In this document: one piece after another, positions 1 through 64,000 of the stretch
How positions within the stretch are numbered: position 1 is the stretch's first letter
Layout: every line of letters starts with the position of its first letter
DNA from: Blasia pusilla
Taxonomy: Eukaryota
Reading direction: 5' to 3'
Assembly: GCA_050084515.1 (NCBI GenBank)
Contig: CM114271.1
Span: 12,462,001-12,526,000, forward strand
DNA: 64,000 nucleotides
Translations under genes and position numbers: made by a program
Notes under the pieces: generated by a model
Told to the model about the DNA's origin: nothing
The model's input: only the letters and a program-made list of their open reading frames with translations
Databases searched by the model: none

Positions 1-949
1 GAAGAATCTGTGCATCATCAACGCAGAATTCCTTATTCGAAATGAGCTTCTCATAGAAATCTTGGCAACTTCTCCCAATAGAGATCTCCCTCTTTGGAAA
101 AAAGAACTTGTAGATGTCGCCTACATTCACTTGATTGCGTTTTAATTTGTCATAGTAGGATTTTACGTCCATCAAGTCTTCATTTTGTATTTTTTGAGTA
201 GATGTTGGCCGCAATTGCACCCTCAATTATAGGAGTTCTTGTGTGACTCGCATCACATTATCCTTGTCAAGCCCTTGGAGCGGTCTCAAGTTGGTCCTCT
301 TGAGCCTCCTCTTCTCAACCCTTTTTTTTATGTCTCAGCCAGTACTCGGAGTACGCGATACCATCTCGAGCCATGAGTTTACCTTCCTCGTAGGCAACCA
401 TGATAGCATGCCACATATTCCATGTCGCGGGAGAGCAATTGTAGAGGAAGGTTTTTATCTCCCTGTGGCTGGAACCAAAATGGGTGTTCAACCTCTTCAT
501 CATGGTCAACAGAAACCATGGAACTTAAGTATGATTAGAATACCAATGAGAACATGTCAGAATGATTAAAGATAGAGATGGCATGTGTGGTCAATGTTCT
601 ATCAGAATTCAAGTTCTAATTCGAAATTCAAATTTTGATTCGAATGGTACTGCATTAGCGATCCTCAATGCAAGGAAACCCACCACTTCTCCAATCTTCT
701 TCTTCTTGGTCTTCTTGATCGTTGCCAAAAGTGGCAATATGCATTCTTATCGAAATCTCCACTTTGCTGGCATATGCGTCCACTTTATTGTGAAGTGAGG
801 AGAGGCTGCAATACCGAAGATGGTTTTGAGGAAAATCTTCTCCCCAAACTACAGTACACAAAAGACTTTGGAAAAAAATCGTCCCCGGTTGTCTCATAAA
901 GTTTAGAGAAGGCGACTCTTGTATGCTCACCAGCAATTGCCCACTAGTA

Positions 950-3350
950 GATTTTTGTACCATCACGTAGGTACCCATTCACTATCTCCTCTTTTGAGGG
1001 GACAACTAGTAAATGGTCCCCCCAATATTCATCACATGCTCTTGCAATATTGTATGTACAAGGAACAACAATAGATGTGTTTATATTTTTCGCTATGATA
1101 TTTCTAGTCCCTAAGAGACTATAGTCAGGGCATTCACTCGCTCCTCATAAAGCTCCCTCGTTTTGATGTCAAGCGGGGCAAGTTTGAGATCATTGATATC
1201 TAATCAAAAGATTTTCAAAGAATAGATCGGAATATGAAGATCCTTGAACTGCTCCCACAATCTCTGTTGTACCGGTCTCGCACACTCGACGAGTTCCTGT
1301 GTTGCCATCTCCACTTTGCTGGCATCCTAAACGAAAACGAAGTCTAGGCGACTTCGTTTTCCTAGACTATGACAATAGACCGAATCTCTAACACAGAGTC
1401 TGTAGCCTTTGCTAGACAAGCACTTGTCGTCTCTTTCCCCAACCCAAGGCACGCTACCTTTTTTTCTTCTTGTACCATCAATGGTAATGCAAAATCAGGG
1501 GTAGGAACCCCGGTAGCTACCCGAATCATCTCTCTAAAAAATTTACCAATATCCTGAATTTCTGATGAAACAGGACCTCTCATCACTAGCTCCTGGATAT
1601 TGGAGGGAAGAGTTTGAACTCCCAAATCCAGTTTGGCTCGGTAAATGACGGATTGAGTAACATCCACATGCTAGTTCTTTTCATTATCCTTGTCTAAAAG
1701 ATGCAACACCAAGAACGTGTCACTAGCAACAATGCTACATCCAATCAAGCGTATTCCACCCAAAATTATGCTCTCCTTCCTTGCAAGTTTGATATTCAGT
1801 CTTATTTTGGATACCCCTTGCGTAGCCGATATTCTAAAGTTCATCCCATCAACCCAAAAAATCGGCTTTACGAAATTCAAATTGAAAGGCACTCTTTGGT
1901 CGTGGATCAAAGCGCCTATAACCTTTGTCCGGGTAAGAATCTGCTTCTTAAAAATGATTGTAGACTGAAAAAACTTTACTGCTACACGAGAATTCATAAG
2001 CAATGCGTTATACATAGGAGAGAAAATCCATTTCTTAACACATGATAGGCAAGAATCGAGAAATATAGCACTCATCATAAATCCATTGAGTGCGACCATA
2101 TATAGACGTGAACTAACCTTGGTGAATTGGAAACTGGAGATCTCCACAACCTCAGGAATTTGAAACTCAGTCCCTTGGGCACTTGTTGCTCTAGTCTATG
2201 GTGGAATTCAATGAGCTAAAGATTTTGAAACCAGGGGGTCCACTGACACCACCAAATTCAATCCGAACTCTTGATTGAAAAACGTATCAATTGTTGTCCT
2301 TCCGTTTCTCTCGCAAATCTAGGAATTGATACTAAAACTTACAAGGATGACGTATCCAACACCTGACTAAACCCAACAAAGATGACGTCCACCTTGGTCA
2401 GAAACTCAATGTTCGAAAGAGGAGGAAATTTGACAGTAGCCTGATTGTCTTACAAGATTCCTTACCCTAACATATATTCCAATCTACCCCCGCGGTTCAA
2501 TCAAACTTCCATATTAGGTACTAGCGTACATTCGCCCGCTAAAACTATGTAGGCTCGCATGGCTACAATAGAGTAGATTTGTAGGGTAGTTGGAGAATTA
2601 CTCCCTCCAAACCTCTAACAATTAAAACACGAAGTAGTGAACGGTAGCAATTCTTCATGATTGGTTCTTTCTCCACAGTACAAACAACTTAGCACAACGC
2701 TGAAGAGGTACTACGTCTGAATCGCCACAACGTCAGAAGTTGTGATATCTTCTCAAGGGATACCAAGTCTAAAGGGTTTCTAAGCCTGAAGGGCTACTAC
2801 GTGTGAAGCGTTTGCAAACTTAAAGGGCTACATGGATATAGCACTACCACGTCCGAGAAGGTACTACGTGTGGATCCTTACCACGTCAAAAAGGCTACTA
2901 CGTCAGAATGTTACCGCGTCTGAACGGACCATTCCAACATTTGAAGGGGTACTACGTTCAAACCATTAGCAGGTTAGGCTTTTGACGGCTTGCAATAGGA
3001 TCTCAAGTCCATACTTGAATGAACATGGCAGATCATAATATATGTGGTTCCCAGGTGTAGATCTTAACATACTAATCGTTACGTCCGTTATCCAAATGGC
3101 ACGAGCCAATCCCTTCAATGAGTAAATACACTGTCAGGAAAAAGCCCAAGCGTCAAAGGCCAAGAATTGTGGCCTTTGACGTTCCTCCTTCTCTTTGTCC
3201 CTCCACCATTATCTACTTTAGTAAGATGGGACAAAAGGAGAGAATTTTACACTACAAACGTAGTAGATATATAGACCAGTGACCTAACTCCTAGAAAAGC
3301 ACGGCTAGCCAACTGCAAAACACATTCAGAAGTAAAACGCAGTAAGGCGG
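950..3350 (-). pseudogene. Heavily decayed retroelement gag/protease-like debris
   Basis: Minus-strand fragments: a degenerate zinc-knuckle-like string near 3270-3300 (C-F..ELGHWSIY), a Ser/Arg-rich ~33-bp repeat block at 2700-2970, and a possible retropepsin remnant (ALLMNSRVAVKF, cf. DSGA motif) in ORF 1671-2147. Many stops; no RT seen. Confidence 0.3.
2700..2970. repeat. Short imperfect tandem repeat, ~33-bp unit (core GAAGGG(C/G)TACTACGT)
   Basis: Core visible about five times (near 2702, 2788, 2857, 2890, 2944). Unit is a multiple of 3, consistent with a former coding repeat. Confidence 0.7.
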
Positions 3351-3889
3351 TTGCAGGCCTTAGCGCCGCAATTGCACTTTGACAACCTCCTTTGAATCAG
3401 CCAAAGTTCCTTGTCCTAATCTATAGTAATTATTCCCAATGACATCGCTAGCCTCTACAGGGACTACATAAGAATTAGAACTTTAGATTGAGTTCCAGAA
3501 ATGCAAACTCATTCCAACCCAATTAGCAATTGGAACTCTAGTTCCGAAAGAACAAGCTGGCTTTGGTCGGTCGAGAGTACCTAAGAATCGGAACTATAGA
3601 TCTAGTTAAACAAACGATAACTGAATCCAATTCCCTAAACCATTTTTGTAACTCTACATTTAGGGTGTGAATTGGAAGTGTAGTTGCAAACCCTAAAACC
3701 TAAACACTGACATGCACAACACTTCTAGAAATGATAGAATGACCGAAATACCTTCACGAAGGGCACTCAGGAATCCAGCTCTGCATGCCATCTCCCGCCC
3801 CACAATAAAAGCCATAGATTCCATTGCACCGGAAGTATGGATCTAGGCTCAGTTTGATAGCTTTGAATCCAAAAATGAATGGATACCTA

Positions 3890-6800
3890 AACCCGTGCTT
3901 TCAGAACTAGAGTTCCCAAATCCAATCGCTGGCCTCTATGCCTGCTATCTCAAAATAGGAACTATAGCTCTAGTTCTTGAAAAGAGAAGGAGGATCAATC
4001 GCAACTCATGTTTCGGTTCCAGACACGATAACTGAGTCCCAACGGTTGCTTTCGGAACTGTAGTTCCCAGATGAGATCGCGGGCCTCCTTCCTGGCTTCC
4101 TCACCATCAAAACCCTAGATCCAATCTTGAAATGAGAAGGAGGATCAATTCCTCACTATTGGAACTAGAGATCCAATTCTTGAAATGAGAAAGAGGATCA
4201 ATCGCAACTCAGGTTCCAGTTCCTGGTATAACGACTGAGCCCGAACATGGGCGTTTGGGACTGTAGATCCTAAATGATATTATGGGCCTCCTCCTTCGCT
4301 TCCACACCATTGGAACTAGAGAAGGACGATGAATCAGAACTTAGGTTCTGATTCCATACACAAGGATTGATCCCGAACGGATGCTTTTGGAAGTGTAGTT
4401 CCCAAATGAGATCGCCGTCCTCCTTCTAAGCTTCCTCACCATCGGAACCCTAGATCTAGTCTCAAAATGAGAAGGAGGATCAATCGGAACTCAAGTTCCG
4501 GTTCCAGAGATGGGAGTCCCTACCTAAACGAGGCCTTTTGGAACTGTAGTTCCCAAATCAAATCGCCGGCCTCCTTGTCGAATTCTTCACTATCAGCACT
4601 AGAGATCTACTTCTTGAAATGAGAAGCAGGATCAATCGAAACACAAGTTGTGTTTCCAGATACGGGAGACCCTACCTGAATGAGGGCTTTCAGAATTGTA
4701 GTTCCCAAATCAAATCAGCGGCCACTTTCTTTACTACCTCACCATCGGATCTCTACTTCCAATTCTCTAAATGAGAAGGAGGATCAATCGAAACACAAGT
4801 TCCGGTTCCAGAGACGGGAGTCCGGAATTGGAACACAGATCTCGATTCCAAACTCAAAAATTGAGTCTAGATGGCTACTTTTGGAACTGTAGTTCTCAAA
4901 TCAAATCTCCGGCCTCCTTATCAGATTCCTTAATATCAGCACTAGAGATCTTGTTCTCAAAATGAGAAGCAAGATCAATCAAAACATAGGTTTCGGTTCC
5001 AGATGCGGGAGTCCCTACCTAAACAAGGGCTTTCAGAACTGTAGTTCCCAAATCAAATCACCAGCCTCTTTCCTTACTACCTCACCATTGGAACTCTAGT
5101 TCTAGTTCTCAAAATGAGAAGGAGGATCAATTGGAACATAGGTTCTGGTTCCAGAGACGAGAGTCCCTACCTAAACGAGGGCTTTCAAAACTATAATTCC
5201 CAAATCAAATCGACGGCCTCTTTCCATGGTACCTCACTATCAGAACTATAGTTTTACTTCTCGGAATGAGAAGGATGATGAATCACAACTCAGGTTTTGG
5301 TTCTAAACTCGACAATTGAGCCTGAACGGCTGCTTTTAGAACTAGAGATCCAATTCTCAAATGAGATCGCGGACCTCCTTATTAGATTCCTCGGTATCGA
5401 AAGTAGAGATCTCATTCTTGAAGTGAGAACGAAGATGAATCGAAACTCAGGTTCTGGTTCCATACATGACAACTAAGCCCGAATGGGTGCTTTTGGAACT
5501 CTAGTTCCCAAATGAGTTTGTCATCCTGCTTCTCAGCTTCCTCACCATCGGAACTCTACATCGAGTTCTCGAAACTAGATGGAGGATCAATCAAAACTCA
5601 GGTTCCGGTTCCATACATGAGAGTCCATCACTGAACGAGGTCTTTTGAAACTGTAGTTCCCAAATCGAATCGCCGGCCTCTTTCCTTCCTACCTCACAAT
5701 CGGAACTCTAGAATCATCTAGCTCTCAAAATCAGAAGGATGATCAATCGAGACTCAGATTTCGGTTCCAAAGACAGGAGTACCAACCTAAACAAGGGCTT
5801 TCGGAACTGCAATTCCCAAATCAAATCGCCAACCGCTTTCCTTACTACCTCACCATCGGAACTCTAGTTCTAGTTTTCGAAATAAGAAGGAGGATCAATC
5901 AGAACTTAGGTTCCAGTTCCAGAGAGGAGAACAGAGCCCAAACCGCTACTTTCAAAATCTGTTGTTCTCAAATCAAATCGACGGCCTCTTCCCTTGCTAC
6001 CTCACTATCGGAACTCTAGATCTACTTCTCGAAACGAAAAGGAGGATGAATCGGAACTCAGGTTCCGGTTCCAGACTCGACAACTCGAGCCCCGACGGCT
6101 GCTTTCAAAATTGTAGTTCCCAAATAAGATCGTGAGCCTCCTTATTGGATTCCTCGCTATCGGCATTAGAGATCCCGTTCTCAAAATGAGAAACAGGATC
6201 AATAAGAACTCAGGTTCCGGTTCCTGACACGAAAATTGAGCCCGAACGAGAGCGTTCGGAGTTGTACTTCCCAAATTGATATTGCAGGCCTTCTTCCCAA
6301 TTTCCATGCCATTGAAACTAGAGATCCATTTCTTGAAATGAGAAGGAGGATGAATCAGAACTCAGGTTCCGGTTCCATAGACGAAAGTCCATCTCTGAAG
6401 TTCCCAAATGAGTTCGTCGTCCTCCTTCCCGGCTTCCTCACAATCGGAACTCTACATCCAATTCTCAAAATTAGAAGGAAGAGCAATTGGAACTCAGGTT
6501 CTAGTTCCAGAGATGGGAGTCCCTATCTAAACCATGGCTTTCGAGATTGTAGTTGATAAATCAAATCGCTAGCCTCTTTCCTTACTACCTCACCTTCAGA
6601 ACTCTAGTTTTAGTTCTCGAAATGAGAAGGAGGATCAATCGGAACTCAGGTTCTGGTTCCAGAGACAAGAGTCCCTACCTAAACCAAGGCTTTTAGAATT
6701 TTCGTTCCCAAATCAAATCAGTGGCCTCTTTTCTTACTGCCTCACCATCGAAGTGAGAAGGAGGATCAATTGGAACTCAGGTTTCGGTTGCAAAGACGGG

Positions 6801-7430
6801 AGTCCCTACCTAAACCAAGGCTTTTGGAATTGTAGTTCCCAGATCAAATCGCTGACCTCTTTCTTTACTACCTCACCATTGGAACTCTAGTTCCACTTCT
6901 TGAAATGAGAAGGAGAATTTATCGGAACTTAGGTTCCGGTTGCAGAGAAGGCAACTGAGCTCAGACTGTTGCTTTTGGAACTGTAGTTCCCAAATCAAAT
7001 CGCCGGCCTCTTTCCTTGGTACCTCACCATCGAAACTCTAGATCTACTTCTTGAAATGAGAAGGAGGATGAATCGGAACTCAAGTTCCGGTTCCAGACAC
7101 GATAATCAAACCCAAACGGCTGCTTTCGGAATTGTAGTTCCCAAATAAGATGGCGGGCCTCCTTATCGGATTCCTCACTATCGGAAGTAGAGATGCAATT
7201 CTCAAAATGAGAAGGAGGATCAATTAGAACTCAGGTTCCGGTTCCTCACACTAACCCTGAGCCCAAACAGAGGCATTCGAAACTATAGTTCCCAAAAGAG
7301 ATCGCGGGCGTTCTTCCCAGCTTCCTCACCATTGGAAGTAGAGATCCAATTCTCGAAATGAGAAGGAGGATCAATTGGAACTGCCATTTTGGTTCCAAAA
7401 ATGATAAGGGAGCCCTACCCTAAACCTTGA
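3890..7430. repeat. Tandem satellite array, ~151-152-bp monomer, ~23 copies, two monomer subtypes
   Basis: Anchor GAACTGTAGTTCCCAAAT recurs at 4390, 4541, 4693, 4884, 5036, 5188, 5339 ... 6978, 7129, 7280, mostly 151-152 apart. Each unit also contains GAAATGAGAAGGAGGATCAATCGGAACTCAGGTTCCGGTTCC. More degenerate copies extend left to ~3480. Confidence 0.95.
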
Positions 7431-8929
7431 CAAGCGATCTTCCTTTGGGCTCGAAAGTCATAGCATGTGAAACCCCTAAGAGGCGTTTTCTATCTTGCCG
7501 CAATTGACATCAAAATGAACTCCTGTTAAACTCCATCGTAGACCAGATCAACAACAACACAAGTGTTGCATTCGGAAGGAGAAGAAAAAAGAACCTCACG
7601 GTTGTATTTCCGCGTTGACCTACAAAAGATCAACAACCGGGTGCTCACTTGTAGAGCAAGCGCTTTGCACCTCCGCTGCAGAGAGATCGATAGCAAAAAA
7701 ATGACCTAGGGAAACGTGGCTACTTATACTTGTCATTCATGACAGACTCGATGTTTGACTAGCAGTCCAGATTAGATCCATGTCATCACACCTACGTTAC
7801 TTAACCTAATACTCGCATCCATTTCAAAATTCAAATTTGGACGTCACAGATTCAAGATCTATATTAGGAGAATATATTACGCATTAGATCAAAACCACAT
7901 ATGTTGAATTCATTCGAGCTACTCCTCAATCAATTATGAAAACCAATGGCTGAGATTGATGAAAGGGCATGGATCGATCACCTCAATAAGAATGGTTTTC
8001 TAATGGAATTAGCGAGGATTATATAGGATTCCAACCCAACCTCGTGAGCCCAGTATCCCAACTCCTTTGTCCCTCCCCAACCATTCTCTTCAATCCATAA
8101 GGGTGCTATACCACATGATCACAATCATAACCATAGTCTAGAGACGTCAGGCCTCCACATATCGTAAGCTTATGAATTGAACCTCTAGACGGGCTCTACA
8201 CATAAGTCCTCTATTTTTTCCTCTTCTCGGCCATCTTTCCTTTCATAATCCATTCCACTTAGGGTCTCTATCCACACACATTTCCCTTCTCACGAGGGCC
8301 TCTGCTTGTCCAACAAATTAATTTTTAACTTCAAATCTTGCTTCATCATCATCACTCGATAAGCAGATCACCTTGATACAGAGTCGAATCACCTCAAAAT
8401 AATCCTGCAAGTATGACAGAAACTCCGTAATTTGTGATTTCCGGTACTATTTTTGGAATAGATTTACACAGGGGACCATAGTTGCTGGTGCAGTAAAAAT
8501 TATATCCAACCGCGTCAGATAGGTCTAACCCAGCACGAGGTTTCTAGGCAAAGCTCTAGAGCCTGAATCGGATCTGAAGATCTGATTCCACCTGAATTGT
8601 CCAATCTACTTTTACAAAATCGCCGGAAGTGCCCTTCCCATATCCAGAAGAGATACCTTAGGTTCTATAACCTAGGATCTTACGATCCGATTGAAACTCA
8701 TTCAGAACTTGAGTTCTCATTGGGCTTTTGTACGTGCATGACGCCCATTGAAAAGATAGCTAGTTGGAAGCATAGTTCCGAATCAGGAATTTGTGCATGA
8801 AGTCAATGCCAGAATCGGCTCTAAAGATCCAACCGAGAGCTTCACTCGTGAAAAGTGTGGCCCTCAAAGGTATTTTTCCGATTGATACTATAGATCCGAA
8901 AATGTGGAGGTGACGTCCACCTTAGAAGG

Positions 8930-9995
8930 TCAGGTGAGAGTTTGTCAATCGGATGGCGAGTTGTCCATCTCCAACTTTTGCGGAAAGGCGCCCAATGTTC
9001 ATTCGAATGGGATCTTAACATCCGTTAGAAGATTACCAAAGTTCCAATCGGACTTGCCCTTCCTCATCCCGATTCAATCTTAAGGTGCAATTCACCCACA
9101 GTCCACTGTCCCTTCACAAGGATCTTAAGATCCAAAAAAAGGACATTCGGCCCAATGTTCTTTTGAATGGGATCTTATAATCCATTGGAAGGTCATTCGG
9201 AACTACACTTCCCAATCACCTCTAGGTGAGAGAATGTTGGCCTTCTGGCTCGGAAACTCTCTCTTGACTTTATTAGGAACATTCGGAACTATAGTTCCAT
9301 TCGGAGAACTATGCTAGAGGCTGATGCTTTTCTCTACTTAAGAGTGGACCTTAAGATCCACCCTTTCCAACAGAATCTTAAGATCCAATTCGACCTTTGT
9401 CCTGTGACGCTTATATTAGATCTTAAGATCCAATTCAAGGTCATTCGAACATCCGTGGACAGTCCACATTTCTTCTTAACACATAACCCACGATTCACAG
9501 AATCGCGATAGATGCGCAAAGTAGTTTTTTTCAACTCTCTGATGACTTCATAATGGGGATGGCTCCTCGCAGCAATTGAAACCAGAGTTCTAATCGGACT
9601 TACCCTTCCTCATCCCAATTGGATCTTAAGGTCCAATTCACCCACAATCCAATGACCCTTCGATTGGATCTTAAGATCTGAATTAAGGACATTCAGCCAT
9701 CTGCGTGCTTGTCAGCGGAACCTTCCACTATCACTAGAAGTTGTTCGGTCCTGTCTCGCGTAGAGGCGCCTGATGTTCTTTCAAATGGGATCTCAACATC
9801 TGTTGCAAGGTCATCCGTAACTACAATTCCCAATCACCTCCAGGTGAGAGAATGTAGGCGCAAAGCAGGTTATTTTGAACTTTTTGGTGACTTTATTAGG
9901 TGGATGGCACATCTCCACATTTGGAACCAGAGTTCCAATCGGACATGCCTACAAGTTGTCACTCTTCCCGAATGGATCTTAAGGTCCAATTGGCC
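8930..9995. repeat. Cluster of imperfect repeats built around the palindrome GGATCTTAAGATCC
   Basis: Palindrome or near-copies at ~9010, 9120, 9170, 9346, 9374, 9418, 9621, 9666, 9975. Longer duplicated segments also present (GTTCCAATCGGACTTGCCCTTCCTCATCCC near 9040 and 9585; CCCAATCACCTC.AGGTGAGAGAATG near 9210 and 9830). Confidence 0.85.
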
Positions 9996-10067
9996 CATGA
10001 AATAAGATGATTACAGTTTTGTCCCATTTTCCATTCGGCGTATGGCTAACAATTAATTGCCACTTCG

Positions 10068-13000
10068 ATGTTATGGTGCAGATTACACATTGATGCAATG
10101 GAATTCTGCATCGGTGATGTAGTATATCTACAAGATAGATCATCCATCTCTGTTGGAAGAGCTAAAATTGTGGACACAAATTCCGAGAGAATAGTCCACA
10201 ACATACCACTTGGTAAGGACTCCTTTTACATGTCTCTCAAGGAAGTCTTTGAAAGTTCAACAAGCACTTACAATGGAGAATCTCTATCTGATTTCATTGG
10301 AACATTCATCACATGGCCTCGTAATGGAGGTACAACAACTAATACATGTGGTGGACGTGAGGATATGGAAGGAGAGCCTCATTGCCCCACACAGTATTCA
10401 AAGAAAGTTTTCCTAAAATATTCAGAGGGATCAAAGCTTCTTATTGGTTCAGGGTGTATTGCCAAAAGCTTTGATTCACATGAGATCTAACCTATGTCCT
10501 TCTTTGATGACCAACGGCAACCGTGGATGTGCGTAATAGTTAATGAGTCATACTACAAACCAGCTACCCACCAGATGGAAGAAGGCTAAAAGACATGTTG
10601 GGAATGTTTGCAAAATATCCCAAATATCTTATTATAGAAAAATACAATGATACCATGGATATTAGGAAGAGGAAGCACTCAGCGTGCAATATCTCCACGG
10701 ATGTACAAGTTGCCGTTCCCATGATTGGTCGTATGGAATGAGTCCTTTTACCGGTGCAACTTACAAAGAATGATGGATGTTTAAATATCGGAGAGGGAAT
10801 TGTTCACTACGTCAATCCAAATGATAAAATTGGTTGTCAAAGATAGGGGGATCACCAAGTTGGCGTATTCATTACCAACATCACGAGTCGTCTTACACAC
10901 CACAAGGTTCTTGAAAGGAACTTAGTCATATGGCCTACCGCATCCTGTATTGTTAAAGATGGACGAGACTTATGGACATCCTACTTGGAGTGTTCAACCG
11001 TGTCCCGAGGGGCCGTTGAAGAAATAAGAGGCAAGAGGAAGTGATCTTACACGTGCACTTATCTATGTAAAAAGCGATGTCTACCAGGAGCTACCAAAAC
11101 AAAAAAAAAGCTAACAGAGGAAAATATATCACAAGTGGCATCAAAAAACTGTTGCGGACAATTCTGTTGCCAATATACACCGAGAGATGTTGTTTGTTCA
11201 AGCAGAGAGAAGTATTGGAACAAATCCTTTCAGGAATGAAGGGAATCACTCCACGCCATGGTCCATTTGTCTTACTTTATTGACGGACAAAGGGTTGTGC
11301 AATTGGAAAGTAGAACGGTGTGCCTTCCAGGTTAGCGACAGATCCATTGTCTTGGAAAAATGAGCTTCGAGGACAAAGTAAGAAATGTTAGAGATAGCAA
11401 GAGGCGGACGGGGCATGGGAATCTCGGAAGAAATTGCATAACCTAGAGGACGGCGCAAGCGGTGGAAATGGTCAAGCTGATAATTGAGGAGACTGGAGAT
11501 CGGATGCTTCACAAGGAAAGAACAATGTCAGACGGGAGAAGAGAGGAATTGATTCGCTTGCCTCAATTTTTCTCTTGGAAGTATATATGAGAAGTAGTCA
11601 ATAAGGAAGGAGAGAAATTGGGATTAGCAGGAGTCTCACAATCAACTATCAATCAAATCAAAAAAGTAATATTTCCCCAATGTTGCTATTCATAAATCAG
11701 GTGATAGCTTTTCTTGCTATGCGATATGTGCAATGCTGAAGTCTCTGGGAAATACTGCATCGACAATTGAGGAGACAACTGTTGTTAAGGAACGGACAGT
11801 TGAACATGATGACCTACAAAGGTCTCAAAGGAGTTTATATTACATTTGGCGAGCAGAATCCGTGTGCCATCCCGAGTCTTATCTTTGCCTAATCCACGAC
11901 AAAATGGATAGTTTCGAAAGAGGTTTGCCAAGAGCGTAGCAACAAACCAAAGATTTGGCTCTGGCTCAACCGTTTCCAATTACTTGTATAGGTAAATATT
12001 GCGGAATAACACTCCATTATACTTGAAAATGGTTAAGGGTGCAGGTGACAGTCAGCAAGTTCATAGGGCTATATTGACCCTCTTCACATAATAGGACTTA
12101 AGTTCCCATTTTTAATCCACACCCAAAATTGTTTCCTAAGGAGAAAGAAATTGGTCTATGTTTGATCCATTAATCGAAACTGAAGTTCTCATAGGGTGTT
12201 ACATTTCTTATATTTCTTGCCTAATGGAACTTACGAACGCATGTATTACTTGCCGCAGGTACCCAATTTGGAGAAACAAGTACCTTCTTTAGGTACTTGA
12301 ATATTAAGTTGAATTAACTTTTACTCACTCTTTTTCTTATTGCAGGTATCTTGACTCATGGGCATGGACCGTGTGCGATTGCTTAATTTAGCATAGGAGT
12401 TTACAAGCACAGATCTAATTGGACAATTGGATCATTGGCAAAGTTGTTCCGGAGTTTGGAAAACCCCCGCAGTGAAATACAAGAATTCTTGGACGGGCCC
12501 GACCTCATTCCACTTCACAGTCGATTCTTAAAAGGAAGGGAAAAGCTTAATGGATTACTCCGTGTAGCTTGTAGGCTCACGGAGTCTGCCAAAGAGGGAC
12601 CAAGGAAGCTGCCTAAGATTATGAATCTAAAAATGGACAACTCTGGAAAAGATAAAAAAAATATTTACGTCATGGCGTATTTGGCTCTTCTTGTTCATAG
12701 GGAGTTATTCAAAGAGATTCACTTGGCTTTTCTCATCCCCGGGCACACTCACAAAGATATTGATGCTATGTTTAGCAAGTTCTCGGGAACTTTATGGCAA
12801 CACAATGCATACACCTTGAAATATCTTGCGACACAGTTTTTGAACTCCACCTCATCAAATCTAGCACCACGTGTGGTTCAAGACATTCCCGACTTCAAGG
12901 GGTACTTAAAAGGTTTCATCGGGCCATCAATGAAAAATCAGTGGTATGGACTGCAGAAGCTAGATCATTTCTGATTTACTAGATCTCCGGAGGGTATGCC

Positions 13001-13907
13001 CATCATGGATTACAAGATGTATGGTTCTGATAAAGAGTGGATGCCGAATGAGCGTGGTTATGACGTGTTTTTACGTCATGAAATTACTGAACATCCCCTT
13101 ATCCCTACTGGGAATCCAAAGCGCTTACTGCCCACATCCTTGAAGGCATTTTCCAATGTGAAGAAAGGTGTATCTTAGTACATTGAGTACTTTGATAAGA
13201 TGGGAAGCAAGTCTTCCAAGGGCACAAAGGTGGAGTTCCAACAACTAGCACGGCAGTGGAGGAAGACGATCGAGGAATTGGTCCGATTTTTTCCTCATGG
13301 AAACCCTGAGAACAAGGTTCAAAACTTGCGATTAAATCACAAAACAGCACCAAATAAAGATTCTTCTACCAAGAATAGGACCAGTTTGATAGCCCATGAC
13401 ATCGCTTCATCGTTCTCTGAGACATTGGAAGATTTTTGGCCTCTAACCAAACAAAACACTCAAGTTCTTATTATCTTTGGAAGTGAAATTCCTCCAAATC
13501 GAGATCACTATTGTGGGCCCACTAGATTCAGGCCTAGAGTTGATATGTTATCAATGGAGGAAACAGAAGTTGCATTGGTAGATTTCAATGTTGGAGACTT
13601 TGTCATAATTAGACCAAGACAAGAAAGAAACAAATACCCCATATGGATGGGACAAGTTCTAGTTGGAATTGGTGAAGATACAAATTTTAGAATTCAGTAT
13701 TGGTGGCCATTGAATACATTCGGAAGAGGGAACATAGCCCCAAGTAGGAGATATCAAAATTGGGATGTAAAAAAATGGAAGAAGAATAGTAGTGAAACAC
13801 CAATGTTGTGTCTATATGACTCGATTATAGCATCTTTTGCTAATTCAACATACGCAATAGAGGATGGACTAGTGAGTATCACCGTTGACATGGTTAATTT
13901 TGTCTAG
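10068..13907 (+). pseudogene. Decayed DDD-type DNA transposase (Sola-like / DUF7869-type) with flanking beta-barrel-like modules
   Basis: Motifs in order: IHDKMD (D at 11898), GILTHGHG after a GT-AG intron (11992-12345, restores frame), LKMDNSGKDKKN (D at 12636), FLIPGHTHKDIDAMFS (12730-12780). N-terminal IGDVVYL..VGRAKIV..VHNIPLG..GTFITWP resembles the Tnp1/En/Spm-associated domain. C-terminal VGDFVII..YPIWMGQV..FRIQYWWP. Multiple stops and frameshifts. Confidence 0.75.
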
Positions 13908-14289
13908 ATTAATTTTTGGCACTAAACTAGTACTAGAAGATAGAGATGACAAGTAACAACAACACAATTACTATAAGCCTTTGTTACAATTTAATGTAAT
14001 GTTATTGAGAGTCATCACTTGATTTTATAAAGATTCTTTATATTTCTACATATGGTATGAGATTATTGAATAAACTCGTTTTGTAGAAGCTTTCGCAATT
14101 GGAATCGGATTCCATATTCTTCCCATTTTTAATTTAATTATTTAGTATTGTGCTCTAACTTGCACCATGAAGTTAAATTCATCCATTTTGACTTTAACTG
14201 AAAACTAGATTTCCCTAAGTAGGACAAAACTCTATATCATAGTAACTCCCAAAACCTATTGGTTTACAAACTTGAACGGATCATTTATC

Positions 14290-14634
14290 TTAGATCCTAA
14301 ACTCTAAACCCTAAAACCATAAACCCTAACCCCAAAGCCAAAATCTCAAAATCCTAGGCCAGATCCCCTAAACCTTAAACCCTAAGCCAAAAATCCTACA
14401 CCCTAATCCAAAAACCCTAAGCTGAACACTCTACACTCTAGAACCTAAGCAATAAACCCTAAACCAAAAACCCTAAACCCTAAGCAACACCCTAAACCCT
14501 AGAACCTAAGCAATAAACCCTAAACCCTAGGCCAAAAACCCTAAACCCTAACCCCTAAGCCAAAAACCCCAAACCCTAGGCTAATCACCCTATACTCTAA
14601 CCCGTAAGCCTAGAACCCTAAGCCAAACACCCTA
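14290..14634. repeat. Degenerate telomere-like repeat array (CCCTAAA variants), left block
   Basis: Dense AAACCCT/CCCTAAG/CCCTAG units in higher-order phrases such as CCCTAAACCCTAGAACCTAAGCAATAAACCCT. Confidence 0.9.
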
Positions 14635-15064
14635 TGTGAGAAAATAGAAAGTGACGAAATCACTGAAATTTTTACAAAACTTAGAGATACAAAGTGGCCT
14701 ATTTCGTCCGTGCGCTCACAGAAGAGCTTCGATGGAACATGAACATGGAGTTAACTCGACATACGAGAATGCGCTACTGCTGCGGCTCTCGAGTACTTGA
14801 CTACTCGAGAAAAATAGGGTTTTTACCTATTTTTCTTCGTTTCTATTCATAGAAAAAATTTTCAAATATTGCATCTTGGTGCCCCGCACCCTGATGCATT
14901 ATAGGGTTAGATAAACCTAGTAACGCTACTCCTAAAACCACCTACGTCATATTACTATGACTCCTTCGACGTCTAAGTCGGAACCATCAATCTAGGCTTC
15001 TCCTCATACAAGGGGGCCGATCAGATTAATGGTGCTTATAGAAGTGGATGTTGAGAATCCAACA
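14635..15064. mobile_element. Solo LTR (430 bp) inserted in the telomere-like array
   Basis: Starts TGTGAG, ends CCAACA, flanked by CCCTA at 14630-14634 and 15065-15069. Removing it restores the array phrase seen at ~14486-14520. Confidence 0.75.
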
Positions 15065-15456
15065 CCCTAAACCCTAGAACCTAAGCAATAAACCCTAATC
15101 TTTAGGCCAAAAATCCTAAACCCTAACCCTAAGTCAAAAATCCTAAACCCTAGGCCAAAAACCCTATATCCTAATCCCTAGGCCAAGAACGCTAAATCCT
15201 AAGCAAAAAACCCTAAATCCTAAACCCTAGGCCAAAAACCCTATATCCTAACGCCTAAGCCCTAAACTCTAAGAAAAAAACCCTTAACCCTAAGCAAAAC
15301 ATCCTAAACTCTAGAACCTAAGCAATAAATCCTAAGCCCTAAGTCATAAACCCTAAATCCTACAACGTAAGCCAAAAACCCTAAACCCTAAGCTATAAAC
15401 GCTAAACCCTAGGCCCTAAACCCTAAGCTATAAACCCTAAAACCTAAGCCATAAAC
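15065..15456. repeat. Degenerate telomere-like repeat array, right block
   Basis: Same CCCTAAA-variant units as 14290-14634. Confidence 0.9.
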
Positions 15457-15976
15457 ATGATTGACATCGAGGGTAAAACATAAGTTGTACTCCCGTTACT
15501 CTATGTCCTAGTGTGGTAATAATCATATTAGAACAAAACTGGGTTTTCTAAAATACCACATTTGTCGAACTTGGTGTTTTAGTAGAATATATTTGGTTCG
15601 ATATAAGAGAGAGATTGAGATTGTGTAAGAGATTGGAGTGATCTTGATTCAATTGGAGATATTTTGGTACTCAATCTTGTGGAAAACTACTAAAGAAACA
15701 TTACTGGTGGGAAACGACTCTCACACTCACACACCACCATAGAGAACAAAATTTTCAATGAGAGAATGAGTGGAGGCTGGTCCCCTTCTCAATTCTATAG
15801 GGTATGTACAAGCAATCGTAACCCTAACCTTAACCATAGTCTCGAGTTAGACTAACTATGATTAACTAACCCTAGTTAAGATAATCGTGCTTAACTAACT
15901 AACCAAGATTAAGCTTCCCTACTTCGTGTGAGTACCAAATGTAGCAGTTCAGGTATCTCATGAGCTTGATTGTAAC

Positions 15977-18900
15977 TCAATCTTCAATACTCCCCCTCAA
16001 GCTCATATCGATATCTCTAACGCCTAAATCATTTCTAAACATCTCAAACTTATCTTTAGACAATGCCTTTATAAAGATGTCAGCAATTTGTTGATCTATA
16101 CTTATATGCACAAGATCATTTTCTCCTACAAGCACTTTCTCTCTCATAAAATAATAGCTCACCTCAACATGCTTTGTACGAGCATCAAACACAAGATTAT
16201 TAGCAAGCTTGATGCTACTAATATTGTCTACATATATTACACTAGGTCCTAAGTTATTAACACCAATCTCAACAAGTAATCGATGAAGCCACACCGCCTC
16301 ACATGTTGCATTGGTTGCTCTTCTGTACTCAACCTCTATTGAAGATAAAGCAAGTGTAGGTTGCTTCTTTGAAGCCTAACTTATAGATGCGCTTCCCAAA
16401 GTTAATGAATAACCAGATGTGGAGTGTCGATCAAACACGCTTCTTGCCCAATCAGCATCTATGAATCCCTGTAATTGAAAACTCAAAGAAGGTTTAAATT
16501 GAAGCCCGAATTGAATAGAGAATTTCACATACCACATAGTTCTCCTCATAGCATCAAGGTGAGGTTTTTGAGGTGCTTGCATAAAGTGACTCACTAGGCC
16601 AATAGCATAGCTCAAATCTGGTCTGGTTATAGTTAGATAGATCAAACTTCCAATCATGCGCCTGTACATATTAGAATCTGCATGCAACTCTCCTTCATCC
16701 ACTCTTAGCTTCACACTCTGGTCCAATGGTGTAGAGATAGGCTTACAAGCCGTCATACCATATTTTGAAAGCATATGAAGAGCATATTGTCGTTGTCTAA
16801 CCACATGCTCTCTCCTACCTTGATAAACTCAATACCAAGAAAGTACTTGAGTTCTCCCAAATCTTTCATATCAAATTCTTCTTGTAACTTAAGCTTGGCT
16901 TGTCGTACCATTTATTCACTACTCCCAGTAATCAAGAGATCATCAACATACAACACAATAAGAACTGTATGATCTTGTCCTCTCAAGAGATATAACGAGG
17001 AGTCAGAATCAGATATCCTAAAACCCAACTCTTGTAGGACGTATGTAATCTTGCCATACCAAGCTCTTGGAGCTTGTTTGAGCCCGTACATAGCTTTCTT
17101 CAACCCACATACGTGAAATGGAAACTTGTGATGCTCGTATCCAAGTGGTTGAGTCATATTGAAGATTGAGTTACAGTCAAGCTCATGAGATACTTGAACT
17201 GCTATATGTGGTACTCACACGAAGTAGGGAAGCTTAATCTTGGTTAGTCACTTAAGCACGATTATCTTAACTAGGATTAGTTAATCATAGTTAGGCTAAT
17301 TCGAGACCATGGTTAAGGATAGGGTTAGGTTTGCGTGTACATACCCTATATAATTGAGAAGAGGACCAGCCTCCACTCATTCTCTCATTGCAAATTTTAT
17401 TCTCCATGGTGGTGTGTGTGTGTGAGAGCCGTTTTCCACCAGTTATGCTTGTTTAGCAATTTTCCACAGGTCATATATACCTCCTCGTATAGATCTCCAT
17501 TCAAGAAGGCATTCTTGATGTCCATGTGATGTAATATCCACTTCTTACTTACTTCAACCGCAACCACTGTTCTCGTAGTCGCCATCTTTGCAACACGGCT
17601 AAATTTTTCCTCATAATCAATGCCATATTGTTGTGCATAGCCCTTAGCCACCAATCTCGCTTTATATCTGTTAATTTTACCATCTTCATTGTGTTTGATT
17701 TTGTAAACCCATTTGCAACCAATAGCTTCCTTATTAGAAGGTATATCAACGAGCTCCCATGTCCGTTGATGTCTTAATACAACAAGCTCTTCCTCCATAG
17801 CTTCAATCCATTTGACTTTACTTGCAGCTTCTTCAAAAGAACTCCGCTCCTGTTCTTGAAGGATAATCATCATATATGCATGATGTCTCACAAGGAAACC
17901 TTCATTTATGAATCTATGAACTAGATGTGTAACTCTACTGGATCTACAAAGTTGTTGTTCAGAGGTAGATGCCTCTTACACCTAACTCAAGCTCTGACTA
18001 GCGTCAACAGACTGAATACTTACTCTTTCCATCCATGGACTCACAGATTTAAGTGATGAATCTAGGACCTCTCTTAATCCTGCACTAGTACTTGGGGAAG
18101 TTGAAGACAATGTCTGTTGGTTTACAGTCATATTCTTCCCCTTAATAGACGAGTTTAGAGGTGGAATAGGCTCAGATGGAGCATACCATGACTTTAGCTC
18201 ATCAAAGACAACATCGTGATTGATAATAAGCTGCCTAGAGGATAGAATGTAGTACTTATATCCCTTATTTCCATCAGCATAGCCAATGAAGATATATCTT
18301 TCAGACTTGGGGTCTAATTTTTTACGTCTCTCAGAAGGAACATGAGCATGATAAATACAGCCAAATACTTTCAAGAAGGAGAAATCAAGTTTACTTCTTA
18401 TGAAAACTTCGAATGGAGTTTTATCATGAACTCATGTTGTTGGAGTTCGGTTGATTAAGAAGATTGCACGTGCTACAGCCTCTGCATGTTCTTCTCATTC
18501 AGCATAGCTCGTGCCGCTTCAGCAATATGTCAATTATTCCTCTTAGCCACTCCATTTTTTTGTGGAGTGTATCGGCAAGTCACTTGACGTTGGATGCCAT
18601 TCTGACGTAAATACTCATCAAACTGTGTTGAAAGATACTCTCCTCCTCCATCACACACAATTTCAGAATGTGTTATCCAGTTTGCTTCTCTCCTAGAACT
18701 TTGAATGTTTAGAACATTGAGAATACCTCTGACTTGGCTTTCAGAAAGTATACTCATATATACCTACAAAAGTCATCAATAAATGAAACAAAGTATTGGC
18801 AATCACTAAGGCTATGTTGTGATGCTGTCCACACATCATCGTGGATCAACTCCAATATCCTAGATGCTCTTCTACCTTGCTTGGAAAAAGAAATTTAGCT

Positions 18901-20460
18901 TGTTTTCCAAATTGGCAAGCAGGACATACCTCTAACGTAACAGGACTTGCTAATTTAGGGAGTCCTATTACTATATTAGATGATGAAAGACTCTGTAATC
19001 TTTGAAGACTCATATGTTTGATTCTTTTAGGCCACATATTTAGATCTGTGACTTGTTGGCCGGTTTGACCATATATTATTGTTTGAATCTCTAGCATAGA
19101 AACATCTAATTTGAACATTCTATCAGATCTAGTTCCTTTGGCTATCGTAGTCTGATTATCCATTGTTTCAATGAAACAACCATCTGTTTTAAACTTCTCT
19201 TGATAACCTTGTTCTACTATCTGTCCTACAGAGATCAGATTTCTTGCAATGGTAGGAATATAAAGAACATTTCCAAGAGCACAAAGACCATCTGATGCAA
19301 TTGGAACTTTACCAATATGCGTGATATAATGTTGAGTGTCATCTCCTATGAGCACAATTGCAGGATCTTTCACCGGCTCCAAACTACTGAACCATTTTGC
19401 TTGTGAGGTCATGTGATTTGATGCACAAGACTCAATGTACCAATATGTTGTTGAGTCTTTCTTGACCATTGCTCCCATATGATGAGTCATGACAAAGAGA
19501 TGCTCCGTTTGTGAACGTTGTTGTTCTTGGTACTACTCTTCGTGTTGTTGCTCCACATAGTTTTGTTAATGTACGGCTCTTGTTCTTATATCTACCGTCT
19601 TCTTGAAGCAAAACTTTGCATAGTGACCCTTTATCCCACAGTAATTGCAAGATCCAGGGACCTTCTGCTGCTGACCTCGACCCCAACAATTTCCGCCATC
19701 ACCACCTTGTGATTGTGTTTGGTACTGGTTTGTAGTTGATTGAGTGACGTTATATTGAGTGTCTCTTCGTCCATATGTTTGATATCCACCACGACCACGG
19801 AAGCTTGTGCCACGACCCCTGCCTCAGTTTGATCCATAACCTGCAAATAACGCACTCTCTTGCAGACTAGACGAGTTATCGATGCCTACTAGGCGCATCT
19901 TTTTACTGATTAACAGTGGGACTAACTCTTGAAAGGTTGGATATTTCTCTCTTATAAACATAGAGGTCTCAAAGGACTTGTAATCCTTTGGATGGCCTTG
20001 AAGAGAGAACAAAATCATATCATCATCTTCTATTGTCACTCCAATGCTATTCAACTGATCAACAATATATCTAATATTCAAAATATAATCATTGATGCTT
20101 TGTGATCCTTTCCTCACTTCGTTCAATTTTCTATTTTAATTGAAGCTTTCTGGCCTTTCTAGATATCTGGAACTGCTTTTCCAATGCATCCCAAGTTTCC
20201 TTCTGAGTATCAACATCTTAAATGTGATTTATCATTGGTGAACTGATCGTTATTGAAATGTAGTGCATTACTTGCCTTGTGTGTTTGTTCCAAGCGCGAG
20301 CATTCAAGTCTGTTGAGTCACCTTCTGGCTTGGCCTCATCACCTGTGACAAGCTCCCATAGTTCTTGACCCATGAAAAATTGTTTCATGCGAAACTTCCA
20401 GATATTGTAGTTCTGCTTATGTAGCTTCTCACCTGTGATTGCTACTGAGGAATATTCCAT
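15977..20460 (-). pseudogene. Copia gag-pol pseudogene
   Basis: Gag NYNIWKFRM, CCHC knuckle CNYCGIKGHYAKFC (~19610-19650), protease WYIESCASNHMT, integrase CDGGGEY / YTPQKNGVAKR, RT YKARLVAKGY / YVDDLLI, RNase H YVDNISSI / RTKHVEV / QIADIF. Fragmented by stops, frameshifts and the nested LTR. Confidence 0.95.
17157..17468 (+). mobile_element. Solo LTR of the same Copia family nested antiparallel inside RT
   Basis: 312 bp, reverse-complement homolog of the flanking LTRs (TATTGAAGATTGAG...TTTTCCACA). TSD AGTCA / GGTCA. Splits RT between EEVYMT and QPLGY. Confidence 0.95.
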
Positions 20461-21999
20461 GACGAACGATTTCACTCACAAAAATATTATTTCAGGCTCT
20501 CTACTACTCTAATTGAAGCAGAGATCACTCCTACATAGAAATCGACCTGAAATTTGCCAAATTTGATCAACTGTATGAAAAAACTAGTCGAAATTGGCTT
20601 GTAGAGAGCAACTGCACAACTTTTCTTCACTAATTGCACTTTCTTACACTGAAATTGCTACTGCATCAGCTCAGAATGTCAAAATTGAGCAATTTTGGAT
20701 ACGTTGGAAAGATCTTGACGAGCTCTACAAGATGGTTGGAACTAACCTTGGATATTATTCTACCGTTGCAGACCCAAATGGCTAAATCGACCAGGAAAGC
20801 CTTCAAAAATGCCTCCAAAGTTTTATCATCGTCAAAGCTCCATCTGAAATCTGCACCCACTGAGCTCTGAATAAAATTTCCTCCTCTCGAACTGAAATTG
20901 TGCCTTCTCTTGCTTCTCTTATCTCCTCAAATACCAAAAATTTCAAGTGATTTTCTCATATTGCTCTAACACAATGTGGAAAATTGCTAAAGAAGCATAA
21001 CTGGTGGGAAACGGCTCTCACACTCACACATGACCATGGAGAACGAAATTTGCAATGAGAGAATGAGTGGAAGCTGGTCCCCTTCTCAATTATATAGGAT
21101 ATGTACAAGCAACCCTAACCCTAAGCTTAACCATAGTCTCGAGTTAGACTAACTGTGATTAACTAACCCTAGTTAAGATAATCAGGCTTAACTGACTAAC
21201 CAAGATTAAGCTTCCCTACTTTGTGTGAGTACCAAATGTAGCAGTTCATGTGTCTCATAAGCTTGACTGTAACTCAATCTTCAATAAATCTAAGACTTCT
21301 TGATGTCCAAATATCATGACTAAATATGATATCTTGTGTTTAGGTGATTGTATTTCATGACAATGATATATGTTTTCTAGTAATATGTATGTGAGACATT
21401 TAGTACTACCTTTTTTTTCTAATTCCAACTAAGGTAGGTTAGTAACTATCACACTTGATATAGCAACTCTAATGAAGTCTAAAATCAATTTCCTATCTTG
21501 AATTACTATATTAATTTGAGCACTTGGCCTCGACTTTAGATATTAGAATATCATTTTGATGTATAATAATAATATTTCTATTAATACTCTTCATTTTTTA
21601 CTGATAAAAATTCAATTAAGTATAATATCGTAATGTAAAACTTGAATATCATAATAATGTTAAATTTGTAAAATTCATGGCAATGATTCACTTGTATATG
21701 AGTTGGCATATAAAATTTTGTAGAAATATAGTAAAGCCTATGTATAGTAGGACCATCATATGCAATTTCAAATATGAGTCCTTTTTTGTATCTCCTTTAT
21801 AAGGATTTATGACTTTATATAGTTTGGGAACTTGATGGAACTTTAGTTCACTATAATACTACATCGATGTTAACTTATTAAATATGAAAAGAGCAAGCTC
21901 ATTTAAAGGATTGTACTATCCAAGAGACATGGCAAATCAAATTATGAGAAAGAAAAATGATATTGCACATTATATATGGTAAGGTATGTGAGAGGTTTA

Positions 22000-23250
22000 G
22001 AGATGAATGAGAATTTTTTTGAGTCCCAGTATTTCTTGCATTTAGATCATCTTTGAAATCGCCTCTTCTATCGCTAATACGTTCATACATAGGTAATAGA
22101 TGTAGTACGGGGAGATTTTACAATGATCCATTGTACTTCCTTTTGGAGGGAGAAATTAAACCAATTGGGAAAACAAGAATAGGAGATACCACGCATTGAC
22201 ATTAAGTTTTTGTGGTATCATGAGCTAACCTTTCTCATGCGAAAGCAATGCTCTTTTGGTGATGGGGGGAGAGGAATATGAATATGTGTGTAGAGTCTAG
22301 GACATGGGAGATCGGGATGGAAAGAGCAAAGGAGATCATTTTGGGTTAACCATGTCTAAGCAATTCTAGTAGGAGGTGGTATAGAGTTAGGGATTGAAGG
22401 CTCATGCATGGATCAACAATATCACTGATGTCTTTTGATTCTAGTAGGAGCAAAGTTTTTACAACAAAATATGCAATAAAACTTTGGTATAAATGTAGAA
22501 GAATAAGAGCTACAAGGGGAAGAGATGAGAGATGAATGAGATGATGATGGAAAATGATGTGGGGATAAGTAAGTTGGAGAAGCAAGAGGAGGAAGAGGAG
22601 TGATTCCCATTCATAAGATGAGAGTTGGAAGCAAGGGTTCACATAAGATATACTAGTAAGTTGCCTCTACAATGCACGGGAAATAAAAATTTGTTTGAAG
22701 AGCTTTAGAAAGTGTATAGCCTATGAAGGGACTAATGATGTTCCATATAAATTCAGATATTTTTCTTGCTCCTTGTAACATACTTAACATTTTCTTGCTG
22801 CCCAATTGCCATGTGTCAGACAAAGAGGTGTTTGCAGATCAAGAAGGCACTCTTGAATAATAATAATATAGATGAGGATGACAAAGTTATAAGATTCATT
22901 AGTAATGGATTGAGATTATGATGAATTGGAAGAGATAGAGAGAGGGTAAGAGAATGATGGAAGAAATGTAGAGAGTGTGATGGATATATGAGTATTGGGA
23001 GGAAATTGGTGAGATGTACGATGAGGAGGGTGACCAAGAGAAGAAAATATGACCAAAGGAGGTATGTAAAAGTAAATAAGCGAGATGATGGATTGTCCAA
23101 CTCCATGTTAATGGAACCAAAAGTATACATGTCATGCAAGACAAGTGCAGATATAATGATTTGTAATAAAGTGAATGTTTAGGGATAATGGCCATAATAA
23201 AAGGAGTGGAATTCATCCATACTAGATTTAGATTGAGGAAATTAAGGCTA
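22000..23250 (-). mobile_element. Highly decayed non-LTR retrotransposon fragment (possibly CRE-like)
   Basis: 22240-22330 visibly aligns with 49680-49775 (AAAGCAATGCT...GGTGATGGGG...TAGGACA...GGATGGAAAGAGC). Purine-rich plus strand; no intact domain. Confidence 0.35.
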
Positions 23251-26200
23251 GAAAAACTCGAATTTATGATTTAAAATCACTAAGTTGTTTAGAAGAAGAG
23301 GAGACCTATATGATATAAAAAATAGTGACTTAGTAATATGAATTTAGAATGTTCTTAAGAAGATAGCAAATGTAGGCAACGTAGCACGACAAGTCTTGAA
23401 AAAGTGAGAATTTCAAAGATATATGAGAGAAATTGATTGAACATGACCTTGTGTACAAAAATAGGCACCTACAAAGAAGGAAAAAAAACTACAAAACCTA
23501 CTTATATGAAAACAATCGGCTTGCCAAGCCAATATTAACAAGACCAAGCACATCGATGCTTCAAGAGAAAATAACGGAGGAAATTGAAAACACCAATAAA
23601 ATGGATATAAGGAGAAAGTGAAAACCACCTACCAATAATAAATATGAACAGATAAGATCGCAATGTTGGGCCAAATATTAAGCAAAAGATTGAGATACTC
23701 AAGAGGAATCCTTTGATCCAATTGTAACCAACAATCACACTATAAAAAAAATATAAAGTGTGAAACCGTATTGAGGAATCTATGAGCATATTCATAGAAG
23801 GAAGGGATGCAAAGATCCCAAGAACTTTAACAAATCACAACATAAGTGGGAAAAAGAAAGACCCAAATTTAAGTTTGAGAAGATGATGAGTATGCAATTG
23901 AAAAGATTGGAATCTTCCATGCATATGTTCTCTCCGTCTAAAACTTCCAACTAGTGAACAATTGATATAGGTTATGCGAATTTTGTTTCATAGTATTAGG
24001 CCTAGATTAGGGCAAGTAAATTCTCCCCTAAGTGGAGAATTTGAATTTTCTTCCTTAATTTGAAATATTAGCTTATTTCCCCATATTCTATTCATTGAAA
24101 TCAAGTTTATTACATTAATTTCCAATCATGACACCTTAATGGTTATCTGATATGGATGAAAATAAAATAAATTAATGGACATATGCACCCTATAATGATG
24201 AATAGTTCAAATTATGTACCATTATAATAAATATGTAATTAGAAATTTAAATTATTTAAAATTATTTAAGAAAATCAACCTTAACCGATCTATCACGTCT
24301 TTTAGAATAGATCGGTGAGATCTAATAAAACCCCTTCATGAGTAGTGGAGGACAGGCTCAGTAGGTCGAGGATGACCTACTGAGGCCCCGGGAAACCTGA
24401 GAGAGCACATTTCCCCTTCGTTTCGGCTCATTTGGAGCCATATTGAGGAACTTACTATTTTAGGTAAGTACCATTTTGAGTATATGATCGAGTTTCTATT
24501 TTTGATAAGTAGCCCTTGACCTCCTACATCAGGTCAAGATCCAAAGAGGTGACTTGGAAGCATAGGTTACCATGAAGAAAGTTTGGGAGAGGGGAGGGGT
24601 ATACCTCAAGGAGAGAGAGCTTGAGAGCTCATTCTTTCTTTGTTGAACCTCTTGGCATGAGGCGGCGGAGTTATTGTCTTGCTTGCCTTGTGTGTGTTAC
24701 CCAAACTTCTCATTAGGAGAGTGGGTTTGGTTTGACATTGAGAGAGACATGTGAGAGTGCACACATGTGAGAACTATGGTGTTGTGAGAGAGATTGAATC
24801 TTATTTTACAAAGAGAGAATGAGTGAGTGAGAGAGCTTCGTGGGGAAGCTCGCTGGTCACTCGCTGGTTTTGCAGGTTGGGGATCGTATCCCCCGTTCAG
24901 TAGTTCATGGGAGTGCTTACCGGAGCAAGAGCCGCTTACTTGTGATGTTTCCTTTGCCGATTTTTTGTGTGGAAGAGTGGCGCACGAAAGCGCTGCCCAA
25001 TTTTTGATAGGGATTGAGTATGGGAGCAGGTTGCCCTATGCCGGTGCTCTTAGAAGCACCATGTAGCTTGCTGATTTGTATTTTCACAGGGTTTATATTT
25101 TGGTTGAGAGAAATCAGCGCAGCAGCGCTGCCAAATTTTATGTAGGAGAAAGAGACATTGGGCTTTACGACAATCTCCATCAATTTTTACTGGAATCTTT
25201 GATTCAAAATATTTTTTGATGTCATCGTAGATCATGAAGTTGTGCACGCTGTGCAATAGATGGTGTGCAATTTGGAGTTGCGAGCAAAGAGTTATGCTCA
25301 ATCTTGCAAAATTGCCATTGCTAGGCAATTTTTAAGGTTAAATTGTTCAAACCCTAAACCAGCCGCCACGTCGGCGGCGGCTGTCGCCGTCATAGTCACC
25401 GTAAACAATTTCTCATCAATGATCAATTGTCACCCTCAATGGTCAACCATCAATTGTCATTGTCTACGTTTGGCCATCACCATCAACCGTCCACCGTCGG
25501 CCGCCGCCGAGCGCTACTCAGAGCCGCGTTCATCCGTTGTCCACCCTTTGGTTGCCATTGCAGCCATTATGGAGTGGAGGGTCTTCCACGACGATGGTTG
25601 ATTCTCTGACTTGCTTCGCCACCACATACTTTGTTTTGGCCGCCACTGTCATCGCAATTTCGTCATCAACCACTGATGGCACATGACCTCAGGTTATGGT
25701 GTTTGAGTTTTCATTTCATGCTGCTATGTGGTGATTGGTAGCCGCTCGACGACGATTGAGTATCGTGCTGTGATGCCCTTAGCCGCAACGCGCCACCGAT
25801 TGTTGCATCGTGCCGCTCGTGGCCGCACCGCACCGTCTCGATCGCGGAGCCGCTCATTCACTAAGGAGCAGAGCGTGTGAATTGCTGATTGAGGAGGGTA
25901 TGCCGCCAAATGCCGCACTCCATTCTCGAGTGTCGTGTCGTTTGTAGCCGTTCCGTGCCGCCAATGCCGCATCGGACCGTTGGACCTGCACCGCACACCA
26001 AGGAGGTTTGAGCGGCGTGAGTACAAGAGGAGTAGGACTTGTTGATTGGAGGAGTGTGGGATGTCCAGAGTTGAGGATGGTTTGTTGATGAGACGATAGA
26101 TCAGTGATTTTCCGTACCACGCTGCTTGTTGCCGCATAGCACACATCTCAGTGAGAGAGTGTAGATTGAGTGCCCCATGTTTAGTTTGAGTGATTGAGGG

Positions 26201-26373
26201 ATTACTCACGAGATTGAGAGTGATCATGCGAGAGGGGCACGAGGGCCATCACGGTGTCCTTTCAGGATTTTGAGAGGCGAGGTAGTGGACTTGAGAGTAG
26301 CTCTTGAGGGTTTACCCGAAGTGGTGCAAGGTTTCAAGGGTCTCCACGTGAGAGACCACCTCAATCTCCTTCT

Positions 26374-27560
26374 ATGTCATCTTCAGACCAGGAGGAGCGT
26401 ATAGAGGAGTGTGTGAGTGATCCACCGTACACATTGAGTGGTCCTACCAGTTGGGCGTACGAGATGGACGACCGGGATAGAAGACCGCGTAAGTTTTCGG
26501 GTGCTGTAAGCACTATAGAGCTACACAACTTCATTGCGGAGTTTAGGAGTTGGTGTGACTCACAACGGGCTAGGAACTCTAGAGAGTTCAAACCGTTTAC
26601 AACATGGAAAGGTATGTTCCAGCATTTAGAGGGGGAGCCCATGGACGATTACCATGAGTTCTCCCACAGATATGCCCAGGAGATTGAGGCATGGCAACTC
26701 TACTCTGACCCACACTATTTGTCATGGATGGAGACATTCCCAAATGAGGAGGAGGACTCAGGAGAGGCTAATTCCTCTTCCACTAGTGATGTTTTAGGAG
26801 GGGTCACTCGCACTGGAGCAGTTGCACCGTCTAGTCGGGTTCATCCCAGGTTCAACCCTGTGGTTGAGTTCTTTGTTGAGTTGAGGGCGAGCTACCAAGG
26901 GGTACGGACCGAGAAGTTGCGGAGCATCCATGACGTCCAAAGGATTCCGGGTGAGAGTTTGCATGAGGCTTACACTTGCTTGCGCCGGTTGATCAACGTC
27001 ACTCAGGAGGTGACAGAGGCTCAGGCTATCTAGTCATGGTACGCGATGTTGGAGCGGACCCTACGGACACGAGTGCGGGAGGGGATGCTCCTTATGAACA
27101 CCTCCCCTATGTTGAGAGATATTTTAAGGACCACCGAGAACATTGAGCGCAACATGGCAGAGGAGAGCATAGCCACCATGGGTTCTCTGCGAGAGCAGTC
27201 ATGATTGTCTACACCACCTGTGCAACGTGGACTCCGAGTCCACGTTTGCTGTACAGGTGGCAGCACGAGCTGTTAGAGGATATCGGGAGGCCATGCCACA
27301 GAGACTTGCGCCTTCATATGCGGCTCAGCAGCAACTGCCTACGATTACTTGTTGGTCATATGGTGGAGTCCGTCATCAGTGTGATTGCACTCGTCAGGGC
27401 CATGGACGTGTGCCTGAGTATGGAGGAGGAGATGGTGCTGCACCAGGAGGTTATTAGTGTGACTATTGTCAAAGGTATCGTCACACACACGCCAGGTGTT
27501 TCAGTTTACATCCTGAGTTATGTCCGGACCAAGGGCCAGAAAGGGCACCAAAGCGAGTAG
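26374..27560 (+). pseudogene. gag-like region with two zinc knuckles
   Basis: ORF 26374-27033 (RKFSG..QRIPGESLHEAYTCL) continues past a stop. Knuckles CWSYGGVRHQCDC (~27350) and CDYCQRYRHTHARC (~27458-27500). Confidence 0.8.
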
Positions 27561-28043
27561 TCGGTCCGGGTGGGCCTAGAGATCGTGCACGCAGGTGGTC
27601 TCGTTGGAAGACGAGGAGCTGGAGTTGCCTGACAAGGTGGTGGAGCTGTCCATGGAGGAGGTAGAGTCCCACCACCTAGACGCGTTGAGGGAGACGCTAG
27701 GCGTGAGGCTAGGATGGCTGCTCAGATACATCAGCTACATGAGCAGATTGTCGCTATGGCATTGAGTTTACCCGATGTCGGATCCATAGCATCGACATCA
27801 TATGGAGCAGCCAGAGATGTGGAGGATCCTGGTTGGATGTGCGGGGTTGCCCAGATGGAGGCCGCCGTAGTTGTGATGCGTGGAGCAGCCGCAGAGTTGG
27901 ATCCAGAGCGAGGGGAAGCCAAGAAAAAAACTAGGCCTCCTTTGTCTTTCACGTTGTCTGAGGTGATGAGGACCCCATTGATGGGTCCTTATCAAAGTTC
28001 CTAGAGAGTTGGTGATGTTGTTGGTGTGTAGGCATGGAGGGCT

Positions 28044-28790
28044 ATGGGAGAAGCAAGTGCAACGACTCCTATTGCTGATGCTCAGGAGAGGCATGTGTCG
28101 AGCATGTTGTTGGTGGCGGCCTCCGTTGTGTACCGCGCTCCTTTATTTTTTGCTTCCGATGTTATGACGTTGGAAGGTACGCCCGCCGAGGTTTTTCAGC
28201 TGGCCGCTACGCTATGTGAGCGTGGAGTTGGAGTTCTTGCATCATGTTCAGAGGTGATTGCAGAGGAGGTGATGGACCTGCCCTTGGAGCGGATGCTCGG
28301 GCCGTCCACGTCAGATTCATGGCAGGTTGCGGCTGCTAGGATGGCGAAGATGCCCGCTAGACCCGTGATAGAGCGTGCCATGACTTCTCCTGGTGTTGTG
28401 TTTTTGGATAACCGAGGAGAAGTCTTCCAGTTGGTGAGTCTCGGAGGTAGAGCTTTTAGTCTGCAGCCCGTCTTGTTGGATTCAAGAGCGCAACCCTTGA
28501 TGTTGGGGAAAGCGTCATTCAGAGGATTGGGCTTCACGAGAGCCGATGTGGAGCGTTGTCCATTCCAGATACAAACATCCTTGGGTGGAGTGAGTACCAC
28601 ACAGTATATCACCAGTCATGAGGTCGTAGTGAGGATTCGCCCGAGACATCCTACAGATGAGTCCATGGTGCAAGCCAAGGCGATAGTGACTGATGTAGAG
28701 TCCTACAACGTCTTGGTTGGTGGAGCAGTGTTATACCCGATGGGGTTTTCCCTAGATTACTGGGAGGAGTCAGCATCCTACAAATGGTAG
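28044..28790 (+). pseudogene. Retropepsin (aspartic protease) region
   Basis: VLLDSRAQ (cf. LDSGA) and the downstream YNVLVGG motif. Confidence 0.75.
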
Positions 28791-29185
28791 TCAGATGATG
28801 GGTGCCTTAGCTCATTACCCGCTTGATGCAGAGGTGCAGTGATCAAGCGACGGCCGAGAGAGATGGCCACCTCAGCAGCATTTAGCAGTGTCATCACTTG
28901 GCCTAGTGATCTGATTGAGGGACTTGTCCATGCATGAGATTTTCTTGTTCCTGACATTTCTATGGAGAGGAGTGACATAGTAGCCGCATCAGTCCGTGGA
29001 GGAGAGGTGCCGCTTTGGGCTCAACTGAGGAGCTCCGACCCTTAGCCACTGAGCATGTGCAGACCGCGTGGAGTGAGACGCTTGCACTAGAGTGTGACGG
29101 GTGAGAGGAACCCAAGATAGGCAAGAGTTCTGCTATAACCCCTTTGCACACCACCCCAATTATATGGTGCATCCCAGAACAGGGT

Positions 29186-30120
29186 ATTCGGGTGTTGGAT
29201 CTCTTTGGGGTGATCAACACTAGGTTAGCTGTTGTTTTGCACGCTCGAGTGTGCATGCAGCAGTACCTATATGTGAAGATTGATGATGTTGCGAGGCACG
29301 CTTCACTTCACCATATGGCGTTGTTATGCCTCTATTTTCATGACTTGTTGTCTCCGTCCACCATTCACGGTTACTAGAGTTCCTTACCGAGGGACATTTC
29401 ATTGTTGGGGGCGCAGGACTTGGAGCGAGTAGGGACCATAGACTTGGTTATTTCTGGTTGGCCGTATCAGGGCCAATCGAGTGTTGGACGAGGTAGCGGG
29501 TTAGCTAACACTTGGTCCAGGTTGTTTTGGGAGATGATGCGGATCTTGCGACATTTACATGAGCATCAGCCTCGTTCTCCAGCATACATTTGGAGAATGT
29601 GCCAATTTTAGGCAATTCGAGGTCCCGCGTGGTGACGAGTGCACATCAGGTGCGTGCATGGATCGGCTGGTAGTGTTGTTAGATGTGGCGAGTATAGGTT
29701 CTAGAGCACACCGCCCGCGTCTTTGGTGGACCAACTTGGTACCACATGAGGTGTTGTAGAGGGCTTTTGCGAGAGTGGAGCGTCCCTCCGATTTGTTGGT
29801 GGTTCTATATTGGATCCGGGCCGTCAATCATAGGCAGTGAGGCACGATGATCGATCGCCGTTGACTGTGGTCAATAGGATTGGCATGCCATGAGCAGCCT
29901 TTCACACATTTATGAGTTTTCCTGCTTCCTATGCATTCAAGGAGGCCGGACTTGGCTTGGTTTGGGATGACCAAGTACAAAAGTTGGTGGAGCCCAGCAC
30001 CGATGAGCGAGAGCGAGCGATGGGATTCCCCACATGAGTGACAGCAGTACTATCACTATCGGAGGCATTACGACGTCATGTCTTGACTCAGGCCTTGGAC
30101 CTGAAATGCTTGATATGGAT
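29186..30120 (+). pseudogene. C5-cytosine DNA methyltransferase domain, DNMT3-like, inside pol
   Basis: Motif I VLDLFGVI (~29192), motif IV IDLVISGWPYQG (PC to PY, TAT at 29465), SRLFWE, motif VI ENV (29593, after a frameshift), motif VIII AHRPRLWWTN (29706), motif IX ERERAMGFP (30005), motif X RRHVLTQALD (30071). Confidence 0.9.
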
Positions 30121-30439
30121 TTTCAGCTAAGAAGTAGCTGAGCAACGTCGTTTGAGGATGCGATAGATCACAAAAGTTGCGTTGGTGAGCCCCATGCCTA
30201 TCGAGACGGTTGAGGCAGTGGCTGGGGGCGAGACCCGAGGAGATCGACATACCAAGGGTTATCGGGAGAGACACCCTTGGACTTCTTGGGATGTTTTGCA
30301 GGTACGCCAGGAGATGATAGCCACAACATTGAGCGTGGTTCCGAGTATTGCACGTGGAAATGAGAGTTCTATTGTCCAAGACGGGGTTGCACCATAGCAA
30401 CCACCGACATCCGCACCGGAGAGTCCTACCGTAGTCACG

Positions 30440-31920
30440 ATGGAGACTTGGGAGCTAGATATGGGCCCTCAGTTGACAAGAGGAGAGCGGCGTCGGATAC
30501 ACCAATTCCTTAGGAGTTATAGGAGTTGTTTTGCATTTAGTATGCATGATTTGGATACGCTGAAGGGTCGAGGGATCCGCATTGAGTTATCGAGTGACAC
30601 GCCGATCTTCCGAGGATCCTACAGGTACAATGACATGGAGAGGGCTCTGATTCAGAGTAGGAGCCAGGACTTAGTTGGAGCAGGACTAGTGGAGATGTCG
30701 CATGGAGAGTATGCATCTACCACTGTCATGCCCTTCAAGAAGGATATGCATGGCAACTGGACGGATAGGCGAATGTGTGGAGATTACCGACCTATCAATC
30801 TACAGACGAAGTCTGATAAGTATGCCATGCCCATCCCTGAGGAGATCTTTGATACGATTGGGCATGCAAAGGTCTTCAGTTCATTGGATTTGCGAGCTAG
30901 ATACCATCGGCTGCCTATCAGATTGGAGGACAGGAAAAAGATGACATTTTGGGGCATCGATCCTCACGGGAAGGATTGTTTGTACCAGTGGCGGTTCTTA
31001 CCATTCGGGTTAAAGAACGCCCCGGTTGAGTTTCAGAGAGTCATGGATAGGATCTTGGCAGGTCTGGATTTTGCTAGGTGTTATATTGATGACATCGTAG
31101 TCTTTAGTGCCATGGTTGAGGAGCATGAGCGACATCTAGAGGAGGTATTTTGACGATTTCAGTTACATGGGCTGAAGCTACATCCACACAAGTGCAAGTT
31201 CTTCTACGACCAGATTGAGTACTTGGGTCATACAATATACCTTGGGGACCTTGGTGTGCAGCAGACAAATGTAGAGGCTATTTCACATATTCCACGTCCT
31301 ACAGATGTGAGTCGAGTTCGTGCATTCATGGGATTGGCAAACTTCTATCGACGGTACGTCAAGGGGTTCAGTTCGATTGCAAAGCCGCTAACCTTGATGA
31401 CCAAGGTGGATCATGAGTGGCATTGGGGGGATGAGCAAGAGAGAGCATTTCAGATGCTCAAGGACAGATTGACGTCCACGCCCATATTGAGGAGATCAAT
31501 CAGGGGGCATCCTTTCCAATTGCATACCGATTGAAGCATGTTGGGGCTTACATCCGTGCTCACCCAACATGATGATGATGGTAGAGAGTTCATGGTGGCT
31601 TATGCTAGTCGCTCGAACAACACTGCAGAGGCAAAGTATAGCTTGTATGAGGGTGAGTGCTTGGCTGCAGTGTGGCTATCGCATATTTCAGATGTTATCT
31701 ATTCGGCAATCCCTTTACCATCATTACTGATCATCAGCCACTTAAGTGGTTGATGGAGTCCGACAAGCTTACAAGGAAGCTTGCAAGGTGGGCTCTTCTG
31801 TTGCAGGAGTATGACTTCCAGATGGTGCATAGACGTGGGATGCTCAACCAAGATGCATATGGTTTGAGCCGTAACCCATGCCCAAGTCAGCGAGATGTGA
31901 CTAGAGCTCGTTGGCATGGT
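30440..31920 (+). pseudogene. Ty3/Gypsy reverse transcriptase and RNase H
   Basis: RMCGDYRPIN, FSSLDL, LPFGLKNAP, CYIDDIVVFS, VRAFMGLANFYRRYV, FQLHTD, VAYASR, ITDHQPLKWL, LARWALLLQEYDF. Confidence 0.97.
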
Positions 31921-32239
31921 GAGAGTGATGAGGAGTTGGTGCGAGGATGGCATGCATCAACCTATTTGGGCTTATTGGCTATGGAGAGCCAGATTGCTGA
32001 GACTTCAATGGCGAGGTTTGATGGAGAGTCCTTAGATCCAGAGGCCGGTGAGGAGACGATAAGTGGTCAAGACATTCACGACGATGGAGTGGTCTTGGAG
32101 TACCTGCGTATTGGCAGCATCGCGAGCACAGTGGGTACTAGAGAGCGGGGTCGGATCCTACAGCGAGCCAGACGGTTCCGGTGGGAGGGCACACATGTGT
32201 TGCGAGTGTGGGAGGATAGTAGAGTGCGTGTAGTGCCTC

Positions 32240-33340
32240 ATCCTTTGCAGAGAGCACGTTTGGTGCGTCATGCCCACGAGGAGTTGGATCATTTTGGAGT
32301 GAAGCGGACGTACAACTTGCTCCAGATTCAATATTGGTGGCGAGGCATGCAAACTGACGTTCAGCAGTTTGTTGCTAGATGCATGGTGTGTGATCGAGTC
32401 TGAGCATCGTTCAATGCTGCAACTCCACAATTGCATCCACTTCCGATCATGAGTTTAGGTTATAGATGGATTCTGGATTTTGCAGGACCTTTGCCTTTGA
32501 CAGAGCACCATAGTCGTTATGTGTTGGTGATGGTTGAGCACTTCTCGAAGTGAATAGAGTTGGTTACATTGCCTGACAAAGCGAGTGAGGTAGTAGCATA
32601 TGCCTTCCTAGATTGAGTGTTGAGTCATTATGGCGCACCAGCTGAGGTTTTGACAGACCCTACCCTAGTCTGTCAACACCTCAGAGTTCCTTGAGGAGTT
32701 TCAGGCCTTGTATGATCAAGCACTGCTCGACCACCGCACTACTTCGCTAGATCATCTTGAGGCAGATGGACTAGCGGAGCGGGTTGTGCAGACGGTGAAG
32801 AGAGGACTACGCAAGTATGGCTTGTAGAGAGGTCACCTAGGAGATTTGGACCTTTACTTGCTGTGGTTGGCGATGGGATACAAAAGGCAGGCATCCTTAG
32901 CGCCTTTCTCACCGTACTTGTTGCTTTATGGTCGAGAGCCAGATTTACATACGGCCATTCGTCAAGATACTGGTGAGGTGTTGAACCTTGATGACCCTGA
33001 TGTATGGATACAATCATGTTCTCAAAGGGCTCAGTTGTTTCGGAGAGTAATGCCCATGGCGTTTGAGAACTTGACGATTGCGCAACATCGGGATACGTTG
33101 AGGTATGCGACTATTCGAGGAGGTGCTTATCGACCTACTATCTTGAGGTTTCATCAGGGAGATTATGTCTACTTGCACTAGATGGAACCCACAACGTTGG
33201 ATGTGATTGTAGGGCGCACCATCTTGAGATTGCGTGAGGTTTTCCCATCCGGTGTTCTCTTATTGGAGGGACGCGATGGTATGGTTTGGAAGGACCATGT
33301 GCATAACTGTGCGCCATCTCATCTTCCGAACATTAAAGGA
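32240..33340 (+). pseudogene. DDE integrase (HHCC zinc domain, catalytic core, C-terminal domain)
   Basis: HEELDHFG..YWWRGM..CMVC; LDFAGP; GAPAEVLTD; ADGLAERVVQTVK; SPYLLLYGREP. Several stops and a local inversion at 32642-32684. Confidence 0.93.
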
Positions 33341-33377
33341 ACAATTGATCCGAGCTTAGCAATAATTCGTGCAAGCT

Positions 33378-33520
33378 TGCGGTGTATGTTGTGTGGTTCC
33401 GCCCGTGATGCAGCCACTATGCTAGTCTGTGATGGGTGTTCGAGAGGATGGCATATGGCATGTTTGACGCCACTTCTCACTAGGTTTCCTTAAGGACAAT
33501 GGATGTGTCCCAGATGTACA
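33378..33520 (+). pseudogene. PHD finger at pol C-terminus
   Basis: CMLC..MLVCDGCSRGWHMACLTP..(stop)GQWMCPRC gives C4HC3 with the typical W before the last Cys pair. Confidence 0.92.
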
Positions 33521-36375
33521 TAGAGTAGGTAGTTCTACATTCCGACTTGTGTCTATGATATGGATGACAAGAAGGCGACTAACGATGGGGCCACATGAGC
33601 ACCTGGCCTTCTTGCTCTTAGCGTCCCAGAGATGTATGTCATGGTAGGTAGAGATAGATGGCTATGAGGAGTTAGAGGAACCTAACCACCAACTAGAGGG
33701 GCGATTGGAGATATTTTGGTACTTCTTGTCTTGTTGTTTGGATGCCATGAGTTAGCATGGGATCTTGTGTGTTTATGTGTGTGTTCGGTGACAATGATGT
33801 ATGTTTTGTAGCGATGTGTATGTGCTCGAAAATTGTCACATCTTTTAGGATATATCAGTGAGATCTAGTAGAGCGCCTTCGTGAATAGTCGAGGACAGGC
33901 TCACTAGGTTGAGGATGACTTTCTGAGGCTTCGAGAAACCTGAGAGAGCACGTTTCCTCTTCGTTTCGGCTCATTTGGAGTCATATTGAGGAACTTACTA
34001 TTTTAGGTAAGTACCATTTTGAGTATATGATCGATTTTCTATTTTTGGTAAGTGGTCCTTGACCTCCTACATCAGGTCAAGAGTCAAGGAGGTGACTTGG
34101 GAGCATAAGTTACCATGGAGAGAGCTTGGGAGAGAGGACAGTATACTTCAAGGAGAGAGAGTTTGAGAGCTCATTCTCTCTTTGTTGAACCTTTTGGCAT
34201 GAGACGGCAGAGTTATGGTCTTGCTTGCCTTGTGTGTGTAATCCAAACCTCTCATTAGGAGAGTTGGTTTGGTTTGACATTGAGAGAGACATGTGAGAAC
34301 TATGGTGTTGTGAGAGATATTAGATCTTATTCTATTGGAAATATTTTGGTATTTCTTGTCTCGTTGTTTGGATGCTATGAATTAGCATAAGATCTTACGT
34401 GTTTATGTGTGTGTTCGATGACAACGATATATGTTGTGTAACGATGTGTATACGTACGATATATCATATTTCAAATATTTTTTTAAAAAAAAATAATTTA
34501 ATTCAATAATATAAATTATTACTTATATTCTATTTTATTCATTATAATGAATGAATTCTTAATATAATATTAAATGAAACCATATTTTTTAATCAATTAG
34601 GATGCTAGTATGTTGATTTATACTCATATTAAAAAGTACCTTCTTTATTCCCAACCCTCCATGTGCATAGAATTAGAGAAACCTTTTTAAAACCCTTATA
34701 TTTTTGACATTTTATTGTTAATGAATGTCATTTAAAAATAAGCAGATTAAGGAGAAAATCTCACCCGTGGGGAAGCATACTAGTTTAGATTGTGGTTGCA
34801 TTTTAGGGTTGCTTTCAACCATTTGCATTTTCATGCGAACTGCGAATTCCGCGATAAGTGCGTGGGTTTCGGTGTTCGACTGACTGTTCGCTAGGTCCGT
34901 CCGAAAATATCACATCATTCGCCGATACGTATCGACGAAGGATGACTCGTCAGCACTCGTCGAAGGTCGGATGAAGGATGAATCACGCGAAAGGTCAGGC
35001 ATGGGACTCCAGATCGTGTTCGTCGGCAGTCGAATACGCATAGATGAACGAAAATGTTTCTCCTGACGAATACTGTTTGCTGGGGTAAAATCAATGTTTC
35101 GTCCGAGATCCAAGAGGTGGGTAGAATAAAACTTCGAGCGTGTCTCCGAGGATAATCCAATGCGGCTAAGAATCCCATAGTCGGTTGTCAATTACAACCT
35201 CAAACCGTGGCAAAAGTCGGTGCCAAGTGTCAGCCAATGCTCATGAGAGTTAAGATCTCCGAAGGTCTTTGCGCTTGAATTCATTACCGTGAACGTTTAA
35301 GGGCCTAAAGGAAAAGTTTTTCGGTTGGTGAGGGCCAATGCATGATGAATGTGATGCCGCGATGCCGCGATGCCGCGAAAGCGATTGGTTTGGTAGGTTC
35401 AAGCGATCGGCGCTTACACAATGCAGCCCGTCGTTTGATGAATTGGATTGCTTGGAATCACTGGAAGCCACACTCAAACTGTGGAAACGCGGTGATGCGA
35501 TAAATGTACAGGGGGAAGAAGCCGCATCAATGCTTGCGCATGGGCCACCTCATTCAATGGGCGCAGCAATTAATTTGCTTTTCGGCGGAGAGATCGGCTC
35601 CTACGTTGTCCTATGGCTCAACATCGCGGGATACAACAGGATTCAACGGAATTTTAACCATTGAACCCTTCATAACTCTGCCACGACTTGAGTCCGTAGG
35701 TACATGGCAAAGGTCTACTTCATGCCCTACGTGTTGTGTTGCGTATTAATTATCAGTAAGCAAGCGCGATCTCCGGATTCCTCACAAAACTGCCGATCCA
35801 AAAGATGTCGCTGATAGATGTTACGGAAACCTCAAAGTACCGTAGGCCTTGCAGGTTTGAAACCCTTCACAAGTAGTACCGGCCTTCTCTCAAATGTATC
35901 TGGCCAATGCAGCAGTTTTGATCTGTTATAAGGTTCGTAGTTCAAAGATGATAGTGTGCTTGGAGAAAATCGAGGTCCAGTAACATCAGCATCAGTAAAC
36001 TAATTAATTCAGAGCTGAGAGTTGATCTTTGGGCAGCGAGTTTGGGAAATTAATAAGAAATGGACATCGTGTGGATGAGTCTCCATGCGTGAAATTTACG
36101 GACAGGACCTGTCTACCTGACAATGTGTGCCTCTACCACTGATTTTATTTACGGTTCTGTATGGACTGTATACTCAATCTTCCTAGCTTCGACGGAGCTA
36201 GCAGATCTTCCTAGATCAACGCGGATCAGGGCAGAAGGAGCTTCAATTCGTCAGTACTGTGCTCGCATAAAGATGTGACTCTCTCTCTCTTTACACCCAT
36301 CCCAGTCTCAAGCACCGTCCAACCAGGGCGTGGGGTCTATGGTCGCAAGGCTACGACAGGCACTACTTAATGAGT

Positions 36376-36379
<4 letters not shown>

Positions 36380-36408
<29 letters not shown>
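36380..36408. repeat. (CT)n microsatellite
   Basis: Direct reading; a second (GA)n run lies at ~37002-37028. Confidence 0.95.
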
Positions 36409-36410
<2 letters not shown>

Positions 36411-37001
36411 AAATGGCAACGTGGTTCCCAGCGAGGTTCACCAGGCCTGGAGTGCACAAGTTGTTGGAAGTTTGAACTGATGCTACACTTTATGGATAGC
36501 TTGGGCGATGTGGGGCCGATGTGGTGAATGCTACTCTCATGCAATAGAACAACGACCAAGTCATCCAACAAACGCTCGTTAGGCAAAAGAGAGGGAGAAG
36601 CGGCTACTGAATGACATATGTAAAGTCTGCACACGGGATCCCCATGTCGTTATCTGCGGGACCTAACTTCAAAACAATGAGCAAATTCTCTAAGTCGCTT
36701 CAGTCCGCTCCTCACCGCAACTGAAGTTCTGATCTACTCATCCCTGATTCTGCGAGGAAAGAGAGTGAACCATTGATTGATCTTGGGAAAGAGCAATCAG
36801 TCATGTAGTCAAGCCGAAGTTCACGGAAATCAGAGGGGCCATGCATGGAATACGATAATCCGAGGCCTGCAGAGTATGGAGTAGTGATAACCGTTGCAGG
36901 CAGGGAAGGAAGGAAAGCCAATAAGGACACTGTCCTAGGACCCCGTTGGCCACGGGGGGCCGATGAGAATATGAGGGAGGAGAAAGAGCATGAATGCAAG
37001 A

Positions 37002-37032
<31 letters not shown>

Positions 37033-40000
37033 GGAATGTAGTGCCCGCTGGCCACATGATGTACATAGGACAGAGCACATGGAGAGAAAGGGAGAGGGAC
37101 CCAAATTAAGGTTTTGATGTGTGTCCCACGATATCTATAGCCATGAGTACTGAGATCCCATTGTGGACTGGCGTGAGAAAGATGTCCAATGAAGGTACCA
37201 GCCTGCGTTGCTGATTTTCGAGAAAGGCGGCTAAGATCGCGGTGGGCCGGACAGGATAGAGGTAACTATACATGCAGAGGCGCCGTTCGCTTTAAATTCA
37301 ATACGGTCTACGATTTGTGGCTAGGCCCCACTTGATCCATCATCATCGGTTCATCAACCAGTCTCCGCACGGTTGGTCATCTTTCCATTTTCCCCCAGGC
37401 GCTCGATGAAGCTAAGCAATTAACTCAATTGATCAATTCCTGGAGTTCGAACTTCGCTGTCGAGAGTGTCGGCATCCAGCTTCAGTCCACACATCATGAG
37501 GAACATGAAGAGGTCTGGTCAGCATGGATCCGTTGCGGTTTTACGCGAAAGGGTATCTGTCTAAGCGGGTAGAAAGCTTACTTGAGTGTTATAGATTCTC
37601 CGTGTCGCCTCCTTTGTTCAGCTTACGCACAAAACTTCTCAGAGTATGGTCGGTTGAGCTGGCTCTAGCGTTTTAAATTTTCTCGATTCAATATCCTCCA
37701 CTTCATGTTGTAGATTTCTTTGTGTTGGGCGAAGAAGAAGTCTTGCGTTCAGTGTCAGTTAACCATAGTACCTGCGAGATGGATTGGACAACCCGGAGAT
37801 TGAGGCGATTCGAATTCGAGCTGCGTATCCATCAGGGAACTTAGGGAGGTCTCGAAAGTTTCTTTCTAGCGCTTGGCGTGCTTGCAATTTTCTCTCATCC
37901 TGGGGTGAATTGAAATACAGATCCCAGAGATCATGACTAAGTTTTGAAAAATACGGTCGAAGAATTCTGCCACGAGAGGGTTTCATATCAGGTCTGTAAT
38001 TCTACCATTTTAGCGGATTTGAAATCGGATTAAAAATCCTGCACGCCTTTCCCTTGTTCAAGGGTCTATTGTGTATGGTTGTGGTCGTAGATTTTATTTT
38101 ACGAACTCGAGTTTGTGTGTCTTGTCTGTTCAAATGCACGAGCAATCTCCATCACGGAAGACAGGAATATGACGAAGCCATTGCGGTAGATCGTGCATAC
38201 ATCTCTCCATGCGCTAGATTGCTGTCCTCTACATCCTTATCTGCTCCGCATATTCACCCCAGCGTAGGCCTGCAGTTTCAGAAGCCTAGAATGAACTTAT
38301 ATGCACCTTGAGGGTTATTTGAAATTTCTGCCTTTTCGGAATCTGTCTTTAAGGTCAATTTACAGGTCTACATTCTCCGGTGGTAACTTAAGAAAAATTC
38401 AACTTTTGTACAATGAGTTTCAGCTTTTAGTTGATGCACGCACTTTTACTTTCTGTGCTTCAGATGCCCTTGGTATTTTAGTTTTGGACCTTCCGTAGAT
38501 TTAACGCTTCACTCGGTGAGTAAGACGAGGATATTCCAATGATGCAAAGCTTTGTGGAATTTCCAAACGTGTCTGTAACTCGTATCACATAAAGGCACAG
38601 AATGTGTGGCAAGTTCAGCTAAACGACAGGATACAACGAGTGCGACCCCGAATCGCCAGGAATAGCGACATACGGTCATCACTTTCCTTCTACTTGACAA
38701 CTTCATGATAGTCCTGGTTCTCACAATCGAGAGCAGTCAAAGACGACATCAATACCTGACACAAAGACCGACGTGAGCATGCCAAAGCTTAAGAATAGAG
38801 TAGAAATTCATAGGTATACGTACACTTGGGGCAAAGGTCAGAGAATGCCCCAACGCGTCATGTACACCTAAACGCAGTGCAAGCTGTCGAGCACTACTGC
38901 ATGGTGGTTCAAGCTGCACATCTAGTCGAACGATACTGCCTCACGCCTTCTCTTCTTCGGCTTTTGGATTTCTCATCTGTTAGCGTAGTCTTTTAGTGTA
39001 CTCAATGGGAGTAGAGCCTACCTGCGGAAACATTGTCGACTTCAATCAACCAACAATAGTGTGCTTATCAAGCAGGACGAGGTCTTTTTCAGTGTTCAAG
39101 TAAGTAGGCTGGTGCGCGTTGTAGCATGAAGCTTTTGGCACGTTATAGCTCTATTGATCACTAAAGTTCGATGGAAGCTCAGCATGACGTGATTACATTT
39201 GACCAAGAATTTCTACTGGACACGCTGATCCATACCCACCTTAGCATCTCTCTCTTCATGTTTCTAAAGCTTCACAGCTCTTCTTTACCTCCTCGAACTT
39301 ACACCATGCCACGCTAGTAACTTTCAGAGGATGAGACAAAGAAAATTAATTTTGAGTGTTCAGCTGGCCCATGATCATGTGTTCATAACTACAAACGCGG
39401 ATTTTCTTGAGTTCTCTGCTCTCGGATTCCGAGTCTTGGGATCAACTCTCTACGACCATCAAAACTGACGAAAGACAAGGCAGTTGAATGTGGCTGTAAA
39501 GAGGAATCCATAGCCATGACTAATATGAAGGTTCTGGACAACATGAAGGGTAAAGCAACGCCTCAGAATCCGGTGATGACTTTGACTGACTTGTTGGTCC
39601 TGTCAGTGTCGTTGATGAGCAAGTAGGTTTGAACTCATCCGCTTCAGTATTATGGAAGAGTTTCTTTCAGACACTACACTCGCTGATAGACATTTCGAAG
39701 GAATAGCATGGAGGGGATTCCTAGTGAAGAGCAAAGAGAGACTAGACTGGTAAGAGGATCTAGGATATGACCACTTCATACAATCCCATTGATTTTACCA
39801 CGCGAGTCTCGAGTTTTGGACAACTATTCTCAACATTTTCACCTTTCATTCATCAACTTACACAGTGTAAGAACTTCTGAAAATCCTGCCAACATGCCAT
39901 CACCAGGTGCCAACGTTCTGAATTTTAGTTCTAATTTGAGTCTGCTATTGCCATTCAGAATTGCCATAGCTCTCTATTCCTGCAAGCCCTTTTTATCTTT

Positions 40001-43000
40001 TCAACACCAATGCCTACCAACAACTCCTCAGTTTCAGATCTGGTTCTTAAGATCTGGAGTTGGAACGTAAAAGCGTTTCAAACATTGGAAGGAAAGACAA
40101 TTTCCTTGGACACTACGGCTCGGTGACCGTTGATGGCAAAGACCGTGTGGGGGTAGAATTGTTTTCAACCTTTGTACATCACCATTCCTTGCCTAGTCTC
40201 GTGTCCACAAGGCCAATGCTCGACAACCTCATCTCCAGCATCACTACGTCACATCATTCATCTGAATTCACCTCCAAGTGCACGTGGATATTGGTTTCAC
40301 TCCATCCGGGGCCGAGTCACACATAAAACGATTTCCAGGCCCTCTACACTGCAATTGTTCGGTTCCATACTCTAGGAGCCATTAATGTGCATGTTGAAGA
40401 TCTAAAAGTTGGATCTCGTGAGCCTAGCCTATGGCATTATACTCACTCCCTGATCGACAGCGAAGAGACCGCGTCAAAATTGTCTTCTAATTAGCGCTGT
40501 TCTTGCAATGACGGAACTGTAAAAGTAGGACGGACTTGCGTTCATCCCAATGAGAAACTTAAAGCCAATTTTCTCCAGATTCCACCACAGAAAGTTCACT
40601 GTTGCTGATTAAAGACGCTGCAAGGTCGTGTTGCTGTACAAGCTTACGAGTAGTGCGAACTCAGGCTAATTCATTCTCCTGGCTGCGTTCTCTCCCGGCG
40701 CAGTGCGCCTCTATGTTATTTCCGCTAGGACAAGAATGGAAATAGACTGCATGGACAAAAGAGGATGAGAGGCAAATGCCTTCGTCCACTCAGTCCTCGT
40801 AATCCCCATTCTCCCACGACTGTGTATTACTCTAGTCGAATGGAGGGTCGATTGAGTTTCTTGATCTCGGGGGAAAGCTCCTAGCCTGTGGAAAACCGTC
40901 CTATGATTTGCTTTTGCATCGGGTGGGCACTTTTCGTCACCAGATTCAAGCTTCTGGGCTTGAATCATCCAAAAAGAACAAGACCCAGATTTCAGGCGTA
41001 CGACTCGCATATTTTTTCACAAAGAAGGGCTCGCATTTGTTCGGACATTAACAAGCATGGGCGTGGGGAATTGTCGCATGCCTAAGTTTTCCATTCATCG
41101 GGCCCTCAACAGCGAGATTTTTCCCAGCATTCAGTGGAGACAAAGCTCACACTTTTTCAATTTCCAGGACTCAGAACGAGCTGTTGGTAAGTTTCAAACG
41201 CTTTAGGGTTATGAAGGTTTATGTTCTCGAGCAATGGTCAGCGGTTGGTAAGAGATGCCACTTCTCTGGGACGAGACCGCCCCAATGTGAGCCTCCGATG
41301 TCTGGTTTTGTTCGGATCTCATGCGAGTTCAGCCAGTTCCGCTAGGCCGTGCTGTCGTCTGTCTCCGAGAGGGGGGAAGGGAATCCATCAGCACTGAGAT
41401 AAGTGACCTCATGAGATATGTCAAAAATTCATGAAGGTAACCTAAGTATGTGGTTTGGGCTTACAGAAGCTGGAATCAGTCACTCGCCATTTGAAGCCAG
41501 CTATGCATTTCAACCATTTTCTTTGGAACGTTTCTTTGCTGACTCTAAATTTTCTACACGCTGCTTTCAGTGGGTGTAAACTGGAACTCATAAAGAAGTG
41601 CCCCAAAGCTGCTTCAGCTGTACCGATGATCTATGGACCAACACACATGATGCAATGCCGTATCATGAAATTCTTCATTGTGTACAAGAGTCCATGGGAT
41701 CCGGAAGTTACTAAACTGTCTTCTGGCATGCACTCTGGTACCCTGCGCACCATCGAGTACGACGATTCAATATCCGTAATCACAACAGATGCGACAAACG
41801 ACGCTCTTGGTATTCTGTACGAGTCAATTGGCCCGGCGCTATTCCTTCCTCCACTAATCACCTCAGGACCAGATTTCAGAAGGCTGTGCTCGCGCCATAA
41901 GTCCGACGAAATCACTGTAATGCATGTCCGTGCACGGCAGGCCATATGTTGCGGCGCAAGCCTACTCCAGCGCGTACGACATCTCACCTCATTAGTCTCG
42001 AGGACGGCATCGGACTTTTCTGAGGCGCGCAGATCTGACAAGTGGGTAGTCGTAAGTCACGAAGAGAGAAGCCACATTAATATCTGCCTATTCATCCTCA
42101 AGTTTTCTAACCCTCATGCTTGCCAATCGCCATCGCATCAGGCGCGGATATCTTCGCCCTCACTCTGATGTGTGTCACGTCCGTTCTCGAATTCTTCATT
42201 CATTGCCCTGATTGCCCGAATCCATGGGGGCTTCTCACAATTCTGAATCCATAGTGGCACATTTATGTACGTGTGTGTGCGCATTCTTTGACGAGGGTAA
42301 TGTCTTAAGAAATTATCACTCGGGAGTCTCTGGCGTTTCCTGTTCGTAACAAAATTTGATTTCTTCATTAAAACTCGTATAGTCACTTGGAACTTGTATT
42401 TTTCAGCTTGTTTGTGTGCGTAGATGATAATTAGATGAAAGAGAGCCCGAGGATATAAAGTTAGTGCATTTCATAAGAACTTACATGCTGACACATGTTA
42501 ATTATCTAAAGGTTAAAAAGAGATTTTGATCCACAAAATATTACAATGGAATAATCATATCTACACAGAGTGGGCATACTAAATCTTTTTATTCTTTCAT
42601 GTTCTTGGGGTGATGGAGGTTATATCAAGGGGTTATATTCAACCAAGTAGCATATTCATAATCAAGTATTTGATATGGCTTTTAGGAAAAAAATTAAAAA
42701 AAATTACGGAATTTTTGGGTTTTTGGTTTCCATGTGACTTAAAGAATAGGTGTCATGTAAATGATGAGATGTCTTAAGAAAATTTGCAATTGAATATTCA
42801 GGATTTTTTCAAAAGAAAAAACATAACCGGGTTTTCTAAAAGACCAGATTTGTTGAAATTGGTATTATATTCAATTCATGTAAAACCTTGTATTCCACCA
42901 ACTTATGGAGGCAACGAATAATATGAAAGAATATTTATGGCAAGTACTCACATATGGAATTCACTTGAGAATACATCAATGTTTGGCCTATGATCCCTCT

Positions 43001-44538
43001 ACTGGTATTTTGCTTGAATTTACGATGTCTTTCTTTTTCCAATTTGTGTACTACATGGTTCTACCACAAGGCATAGAGGGCCATCCACTTATAGAGATTG
43101 CCAAGATTAAATCATATGCCTAGTCAAATTTTATTGTAGTCCACAAGTCATTGACATATGTAATCTAGCTCTAAGTCAAACCATAAGTTGGTTTGACTCT
43201 AAACTTTCAAGATCAGTATAAAGCCACATCAATACACATGGTCCAAGTTCAATACTCACAATTACCCTCTATAATGCCTTTCTTGGAAAGTAGATCATTA
43301 TGACCCCCCAATATAATAAATCACTAAGTCAAGTAGTGCATCGTATACTTTCCACATCCTATAACCTCACACTCTCAAACACTATAACTCCTCTAGCAAT
43401 GGCTCGGTGTAAGTATCCTAGACCGTGGCCAAGCTTGCATCATGCACATGCCTTTGGTTGGAGATTGACCACCATCTCAATCTCCAACCAAAAGCATACT
43501 TTTGCACCGGGTTGTAGAATGCTTTCTAGCCTAATTGACAATCCAAAGTGAATGGGGTGAAGAAAACGGATTTGTGTAAGAGAAGATTCCGACCAGACAG
43601 AAATGAAGTATTTAATAATACGGCAGGACATTATGACGAGTGAAAACTAGAGAAATTCCGCCGTAAGAAGAGAATTCGAAGATGAGAAAAGACACGCCTT
43701 TATTCATTAGTGGACATCCTTTACCACATCTTCCGGCTTATCTTGTTAGTACTCCGAACATCTGTATTCTCTCCCAACATGGTTGCAGCATAATTGAGGC
43801 AAATTCATGTCTTTTGGGATTCTTTATTAATTGTCTTCTACGACAATCAAACTCCACATGCTCTTTTGAGAAGACAATCTTCATCGCAACAATCTTCTGT
43901 CTCAAACAAAGTTGGTCACTTCAAAACATAAATCTTTCCAAGATAGGAGATTGCCCAAATTGTGTCAGTTGACATGCTCTAATTCCACAGAAGAGCTATG
44001 GAGACTGTTCTACTGCCGTCTTGGTTGATAAGTCCTACAGTTGACTGGCAAAACCCCTTCCAAGTAACAAAATCTACTATCTGTGTAATATTGATAACCC
44101 CTTCACAAACATCTCCTTCTGAGTCCTGTCTTGGGGATTCCAAAGTTCAGATAAACTGGATATACACTTGATTGTTGACTGCACTAGCAATTGAGAGTCC
44201 TTTCTCAGTTTGTTGCAGTTCTGCTGTGATCTTTCAAGAGTGTTATGTGTCTGCTTTGAGGAAAGATGATTGCCATCAAATGAAGTTCCTATTGAGATGT
44301 GCTCACTTTGTGGATACTAGTTGAAGGGCACTATAGTTGTCAGCAAGGCATGTCCCCTAGAGCACCGACACACGTGCCACATCAAGCTGTCATAAAGATG
44401 CACCATCTTGCCCAAACTCCCAGTTGGCGATCTAGCTCACCCCAGTAGTCTTTTTATACATAGTCACGCAGGAATCAAGCTAGACAATCGGTATGTACCA
44501 AGAACTGGCCCTATACCAACAGAAGATGTTCGCAGGGC

Positions 44539-47500
44539 TCATGTCCGTCGTTCAATATATGAACCCGAAAGTCCTGAAGTCCCGATGAGAGCAATCTGCA
44601 ACACACAAACAAAAATCAAGCTCAAATCCAGCAGAAGTTGCAAGTTTAATCATGTCGCAAAACCCTGTGTGGATTCTATAAAGGAGAAAGAGCACCCACT
44701 GGTTTGCACATTCAGAAGCAGTGAGGATCTTGTCCGAAACCAGCAGTTTGGGGTACAACCTACTGCTAACAACTTGAGTATGGCGGATGTTGACAAGGAT
44801 CCATAGGGTTGGGTTCTAGAAGCCTTTATGAGATGTGACATATACACCAAGGGCAGTCAGGTCGACAGCAAACACCTCCAAAATGGTGAGTCTCTATGTT
44901 GATCACCCTGACTAAGATAGGAAAAAGTTAAAGCTCTCTCCTTCTAGGTGATGCTGATTTCTGATTTTCATGTCACAACATGTGTCTTCTTGATGTTTCA
45001 AGCTTCACATCTTCAATATCATCGAGACCACTTGAGGACCTCGCCGAAATGTGCTTTGGTTCAATATATCACATTTAGTATACAATCTAGTCACCAACGG
45101 GCAAAAAGCTCATGGGATTATCTTCTGACGACTTCATCTCACCACGATGAAGTACAGAAAAATAGACAATTTCCTTCCACATTTTGACAGGTGAAGACAG
45201 GTTTGAATTAGACAGGCCAAGCATGACCTTGGAATAGTCCAAGAAAAAAGAGCAAAACTGACAAACTGGGCATAGGGCTCCAAACAAGCAATAGCAGTTC
45301 ACAACTGCTGAACGCTTACCTTTCCCCATTCAGGTCCTAGCCCACTGCATCGCATCTTGATTTGCACAAAAATACCTCCCAGTTCATGTTCCACCTTTCT
45401 CTTTAGAAATTCTTCGTGTTCGCCAAATGATTCCAGATAGGTTTGGTATTTGTTGATTGCTGAGTTAAGTGCCCTCAGCAGAGCCTCTGGCATTCTTCCT
45501 ACATTCTGCACAAAGAGTATGAGACTAACTCAGGAACATACATAAGAAATTTTGTAGCTTTTGCCAACAGAAATCCTGTCCACCATTCAATCTTACCAGA
45601 AGGGCAGATTTAAAACTGAAGGGTGTCTTACCAACTAGTTCATGGTATACCAGTTATTCAGATTAATATTCTTGAGCCCCTGTGCCTACACTAACAAGAA
45701 ATAGATTGACAACGGGCATACAGGAGCGATTTGATTTCAGACCTCTCCCCCTGCACCACTCAGCTCGTCAAGTTCCATTCTCAGATATGTAAGGGTATCG
45801 GCAAACTTCTCAACAGCCAACGCTGAAGACCAACAGGTTGAGAGGATCCCATCAGCTCCTTTTGCTAATGCATTTTCAACCACATCAGTCACATCTTTCT
45901 CAATTTTGGACCAGTTTGTGGCCAAAAGTGCATTCAATGCTGCATTGGCAGCCGGATCTGAGAGCTTAGGCAGTTCGGTGATGTCTGAGCTCATGCACCT
46001 CACTCTAAACCGTGCCTTTGATGCTGGAGATATTCTTGTCCTGAATGGAAAAACTGCACACCAAGAATTCAATGACGCACATTAAAGTTTAAGTGACCAG
46101 CGGAGGTGTTTTGGGAGTGCCCTCCAGCAAAATGACTGTACAAATCTTCGTACACATCTTAACATCTGGCCCTTGCATGCTCATTTTGGACTACCTTGTT
46201 GAAGCTAGGCAAAATACCCCTTTCAAGAATCTTTCATTTAGTATACTAATAACCTTCTCTGTAATCTAGACAACGCTGGGAAATCTAAAAGCTCGCTGAC
46301 CATGTCCAGGAACGGCTCCTCTGGAGCCATGTGTGTTAGAAAGAAAATGTCCCGCAATAAAATTACAAAACCCCAACATAGCAAAAGTTCTAGACTTCTG
46401 GGTCTGCAGTTTCGGACTTGTGGAGTTACAGATAAACAGCGCTTCCTGACTTGAGGGTACTTTAAGAGTCTTGGCGGCAATCTACAAAATTTCATCTGAT
46501 GCAGATACTTTTCCAGTCGATTTCGAGGAAATATTGTCAACAAACAGAAGCGCGGTTGTCTACGATGTCGACCAACAAGAAAATAGGTGATACCAGGGTA
46601 TGATTCGTTAGGCCACAGATCGAAGTGAAAAAAACGTCCGAAGAGCCAGTCCCTGAAGAAACTAAATCCACACGTTACCTGACAATCCAGCTCCTTACTG
46701 AGTTGGATCGATTTGACAAGGTGCGTATCTGAAACCGTGGATAGTGATTGAGCAGCCACTTTTTCACTTCCCAGCACTCCTTTAGATTTCTCATATTATT
46801 AACAAATATATCAGCGCACCTCGACTACGGACGACACCATTTAAGATAAAAATCTCGGCAGGAACGTGTCCTGAGAAGAAAACACTTTCCAACGGCTTGT
46901 TAGCTTCGATTCGAAGACATAATCGAAGCCTCCAAGGGCATCTCAAATGGCCTACACGGATTTTTAACACAGACAAGGTATTCCGGCAGTGCAACTATCA
47001 ACATGCTTATCGGTGAGCTGGAACTGGAAATCCGTTCGGTGCATTTGAGCCGCAAGTTGTTCAGTCACAATGATGGAATAGCTGGAGAAGGACGGAGGAA
47101 CAGATGTCGTTGTAAGGGTTTGGTTTGCAGTGATCACCTCCGCTTTACCAGAGGAACTCTCTTAAAGTCCGACACAAAAAGGCCACTATAACTGATGGAG
47201 CTCTTGATACATTTAGGTGGAGTTGCCAAGGCATTTTCTCGTTGAGATCAAAGAAACAGGAGATGAAGGTAATTAAGTAGAATTCGTTCTGAGAAATCAC
47301 TAAAATGAGTCATACTTAAACGATAGGAACCAGTCCCATCATCTGGCAATCAGTTGATTACGGATAGCGAACGAGGATGGTACCACAAAAGGGAGGAAAA
47401 TATCGCTATCTGGGACGGAAAACAAAGGGGGAAAAAGAAGAAAAAGAAAAAGAGGACGAAGACGAAGACGAAGACGAGAAACATAGATAAAAATTGAATC

Positions 47501-47832
47501 CAATTCTCGCTGGCTGAGATTTCCACTTGGCTCAGCACATGCAGCACGCTTCATCATGAAAAGCTTTCATATTTCTTTCATTTTATAACATCTTCGACAT
47601 GAGCGAGCAAACCTGGACTTGAACCCGAAAGCCTTCCATCGGGACTCCTCTCAACTCTCATCGGCTAGGGACCGAGATCACACTCACCCGTGTAACTTCC
47701 GGTACGGCATCCATCGGCCGATTGCGAGGTGTGCATCCTAGCGGAGCCAGCCAAAACGCGCGCAGCCTCATGGTAGACACGAGACATCCGCAAAGCCCGA
47801 CTCGCTACTCCTCTCACAACAGCCACCGCCAT
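44539..47832 (-). CDS. SDH5: Mitochondrial succinate dehydrogenase subunit 5 (plant-specific complex II subunit)
   Basis: Exons (minus): 47832-47688, 46053-45743, 45505-45320, 44595-44539, all GT-AG and in phase. Arg/Ala/Ser-rich presequence; C-terminus KMRCSGLGPEWGK|IALIGTSGLSGSYIERRT* matches plant SDH5. The exon 2 acceptor, or an extra small exon, is uncertain. Confidence 0.92.
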
Positions 47833-48140
47833 GACCGTTTCTACCTTCCTCCCGTCTCCAATCCACGATCCAAACGCACAGAAATCTCTCGGTCTCACAC
47901 ACAATTCCTCACGACTATCCTCTCTCCGATCCCACTGCCTCGTCCGTCCTCGGATCCAGCTCTGCTCTCTGCGGGTCTTTCTCCTGCACTCCTGCGTCCC
48001 GATGATGCGTCTCTACATTCCGATCCACCCGCGATCTTACCCGGCATGGCCTCGCACAGTAACGCAAAGAAAACAGCCCAAAGCTACAGACACTACAATC
48101 GGCCTCTCGCATGGATGACTTTTAGCTACACCTCTCGCAA

Positions 48141-48147
48141 AGGCCCA
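48141..48147. promoter_or_regulatory. Site II-like element (AGGCCCA) upstream of SDH5
   Basis: TGGGCY motif ~310 bp upstream of the ATG. Such motifs are common in plant respiratory-chain gene promoters, but one short hit is weak evidence. Confidence 0.25.
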
Positions 48148-48249
48148 CGCATGGGTCACACCGAGAGAGAGTGACGATGGGTGCTGCGCCGTCTGGTTGG
48201 GGATTCTAATAAGAAGGGACCAAACATAGCAGAGCATACGGGTTACTCT

Positions 48250-49780
48250 TATTCACACCCACAGTATTATAATAACAAACTTCGAAAGAGGACAAAGAAA
48301 GATAATAACATAGAAGAGAATGTAAAAAGAAAATGGTAACAGCTAACTCAACGAGTTGCACGAATTGATAACTTGAAACAAATCTGATAAGAATTCTAGT
48401 TGGTAAGATGTGAACGGACGACGAGACGAGCGATCCCCTACTACTTCCGCATGACATATCAATGCCAAAGCTTGTGCACATTGTAAGGCCACTGAGATAC
48501 AATGCCGAAAAATAAGTAGTGATTATAGAGAGAGAATGACTACGGGAAGGGGCAACGTGATGATTCTTGAAGGAGTGGTGAGCAAACATTTTCAAGAAAG
48601 TATCAAAAAACACATGTAAATGACCGAAAACTTCCATTGCAAAAGGAATAAATCCATCAATCGCATGTCTCACACCCTAAACTGAACTCCTTGATTCTTG
48701 TTGTTGATTCGGCCGCTGAACCTTTGGTATGTGCAACTCCACACACCAAGTCAGAACGTGTTGGATCAGCAACCACCACATCACCTAGTATTTGGAATCT
48801 ACCTCAAGACATAACAAGATCAACTCTTCGACGAGAGGTTGCGTGTGTAGTTGAAGGTAGGACATGGAGTTGTTCTTGCCCAACGGTGTACCCAGCAATA
48901 CGAGCCACCGATGCTACTGCCTTTCTAATCACATCATGTGTGGCCGTTCGTTCTCCACCATGTGCACATCGGAGAATATGGATACCCTTTGCATTAATGG
49001 GATCTCCGCACATACACACTCGACAGAGAAGGATGAGAAAGTCCAAGGCGTAACCCCAAAGTTGTTGAGAATGTACTTCAAGGAAGACAAAATGGAAGAA
49101 TAAGAGGATTTGCAATAAACCATGCCTCTGCTCCTCTACCCACATATGAACGCAAACAAGCTCGATGAGCGTCAAAGGATGCCTCGCAGAGAATGCTCGA
49201 AAAGTTGAATTGGTGCAAATTCTAGGAGATATGCTCTTGAAGTCGATCAAGCCCTTCCATAATCTATTGACTGAAAGGTGGTAGAATTTTTTGTGTAGCG
49301 TGAGGAAGAAGAGTTTGGCCAGATCTCAATTGTTGTTGAAATAACAAGTCCCCCTCCTCTATATGAGCGACATGATCCATCAAGAAAGGTGTATCTCCTT
49401 GGAGAAACCTTGAAGCCATAATCGGTGCAACCAATGCCCGACTCCTTATAAATGGAGCATATGCGACTGTGGAGAAAAGCTCCACCCCTCCAAAAGAAAT
49501 ACGCAAGATATTTTGTCATAAAGCCAAGACACCATCCTCTCCCTCAAATGTATTTGGACCAAGAAGTTGACCAAAAGTTGCCAAGATAGAAGCGTCAAAA
49601 GAGGCCAACTGATGTAAGAACGCTCAAATAGGACCAAACATTGATATCTATGGGATCTCGCACTAATCTTTTCTAATGGGAAAAGCAATGCTTGTTGGGT
49701 GATGGGGCGAAGACCAATAGGAATGCAAATGTAAAGTTTAGGACAAGTGAGACGTACGTGGATGGAAAGAGCTAACCTTA
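48250..49780 (-). mobile_element. 3' fragment of a non-LTR retrotransposon with restriction-like endonuclease (CRE-like)
   Basis: CMCGDPINAKGIHILRCAHGGERTATHD (CCHC plus RHD-like motif), RRVDLV, FIPFAMEVFG, and an upstream thumb-like AYAPFIRSRALVAP. Frameshifted and 5'-truncated. Confidence 0.8.
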
Positions 49781-50418
49781 AGCAACCCTTATGACTCTAT
49801 AGCAAATTTCTCCTTTTAATTCTCCCATTAAAATTAAAATTCTTCATAAATGCCAATGCGCTTAGGAACCCTAAAGCGAGGAAAAAGTATTTTCCCCCTT
49901 TCTTACCTCTAATATTATTCTTTCTCTTAAGTAAAATTGACACATGTTAAGGTCAATAATAAAGAAGCCATATGTCAACACCTTGAATAGGGCTTATGTG
50001 ATCCCATCCTCTGTCAATAGCATAGATTCATTGATTCTCGACATATTATGGGGTTGGCTTCGATTGACACATGTGAGTGCGGCAAGGAAAAAAAATCGAG
50101 CACAATTCACTACTTTTACCAAGGACAATTCACTACTTTACGGAGTACAATTCACTACTTTTATCAAGGATTGTTATTACATGCAATGAATGGGTGATGC
50201 CTTCTCATAATTGTCGATAGGAGAAAAAATATAGGGGAAAAATATATGACATGAAAAAAAAGGATGGGGTATACCGAGGCCACGCATGATATTTCCTTGA
50301 AATGAAGAGACCAAACCTTTGAAAATCTGACCTTACCAACAACAAGCAACAAAACATAACAGCTAGCAAGAGGGGCTCTAACAATGGAGTCTCCCACAAC
50401 ATAGGTTTAGGTGCATTA

Positions 50419-50892
50419 TGTCGTGCGAATCCACATCGTCATACAACATACATCGCTGACATACCATACTCACATACATACATAACATAGACGAGAGCAT
50501 CCACAAACATAAGTGTACCACAACTGAAGTCCGTGAAAGATCTACTGTCATAAAACACGTATAGAATCACATACAATCGAGCCAAACCCACTCCACGATG
50601 GGAGAATCTAGGTCGAAGCTTGCGGGAAACACCATAGCCAAGAGCTCTACTCACTACCAAGGCTAACTCCCAATGCAACAAGCTCAACTCAAAGAACTGA
50701 CTGTTCTTTGGATGCACTCCACACTATATCCTCCAACCTAAGAGCGGGCCCTACTGGGAAAGTCACCCCCAACTGAGTAACCCCCAACTCTATGTATGAA
50801 ACCGCATTTCTACCTAGCCACTACGATCCTACATAAGGTATGGCCTCTACTAGCACACTATACTCTACGACATAATCCGTATGGTCATGACA
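50419..50892 (-). mobile_element. Solo terminal repeat (A+B type) related to the DNMT-Gypsy element
   Basis: Minus strand ends GTCAGCGATGTATGTTGTATGACGATGTGGATTCGCACGACA, which aligns without gaps to the end of B2 (34420-34461). It starts TGTCAT (alternative start TGTCGT at 50872). TSD ambiguous. Confidence 0.65.
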
Positions 50893-52135
50893 TTATCCTA
50901 TGACGGAAACTCGTTGTCTACAATTTAATATCACAATAGTTAAATATAACCAAATCTTGAGTGGAGAAGATGAGTACACTTGGTAATAAAAACATCAAAC
51001 CTCTCAATTTTTTCTTGACAATCACATTAAAGCTTCTATTTGCAAATTTCTAGTTAGGATTAAAACTTATCTTGTCTTTTAGCGGAAGGGTTCAAAGACC
51101 GTATAACTCTTTTAAGATATATGGTGCTTTTCACAAAATGAAAATTTAAAAAATGTGATTTAATTTCATGAAAATTTACCTTTGTAAATTTTACCGACTA
51201 ATTTTTCCAATCATTTGTTAGCCATGCATTTTTTTAATTATAAAATAATAGAATTTGCATCCCACCAACCATTCAACTTGCATGTTAAGAAAGAGATGAA
51301 TGTCAAAAGAAAATTATCTTAGCATTGAAATGTGAGTTTTACATTAAATTTTCTTCTTGTAACTTTAATACCCTTAGTAGGATATCTCTTGAGAGAGGAA
51401 TATATGACATGAATCCATAGGAAGTACAATGAGGGGCCCCCTTTGAGACCGGGATACACCCGAGTTGGGGTGTAGAAAATAGGGGGAACCCCCCTAAGGG
51501 CCTTATCCCATGAGCACTCGCGGAGGTCACGGCGATCCCTTTTCTGCGACCAAAACGGTTATCTACTTGTATGTGGAGAAAAGACTCTTGGTCTCACCTA
51601 AGTACTTCCGGTCTTCCGTTAAATAAGGTCTCGAGGACGCTGGACCAATTGTACGTCCAAAAGTTTTGAGCGCAGGAAACTCAGCGACCGTCTATGATCG
51701 TTGCGACCTTGCGCGCATGGAATCAAGCCCTAAAGTAACCTAGTCTAGGCTCATGACATAATCTCGGGTTTCTAACTAGTACTCAAGTAACTAATATCTA
51801 TGGAGAGTTTTGGAGCCGCTGATTGTTCTCTTTATGTTGAAGCCACTAACTAAAGTCAAACATTGTTGGAGAGTTTCGAAGCACCTTTCTAGGGTGACTA
51901 GACAAATCCTATTGGGCGACTGAATAGAAGTCTCACTTGGGGCCTTTTACGTGTTACGAGTATTTTCATTTCAAACCAAAAAATTAAAACTGAAAACTTG
52001 TATGACTAGGAAAGAAAAGAAGAAGAAGAAGAAGTCCTGTTTTATCATGATTAGATCATGCACCGTAACCCTAAACGAGACACCTTCCGAACAATTATGC
52101 AGTAACCACTAGTTGAGACGCCACAATACTATGAA

Positions 52136-52228
52136 TGGGGCAGGGGCGTGGCATCGCGGGTCGGGGTGGTCGCAGGCCAGGCCGGGCCAGGCCGGGCCGG
52201 GCCGGGCCGGGCAGGGCAGGGCAGGGCA
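52136..52228. repeat. GC-rich pentanucleotide repeats (GGCCG/GGGCA)
   Basis: Direct reading; lies upstream of the RING1 5' region. Confidence 0.85.
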
Positions 52229-53433
52229 TGATACCAACGGTTAAGAGGTTGAATTTAACTTTAACTAAACTGTAGCGATGTAGTAAAGTGATGGGATGCG
52301 ATTGCGCACTAATGTGATGGAATGCAATGTAATGAAAGCTAACGGAGCAGTATGTGCGCGAGAGTGTGTGTGTGAAAGAGGGAGAGAGTGAGAGTGTGCG
52401 CGGGTGGAGGAAGTGTGAAGGCAGGTGAGGCGAGGAGAGAGAAGGCGGAGGAGGGGCAGGAAAGGGATAAATTCGCGGAGGAAATGGAAATTGGGTCGCT
52501 GTAGTTGTTTTTTTCGTATGTATGATCGTCGAATTGCAGGGAAGCTCACGCTGAGCGAGGCAGCGAGAGAGCACAGCTGCAGCGAGGGGAAGCGCCAGGA
52601 GACGCATTATGAGAAGAGCGGAGGACAGATCGAAGGAAGAATGTGCGAGGGGAGGGTTGGAGCGTGGGATTAGTGAAGAGGGAGAGCTGTGGGGAGGAGT
52701 ATTTTTTTATTTTGTGGAGTGTGGACAGTTGGATCCTCGAGGTGAGTGGCAGGAAGCGACCCTGAACCGTGGACAAAGAAACGCTGCGAATGGTGGTCGC
52801 ACGATCACGGAGAGGAGAGCTAGTGGGGTCTGAGGACGCAATATTGATGTAGAGCGGAAGGAGATGGACAGAAAGTATGGACTTTCGTTGGGATTGAGAC
52901 CCAGGACGAGGCGCTAAAGAAGAGCAGGAGCGGAGGAAGAAGTCGAAGAAAAATTACGTTTCGAATTGAGATCCTGGAGTAGCAAAGGAGACGAGAGCAT
53001 TGACTGGCCTGCGTGCGTATTGTGGTGCGGGTGGATGAAATATATACAAGTACGCAGGCCTCCCTTAGGATTGGGAATCGAGAGGAAAGAATTGGGTCGG
53101 ATGAGAGTACTACAGTGTACATTTTGTATTTGACTGGATTACGCAACGGCAATGGCAGCTCAGAAGCTCTTCAAGTCCGACCCTTGGTCAGCGTTCCTCA
53201 TCACCACTTCGCTCTTCTTACTCGTCGGTCCATGATATCATCCATAATAAATCAGCCGCGCTGGCTCCCGATATACAACCACGTAATTTGAATTGGGTTG
53301 ACAGGAGTAGTGCTAATTCGATAGCTGGGCACAGTTGCAGATCCAAGTAGCTTGCGATCATACACAAATTGGAGCTGGCGAGTGATAAATTCTGCGAGGG
53401 AGCGTCGCAACTTCGTTTCGTTCATTGCATGAA

Positions 53434-56400
53434 ATGGCGGACACCTTGGACTCCTTCGCCAATGGCACTCAAAATGAGTAAGTTACTGGCATTGAATTAC
53501 AAGGTCCATGTACAGTTGTGAGTATTAGGAGGTTACGAGGTTCCAGATTGAAGTGTGCGTATCCGGGAAATTCGTGGCAAGATATAGGTCCGGTCCGGTC
53601 CGGTCGGGTCCAGTTCATCGTCATTTTTTAGCAAACAAGGAACACACCGTGCCATAGCATGCCCAGCCAGAGGTTTGGAATGACGGCCTCCAAGTCAACC
53701 TTGTATTTACACACATCAACGACTGCATGCGCGTTCCATGAGGCAAAGGATAGAGACGAGTTCCCCCAATTCTTATAATTCTTCAAATTATATAAGGAGC
53801 TCCACGCCGGCCATGCTATGTGGTGGTAAATATTCTCCTCAGACAAGTCGTCTGGACACCAGCAACACCTGTCAATGGCCTCATACAAGATTGTCAATCT
53901 GAATAGTAGGTCTCCACGAAATTGCACCATGCCAGAGGAAGCAAGACAGCTTCTGTGACTGCCTCAGCTCCATGATATGGTACATGGCCCAACAATAATA
54001 TAGGCACTTACTTTGTGACGGGTCCTGCTTTGCTCATCAACGGACTATTTTCTAAGACTCTGCCCACTCAAAACCTACGGCTCATTCCTCCCTCTCCAAA
54101 CGCGTACCGAGGGATTATTCAGAAAATGCGCTAGAGGATATGCCCTAAAGTAGACATTTCGTGCGAGTTGGGAATCTTTTGCTTTCGATCCACGTGCTAA
54201 GTAAAATTATGGGATTATCCTTCGTCTCCTCGAAATTGACGGGCTGTGGTCAGAAGATGCGTTCTGGGTTTCATAATACTGCCCTTCCAATGCTCAGGAG
54301 TTGAAGGGTTACGTTAAACTTGAGATCAGAAACGCAATGAAGTTTATGTCCCCAAAGAGAGGGGAGGGTAGCATCGTAGCTCCCAAAGCTGTACAATGAG
54401 GGGTCTGCATGTCCGCATCGGCTTCCTTGCATCGATGGGATAACGTTAGGGCACCAACTGCTCAATTGTGAGCTGCCAGGTTACGGAGTTCGATCATAGA
54501 ATGTTGTACAATTATAAGTGGATCCGGCTTGGCTCCTTCTCAGTCGACTTCAACGTTGTATTCACCATCAGGCCATTGAATGTGTAATGTTATAGTTATA
54601 AATTCTCATCCAGGAAAAGCGTCAATTCATTCTTTTGGCATCCCACCGAAGTAGAGGGGGCTTTGAGAAAAGCACTTGTGCGGCGAGTTTTTACCTTAGA
54701 AACGTACGGAGAATCTGTTGGGGGTTTGTATCGGACTGAGACCTTACTGCTTTTCAATCGCAGATTTGTTACTGTCTGCCTGTCCGAGATACGAAAGGAA
54801 ATGCAGTGCCCCATATGTCTCGGTAAGATAATATTCACCGAACAGAAATCAAAATCGGACATCTTCAAACCTCTGCTACACTCTTTGCTAGAAAGCTGAA
54901 ATGTTTCAGAATTTTGAAAACCCTCAAATTCGTTTACTTCTTAACAGAGATCGTCCTCTTTTCGTAGTGCTTCTCTCAGATTTCCGGTTGGAATTTTCTT
55001 CCGCTTTGGTGGTGTTTACCATACTCAATGCTCAACCCCTAAACTCTCCTTACATGATCCTATCAGGCATCATCAGAAAGACTCGCACAGTCATGGAGTG
55101 CCTACATCGGTTTTGCAGGGAATGTATTGATAAGTCAATGCGGCTTGGGTACGTTGGCCACAATCACATCAACAAGTGACTAGGTTACTGCTTGCCTGGA
55201 AACTAATAGCCTATCTAAGTGAAGTTTCTCTGAGGATATAAAATGTGAACTAGTGAAGCAATTTTTAACCACAATTGAGGCTCATAGTATTCTAGAGAAA
55301 ATTATTTTATCACTAAGCACTACCAATTTATTTGAGCACTCAAGCATTGATGCCGATGCAGGAATAATGAATGTCCTGCATGTCGAACCCATTGTGCGAG
55401 TCGAAGGTCTTTGAGAGACGATCCCAACTTTGATGCACTTATTGCTGCCTTATATCCAGACCTTGACAAATATGAGGAGGAGGTATGTCTGATAAACATG
55501 GTGGAGGCTGTGACTGCATGGTTGTCTGAGTGATTTAATTTGGTTTGAAGGAAATTTACATCTTTGTGGTCTCATTTAGTCTGGAGTTCTAAATAGAGGG
55601 GGGTGAACTCTGCCATGTCAGGAAATGGCTCTTCTTGAGGATGAAACTCGGAGGAATAAGCAGGTATGTTCCCAGGAGAATTGAAGTTTTCTTTCATTTC
55701 TGAGCAAGGGTTGGTTGTGGCTGACATGCAAGACTCCCTAACAGTGAAGGTCACACTATTTAGAAGTTATTTGCCCAGGTACTTGAAGTGGTGTTATTGG
55801 AATCTAGCTGCACAGATTCCTTCATTACTAGCAGTCTAAGCTCGCCAGATGAACTGCCATTCATGTCTTTTTTGGACTTAAACAGCCACCTGTGAGATTT
55901 TGTAGTCCAGTAAAGCCATAGCTCTTGAGGATCATGGAGGATTGTGGTTGATATCAACAGATCCAAGCTAGTATTGCTGAGACATTCAAGCGGCAATCAG
56001 AGGCAGTGGCAAGGAGGCGCACTACAGCAAAAGCCACGGCAGCAGCTATTGTCAGGAAAGCCCATGGAAAATTTCGGAGTGTGCAGAATCGGAACAGGGG
56101 CCAACCTCATGCACGGGGCACCAGGGCTCGTGGCTCCACCTTTAAGGGACCTCTCTCCCCACAGGAAGAAGAAAAAGAACTTCCTCCAATCGTTCCCCCA
56201 TCTGAGCCACCTAGCAGTTCAGCAGAGGATGTCCTGAAGGAACCTTTGAGGGAAGTCTCGAAGGGGGTAACCAAAGAGGTCGTGAAAGAGGTATCAAAAG
56301 ATCGTGCAGGATGGAGGAAACGAAGAAGGCCTCGTCATGTAGAACCAGAAAACAGTGACGATGAACCAATCAATACTGTAAATTGGAATGAAGAGGAATC

Positions 56401-58110
56401 TCATCTAGATGAGCGGAGATCTGAACCACAGAAACCTGAGAGGCGTGTCATCGACGAAGCATCTCCTCCAAATAAAGAAGGAGTCGTGACATGGGCCAGA
56501 GGAGCTCGTAGCCAAACACGCTATGGGAGTTTGAGTGGCACGAATAATAATGGAAGACATATAAATCGATGTGTTCGAGCCACTGCACTGCTTGACTTCT
56601 TGACTTCAGTCGCAAGGAAAGAAGATGAAGATGAGGTAAGTGGGCAATTTCTTCTTCACTATGTCTACCAACAACCCTTAGTATAACTATGGAAACACAA
56701 GAGTTAAGAATCTGATAATTGTGACTAGAACCTTGGCCAGTATGTAATTTGATTGTATTCTCTACCACTCATCCTTTGAAATGCAATTTCCATTCTCCGG
56801 TTGATCTCCTCAAGCTCATCATCCAAAAAGTTTTGAACATTGGTATGTGCAGAAGATAATGCTATGAAGAAACTTCCAGTACTGTATAGAAAAACATAAT
56901 TCATCTCCATCACACACTTCTCCAACCTCTGGACAGGGATTAGCATCGTCATCTTAAACTCTGTATTCATAAATAATCTATTGAAGAAGAAAATTCATGC
57001 TCTTGTTCTTTTGGTTAATAGACGGGGACTATCTTTTTCTCCTTGTGGAAACTATCCTTGTTTTACCTATGTGAGTTGCTGACTGTGTGGAAGCACACAC
57101 TTTCAAATAGTTATTGAAATCGTGGCTAGCTAGTTGGAGTAAGATTATTTGGGCGAATCTCCCAGCTGCTAAAAAATCGAGTGGAAGTCGTGTAGTTTGC
57201 CATAGGAGAAAAGGGAAATAACAAGTTCATTCCTAGATAGTATTCTCATATATTTGCTCTGCAGTACGACATCCATTTGCACTTGCAACCACTTAATGGG
57301 GAGTCTGATGACGAAGATACGCTGCCCAATCTTGAACGGCCCTATCTCTGTTGTCCACCACATATGACAGTCCAGCATCTTTGCAAGGTGAGAATTCAAA
57401 CCGAACAAATGACAGATTGTAGTGGATGGACGGAAGTTGGGATGGTTAGATTAATTATCTAACCATTATCTAAGACTCTTAACTTAGATAATTGTCAAGA
57501 CTCTTGACAATTATCTAAGGTAAGAGTCTTAGATAATTGTTAGGTTTCTTTCATAGTTTTAGAACAAAAGTATGCAGTGAGAACTCGATAGAAAGTTGGC
57601 TTATTTTTAATTTACACTCCAAGTAGTCGTCTGCTGGTTAAAAGAAACACGAGAAATCTACTAACTTCCAATTTGTATTTCTTAGCATCTTGTGAACCGA
57701 TTGTCGCCAGCGCCTGGGGGAGAGCTTGAGCTGTTGGTGGAGCGAATAAGTGGTATTGTCACAGATCAAGTTCTACCAGCTAAAGTTGCTTCATTGAGGC
57801 TGAACAAATTGGCTAGAGGCAAGACGTGGGCTGCCAGACCTGAAGGTGGCAAGATTGTAGAAGTCCTGCCCTCAAAATACACTCTGAAATACGTCCTCTC
57901 AACATGCTGGGATAAGCGAGGAGATCTGGTAAGCTCCAAATATTGACGGATGTTTCTTCACAAGCAGGACCAGTTACCGGGAATCGCAGTCCTTCTATTG
58001 GCACGTTTTCTTTCCAAATGTAAAGCGATGTACCCTTGGTCTCACGATTTAGTTTGAAGAACCTAACTCTAAGCATGCAACAGGATCTCTTGTACCGGAG
58101 GAAGTCGTAG
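53434..58110 (+). CDS. RING1: PRC1 E3 ubiquitin ligase RING1-like (RING finger plus C-terminal RAWUL-like domain)
   Basis: Exons 53434-53477, 54764-54822, 55067-55148, 55362-55482, 55622-55663, 55961-56635, 57265-57387, 57686-57928, 58084-58110, GT-AG and in phase. [58 protein letters not shown] and [18 protein letters not shown] match plant RING1a/b. The first coding exon is the least certain. Confidence 0.93.
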
Positions 58111-59915
58111 TGCAAGCAATGTGAACTCGCACAGAGTGGAACAGATCTCTACTAGATGAGGAGGAAGAAGACTTTGCTGAAGAGAAGAGAGGTAAAGAAG
58201 TGGTTGCACGGATGGGGATAGGATTACTACATGGGTCGTCACAAGACTCCTTCGGGACTAAAGCTTCTAAGGAAACATGTGTCAAAGCAAAACATTGTGT
58301 GCTGCACCTACAACTATCAACGGTGAACCCATTACTACATTCATAGATCCAGAGAACTCGTTGAGCTCCAGCTCGCCAGCATTTGTACCTACCAGCTTCA
58401 TAGAATGACTTGATCCTCCTCTCCATCATGCAAGACGTCCGAGAACTCGCTGCTGCTAACTTGTACTTGATCTATCAAAATTAATATCATGCATTGGTTT
58501 TCACCAAAATTTTGACTTCCATCGATTCTTGAAGCAAGCACTTGGTTGGCAGTGGGTGCTTGAGCGTCGTGAGAAAAAGAAATTCACTTTTTGGGCGGAG
58601 AGACTCCCTCACATTGTCACATAAAATATTTCCAAGGCCAAATTCTAAAGCAAGAGTTTGACGCGAGTTGGCAAGGGCAAGATGGCCGCCTGACCCTTAT
58701 TTGAATGTCTGGATTTTTACTTCGTAAATGGGTATGTTTTTCCACTCCACTTTTGGTTCTCCACTTGCAACCATTTCCAAAGCTCATTCTACGAACATTA
58801 TCTACTCAAGAATTTTAATTAAATTCACTTTGTCAAACTGAGAAAGTTCACAAGAGGACGAAAGTACACGTCAGTCTAAAGTATAGTGTAATCTGTAAAA
58901 TCTTTCCTGATCCACAGGTCATTTTGGTGTGTAAGAAACTCCAATTCTCTATGGTATACGTAAAATTGTATCGCGCAGACTAGTCATCTCGACAGCTCAT
59001 AACACAACTTCGCGTTCTTTTCTTCGGTTTTAGGCCACTCACGTCTCCTTTCTGTGTGAATGTTCCACTTATTCCATTACACTTTCCATATCATGTCATT
59101 TTTTCGTTTGTAGTCAATGTCCTCTTCCAGACGTTTTGGACACCTCGTACCCTAAGTGCTTACGATCAAAGTTTTTGTGTTGCCTCTTCAATTGTACTCT
59201 GAAACGAGACTTCTATCAATTTTTTCTTGGCCAGTTTATTAATGAATATTATCTACCATACGGGCAGATCTTTAAAATTAGACAAATTCCACAAGCATGG
59301 TATTACCACTCATACATGAATGGAACCTGTTAGGTGAAGGTGAGGTGGCTAATCCTAGGCTGAAGCTAAGATTAGTTACTTCCTTTGTGACGACTATTTG
59401 GCTGCACCAGCTATTATTTGTACACAGGTCACAAACAATACACATTTGAAATTTGGGCAAGTTGTGGTGCCAGGAGCCGAGCGACAAGCTGCGATCACAT
59501 CTCAGAGGCTTAATTCCAGAACAAAATCTTTAAACTGTCAGAAATAGAAGTGAGCCAGAATTTGAACTACCAATGGCACAGGATTTACTCTCCGCAAGTA
59601 GCCTACACCCAGAACATCTCTTCTAGATCTCCACCTGTCATTGTTGAGTCATTTGTACAAGGTAGCCTTTGGTTCAGGTACATTACTACAAGGAGGCAGA
59701 GCTTGTAAATTCAGTCTTCGATCTTAGCCCCACAACCGCACTGATAGTGTTATGTGGCTCTCTCCTTTTGCGAGGGCTCAATTCTACGCCTCATGAATTT
59801 GACAACCTCTTTTGGTGAGACCAGTCTTCATTGCCTTACTAGGCTCTGCTAACATGCCTGAATTCCTGTGACATGAAGGATGAATGCACTCGAACAAATC
59901 TGAAGATTCTGCTTT

Positions 59916-62900
59916 TCATAGAAGCTCTTGTATGTCATAACCTTGCAACTGCAGTAGCAACAGCAGAATATAAGTCAGTATTTAACTGACCATGACATCT
60001 CAAAATAGAAGTTCGAATAGTTGCTAGAAATGAAAAACACAACAATCCAACAAAATAAGGAGAAAAAGTCACCAAAAAAAACTTTGAATTTGACCTTTGT
60101 TTAAGGTCAAATTCAAAGACAACATTGGCCTTCCAAAGTTAATATCATTTCAATAAAGATCATCAACTTACCCGAAGTAGGGTTAACAGCACTACCACTC
60201 CCGAATTCCAGATAGAATGAATAAGCATTGGGGTAGCCAAATTGCGCGTTTGCGCATATGAAAATCCGAGTATAACACCTGAACAGAGAATAACAAAGAC
60301 TTTATTTCACCACAGCATTATGCAGGTTCGTAATTTAGCAGGGTGACATTCACAGTATAGCTGAGTCTGGAATACCATCCCCAACTTGGTCTGAAGAAGT
60401 ATTTTGTGGGAAATGCCTCTTCAATGTTCTACTTCACAATGGATCAACCAAATAGGAAACAGAAGAGACACAAGGAGAGATTCTCTCACCAAGGGCCAGA
60501 AGTTGAGGGAACTCTGCAGGTGTCAGATGAGCACCAGCAAATGCACAGGCACTGACAAAAACTGCAACTGGTGTGGGCATCCTGTCATTAAACTCCAGGG
60601 AAGCGTAATCAGTCGAGAACATCAATATTATCTTGAATTTAGGCTGCATAATCTTTAAGTATCAACATAAGAAGTGGTCTAACTGTGCATACACACACAA
60701 CCTTGAGAGTATGCAAAGATGAAATTGACACCTCAATTTCAAGAACTAAACAGTTCTTCATCCTTCTTGATGGAACCAGCCCACTAGTGATAAATATGTC
60801 AAGCAGAATTTGGATCCTAAAAACATGAACTAAAATACCCACCATTTGGTAAGAGACGTCATCAAAAACCCGCGAAAGACAGTTTCTTCAAGAAGTGGAG
60901 CTAGCACTCCCGTGACACCTATTAGAGATGCAGTGCTGGAAGAACAGAGCAAATCCATATTGACCACCTCTGTCAGCACACATCCATACTTATAAATTTC
61001 TTCGCATGTATTCTCTCCTCTAGGAGCCCACATACCATATTGGACTACAAAAAACATCGATTTGACTTTAAAAGAAAAAAGTAGTGGTACTTTAGACCAA
61101 CTCAAGCAACATATCATGTCTAAGAAAACCCTGAATCTGCAAATTAGTCCTCGATCCCATTACCATTTCATTGGTCACGTCATCACGAGACCAAGATAAA
61201 TGGTCATACCTAAGAGGTGAGGCACCAATTATAGGCATCAATTGTACCAGAGCATCTGTTTCCTGCAGTCAAGAAACTTGTCTTCAATAAAGTAGGACAA
61301 GAAAACTATAAACTTGTGAGGGTATGTTTCAAGAAATTCTTTGGTTTAAGGTGAGTCCAAATCTCTCCACAGACTTGCTACTACTTCAATCATCAAATAG
61401 TATTGATTCTTTGATTCATCAGATCCACCCTTTTATTTCCTTAATGGGTATTTTCCCACCCTGTTTAAATGCATGATTGCCTCTTCCCTTCGATTGTAGC
61501 ACAGTCTAAACTGTCACATGACAGAACGTAGCAGTCTCTCAACAACTGTCCAGAAACCAAACCCTTCACCCTAGGACTGTGAGCCACAATGGACCTCTGC
61601 TGCAGCAAGAGGAACTATTGATGAATTCAGGTCCAGTAACTGCTGATCCAGAAATGGTATGGTTATCAAGTCCACACAACTCATATACAGATCAGTGTCT
61701 GAAGCCCATATCATTCTCTTGAAATTATTAATAAAATCACAGCCAGCTACGAGGTAAGTGACTTACATCCCGTGCCGGTGGTTGACCATTTAGTGACGAT
61801 GAGAAGTAGCTAGCACAAAGCACAGCAGCAGCTGAACCCACAGTTCCAATACCTCCCCAAAGAAGCCAGCCTCGCTGCAGATTGAAAGGCGATTTCAAAT
61901 CTACACCATAGAAACAATTCTGGTCAGCCACATCACGACTACCTTGGTAAAGAAATGTAACACCCACAGTATAACTACATAACTATTGTACTTGTTATTA
62001 CATTGAACTGCACCTTGCACGCTGCATACTACTCATGCTGAATAATCCTCAACATTTTAAAATCTTACCAGAGGCATCATATAAGTTTGAGAAGAATTTC
62101 TTCAAAACTTCTTTGAGAACTGAAAGTCTGAAAGAAAATCATAGAAAGGAGAGGACTCCTCTGCTTGGTACCATCATTTCGAAACTTCCACGTTTTATCC
62201 AATTTTCAGAGTCTAATCTAGTTAAGAAAAACTTCATACATTGAGAATCAAGCAAAAAAATAGAAGCTGTAGTTACACACCAAATGAAAAAAGTCCAGGT
62301 GGAAGTGGCTTGTATTTTTTTACAGCCAAATTGATGACACCCAATCCAGTGATTGTCTGGACACTGCCAAAACAATATCATTCAGCCGAATCATTGAATG
62401 AGCATGAAACAAGAGAACAATGTTTGAAACGGAAAATCGCCTTATTGAAGGTCTACCAGACTAATGATAGGCATGAGTTTTCAGAGGTCTTCTACCAACT
62501 TTTTCTTTTGACATGGCATCAGCAACCTGTCAGGAAAAAGGTTGACTAGAGATACAGTTTAGAAACTTTCACAAAAGAAAAGACAAAGCACCAGGTGTCA
62601 AACTTCTTGTACAAATTAGTGTGCCAGACAGTGAGAAGTAGACAAAATTACAATTACACACCAAATGACAGCTACTTAATTTTTTTGAGAACAATCCACA
62701 TTGATCAAAGTTGAGAACTAACAGCTGATGAAGGAGAATATATACAGCTTGGTCATCCAAATTCATGTACTGTCTTCGCCCCACTCCAAATTGAGCACCC
62801 ACAATTGACACGAACAATCCTGTCAGCAGAAAACTGCCCTGGCAACCACAACCAATTCTTAATTGGGAACTTTGACTTGACATGAACATGACATTCTGTG

Positions 62901-63798
62901 CATCACTCGTTTTACCAAGATGACGCGGAAATCTTCAGAGACAAAAGACTATTGAATCTAAATTACACTCAAAACGCTTATGGCACACTAGAAAGCACTC
63001 TTAAGTCAAGAGAATTCAGGGGATATCCCCTGAATTCTCTGACTTCCAGGGATAGTGGCAATCATCTATGTAGGTAGTTGAAGCTTGCTGTGACACCCAG
63101 TCTTATTTGGGTCTTATGGTGAAATTACAAACCTAGCAAGATGTTTCACCAAGAATACAATGGTGAAATGACTAAGAAGTTTCAGGCTGAATCTGAGTCA
63201 CTGGTCATTGGAGAAATAACGATATAATCTGCAATCCAATGAACAATGAATGCTTATCTCAGTGTTTTGCAGCAGATTGTAATGAGAAGCTCCAATCTTG
63301 ACTAAAAATTGTTCATGGAACAGTGTGATCAAGGATGTCACAAATCCGGATAAGAAACAGAGATATGGCTTCCTTGCTCTAGTCTGAATAGATGACTGCA
63401 AGAAGAACCTTTGAACCTAGCGGAATATGTCAAGCCATAGAAAGTGGCTCGCTGCACTTGGTATCTACGTCTATGACTCAATTGACTGAGATAATGGACA
63501 AGTTTCATAACAAATCCCATTGGACCATTGCATTTGACGAGGAGAATGACAAAGTACAACCTTGTTTCGACACCGGAAGAACTAAAAATCCATGTATCCA
63601 GCTCAAAAAGATGCTTGCCAATTGCAGCTTGTGCTCCATTGGTCCATCACTCGAAGATAAAAACCATTATTAATGCAACCAAACTAGCTGACAAGGAGTG
63701 AGAAAGCACCTGATTAACCATGCAAAAATGCCCACTGACACGGTTTTGCCATCCCATGGAATATCCCAACGTTCTAGGATTGACCACGGTGCTGCCTT
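59916..63798 (-). CDS. CAAX amino-terminal protease / Abi (CPBP) family membrane protein, 5' end beyond the window
   Basis: Exons (minus): 63798-63710, 62833-62723, 62363-62281, 61900-61767, 61262-61210, 60935-60843, 60581-60490, 60278-60172, 59948-59916. Motifs WDIPW, APLLEETVFRG, FAGAH, IHSIWN, ending LQGYDIQELL*. Confidence 0.93.
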
Positions 63799-64000
63799 CT
63801 GCAATGAATTCATACCAATTGCCAACTGGAGAATTATAAGTCCATCAAGAAGACCTTCGGAGAATGGAGAAACGACCAAACTTGTTACTGATTTTTTGAG
63901 AATTGTCAGAAGTGAGGGCAGAAATAGGACAAAAGATTTTCTTTACATCGTTCTGCAGGACTTCCAGCAAATATAGATTGTCTACTGTCAAACCATTACT

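Follow-up and report, generated by a model that had tools for sequence, protein, structure and literature searches.

The locus examined here lies in a 64,000-nucleotide stretch of a Blasia pusilla contig (CM114271.1; the window) and raises the question of how a Ty3/gypsy retrotransposon that encodes a DDE integrase came to carry split direct repeats (A...B-A-B) rather than two ordinary long terminal repeats (LTRs). The best explanation overall, to which we assign a probability of roughly 0.55, is that reverse transcription (RT) would be self-primed, that the LTR would be B-nn-A, and that the integrated copies would be permuted. This replication route is drawn wholly from sequence anatomy.

The split repeats and AT spacer described in an earlier, sequence-only reading of the window were confirmed by blastn self-comparison, and all lie on the + strand. 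A1 (24291..24808), the left repeat, and A2 (33834..34334) are 86.8% identical across 516 aligned columns (E = 0); A1 starts with TATCAC and A2 with TGTCAC. B1 (33704..33831) and B2 (34334..34461), the latter forming the right end of the element, are 88.1% identical across 118 nt (E 2.6e-39), with the final ~10 nt of B diverged between them. The 2-nt AT spacer (33832..33833) separates the end of B1 from the start of A2 in a joint of the CA-nn-TG type, and A2 directly adjoins B2, a single ambiguous A at 34334 being common to both. B occurs neither 5' nor 3' of A1, as had been noted, and there are no additional A or B copies of this family within the 64-kb window. The A and B pairs have diverged about equally (87% and 88%). 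The element is a decayed, inactivated old copy of a bryophyte Ty3/gypsy lineage, its A copies ~13% apart. By inference, A1 comprises a promoter (U) and a transcribed R-U5-like part.

The coding region, also on the + strand, is heavily disrupted by stops and frameshifts, and its parts follow the order gag, protease, C5 DNA methyltransferase (DNMT), reverse transcriptase, RNase H, DDE integrase, and PHD finger. The putative gag (26308..27033, a 241-aa open frame) and putative protease (28032..28790, a 252-aa frame) were assigned by position only and have no Pfam match; in the intact relative L001, Asp_protease_2 occupies the position equivalent to the latter. A CX2CX4HX4C zinc-knuckle-like motif, of a type found in gag nucleocapsids, was seen by eye in the translation at 27458..27499, without a Pfam match. 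The methyltransferase domain is split over several frames (29105..30124) and was identified by PF00145 (E 9e-6, on 29378-29611), by a tblastn match to residues 162-322 of the protein P0017, and by motifs seen by eye. It is followed by the reverse transcriptase (30398..31240; PF00078, E 1.5e-18, and tblastn to P0017), RNase H across three frames (31424..31812; PF17917 and PF17919), the integrase H2C2 zinc-binding domain (32248..32397; PF17921, E 4e-16), the integrase DDE core in pieces (32404..32827), and, at the polyprotein C-terminus, a PHD finger (33383..33481; PF00628, E 1.5e-7). Taken alone, the DDE-core pieces have no Pfam match; they align by tblastn with P0017 residues 853-1229 and 1232-1513, which include the P0017 rve domain. 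The full DNMT-RT-RNaseH-IN-PHD set is present in P0017 and L001, and the closest named proteins belong to two liverworts, Calypogeia fissa and Marchantia polymorpha, and to Sphagnum. In keeping with the integrase assignment of the sequence-only reading, the tyrosine recombinase domain PF00589 was found in 0 of the 50 ORFs scanned from the window and relatives (14 window ORFs plus a set of 36, 27 from the window and nine from L001, L002, L030, and L035). The family encodes a DDE integrase and no tyrosine recombinase.

Relatives were surveyed at 80 metagenome loci and 13 loci of a second set, with duplicates identified and merged. Complete A...B-nn-A-B copies were found at L031 (=L034), L036, and L023 (=L024; B2 of only 56 nt), and L021 has A...B-nn-A interrupted by the contig end. 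B-nn-A-B follows pol at L009 (=L022), L011, L015, and L082, and the two B copies of L082 are 100% identical across 106 nt. Independent copies do share the layout: B-nn-A-B or A...B-nn-A-B occurs at eight independent loci of other assemblies. Of the 11 loci where the left end is visible, one of which is the window, none has B upstream of A1, and these 11 left ends included no A-B-nn-A...B, versus five A...B-nn-A-B. The survey contained no copies with a PBS and a pair of complete, ordinary LTRs, the form that would have made the window a one-off. Single-B copies (A...B) were present at seven independent loci, which come from short-read metagenome contigs where assembly collapse is possible. The A2|B2 joint is identical in eight of nine copies, and L011 has a 19-nt filler at this position. 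We regard the identity of the element and the family-wide A...B-A-B layout as very probable, and the normal integrated form of the lineage appears to be A - PBS - coding - PPT - B - nn - A - B.

Integrated copies have TGTCA...GACA-like inverted termini, and a perfect 4-bp target-site duplication (TSD) flanks four of the seven testable copies (L031, L036, L005, and L006); the match is 3/4 in L029 and the window and 2/4 in L041. The candidate duplications in the window are GATC (24287..24290) and TATC (34462..34465), and the TSDs of relatives fall at the same boundaries, the A start and the B2 end. The TG...CA-like ends and 4-bp duplication suspected earlier are thus borne out in relatives, and such termini and TSDs are as expected from a DDE integrase. 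The earlier impression that B1-AT-A2 resembles a right end joined to a left end also held, since the B1|A2 joint in relatives is a GACA-nn-TGTC palindrome, with GC, AT, TC, AC, or GT as the spacer between B end and A start. For the window family, the consensus B end taken from loose read ends is poorly defined, with an agreement of 0.4, and may not end in CA.

The earlier reading had seen no polypurine tract (PPT) abutting A2. This is correct, as A2 has no purine run next to it in the window, but an AGAGGGG tract (33695..33701, + strand) 2 nt upstream of B1, within the conserved block ACCTAACCACCAACTAGAGGGG, had been overlooked. An AGGGGGG equivalent is found 5' of B1 in 14 of 14 aligned loci, and also in L001, L002, L035, L081, and L082. 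The plus-strand PPT is likely to be the tract at B1.

The earlier reading had also noted no tRNA primer site. There is indeed no TGG-type primer binding site (PBS) 3' of A1, and ARAGORN found no tRNA genes in the 64-kb window, but a self-primer PBS (24808..24823, + strand) begins at the last base of A1. It is complementary at 15/16 positions to a primer arm in A1 (24628..24643), the predicted 5' end of the transcript, and at 16/16 positions to the intact arm in A2 (34170-34185). A TATA-like box, TATACC (24600..24605), lies ~28 nt upstream of the primer arm, and the same arrangement recurs in L036-type copies, L001, and L081/L082. The score of the window PBS/primer 13-mer was reached in 0 of 500 shuffles, a control that is weak in several decayed copies. 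When 24628-24830 is folded as RNA (z -3.94), its initial 16 nt are base-paired to the PBS in the MFE structure and in the centroid structure alike; three RNAs were folded in all, and in each of them the 5' end pairs with the PBS (z -3.94, -4.76, and -2.97). Complementarity covaries in four lineages: it is 16/16 in L001 and 13/13 in L081, which has two compensating changes relative to L001, and L036-type copies have a pair of different sequence, in which CpG decay blurs the covariation and A has a second partly complementary site. L039 carries A-PBS and then A (1 to ~174) in reverse complement, which fits, within one base, the product expected of a 3' PBS tail snapping back on the primer arm. 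Tf1 has no tRNA PBS, and the 5' end of its transcript is complementary to a PBS beside the LTR. Because the sequence from the last A1 base is complementary, over up to 16 nt, to a site ~30 nt past the TATA box, minus-strand synthesis is probably self-primed in a Tf1-like manner.

Under the preferred reading, a transcript would start ~30 nt past the TATA box in A, and its first ~13-16 nt would pair with the sequence from the last A1 base and prime the minus strand. The plus strand would start at the polypurine tract adjoining B1, and since the PBS lies at the A1 end and the PPT at B1, the LTR defined by RT would be B-nn-A in an otherwise ordinary cDNA. Integrase would skip the ends of this LTR and use the internal CA-nn-TG palindrome, so the integrated element would be a circular permutation of the cDNA. 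A2|B2 would then be a two-LTR junction, in which the U5 end meets the U3 start, and the integrase ends would be mirrored in B1|A2. This permutation logic seems somewhat better than an even bet. A...B-A-B would come from a two-LTR form opened at one palindrome, either a circle or a molecule with ends joined by RT or the host; that integrase opens such a joined or circular form is a tentative suggestion. Single-B copies would derive from a one-LTR form or a later B x B deletion, and solo A-B from A x A recombination. A...B-A-B would be the replicating form, as only this layout gives a complete genomic RNA (R-U5-PBS...PPT-U3-R). The noncanonical RT route proposed in the sequence-only reading is therefore retained in part: initiation looks Tf1-like and RT otherwise conventional, and the unconventional part appears to be that the RT- and integrase-defined ends are out of register.

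Reads from the window's own organism (DNA run X16, with a read similarity of at least 85%) gave a depth of ~600-3100 on the element, with the two read orientations summed, vs 0.8 in the 3' flank. The A|B joint was carried by 263 of these DNA reads, and at loose read ends the A start was preceded by a B end and the B start by an A end. The sense strand of the element was covered in three RNA runs, with five, two, and one reads across the A2|B2 joint.

These data also bear on a DIRS/PAT-like route with an integrase, which we consider unlikely, though worth weighing. Here A...B-nn-A-B linear DNA would be integrated directly, without a circle or end joining; genomic RNA would begin within A1 and end within B2 or beyond it, A2|B2 would be inherited through RNA, and template switching to the internal B1-nn-A2 would restore the left part of A and the right part of B that are missing. 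Opening of a symmetric two-LTR circle would be expected to give A-B-nn-A...B and A...B-nn-A-B equally often, contrary to the counts, and a more rapid A x A deletion in aged copies, which might mask the former, is an ad hoc remedy; the occurrence of only A...B-A-B and its deletion derivatives fits the DIRS/PAT-like route directly. The uniform A2|B2 joint and the RNA reads crossing it fit inheritance through RNA as well as re-creation in each cycle. L016, which lacks PPT-B1 and has pol running straight into the transcribed part of A, with B after it, points the same way, and passages of PMC7192593 give a similar account for tyrosine-recombinase elements with such a layout. However, this route requires the minus strand to start exactly at the B2 end, where no primer site was found, and it gives no role to the PBS at A1 or the PPT at B1, both within 0-3 nt of repeat boundaries. 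The L039 fossil has A plus PBS as the cDNA right end, and the filler at the L011 A2|B2 joint is expected of a newly made joint.

A further reading, which we judge very improbable, is a standard LTR element. Its LTR would be either A by itself or an A-B that habitually loses the 5' B copy, and B would be a duplicated 3' untranslated or terminator segment that takes no part in replication. A1 and A2 do bracket the coding region like LTRs, and by eye the UG-rich B could carry polyadenylation signals. However, the TSDs bracket the span from the A start to the end of B2 rather than that of A2, the PPT adjoins B1, not A2, and the B end and A start form inverted termini with a conserved palindrome where they meet. 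A solo A-B in the window is itself flanked by repeated ATAA(T).

That the window holds a local accident (an ordinary two-LTR Gypsy with a B duplication or 5' LTR deletion, or a misassembly) might be suggested by its old, broken state and by its being the sole family copy there, but this is refuted on present data by the eight independent loci elsewhere (one with identical B copies), the many raw DNA reads from the window's own organism that carry A|B and B|A joints, and the layout already published for Klebsormidium (PMC5890265); the about equal divergence of A and B and, for a single segmental duplication, the differing flanks of relatives also speak against it. Equally remote is a tyrosine-recombinase element with its recombinase in trans or too diverged to detect, which has the classic PAT/Ngaro layout in its favor (PMC5890265; passages of PMC7192593) and against it the absence of PF00589 from every tested frame, intact relatives included, an integrase with zinc and core domains kept in the family, and the DDE-integrase marks of 4-bp TSDs and TG...CA-like termini.

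The sequence-only reading had held A...B-A-B to be foreign to integrase-encoding LTR elements, which is contradicted by KnitGypsy-Dnmt3 of Klebsormidium nitens, reported by de Mendoza et al. 2018 as having a DIRS-element repeat structure with Gypsy domains (PMC5890265, section 9 and Fig. 4c legend). This is the one previous report of split repeats on an integrase-encoding Gypsy, and a preprint of 2026 counts Gypsy-DNMT3 among the streptophyte lineages. KnitGypsy-Dnmt3 shares with the window family a Gypsy-type pol, a C5 DNA methyltransferase in the polyprotein, and the order A-coding-B-A-B, a likeness by description, with no Klebsormidium-named proteins among the matches to window-family proteins. 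The window family differs in its bryophyte-like hosts (named relatives in liverworts and Sphagnum) and in the PHD finger after the integrase. PAT-like, Ngaro, and other DIRS-order elements, of which TOC1 is a non-autonomous example (PMC9940879), also have A1 ... B1-A2-B2 with an internal B1|A2 that mirrors the joined ends (passages of PMC7192593), but they carry a tyrosine recombinase gene and lack a DDE integrase. The window family is the reverse, and 4-bp TSDs along with a PPT and PBS set it further apart. The predicted self-priming without a tRNA PBS is shared with Tf1/sushi and plant Tcn1-clade chromoviruses, and passages of Neumann et al. 2019 predict it in 12% of plant elements, the moss Tcn1 clade included (PMC6317226); in those elements a chromodomain is combined with a normal pair of LTRs, whereas the window family has split repeats, a PHD finger in place of the chromodomain, and a DNMT. 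Canonical Ty3/gypsy elements (Metaviridae) have the same PR-RT-RNaseH-IN order, PPT, TG...CA-like termini, and 4-bp TSD, but in the window family the left LTR of the integrated copy is incomplete, the ends used by integrase would fall within the LTR defined by RT, and DNMT and PHD domains are added. Retroviral integrases can cleave palindromic LTR-LTR junctions of two-LTR circles, according to portions of PMC1905944, PMC1180852, and PMC4372172, which offers a biochemical precedent for the proposed CA-nn-TG opening; what is a side reaction in retroviruses would be the main route here. PBS, PPT, and TSD analyses of KnitGypsy-Dnmt3 are absent from the main text of PMC5890265, and what is new here is the anatomy of a self-primer site that covaries in four lineages together with a conserved polypurine tract at B1.

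The decayed Gypsy copy at 24291-34461 (+ strand) carries split direct repeats in the order A1...B1-AT-A2-B2. Repeat finding and within-window blastn bore out this arrangement and its coordinates, both of which had been proposed by the sequence-only reading. A1 (24291-24808, first bases TATCAC) precedes the coding interior, and the right end consists of B1 (33704-33831), an AT spacer (33832-33833), A2 (33834-34334, first bases TGTCAC), and B2 (34334-34461), with a single base shared ambiguously between A2 and B2, all on the + strand. Identity is 86.8% between A1 and A2 (516 aligned columns, blastn) and 88.1% between B1 and B2 (118 nt, E = 2.6e-39, blastn). The two pairs are thus about equally diverged, consistent with both having arisen at insertion. 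No B adjoins A1 in this copy. Two complete direct LTRs are absent from the ends of the integrated copy, which has A only on the left and B-nn-A-B on the right (nn, the 2-nt spacer). No further A or B copies of the element's own family were found in the 64-kb window by blastn, and no second pol by tblastn. Within 22000-36000, G+C content is 45-52% in the element vs 34-41% in the flanks, and GC skew is positive on the coding strand of the element.

Between the repeats, the + strand encodes a heavily broken polyprotein. Pfam and tblastn searches identified a C5 DNA methyltransferase (DNMT, PF00145) upstream of the reverse transcriptase (RT), along with RNase H, the H2C2 zinc domain of integrase, a DDE core in fragments, and a PHD finger at the C-terminus. 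Two putative frames lie upstream, one gag-like with a CX2CX4HX4C motif and one protease-like, both assigned by position and by eye only. The pol order of protease, RT, RNase H, and DDE integrase is that of Ty3/gypsy elements, both in the window and in the intact relatives L001 (a locus) and P0017 (a protein), and the DNMT is inserted before RT. Matches to PF00145 were found in the window, in the relative proteins P0017, P0008, and P0016, and in the relative loci L001, L002, and L030. P0017 is a full-length relative with the order DNMT-RT-RNaseH-IN-PHD, and L001, also full length, is divided into ORF1 (gag-PR-DNMT) and ORF2 (RT-RH-IN-PHD). The assignment as a DDE-integrase element was upheld by the search for a tyrosine recombinase (Phage_integrase, PF00589), which found none in 14 window ORFs or in the 36 ORFs of a further scan (27 window ORFs from both strands and 9 ORFs of intact relatives). 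There are no tRNA genes in the window and no Rfam families in the element. An exhaustive profile-free search returned 301 cluster representatives at E ≤ 1e-30. The closest named proteins are from the liverworts Calypogeia fissa and Marchantia polymorpha, and also from Sphagnum; no Klebsormidium-named proteins occur among the matches, most of which are nameless. Among the best RT relatives, many proteins are very long (2000-3500 aa, 30-40% identity, two matched stretches), which suggests a wider set of large Gypsy-like polyproteins. In L030 (3-5993), a GC-rich relative, the DNMT match lies between RNase H and integrase and not ahead of RT, and L035 (4436-9784) has a comparable gap between these domains with no DNMT match in it. 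Insertion at a different point would imply that domains were shuffled or captured a second time.

Starting from 13 aligned family proteins, 80 metagenome loci and another 13 from contaminated prokaryote assemblies were retrieved. Layouts were called by self-comparison and by mapping of A, B, post-A, and pre-B sequence, and duplicate loci were merged by their flanks (L009 = L022, L023 = L024, L031 = L034, L040 = L041). The A...B-A-B layout is common to independent copies, being complete in L031, L036, and L023 (B2 shortened to 56 nt in the last). L009, L011, L015, and L082 have B-nn-A-B after pol, with the left end beyond the contig, and L021 has A...B-nn-A, stopped by the contig end. Copies with two ordinary complete LTRs, a case for which the sequence-only reading had allowed, were not found in the relatives. 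Collapsed assemblies with open frames (L001, L002, L081, and L035) have a visible polypurine tract (PPT) followed by B-nn-A; the first 127 nt of L081 recur at its end, as do the first 21 nt of L035 (by eye). A single B, in which A...B is followed by unrelated sequence, was found in complete form in L005, L006, L029, and L041 and as a 3' end only in L003, L013, and L017. B is truncated in L033, and L016 and L048 have internal deletions. B1 and B2 of L082 are 100% identical over 106 nt, and this young copy therefore indicates that the layout arises at insertion and not via slow decay. Among the 11 loci whose left end is visible (L004, L005, L006, L007, L021, L023, L029, L031, L036, L041, and the window), B precedes A1 in 0 of 11, and none has A-B-nn-A at the left end. 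L081 and L082 are filed in an uncultured cyanobacterial MAG, yet both are eukaryotic retrotransposon sequence of this element's family, which points to a contaminated bin. Other MAG contigs (L083-L093) carry more distant Gypsy-like pol genes.

Copies of the L036 type start with TGTCATGACC and end with CGCACGACA, forming an imperfect inverted repeat. The termini of the relatives (TGTCATGA...CGCACGACA) are of the TG...CA type, and the end bases of the window copy are mutated (TA..., ...TA). Target site duplications (TSDs) were scored with element start and end boundaries fixed. A perfect 4-bp TSD was found in four of seven copies (CATA in L031, AATC in L036, TGTG in L005, and TACA in L006), vs ~0.03 perfect duplications expected by chance in seven. 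The match is 3/4 in the window (GATC/TATC) and in L029, and 2/4 in L041. Integration through TG...CA ends with a 4-bp TSD, as anticipated from the window copy, is therefore supported. Inside the element, the B end and the A start are these same termini facing each other across 2 nt. In most copies the meeting point reads GACA-GC-TGTC or GACA-AT-TGTC, and other copies have mutated variants; the joint of L001 is GACA-GT-TGTC, and the spacer is GC in L002, L035, L081, and L082. These facing inverted termini in the relatives agree with the view of B1-AT-A2 as a right end joined to a left end. A second sublineage is represented in the window by a solo A-B unit at 50419-50890 (minus strand). Its B shares 81% identity with the B of L036, its first bases are TGTCATGACC and its last bases CGCACGACA, and it has a TATA box and a hairpin; ATAA(T) is repeated on both sides, offset by one base, and no pol is close by.

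The element has both a primer binding site (PBS) next to the 5' repeat and a PPT next to the 3' repeat, with a PBS that is not of the tRNA type. The sequence-only reading was correct that no tRNA-type site follows A1, but a self-primer PBS begins at the last A1 base. The 16 nt at 24808-24823 match the reverse complement of A2 34170-34185 at every position, and A1 24628-24643 pairs with the same 16 nt with one mismatch. In a mismatch-tolerant scan, 0 of 500 post-A shuffles scored as well as the window pairing, for A1 and for A2. The complementary site in A (the primer arm) lies ~28 nt downstream of a TATA-like box in the window, and the transcript would start at the arm, a position predicted from sequence. 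This geometry recurs in relatives on other sequences. The L001 pairing is 16/16 (8835-8850 vs 9023-9038, with TATAATG at 8809), that of L081 is 13/13 with two compensating changes relative to L001, and the L036-type family has a primer/PBS pair of 10-11 nt; complementarity with covariation was found in four lineages. In the L036 type, CpG decay and a second, similar site in A blur this signal. Shuffles were as good in ~1-3% of cases for L031, L036, L006, and L029 and in at least 13% for L023, L005, L004, and L041, and the second site, not the primer arm, is the best match in L031, L006, L021, L004, and L041. No primer/PBS pair of at least 11 nt was found in L035. In predicted folds of the start-to-PBS RNA, the first 13-16 nt pair with the PBS in MFE and centroid structures alike (z = -3.94 for the window, -4.76 for L001, and -2.97 for L081). 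The PPT reads AGGGGGG, or AGAGGGG at 33695-33701 of the window; it sits 2-3 nt ahead of the first base of B in the family's best-conserved non-coding block and is present in 14 of 14 aligned loci and in L001, L002, L035, L081, and L082. None had been seen abutting A2 in the initial inspection; the tract exists and abuts B1 rather than A2.

One relative, L039, has B-nn-A, the PBS, and then the reverse complement of A from ~174 to 1 (3363-3878), so that its terminus is an inverted A start. This looks like an integrated snap-back cDNA, in which the 3' PBS tail would have folded onto the primer arm, matched within one base, and resembles a relic of self-priming. A near-copy of the PBS lies just upstream of the primer arm in all sublineages (window 24606-24643, L001 8827-8854). 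The near-copy and the primer arm form a hairpin, with 12 bp perfect in L001 and imperfect in the window, and the near-copy would occur only in the 3' A copy of the RNA. In L016 (3300-3600), the pol end is joined to A from just past the primer arm, followed by B, and in L048 (2060-2492), A is partly duplicated between two similar motifs; the breakpoints of both variants are at the primer-arm hairpin.

Reads were used to assess copy number and transcription. About 1 in 100 reads of a DNA run from the window's own organism (X16) were sampled, and reads at least 85% alike were retained. Depth over the element is ~600-3100 (both read orientations summed) vs 0.8 in the 3' flank, which indicates that the family numbers about a thousand copies or more in this bryophyte-like genome. 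Nearly all of these reads are 85-95% alike and therefore originate from paralogues. The A|B joint (24807 to 33704) occurs in 263 reads. Loose ends ahead of the A start resemble the B end (564 reads, agreement 0.4), loose ends ahead of the B start resemble the A end (891 reads, agreement 0.6), and those past the B end are AT-rich flanks (791 reads). In three stranded RNA runs with the same species label (X19-X21), the sense strand is covered across the whole element at 85-95% likeness, at a depth of ~10-210, which exceeds that of the antisense strand 10- to 30-fold, indicating that the family is transcribed. RNA reads at least 99% alike number only 2-10 per run, nearly all RNA reads coming from paralogues, and the window copy is thus probably untranscribed. 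RNA depth was taken in 360-nt bins with reads divided between A1 and A2, a resolution too coarse for transcript starts or ends. Reads across the A2|B2 joint number 5, 2, and 1 in the three runs. Two further joints occur in RNA with 0 DNA reads. The first, 33646 to 24598 (~34140 in A2), is present in 4, 8, and 10 reads and drops the promoter part of A together with the PPT, B1, and the spacer. Splicing could explain it, as could expression of a single deleted copy; the splice-site letters of the window copy do not fit GT-AG cleanly. The second, 30562 to 31634, skips 1071 nt in RT/RNase H (9, 23, and 3 reads), and its ends are not GT-AG.

The left boundary of B falls at the PPT and the right boundary of A at the PBS, so ordinary reverse transcription, with the minus strand self-primed at the PBS and the plus strand primed at the PPT, would give cDNA with a B-nn-A LTR at both ends. 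Integrated copies run from the A start to the B end, that is, within this predicted LTR. The boundaries defined by RT and by integrase are each readable from sequence, given a recognizable self-primer PBS and PPT, and they are out of register. We tentatively propose (probability about 0.3) that the lineage integrates as a rule from joined-end cDNA, circular or end-to-end, with its own DDE integrase opening the CA-nn-TG palindrome in the manner of a recombinase site. In terms of the out-of-register boundaries, the A...B-nn-A-B form would be a two-LTR form, its U5 end joined to its U3 start (A2|B2), that was opened at the palindrome within its left LTR. A...B would correspond to a one-LTR form or to a B x B deletion at a later time, and solo A-B to an A x A product or a small arc of a circle. 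Only A...B-nn-A-B could be transcribed into a complete R-U5-PBS...PPT-U3-R genome, and it would therefore be the replicating form. The A2|B2 joint is uniform in 8 of 9 copies; L011 carries a 19-nt filler there, as is seen in aberrant end joints. Palindrome cleavage is made plausible by this filler and by retroviral integrases, which can cut palindromic LTR-LTR junctions according to the sections consulted of PMC1905944, PMC1180852, and PMC4372172. Symmetric opening of a two-LTR circle predicts A-B-nn-A...B and A...B-nn-A-B at equal frequency, whereas 0 and 5, respectively, were found among visible left ends; the longer A repeats could delete A-B-nn-A...B copies faster in old insertions.

A DIRS-like route with a DDE integrase fits the uniform A2|B2 joint and the few RNA reads across it equally well. 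The RNA would run from A1 into B2, and the internal B1-nn-A2 would only repair the ends, a type of repair already proposed for DIRS-type elements (PMC7192593, in the part consulted). We consider this route doubtful, as initiation at the end of B2 would lack a primer and neither the PBS nor the PPT would have a role. Routes to A2|B2 by RT only were weighed from the PBS and PPT positions with other primer sites, the PBS-like second arm in A, and the B tail of the RNA, and none was found that works on paper unless ends are joined or an end-to-end switch occurs.

Should integration from joined-end cDNA be correct, the split repeats of integrase- and tyrosine-recombinase-bearing elements would share one cause, integration at internal pre-joined ends. 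Such repeats are read as a signature of tyrosine-recombinase retrotransposons, and to our knowledge their origin has never been demonstrated by experiment. The family would represent convergence on a circle-junction mechanism and a living case of a retroviral route, one that was once proposed for retroviruses and later abandoned. The anatomy of the element is clear and one replication step is testable, directly so because the family has many transcribed copies and young ones (L082, as well as L001 and L081, whose frames are open). Annotation by LTR finders built around two equal LTRs and a tRNA PBS will miss such elements or misplace their boundaries.

Among known systems, the DIRS order (DIRS1, PAT, Ngaro, VIPER) shares split direct repeats of the PAT/Ngaro type, A1...B1-A2-B2. 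Unlike DIRS-order elements, which are not known to make an integrase-type TSD, this family has 4-bp TSDs and, in the ORFs scanned, no tyrosine recombinase (PF00589). It resembles Ty3/gypsy in pol order, PBS and PPT, TG...CA termini, and a TSD of the 4-5 bp class, but differs in lacking two complete direct LTRs. In Tf1/sushi elements, the transcript 5' end self-primes reverse transcription at the PBS. Here, too, the predicted 5' end is complementary to a PBS adjoining the repeat, a likeness based on complementarity, covariation, and folds. Self-priming is predicted for 12% of plant LTR elements, including the moss Tcn1 clade (PMC6317226, in the portion consulted).

The closest counterpart is KnitGypsy-Dnmt3 of Klebsormidium nitens, described by de Mendoza et al. 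(2018, PMC5890265) as a Gypsy pol that includes a methylase of the DNMT3 type. The legend to their Fig. 4c equates its repeat structure with that of a DIRS element; the main text makes no mention of primer binding, polypurine, or target site and gives TSDs for LINE elements only. In full-text searches, the names KnitGypsy and Gypsy-DNMT3 turned up only in PMC5890265 and in a 2026 preprint, which lists Gypsy-DNMT3 for streptophytes and does not discuss the ends. No other integrase-bearing elements with split direct repeats were found among the titles listed in a literature search. The window element and its relatives share with Gypsy-DNMT3 elements a C5 DNA methyltransferase within the Gypsy polyprotein (PF00145) and, compared with the 2018 figure legend, a DIRS-like repeat layout with Gypsy domains. 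The A...B-A-B layout on a Gypsy-DNMT element was therefore already in print, and of the claim that it is a hallmark of tyrosine-recombinase elements and not of integrase elements, the PAT/Ngaro type of layout stands and the restriction does not. The first interpretation is largely right and not new in kind. By DNMT and layout, the element is of the Gypsy-DNMT3 kind, likened to KnitGypsy-Dnmt3 by published description, and with its DNMT and PHD reader it takes the account of Gypsy-DNMT3 beyond a charophyte alga to relatives in land plants. Relative to the papers searched, the occurrence of this kind of element in bryophyte-like genomes with a PHD finger appears to be new, as do the self-primer PBS, the PPT at B1, the inverted termini, the TSDs, and the out-of-register boundaries of RT and integrase.

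Follow-up and report, generated by a model that had tools for sequence, protein, structure and literature searches.

A decayed Gypsy-type retrotransposon with a DNMT3-type cytosine methyltransferase in a bryophyte genome

Retrotransposons that bear a cytosine methyltransferase (MTase) of the DNMT3 type were reported in 2018 from dinoflagellates and from one charophyte alga (de Mendoza et al. 2018, PMC5890265). In the sections of that article cited here, an "A-coding region-B-A-B" layout is described for DIRS elements, and the Gypsy-Dnmt3 element of Klebsormidium is presented as having the repeat structure of a DIRS element together with Gypsy domains (figure 4c legend); the Klebsormidium elements are placed in a Dnmt3-related clade. 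In yeast, CG was methylated de novo by a DNMT3 from a DIRS element. The Klebsormidium domain, the only Gypsy-Dnmt3 domain with a published assay, showed no methylation in this host; human DNMT3B was negative too, and the authors call the result inconclusive. These authors put forward the hypothesis that such an element methylates its own cDNA or the neighborhood of its insertions, and they raise RNA methylation for another element class (PMC5890265). Two other sources, in the parts cited here, mention such elements in "streptophytes" without detail (PMC12344493 and bioRxiv 10.64898/2026.05.21.726589). A literature search found no description of such elements in bryophytes, with the proviso that supplements may hold more, and no papers were found for six Marchantia gene identifiers.

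The window, i.e., the whole stretch of DNA that was analyzed, comprises 64,000 nucleotides of Blasia pusilla, and its plus strand harbors a 10.2-kb Gypsy-type element at positions 24293-34459, which is a land-plant member of the already known Gypsy-DNMT3 elements; this is what is new. The explanation that we favor is probable: the locus holds a dead member of a Gypsy-type family in which a DNMT3-type C5 MTase is a regular part of the coding region. The identity part of this explanation is highly probable, and methylation of cDNA or of the element itself is its tentative part.

The element is composed, in this order, of a terminal repeat (A1), a leader, gag, protease, MTase, an in-frame TAG, reverse transcriptase (RT), RNase H, integrase, a PHD finger and the repeats B1, A2 and B2. 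Repeat A1 (24293-24808) forms the 5' end and is followed by the leader (24809-26478), in which no coding similarity was found by tblastn, but which is assigned to the family because its genomic read depth, 3400-4100, resembles that of the remaining element. The gag region (26479-27523) is decayed and spread over two frames, which align by tblastn with residues 9-257 and 282-355 of the Marchantia protein P0033 at 48% and 38% identity, respectively. The C-terminal part of gag and the aspartic protease region (27705-29018) align with P0033 residues 395-822; here, the protease active site, which is of the DSG type, reads DSR at 28473-28493, where relatives have LLDSGAQPLMLGK. No Pfam match was obtained in the gag and protease region of the window copy, and Asp_protease_2 (Pfam) matches the equivalent region of the relative P0062. 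The MTase domain (29171-30148) is separated from RT by an in-frame TAG (30395-30397), which is followed by CAA CCA. The RT (30398-31675; Pfam RVT_1, E 1.5e-18, and tblastn) has its YIDD motif at 31082-31093 and is followed by RNase H (31657-31917; RT_RNaseH, E 8e-14, and RT_RNaseH_2), the integrase zinc-binding domain with the start of the DDE core (32071-32658; Integrase_H2C2, E 2.8e-16) and the C-terminal part of the integrase with a PHD finger (32681-33517). The rve match on the integrase (E 5.6e-6) scores 27 bits, under the cut-off of 32.6. The C-terminal part of the integrase matches residues 1328-1608 of P0045 (tblastn), and the PHD finger is found at about 33383-33517 (E 3.6e-10). Protease, RT, RNase H and integrase thus follow one another in the canonical Ty3/gypsy order with the MTase inserted after the protease, and instead of the tyrosine recombinase of DIRS/Ngaro-type elements, Integrase_H2C2 and rve were found with Pfam. 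A tblastn search of the window with twelve relatives revealed just one copy of the element.

The two A repeats are 89.8% identical (448 matches and 51 mismatches, of which 39 are transitions), A2 being located at 33836-34334, and the sequences preceding A1 and A2 are unrelated to each other. Repeat B1 (33704-33829) is 88% identical over 118 nt to B2 (34334-34459), which, from the B1/B2 comparison and read depth, forms the 3' end of the element before an AT-rich flank. Sibling reads cease matching past 33829, the end of B1, and genomic depth drops from thousands to 1.6-5.3 from 34584 on. Upstream of the A start and downstream of the B end the reads are heterogeneous (agreement 0.42 and 0.40), and joints between A ends and B starts are common in genomic reads. 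The complete A ... B-A-B layout is seen in L006 and L013, the two sibling loci whose flanks are long enough; a third (L007) shows A ... B and then breaks off, and L010 is rearranged. The repeats of this element are therefore split, A ... B-A-B, rather than being the two identical LTRs of canonical Ty3/gypsy elements, and among the papers listed in a literature search none dealt with Gypsy-type elements with split direct repeats. Reading by eye gave no obvious tRNA-type primer site after A1 and no convincing target-site duplication at the two element ends. In the window as a whole, a tRNA scan found no tRNA genes and Rfam gave no matches at the gathering score. A B-like match at 21335-21393 (80%, 59 nt) was considered as a lost 5' B unit and rejected, as L006 and L013 start with A. 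Elsewhere in the window, on the minus strand at 50419-50710, there is an A-B remnant with 76-91% DNA identity to the repeats of sibling loci. The observed/expected CpG ratio is 0.70 in the element, 0.65-0.66 in its flanks and 0.40 in a neighboring Copia element, which gives no clear signal either way.

The MTase motifs of the window copy were located in a three-frame translation of 29105-30204. Motif I, LDLFGVINTRLA, is found at 29195-29230, motif IV, GWPYQG, at 29456-29473, motif VI, LENVP (with ENV), at 29590-29604, motif VIII, GSRAHRPRLWWTNL, at 29697-29738, the motif IX region at 29909-29938, the segment ERERAMGFP at 30005-30031 and the motif X region at 30080-30112. Beyond the Pfam and PDB matches, the numbering of these motifs is the one that we take to apply. 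The motifs are spread over three reading frames, and their coordinates on the plus strand bear out the original prediction that motifs I, IV, VI, VIII, IX and X lie in canonical, unpermuted order on the pol strand. The alignment of the open relative P0003 with the window is made up of four pieces (29057-29590, 29590-29667, 29673-29801 and 29804-30148; combined E 1.8e-98, tblastn), which are colinear and occupy three frames, so that the MTase of the window is read as one domain with three frame breaks, near 29590, 29670 and 29802. A search of this interval with the DNA_methylase profile had been proposed as a check on the assignment, and PF00145 indeed scores above its curated cut-off of 22 bits on one fragment, 29378-29611 (E 9e-6, 25.8 bits); on the longer read-through of 29021-29590 it gives E 5.9e-5 and 23.1 bits, and in relatives 45-46 bits. 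The other three pieces of the window copy, each searched alone, gave no Pfam match and, since only one fragment is significant in Pfam, they are assigned through homology within the family. The position between protease and RT, which had likewise been predicted, agrees with the protease motif at 28473-28493 and the RT Pfam matches from 30398 on, and the lack of introns agrees with the colinearity of the domain with intronless relatives in tblastn.

The window copy is a dead member of the C5 cytosine methyltransferases, as had been proposed: the catalytic Pro-Cys is changed to Pro-Tyr (29462-29467, the position of the catalytic Cys of motif IV being a Tyr codon at 29465-29467), six stops are read from the translations of 29186-30120, and the frame is broken three times; the ENV of motif VI is kept. 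Two of the three frame breaks are sites where a share of the genomic reads (24% and 42%) is one letter longer or shorter than the window copy, and these two breaks are therefore not common to all siblings. Along the tblastn path through the MTase (29021-30340) there are eight in-frame stops in 439 codons, compared with 8 in 765 for gag and protease, 2 in 504 for RT and RNase H and 6 in 475 for integrase and PHD finger. The expectation that the MTase had decayed to the same level as the rest of pol thus holds with respect to gag/protease and integrase/PHD, but not with respect to RT, which is less decayed than the MTase.

Relatives of the domain are numerous. The stop-masked frame-1 translation, used as a query, retrieved 29 proteins that are similar in length and 17 that are longer, and PF00145 matches many of them. 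When P0003 was searched exhaustively, 4268 cluster representatives were obtained at E<=1e-3 and 269 at E<=1e-30, and all of the 150 representatives listed from this search are members of the element family. Named carriers are found among bryophytes (Marchantia polymorpha, Sphagnum fallax, S. troendelagicum, S. jensenii and Calypogeia fissa) and among algae (Mesostigma viride, Haematococcus lacustris, Scenedesmus sp. and Hariotina reticulata), and by our own count among the matches listed, Marchantia polymorpha has at least 19 gene models with the domain. A Protein Atlas search with P0003 was uninformative, as the clusters that it yielded (one from streptophytes and two from phages) are all generic for PF00145.

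In 257 proteins, the MTase precedes RT in 57, is found in the order RT-MTase-integrase in 115 and stands alone in 83, with no mixed cases; the remaining two either lack an MTase match or are a read-through of the window copy. The open relatives have a protease upstream and RT downstream of the MTase, and PCQ, ENV, AHRxRxWWTN and ERERAMGF are intact. One of them, P0062 (2188 aa), has CCHC, protease, DNA_methylase, RVT_1, RNase H and integrase in a single open frame. In an alignment of 15 diverse representatives with a mean column identity of 31%, the Cys of PCQ, the Glu of ENV and both Arg residues of motif VIII are invariant; the same holds for the Pro-Cys that the window copy has lost. Such conservation across distant members argues for an enzyme that probably works in live copies.

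The end of the first open reading frame (ORF1) is a recurrent feature. Fourteen Met-start proteins of 1228-1437 aa terminate 48-119 aa past the MTase, with tails that are conserved within subgroups. At the DNA level, an in-frame TAG CAA CC(A/C) at the border between the MTase tail and RT is present in the window (30395) and in nine of 14 sibling loci; among the other five, three end short of the TAG site and two are without the pattern. From these sequences we infer that in the bryophyte-type clade the MTase ends ORF1, which would encode gag-PR-MTase (PR, protease), and that ORF2 would be reached by read-through of the stop. The TAG CAA context presumably resembles leaky stops like that of tobacco mosaic virus. 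Relatives at a greater distance, P0062 among them, are instead encoded in a single uninterrupted frame. It had been proposed to check whether comparison of family members restores PCQ and one continuous PR-MTase-RT frame; the first is indeed present in the open relatives, but in place of the second there is a conserved in-frame TAG behind the MTase.

In the mechanism that we propose, ORF1 of live copies would be translated into a precursor, Gag-PR-MTase, at levels like those of Gag, and RT-RNase H-integrase-PHD would be added whenever the TAG is read through, which would happen occasionally. The protease could then free the MTase inside the particle or the cell, where it might methylate new cDNA or the DNA around the integration site, and the PHD finger of the integrase may read a histone tail and thereby influence the choice of that site. 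If an ORF1 of the form gag-PR-MTase lies before a conserved stop, the enzyme would be made in capsid-like amounts, which bears on this mechanism. The alternative that survives best is that the MTase of the family no longer methylates DNA and has a structural, RNA-directed or other role in the particle. The negative result in yeast with the Klebsormidium domain and the RNA methylation raised for another element class speak for such a role, yet human DNMT3B was equally negative in that assay, which its authors, in the sections cited, regard as inconclusive (PMC5890265). Moreover, the invariance of the catalytic residues (Cys, Glu of ENV and the arginines of motif VIII) in 15 divergent representatives and the superposition of an AlphaFold model of P0003 on DNA-bound DNMT3A speak against it, and we consider this alternative unlikely.

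The assignment of the domain to the DNMT3 type is supported by the ranking of sequence and fold matches, in which DNMT3 is the nearest solved relative. The fragment of the window copy gave weak matches to PDB sequences (best E 0.027), 26 of 27 of which are DNMT3A/B/C, and the motif VIII fragment searched alone gave none. With P0003 as the query, the matches are DNMT3A (6e-12), DNMT3B (1.4e-9), tobacco DRM (1.2e-8), DRM2 (1.6e-4) and HaeIII (3.5e-4), and DNMT1 is absent among its 52 PDB matches. A profile of the 15 representatives gave DNMT3A at 1.5e-21, DNMT3C at 8.7e-21 and DNMT3B at 3.6e-20, followed by DRM at 3e-12 and HhaI at 3.4e-9. The AlphaFold model, in which the relative P0003 rather than the window copy was folded, has a pLDDT of 87.6; in a Foldseek search with this model, the matches listed, down to rank 48, are all DNMT3A/3B/3C, with E-values down to 7e-20 and TM-scores, normalized to the target, of 0.79-0.84 for chains that consist of the catalytic domain only. 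DNMT3A/B/C come out on top whether the search is by sequence, by profile or by fold, in line with the type proposed in the original prediction. The alignments to DNMT3 are colinear; hence the domain is unpermuted, unlike that of DRM.

These rankings also bear on the possibility of an orphan C5-MTase, derived from bacteria or viruses, with no more than a resemblance to DNMT3. In motif IV, bacterial enzymes and DNMT1 have PCQ, while DNMT3 has PCN, as the alignment of P0003 with DNMT3A shows for the latter. The GWPCQ of the family is thus nearer to the bacterial/DNMT1 form, and the Protein Atlas, by features, ranks phage MTase clusters level with the streptophyte cluster. Against this, DNMT3A/B/C are ahead of bacterial enzymes by about 8 orders of magnitude with the single sequence and by about 12 with the profile, none but DNMT3 structures appear among the listed Foldseek matches, and the alignments of motif VIII and of the C-terminal part match DNMT3A. 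Together with the Dnmt3-related clade to which the Klebsormidium elements are assigned in the cited part of the 2018 report (PMC5890265), this makes an orphan origin improbable, and a DNMT3-type domain remains the preferred reading.

Trees of this DNMT3-type domain were built with FastTree (155 MTase rows) and IQ-TREE (69 rows, i.e., all 43 rows outside the RT-MTase class and 26 of the 112 RT-MTase rows, two of them named and 24 random), and the window copy was entered with an X at each frame break. In both, the window copy groups with all of the named bryophyte rows (Marchantia, Calypogeia and Sphagnum) in a clade of 11 rows, with support of 99 and 99. Its nearest row is from Calypogeia fissa, at 62% identity. 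All rows with the order RT-MTase-integrase lie on the same side of one branch (support 99 and 98), and the named members of this class are chlorophytes (Scenedesmus, Haematococcus and Hariotina). The idea that a lineage of such elements has persisted in a land plant agrees with this nesting of the window copy among named bryophyte rows.

A search with the protein P0002, which is 84-88% identical to named Sphagnum proteins, revealed 14 sibling loci, all of which carry the MTase. All 14 are decayed at the DNA level, without any open frame longer than 332 aa, and it is therefore through predicted proteins, including some gene models with inferred introns, that the family is seen to be open in land plants.

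Copy number and transcription in the source species were assessed with one genomic Hi-C run and three RNA runs that bear the species label of the window, mapped to 22000-36500 at a likeness of at least 80%. Of 12,895,792 sampled genomic reads, 652,544 mapped. Summed genomic depth is 4477 and 5367 in the MTase bins, 6984 in the protease and 10,273 in RT, compared with 1.6-5.3 in the three flank bins at 34584-36035; the depth of the MTase is about a thousand times that of the flank. From the depth table, the element accounts for about 64 of 1934 million sampled letters, i.e., 3%. This depth indicates copies on the order of a thousand, a number that is to be read as an order of magnitude only because 502,456 of the 652,544 mapped DNA reads fit in part only, 419,286 are less than 90% alike and the library is a Hi-C library. 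The MTase has about half the depth of RT, either because this region is more diverged or because some siblings are without the MTase. RNA depth over the three runs is about 30-240 over the whole element, 27-71 in the MTase bins and 0 in the flank. The first mates of the RNA reads are almost wholly on the minus strand, and the family thus appears to be transcribed in the sense direction, assuming the usual stranded library protocol. Most RNA reads are less than 95% alike to the window copy, and dead copies may be a source of the transcripts.

Several of the Marchantia and Sphagnum proteins are annotated chromosomal gene models, some of them named DNA (cytosine-5-)-methyltransferase, and on this basis they might be regarded as domesticated host genes of which the window copy would be a decayed paralogue. 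These proteins, however, are multicopy and are joined to gag and protease, the window copy itself is placed between element repeats together with RT, integrase and a PHD finger, and the read depth corresponds to copies on the order of a thousand, all of which renders domestication very improbable. Capture of the domain in a one-off event, in which a host DNMT3 mRNA was retro-copied into a single Gypsy copy so that the MTase would be no part of the family, could explain the stronger decay and the halved depth of the MTase relative to RT, but can practically be dismissed, as the order protease-MTase-RT recurs in 57 proteins from other sources, including Marchantia, Sphagnum and Calypogeia, as the MTase depth is 4477-5367 against 1.6-5.3 in the flank, and as no repeats or boundaries were found flanking the domain itself while 14 sibling loci carry it. 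The domain is thus a part of the family rather than a single retrocopy, as had been proposed, with open relatives that have it in the same place and siblings at about a thousand-fold flank depth.

From the above, the distribution of the domain suggests that its capture predates the Klebsormidium lineage. A broader reading, which we put forward only tentatively, is that of an old, green-lineage-wide family with two domain orders that survives in land plants, where it would still be transcribed and produce an active Gag-PR-MTase that marks its own cDNA or the neighborhood of its insertions. If this were true, an element family would add de novo methylation to a bryophyte genome. Retrotransposons of this kind carry an enzyme that is normally used to silence them, and land plants contain many copies of them, as is the case in peat mosses and in Marchantia polymorpha, a liverwort that is amenable to genetics. 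Because the family is found in Marchantia and Sphagnum and is apparently transcribed in the source species, the role of the enzyme can be tested in plants with methylome tools and mutants.

Among known systems, the catalytic domains of animal DNMT3A/3B/3C are the best sequence and fold matches and are colinear with the element MTase from motif I to X. The identity is about 20-23%, and the element MTase differs in being without PWWP or ADD, in having PCQ instead of PCN in motif IV and in a longer stretch between motifs VIII and IX. Plant DRM2 belongs to the same DNMT3/DRM superfamily and provides second-tier PDB matches; the DRM enzymes are circularly permuted and match motifs I-IV or motifs VI onwards separately, whereas the element MTase is unpermuted.

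The other known systems are transposable elements. SymbioDIRS-Dnmt3 of Symbiodinium, as described in the cited sections of PMC5890265, likewise has a DNMT3-type domain in the Pol frame, the A-coding-B-A-B layout and two coexisting domain orders. It has a tyrosine recombinase, in contrast to the DDE integrase with its HHCC zinc domain in the window element, and the class of RT differs too. The algal relatives, represented by the pol protein P0099 of Scenedesmus sp. PABB004 and by P0252 of Haematococcus lacustris, have RT, RNase H, MTase, integrase and PHD. They share with the window family an MTase that is homologous over its full length, including the motif VIII-IX region, and with the window element a Gypsy-type RT and integrase with a PHD finger after the integrase, but in these proteins the MTase follows RNase H and precedes the integrase instead of standing between protease and RT.

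The closest described system is KnitGypsy-Dnmt3 of Klebsormidium nitens. No Klebsormidium-named protein is found among the relatives listed, and the kinship is supported by architecture and repeat layout rather than by sequences; the link to charophyte elements that had been predicted is strengthened by the A-coding-B-A-B layout common to both. As far as the cited parts of the 2018 article describe it, KnitGypsy-Dnmt3 resembles the window element in having a Gypsy-type RT, RNase H and integrase and, within the coding region, a DNMT3-related domain that is unpermuted and has no introns, and it resembles the window family in having A-coding-B-A-B repeats, no plain LTRs and catalytic residues that are conserved in open copies. 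It differs in that the host here is a land plant, with the nearest relatives in liverworts and mosses, and in that copies are few in K. nitens (PMC5890265), as opposed to the very high abundance of the family in the source species. Set beside this algal element as it is presented in those parts, the window-type element is further distinguished by an MTase that ends ORF1 before a conserved in-frame TAG.

The MTase and RT regions of the Gypsy-type element are separated by an in-frame TAG codon, located past the MTase tail and followed by CAA CC(A/C) (window positions 30395−30403). The sequence TAG CAA CC(A/C) is also conserved in related MTase-carrying elements at the sibling loci L001, L002, L004, L006, L007 and L010−L013. 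Because a conserved, in-frame TAG is found at this position, it marks the end of ORF1, i.e., gag-PR-MTase. Judging from the sequence, expression of RT, RNase H and integrase would thus require read-through of the TAG, the context of which may resemble the leaky-stop context of tobacco mosaic virus.

In algal relatives (proteins P0045, P0047, P0055, P0071, P0077 and P0099, the latter being pol of Scenedesmus sp. PABB004), the homologous MTase is found between RNase H and integrase. In the MTase tree, this arrangement separates cleanly from the one in which the MTase precedes RT.

Genomic reads diverge in large numbers from the window copy at position 32659, and opposite-strand joints are concentrated at 32661−32696. 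The segment 32659−32696 coincides with a break in the integrase frame, and it therefore probably represents a small rearrangement that is private to the window copy.

Other parts of the window harbor a decayed Ty1/copia element on the minus strand (15977−19532; RVT_2, retroviral SH3-like domain, Pol beta-barrel and gag-pre-integrase), with an observed/expected CpG ratio of 0.40, and an open frame with a strong match to DUF7869 (12387−12974; E = 3e-34), which is probably a piece of another mobile element. At 36036−36500 the RNA depth is high on both strands (∼800−900), the genomic depth is ∼800 and the loose ends are CT-rich; instead of a gene, this segment may represent repetitive or low-complexity sequence.

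An A-B repeat remnant of a second, Sphagnum-like sibling family, with no coding part beside it, is found on the minus strand at 50419−50710. It displays 76−91% DNA identity to the repeats at L006, a metagenome locus, and may correspond to what a solo LTR is in other elements.

The Gypsy-type element itself carries split direct repeats in the arrangement A ... B-A-B (24293−24808 and 33704−34459), seen also in L006 and L013. Similar split direct repeats are found in tyrosine-recombinase elements, but the window element differs from these in harboring a DDE integrase. Behind the integrase, the element and its algal relatives share a PHD finger (33383−33517 in the window; Pfam E = 3.6e-10), at the position where chromoviruses instead carry a chromodomain.
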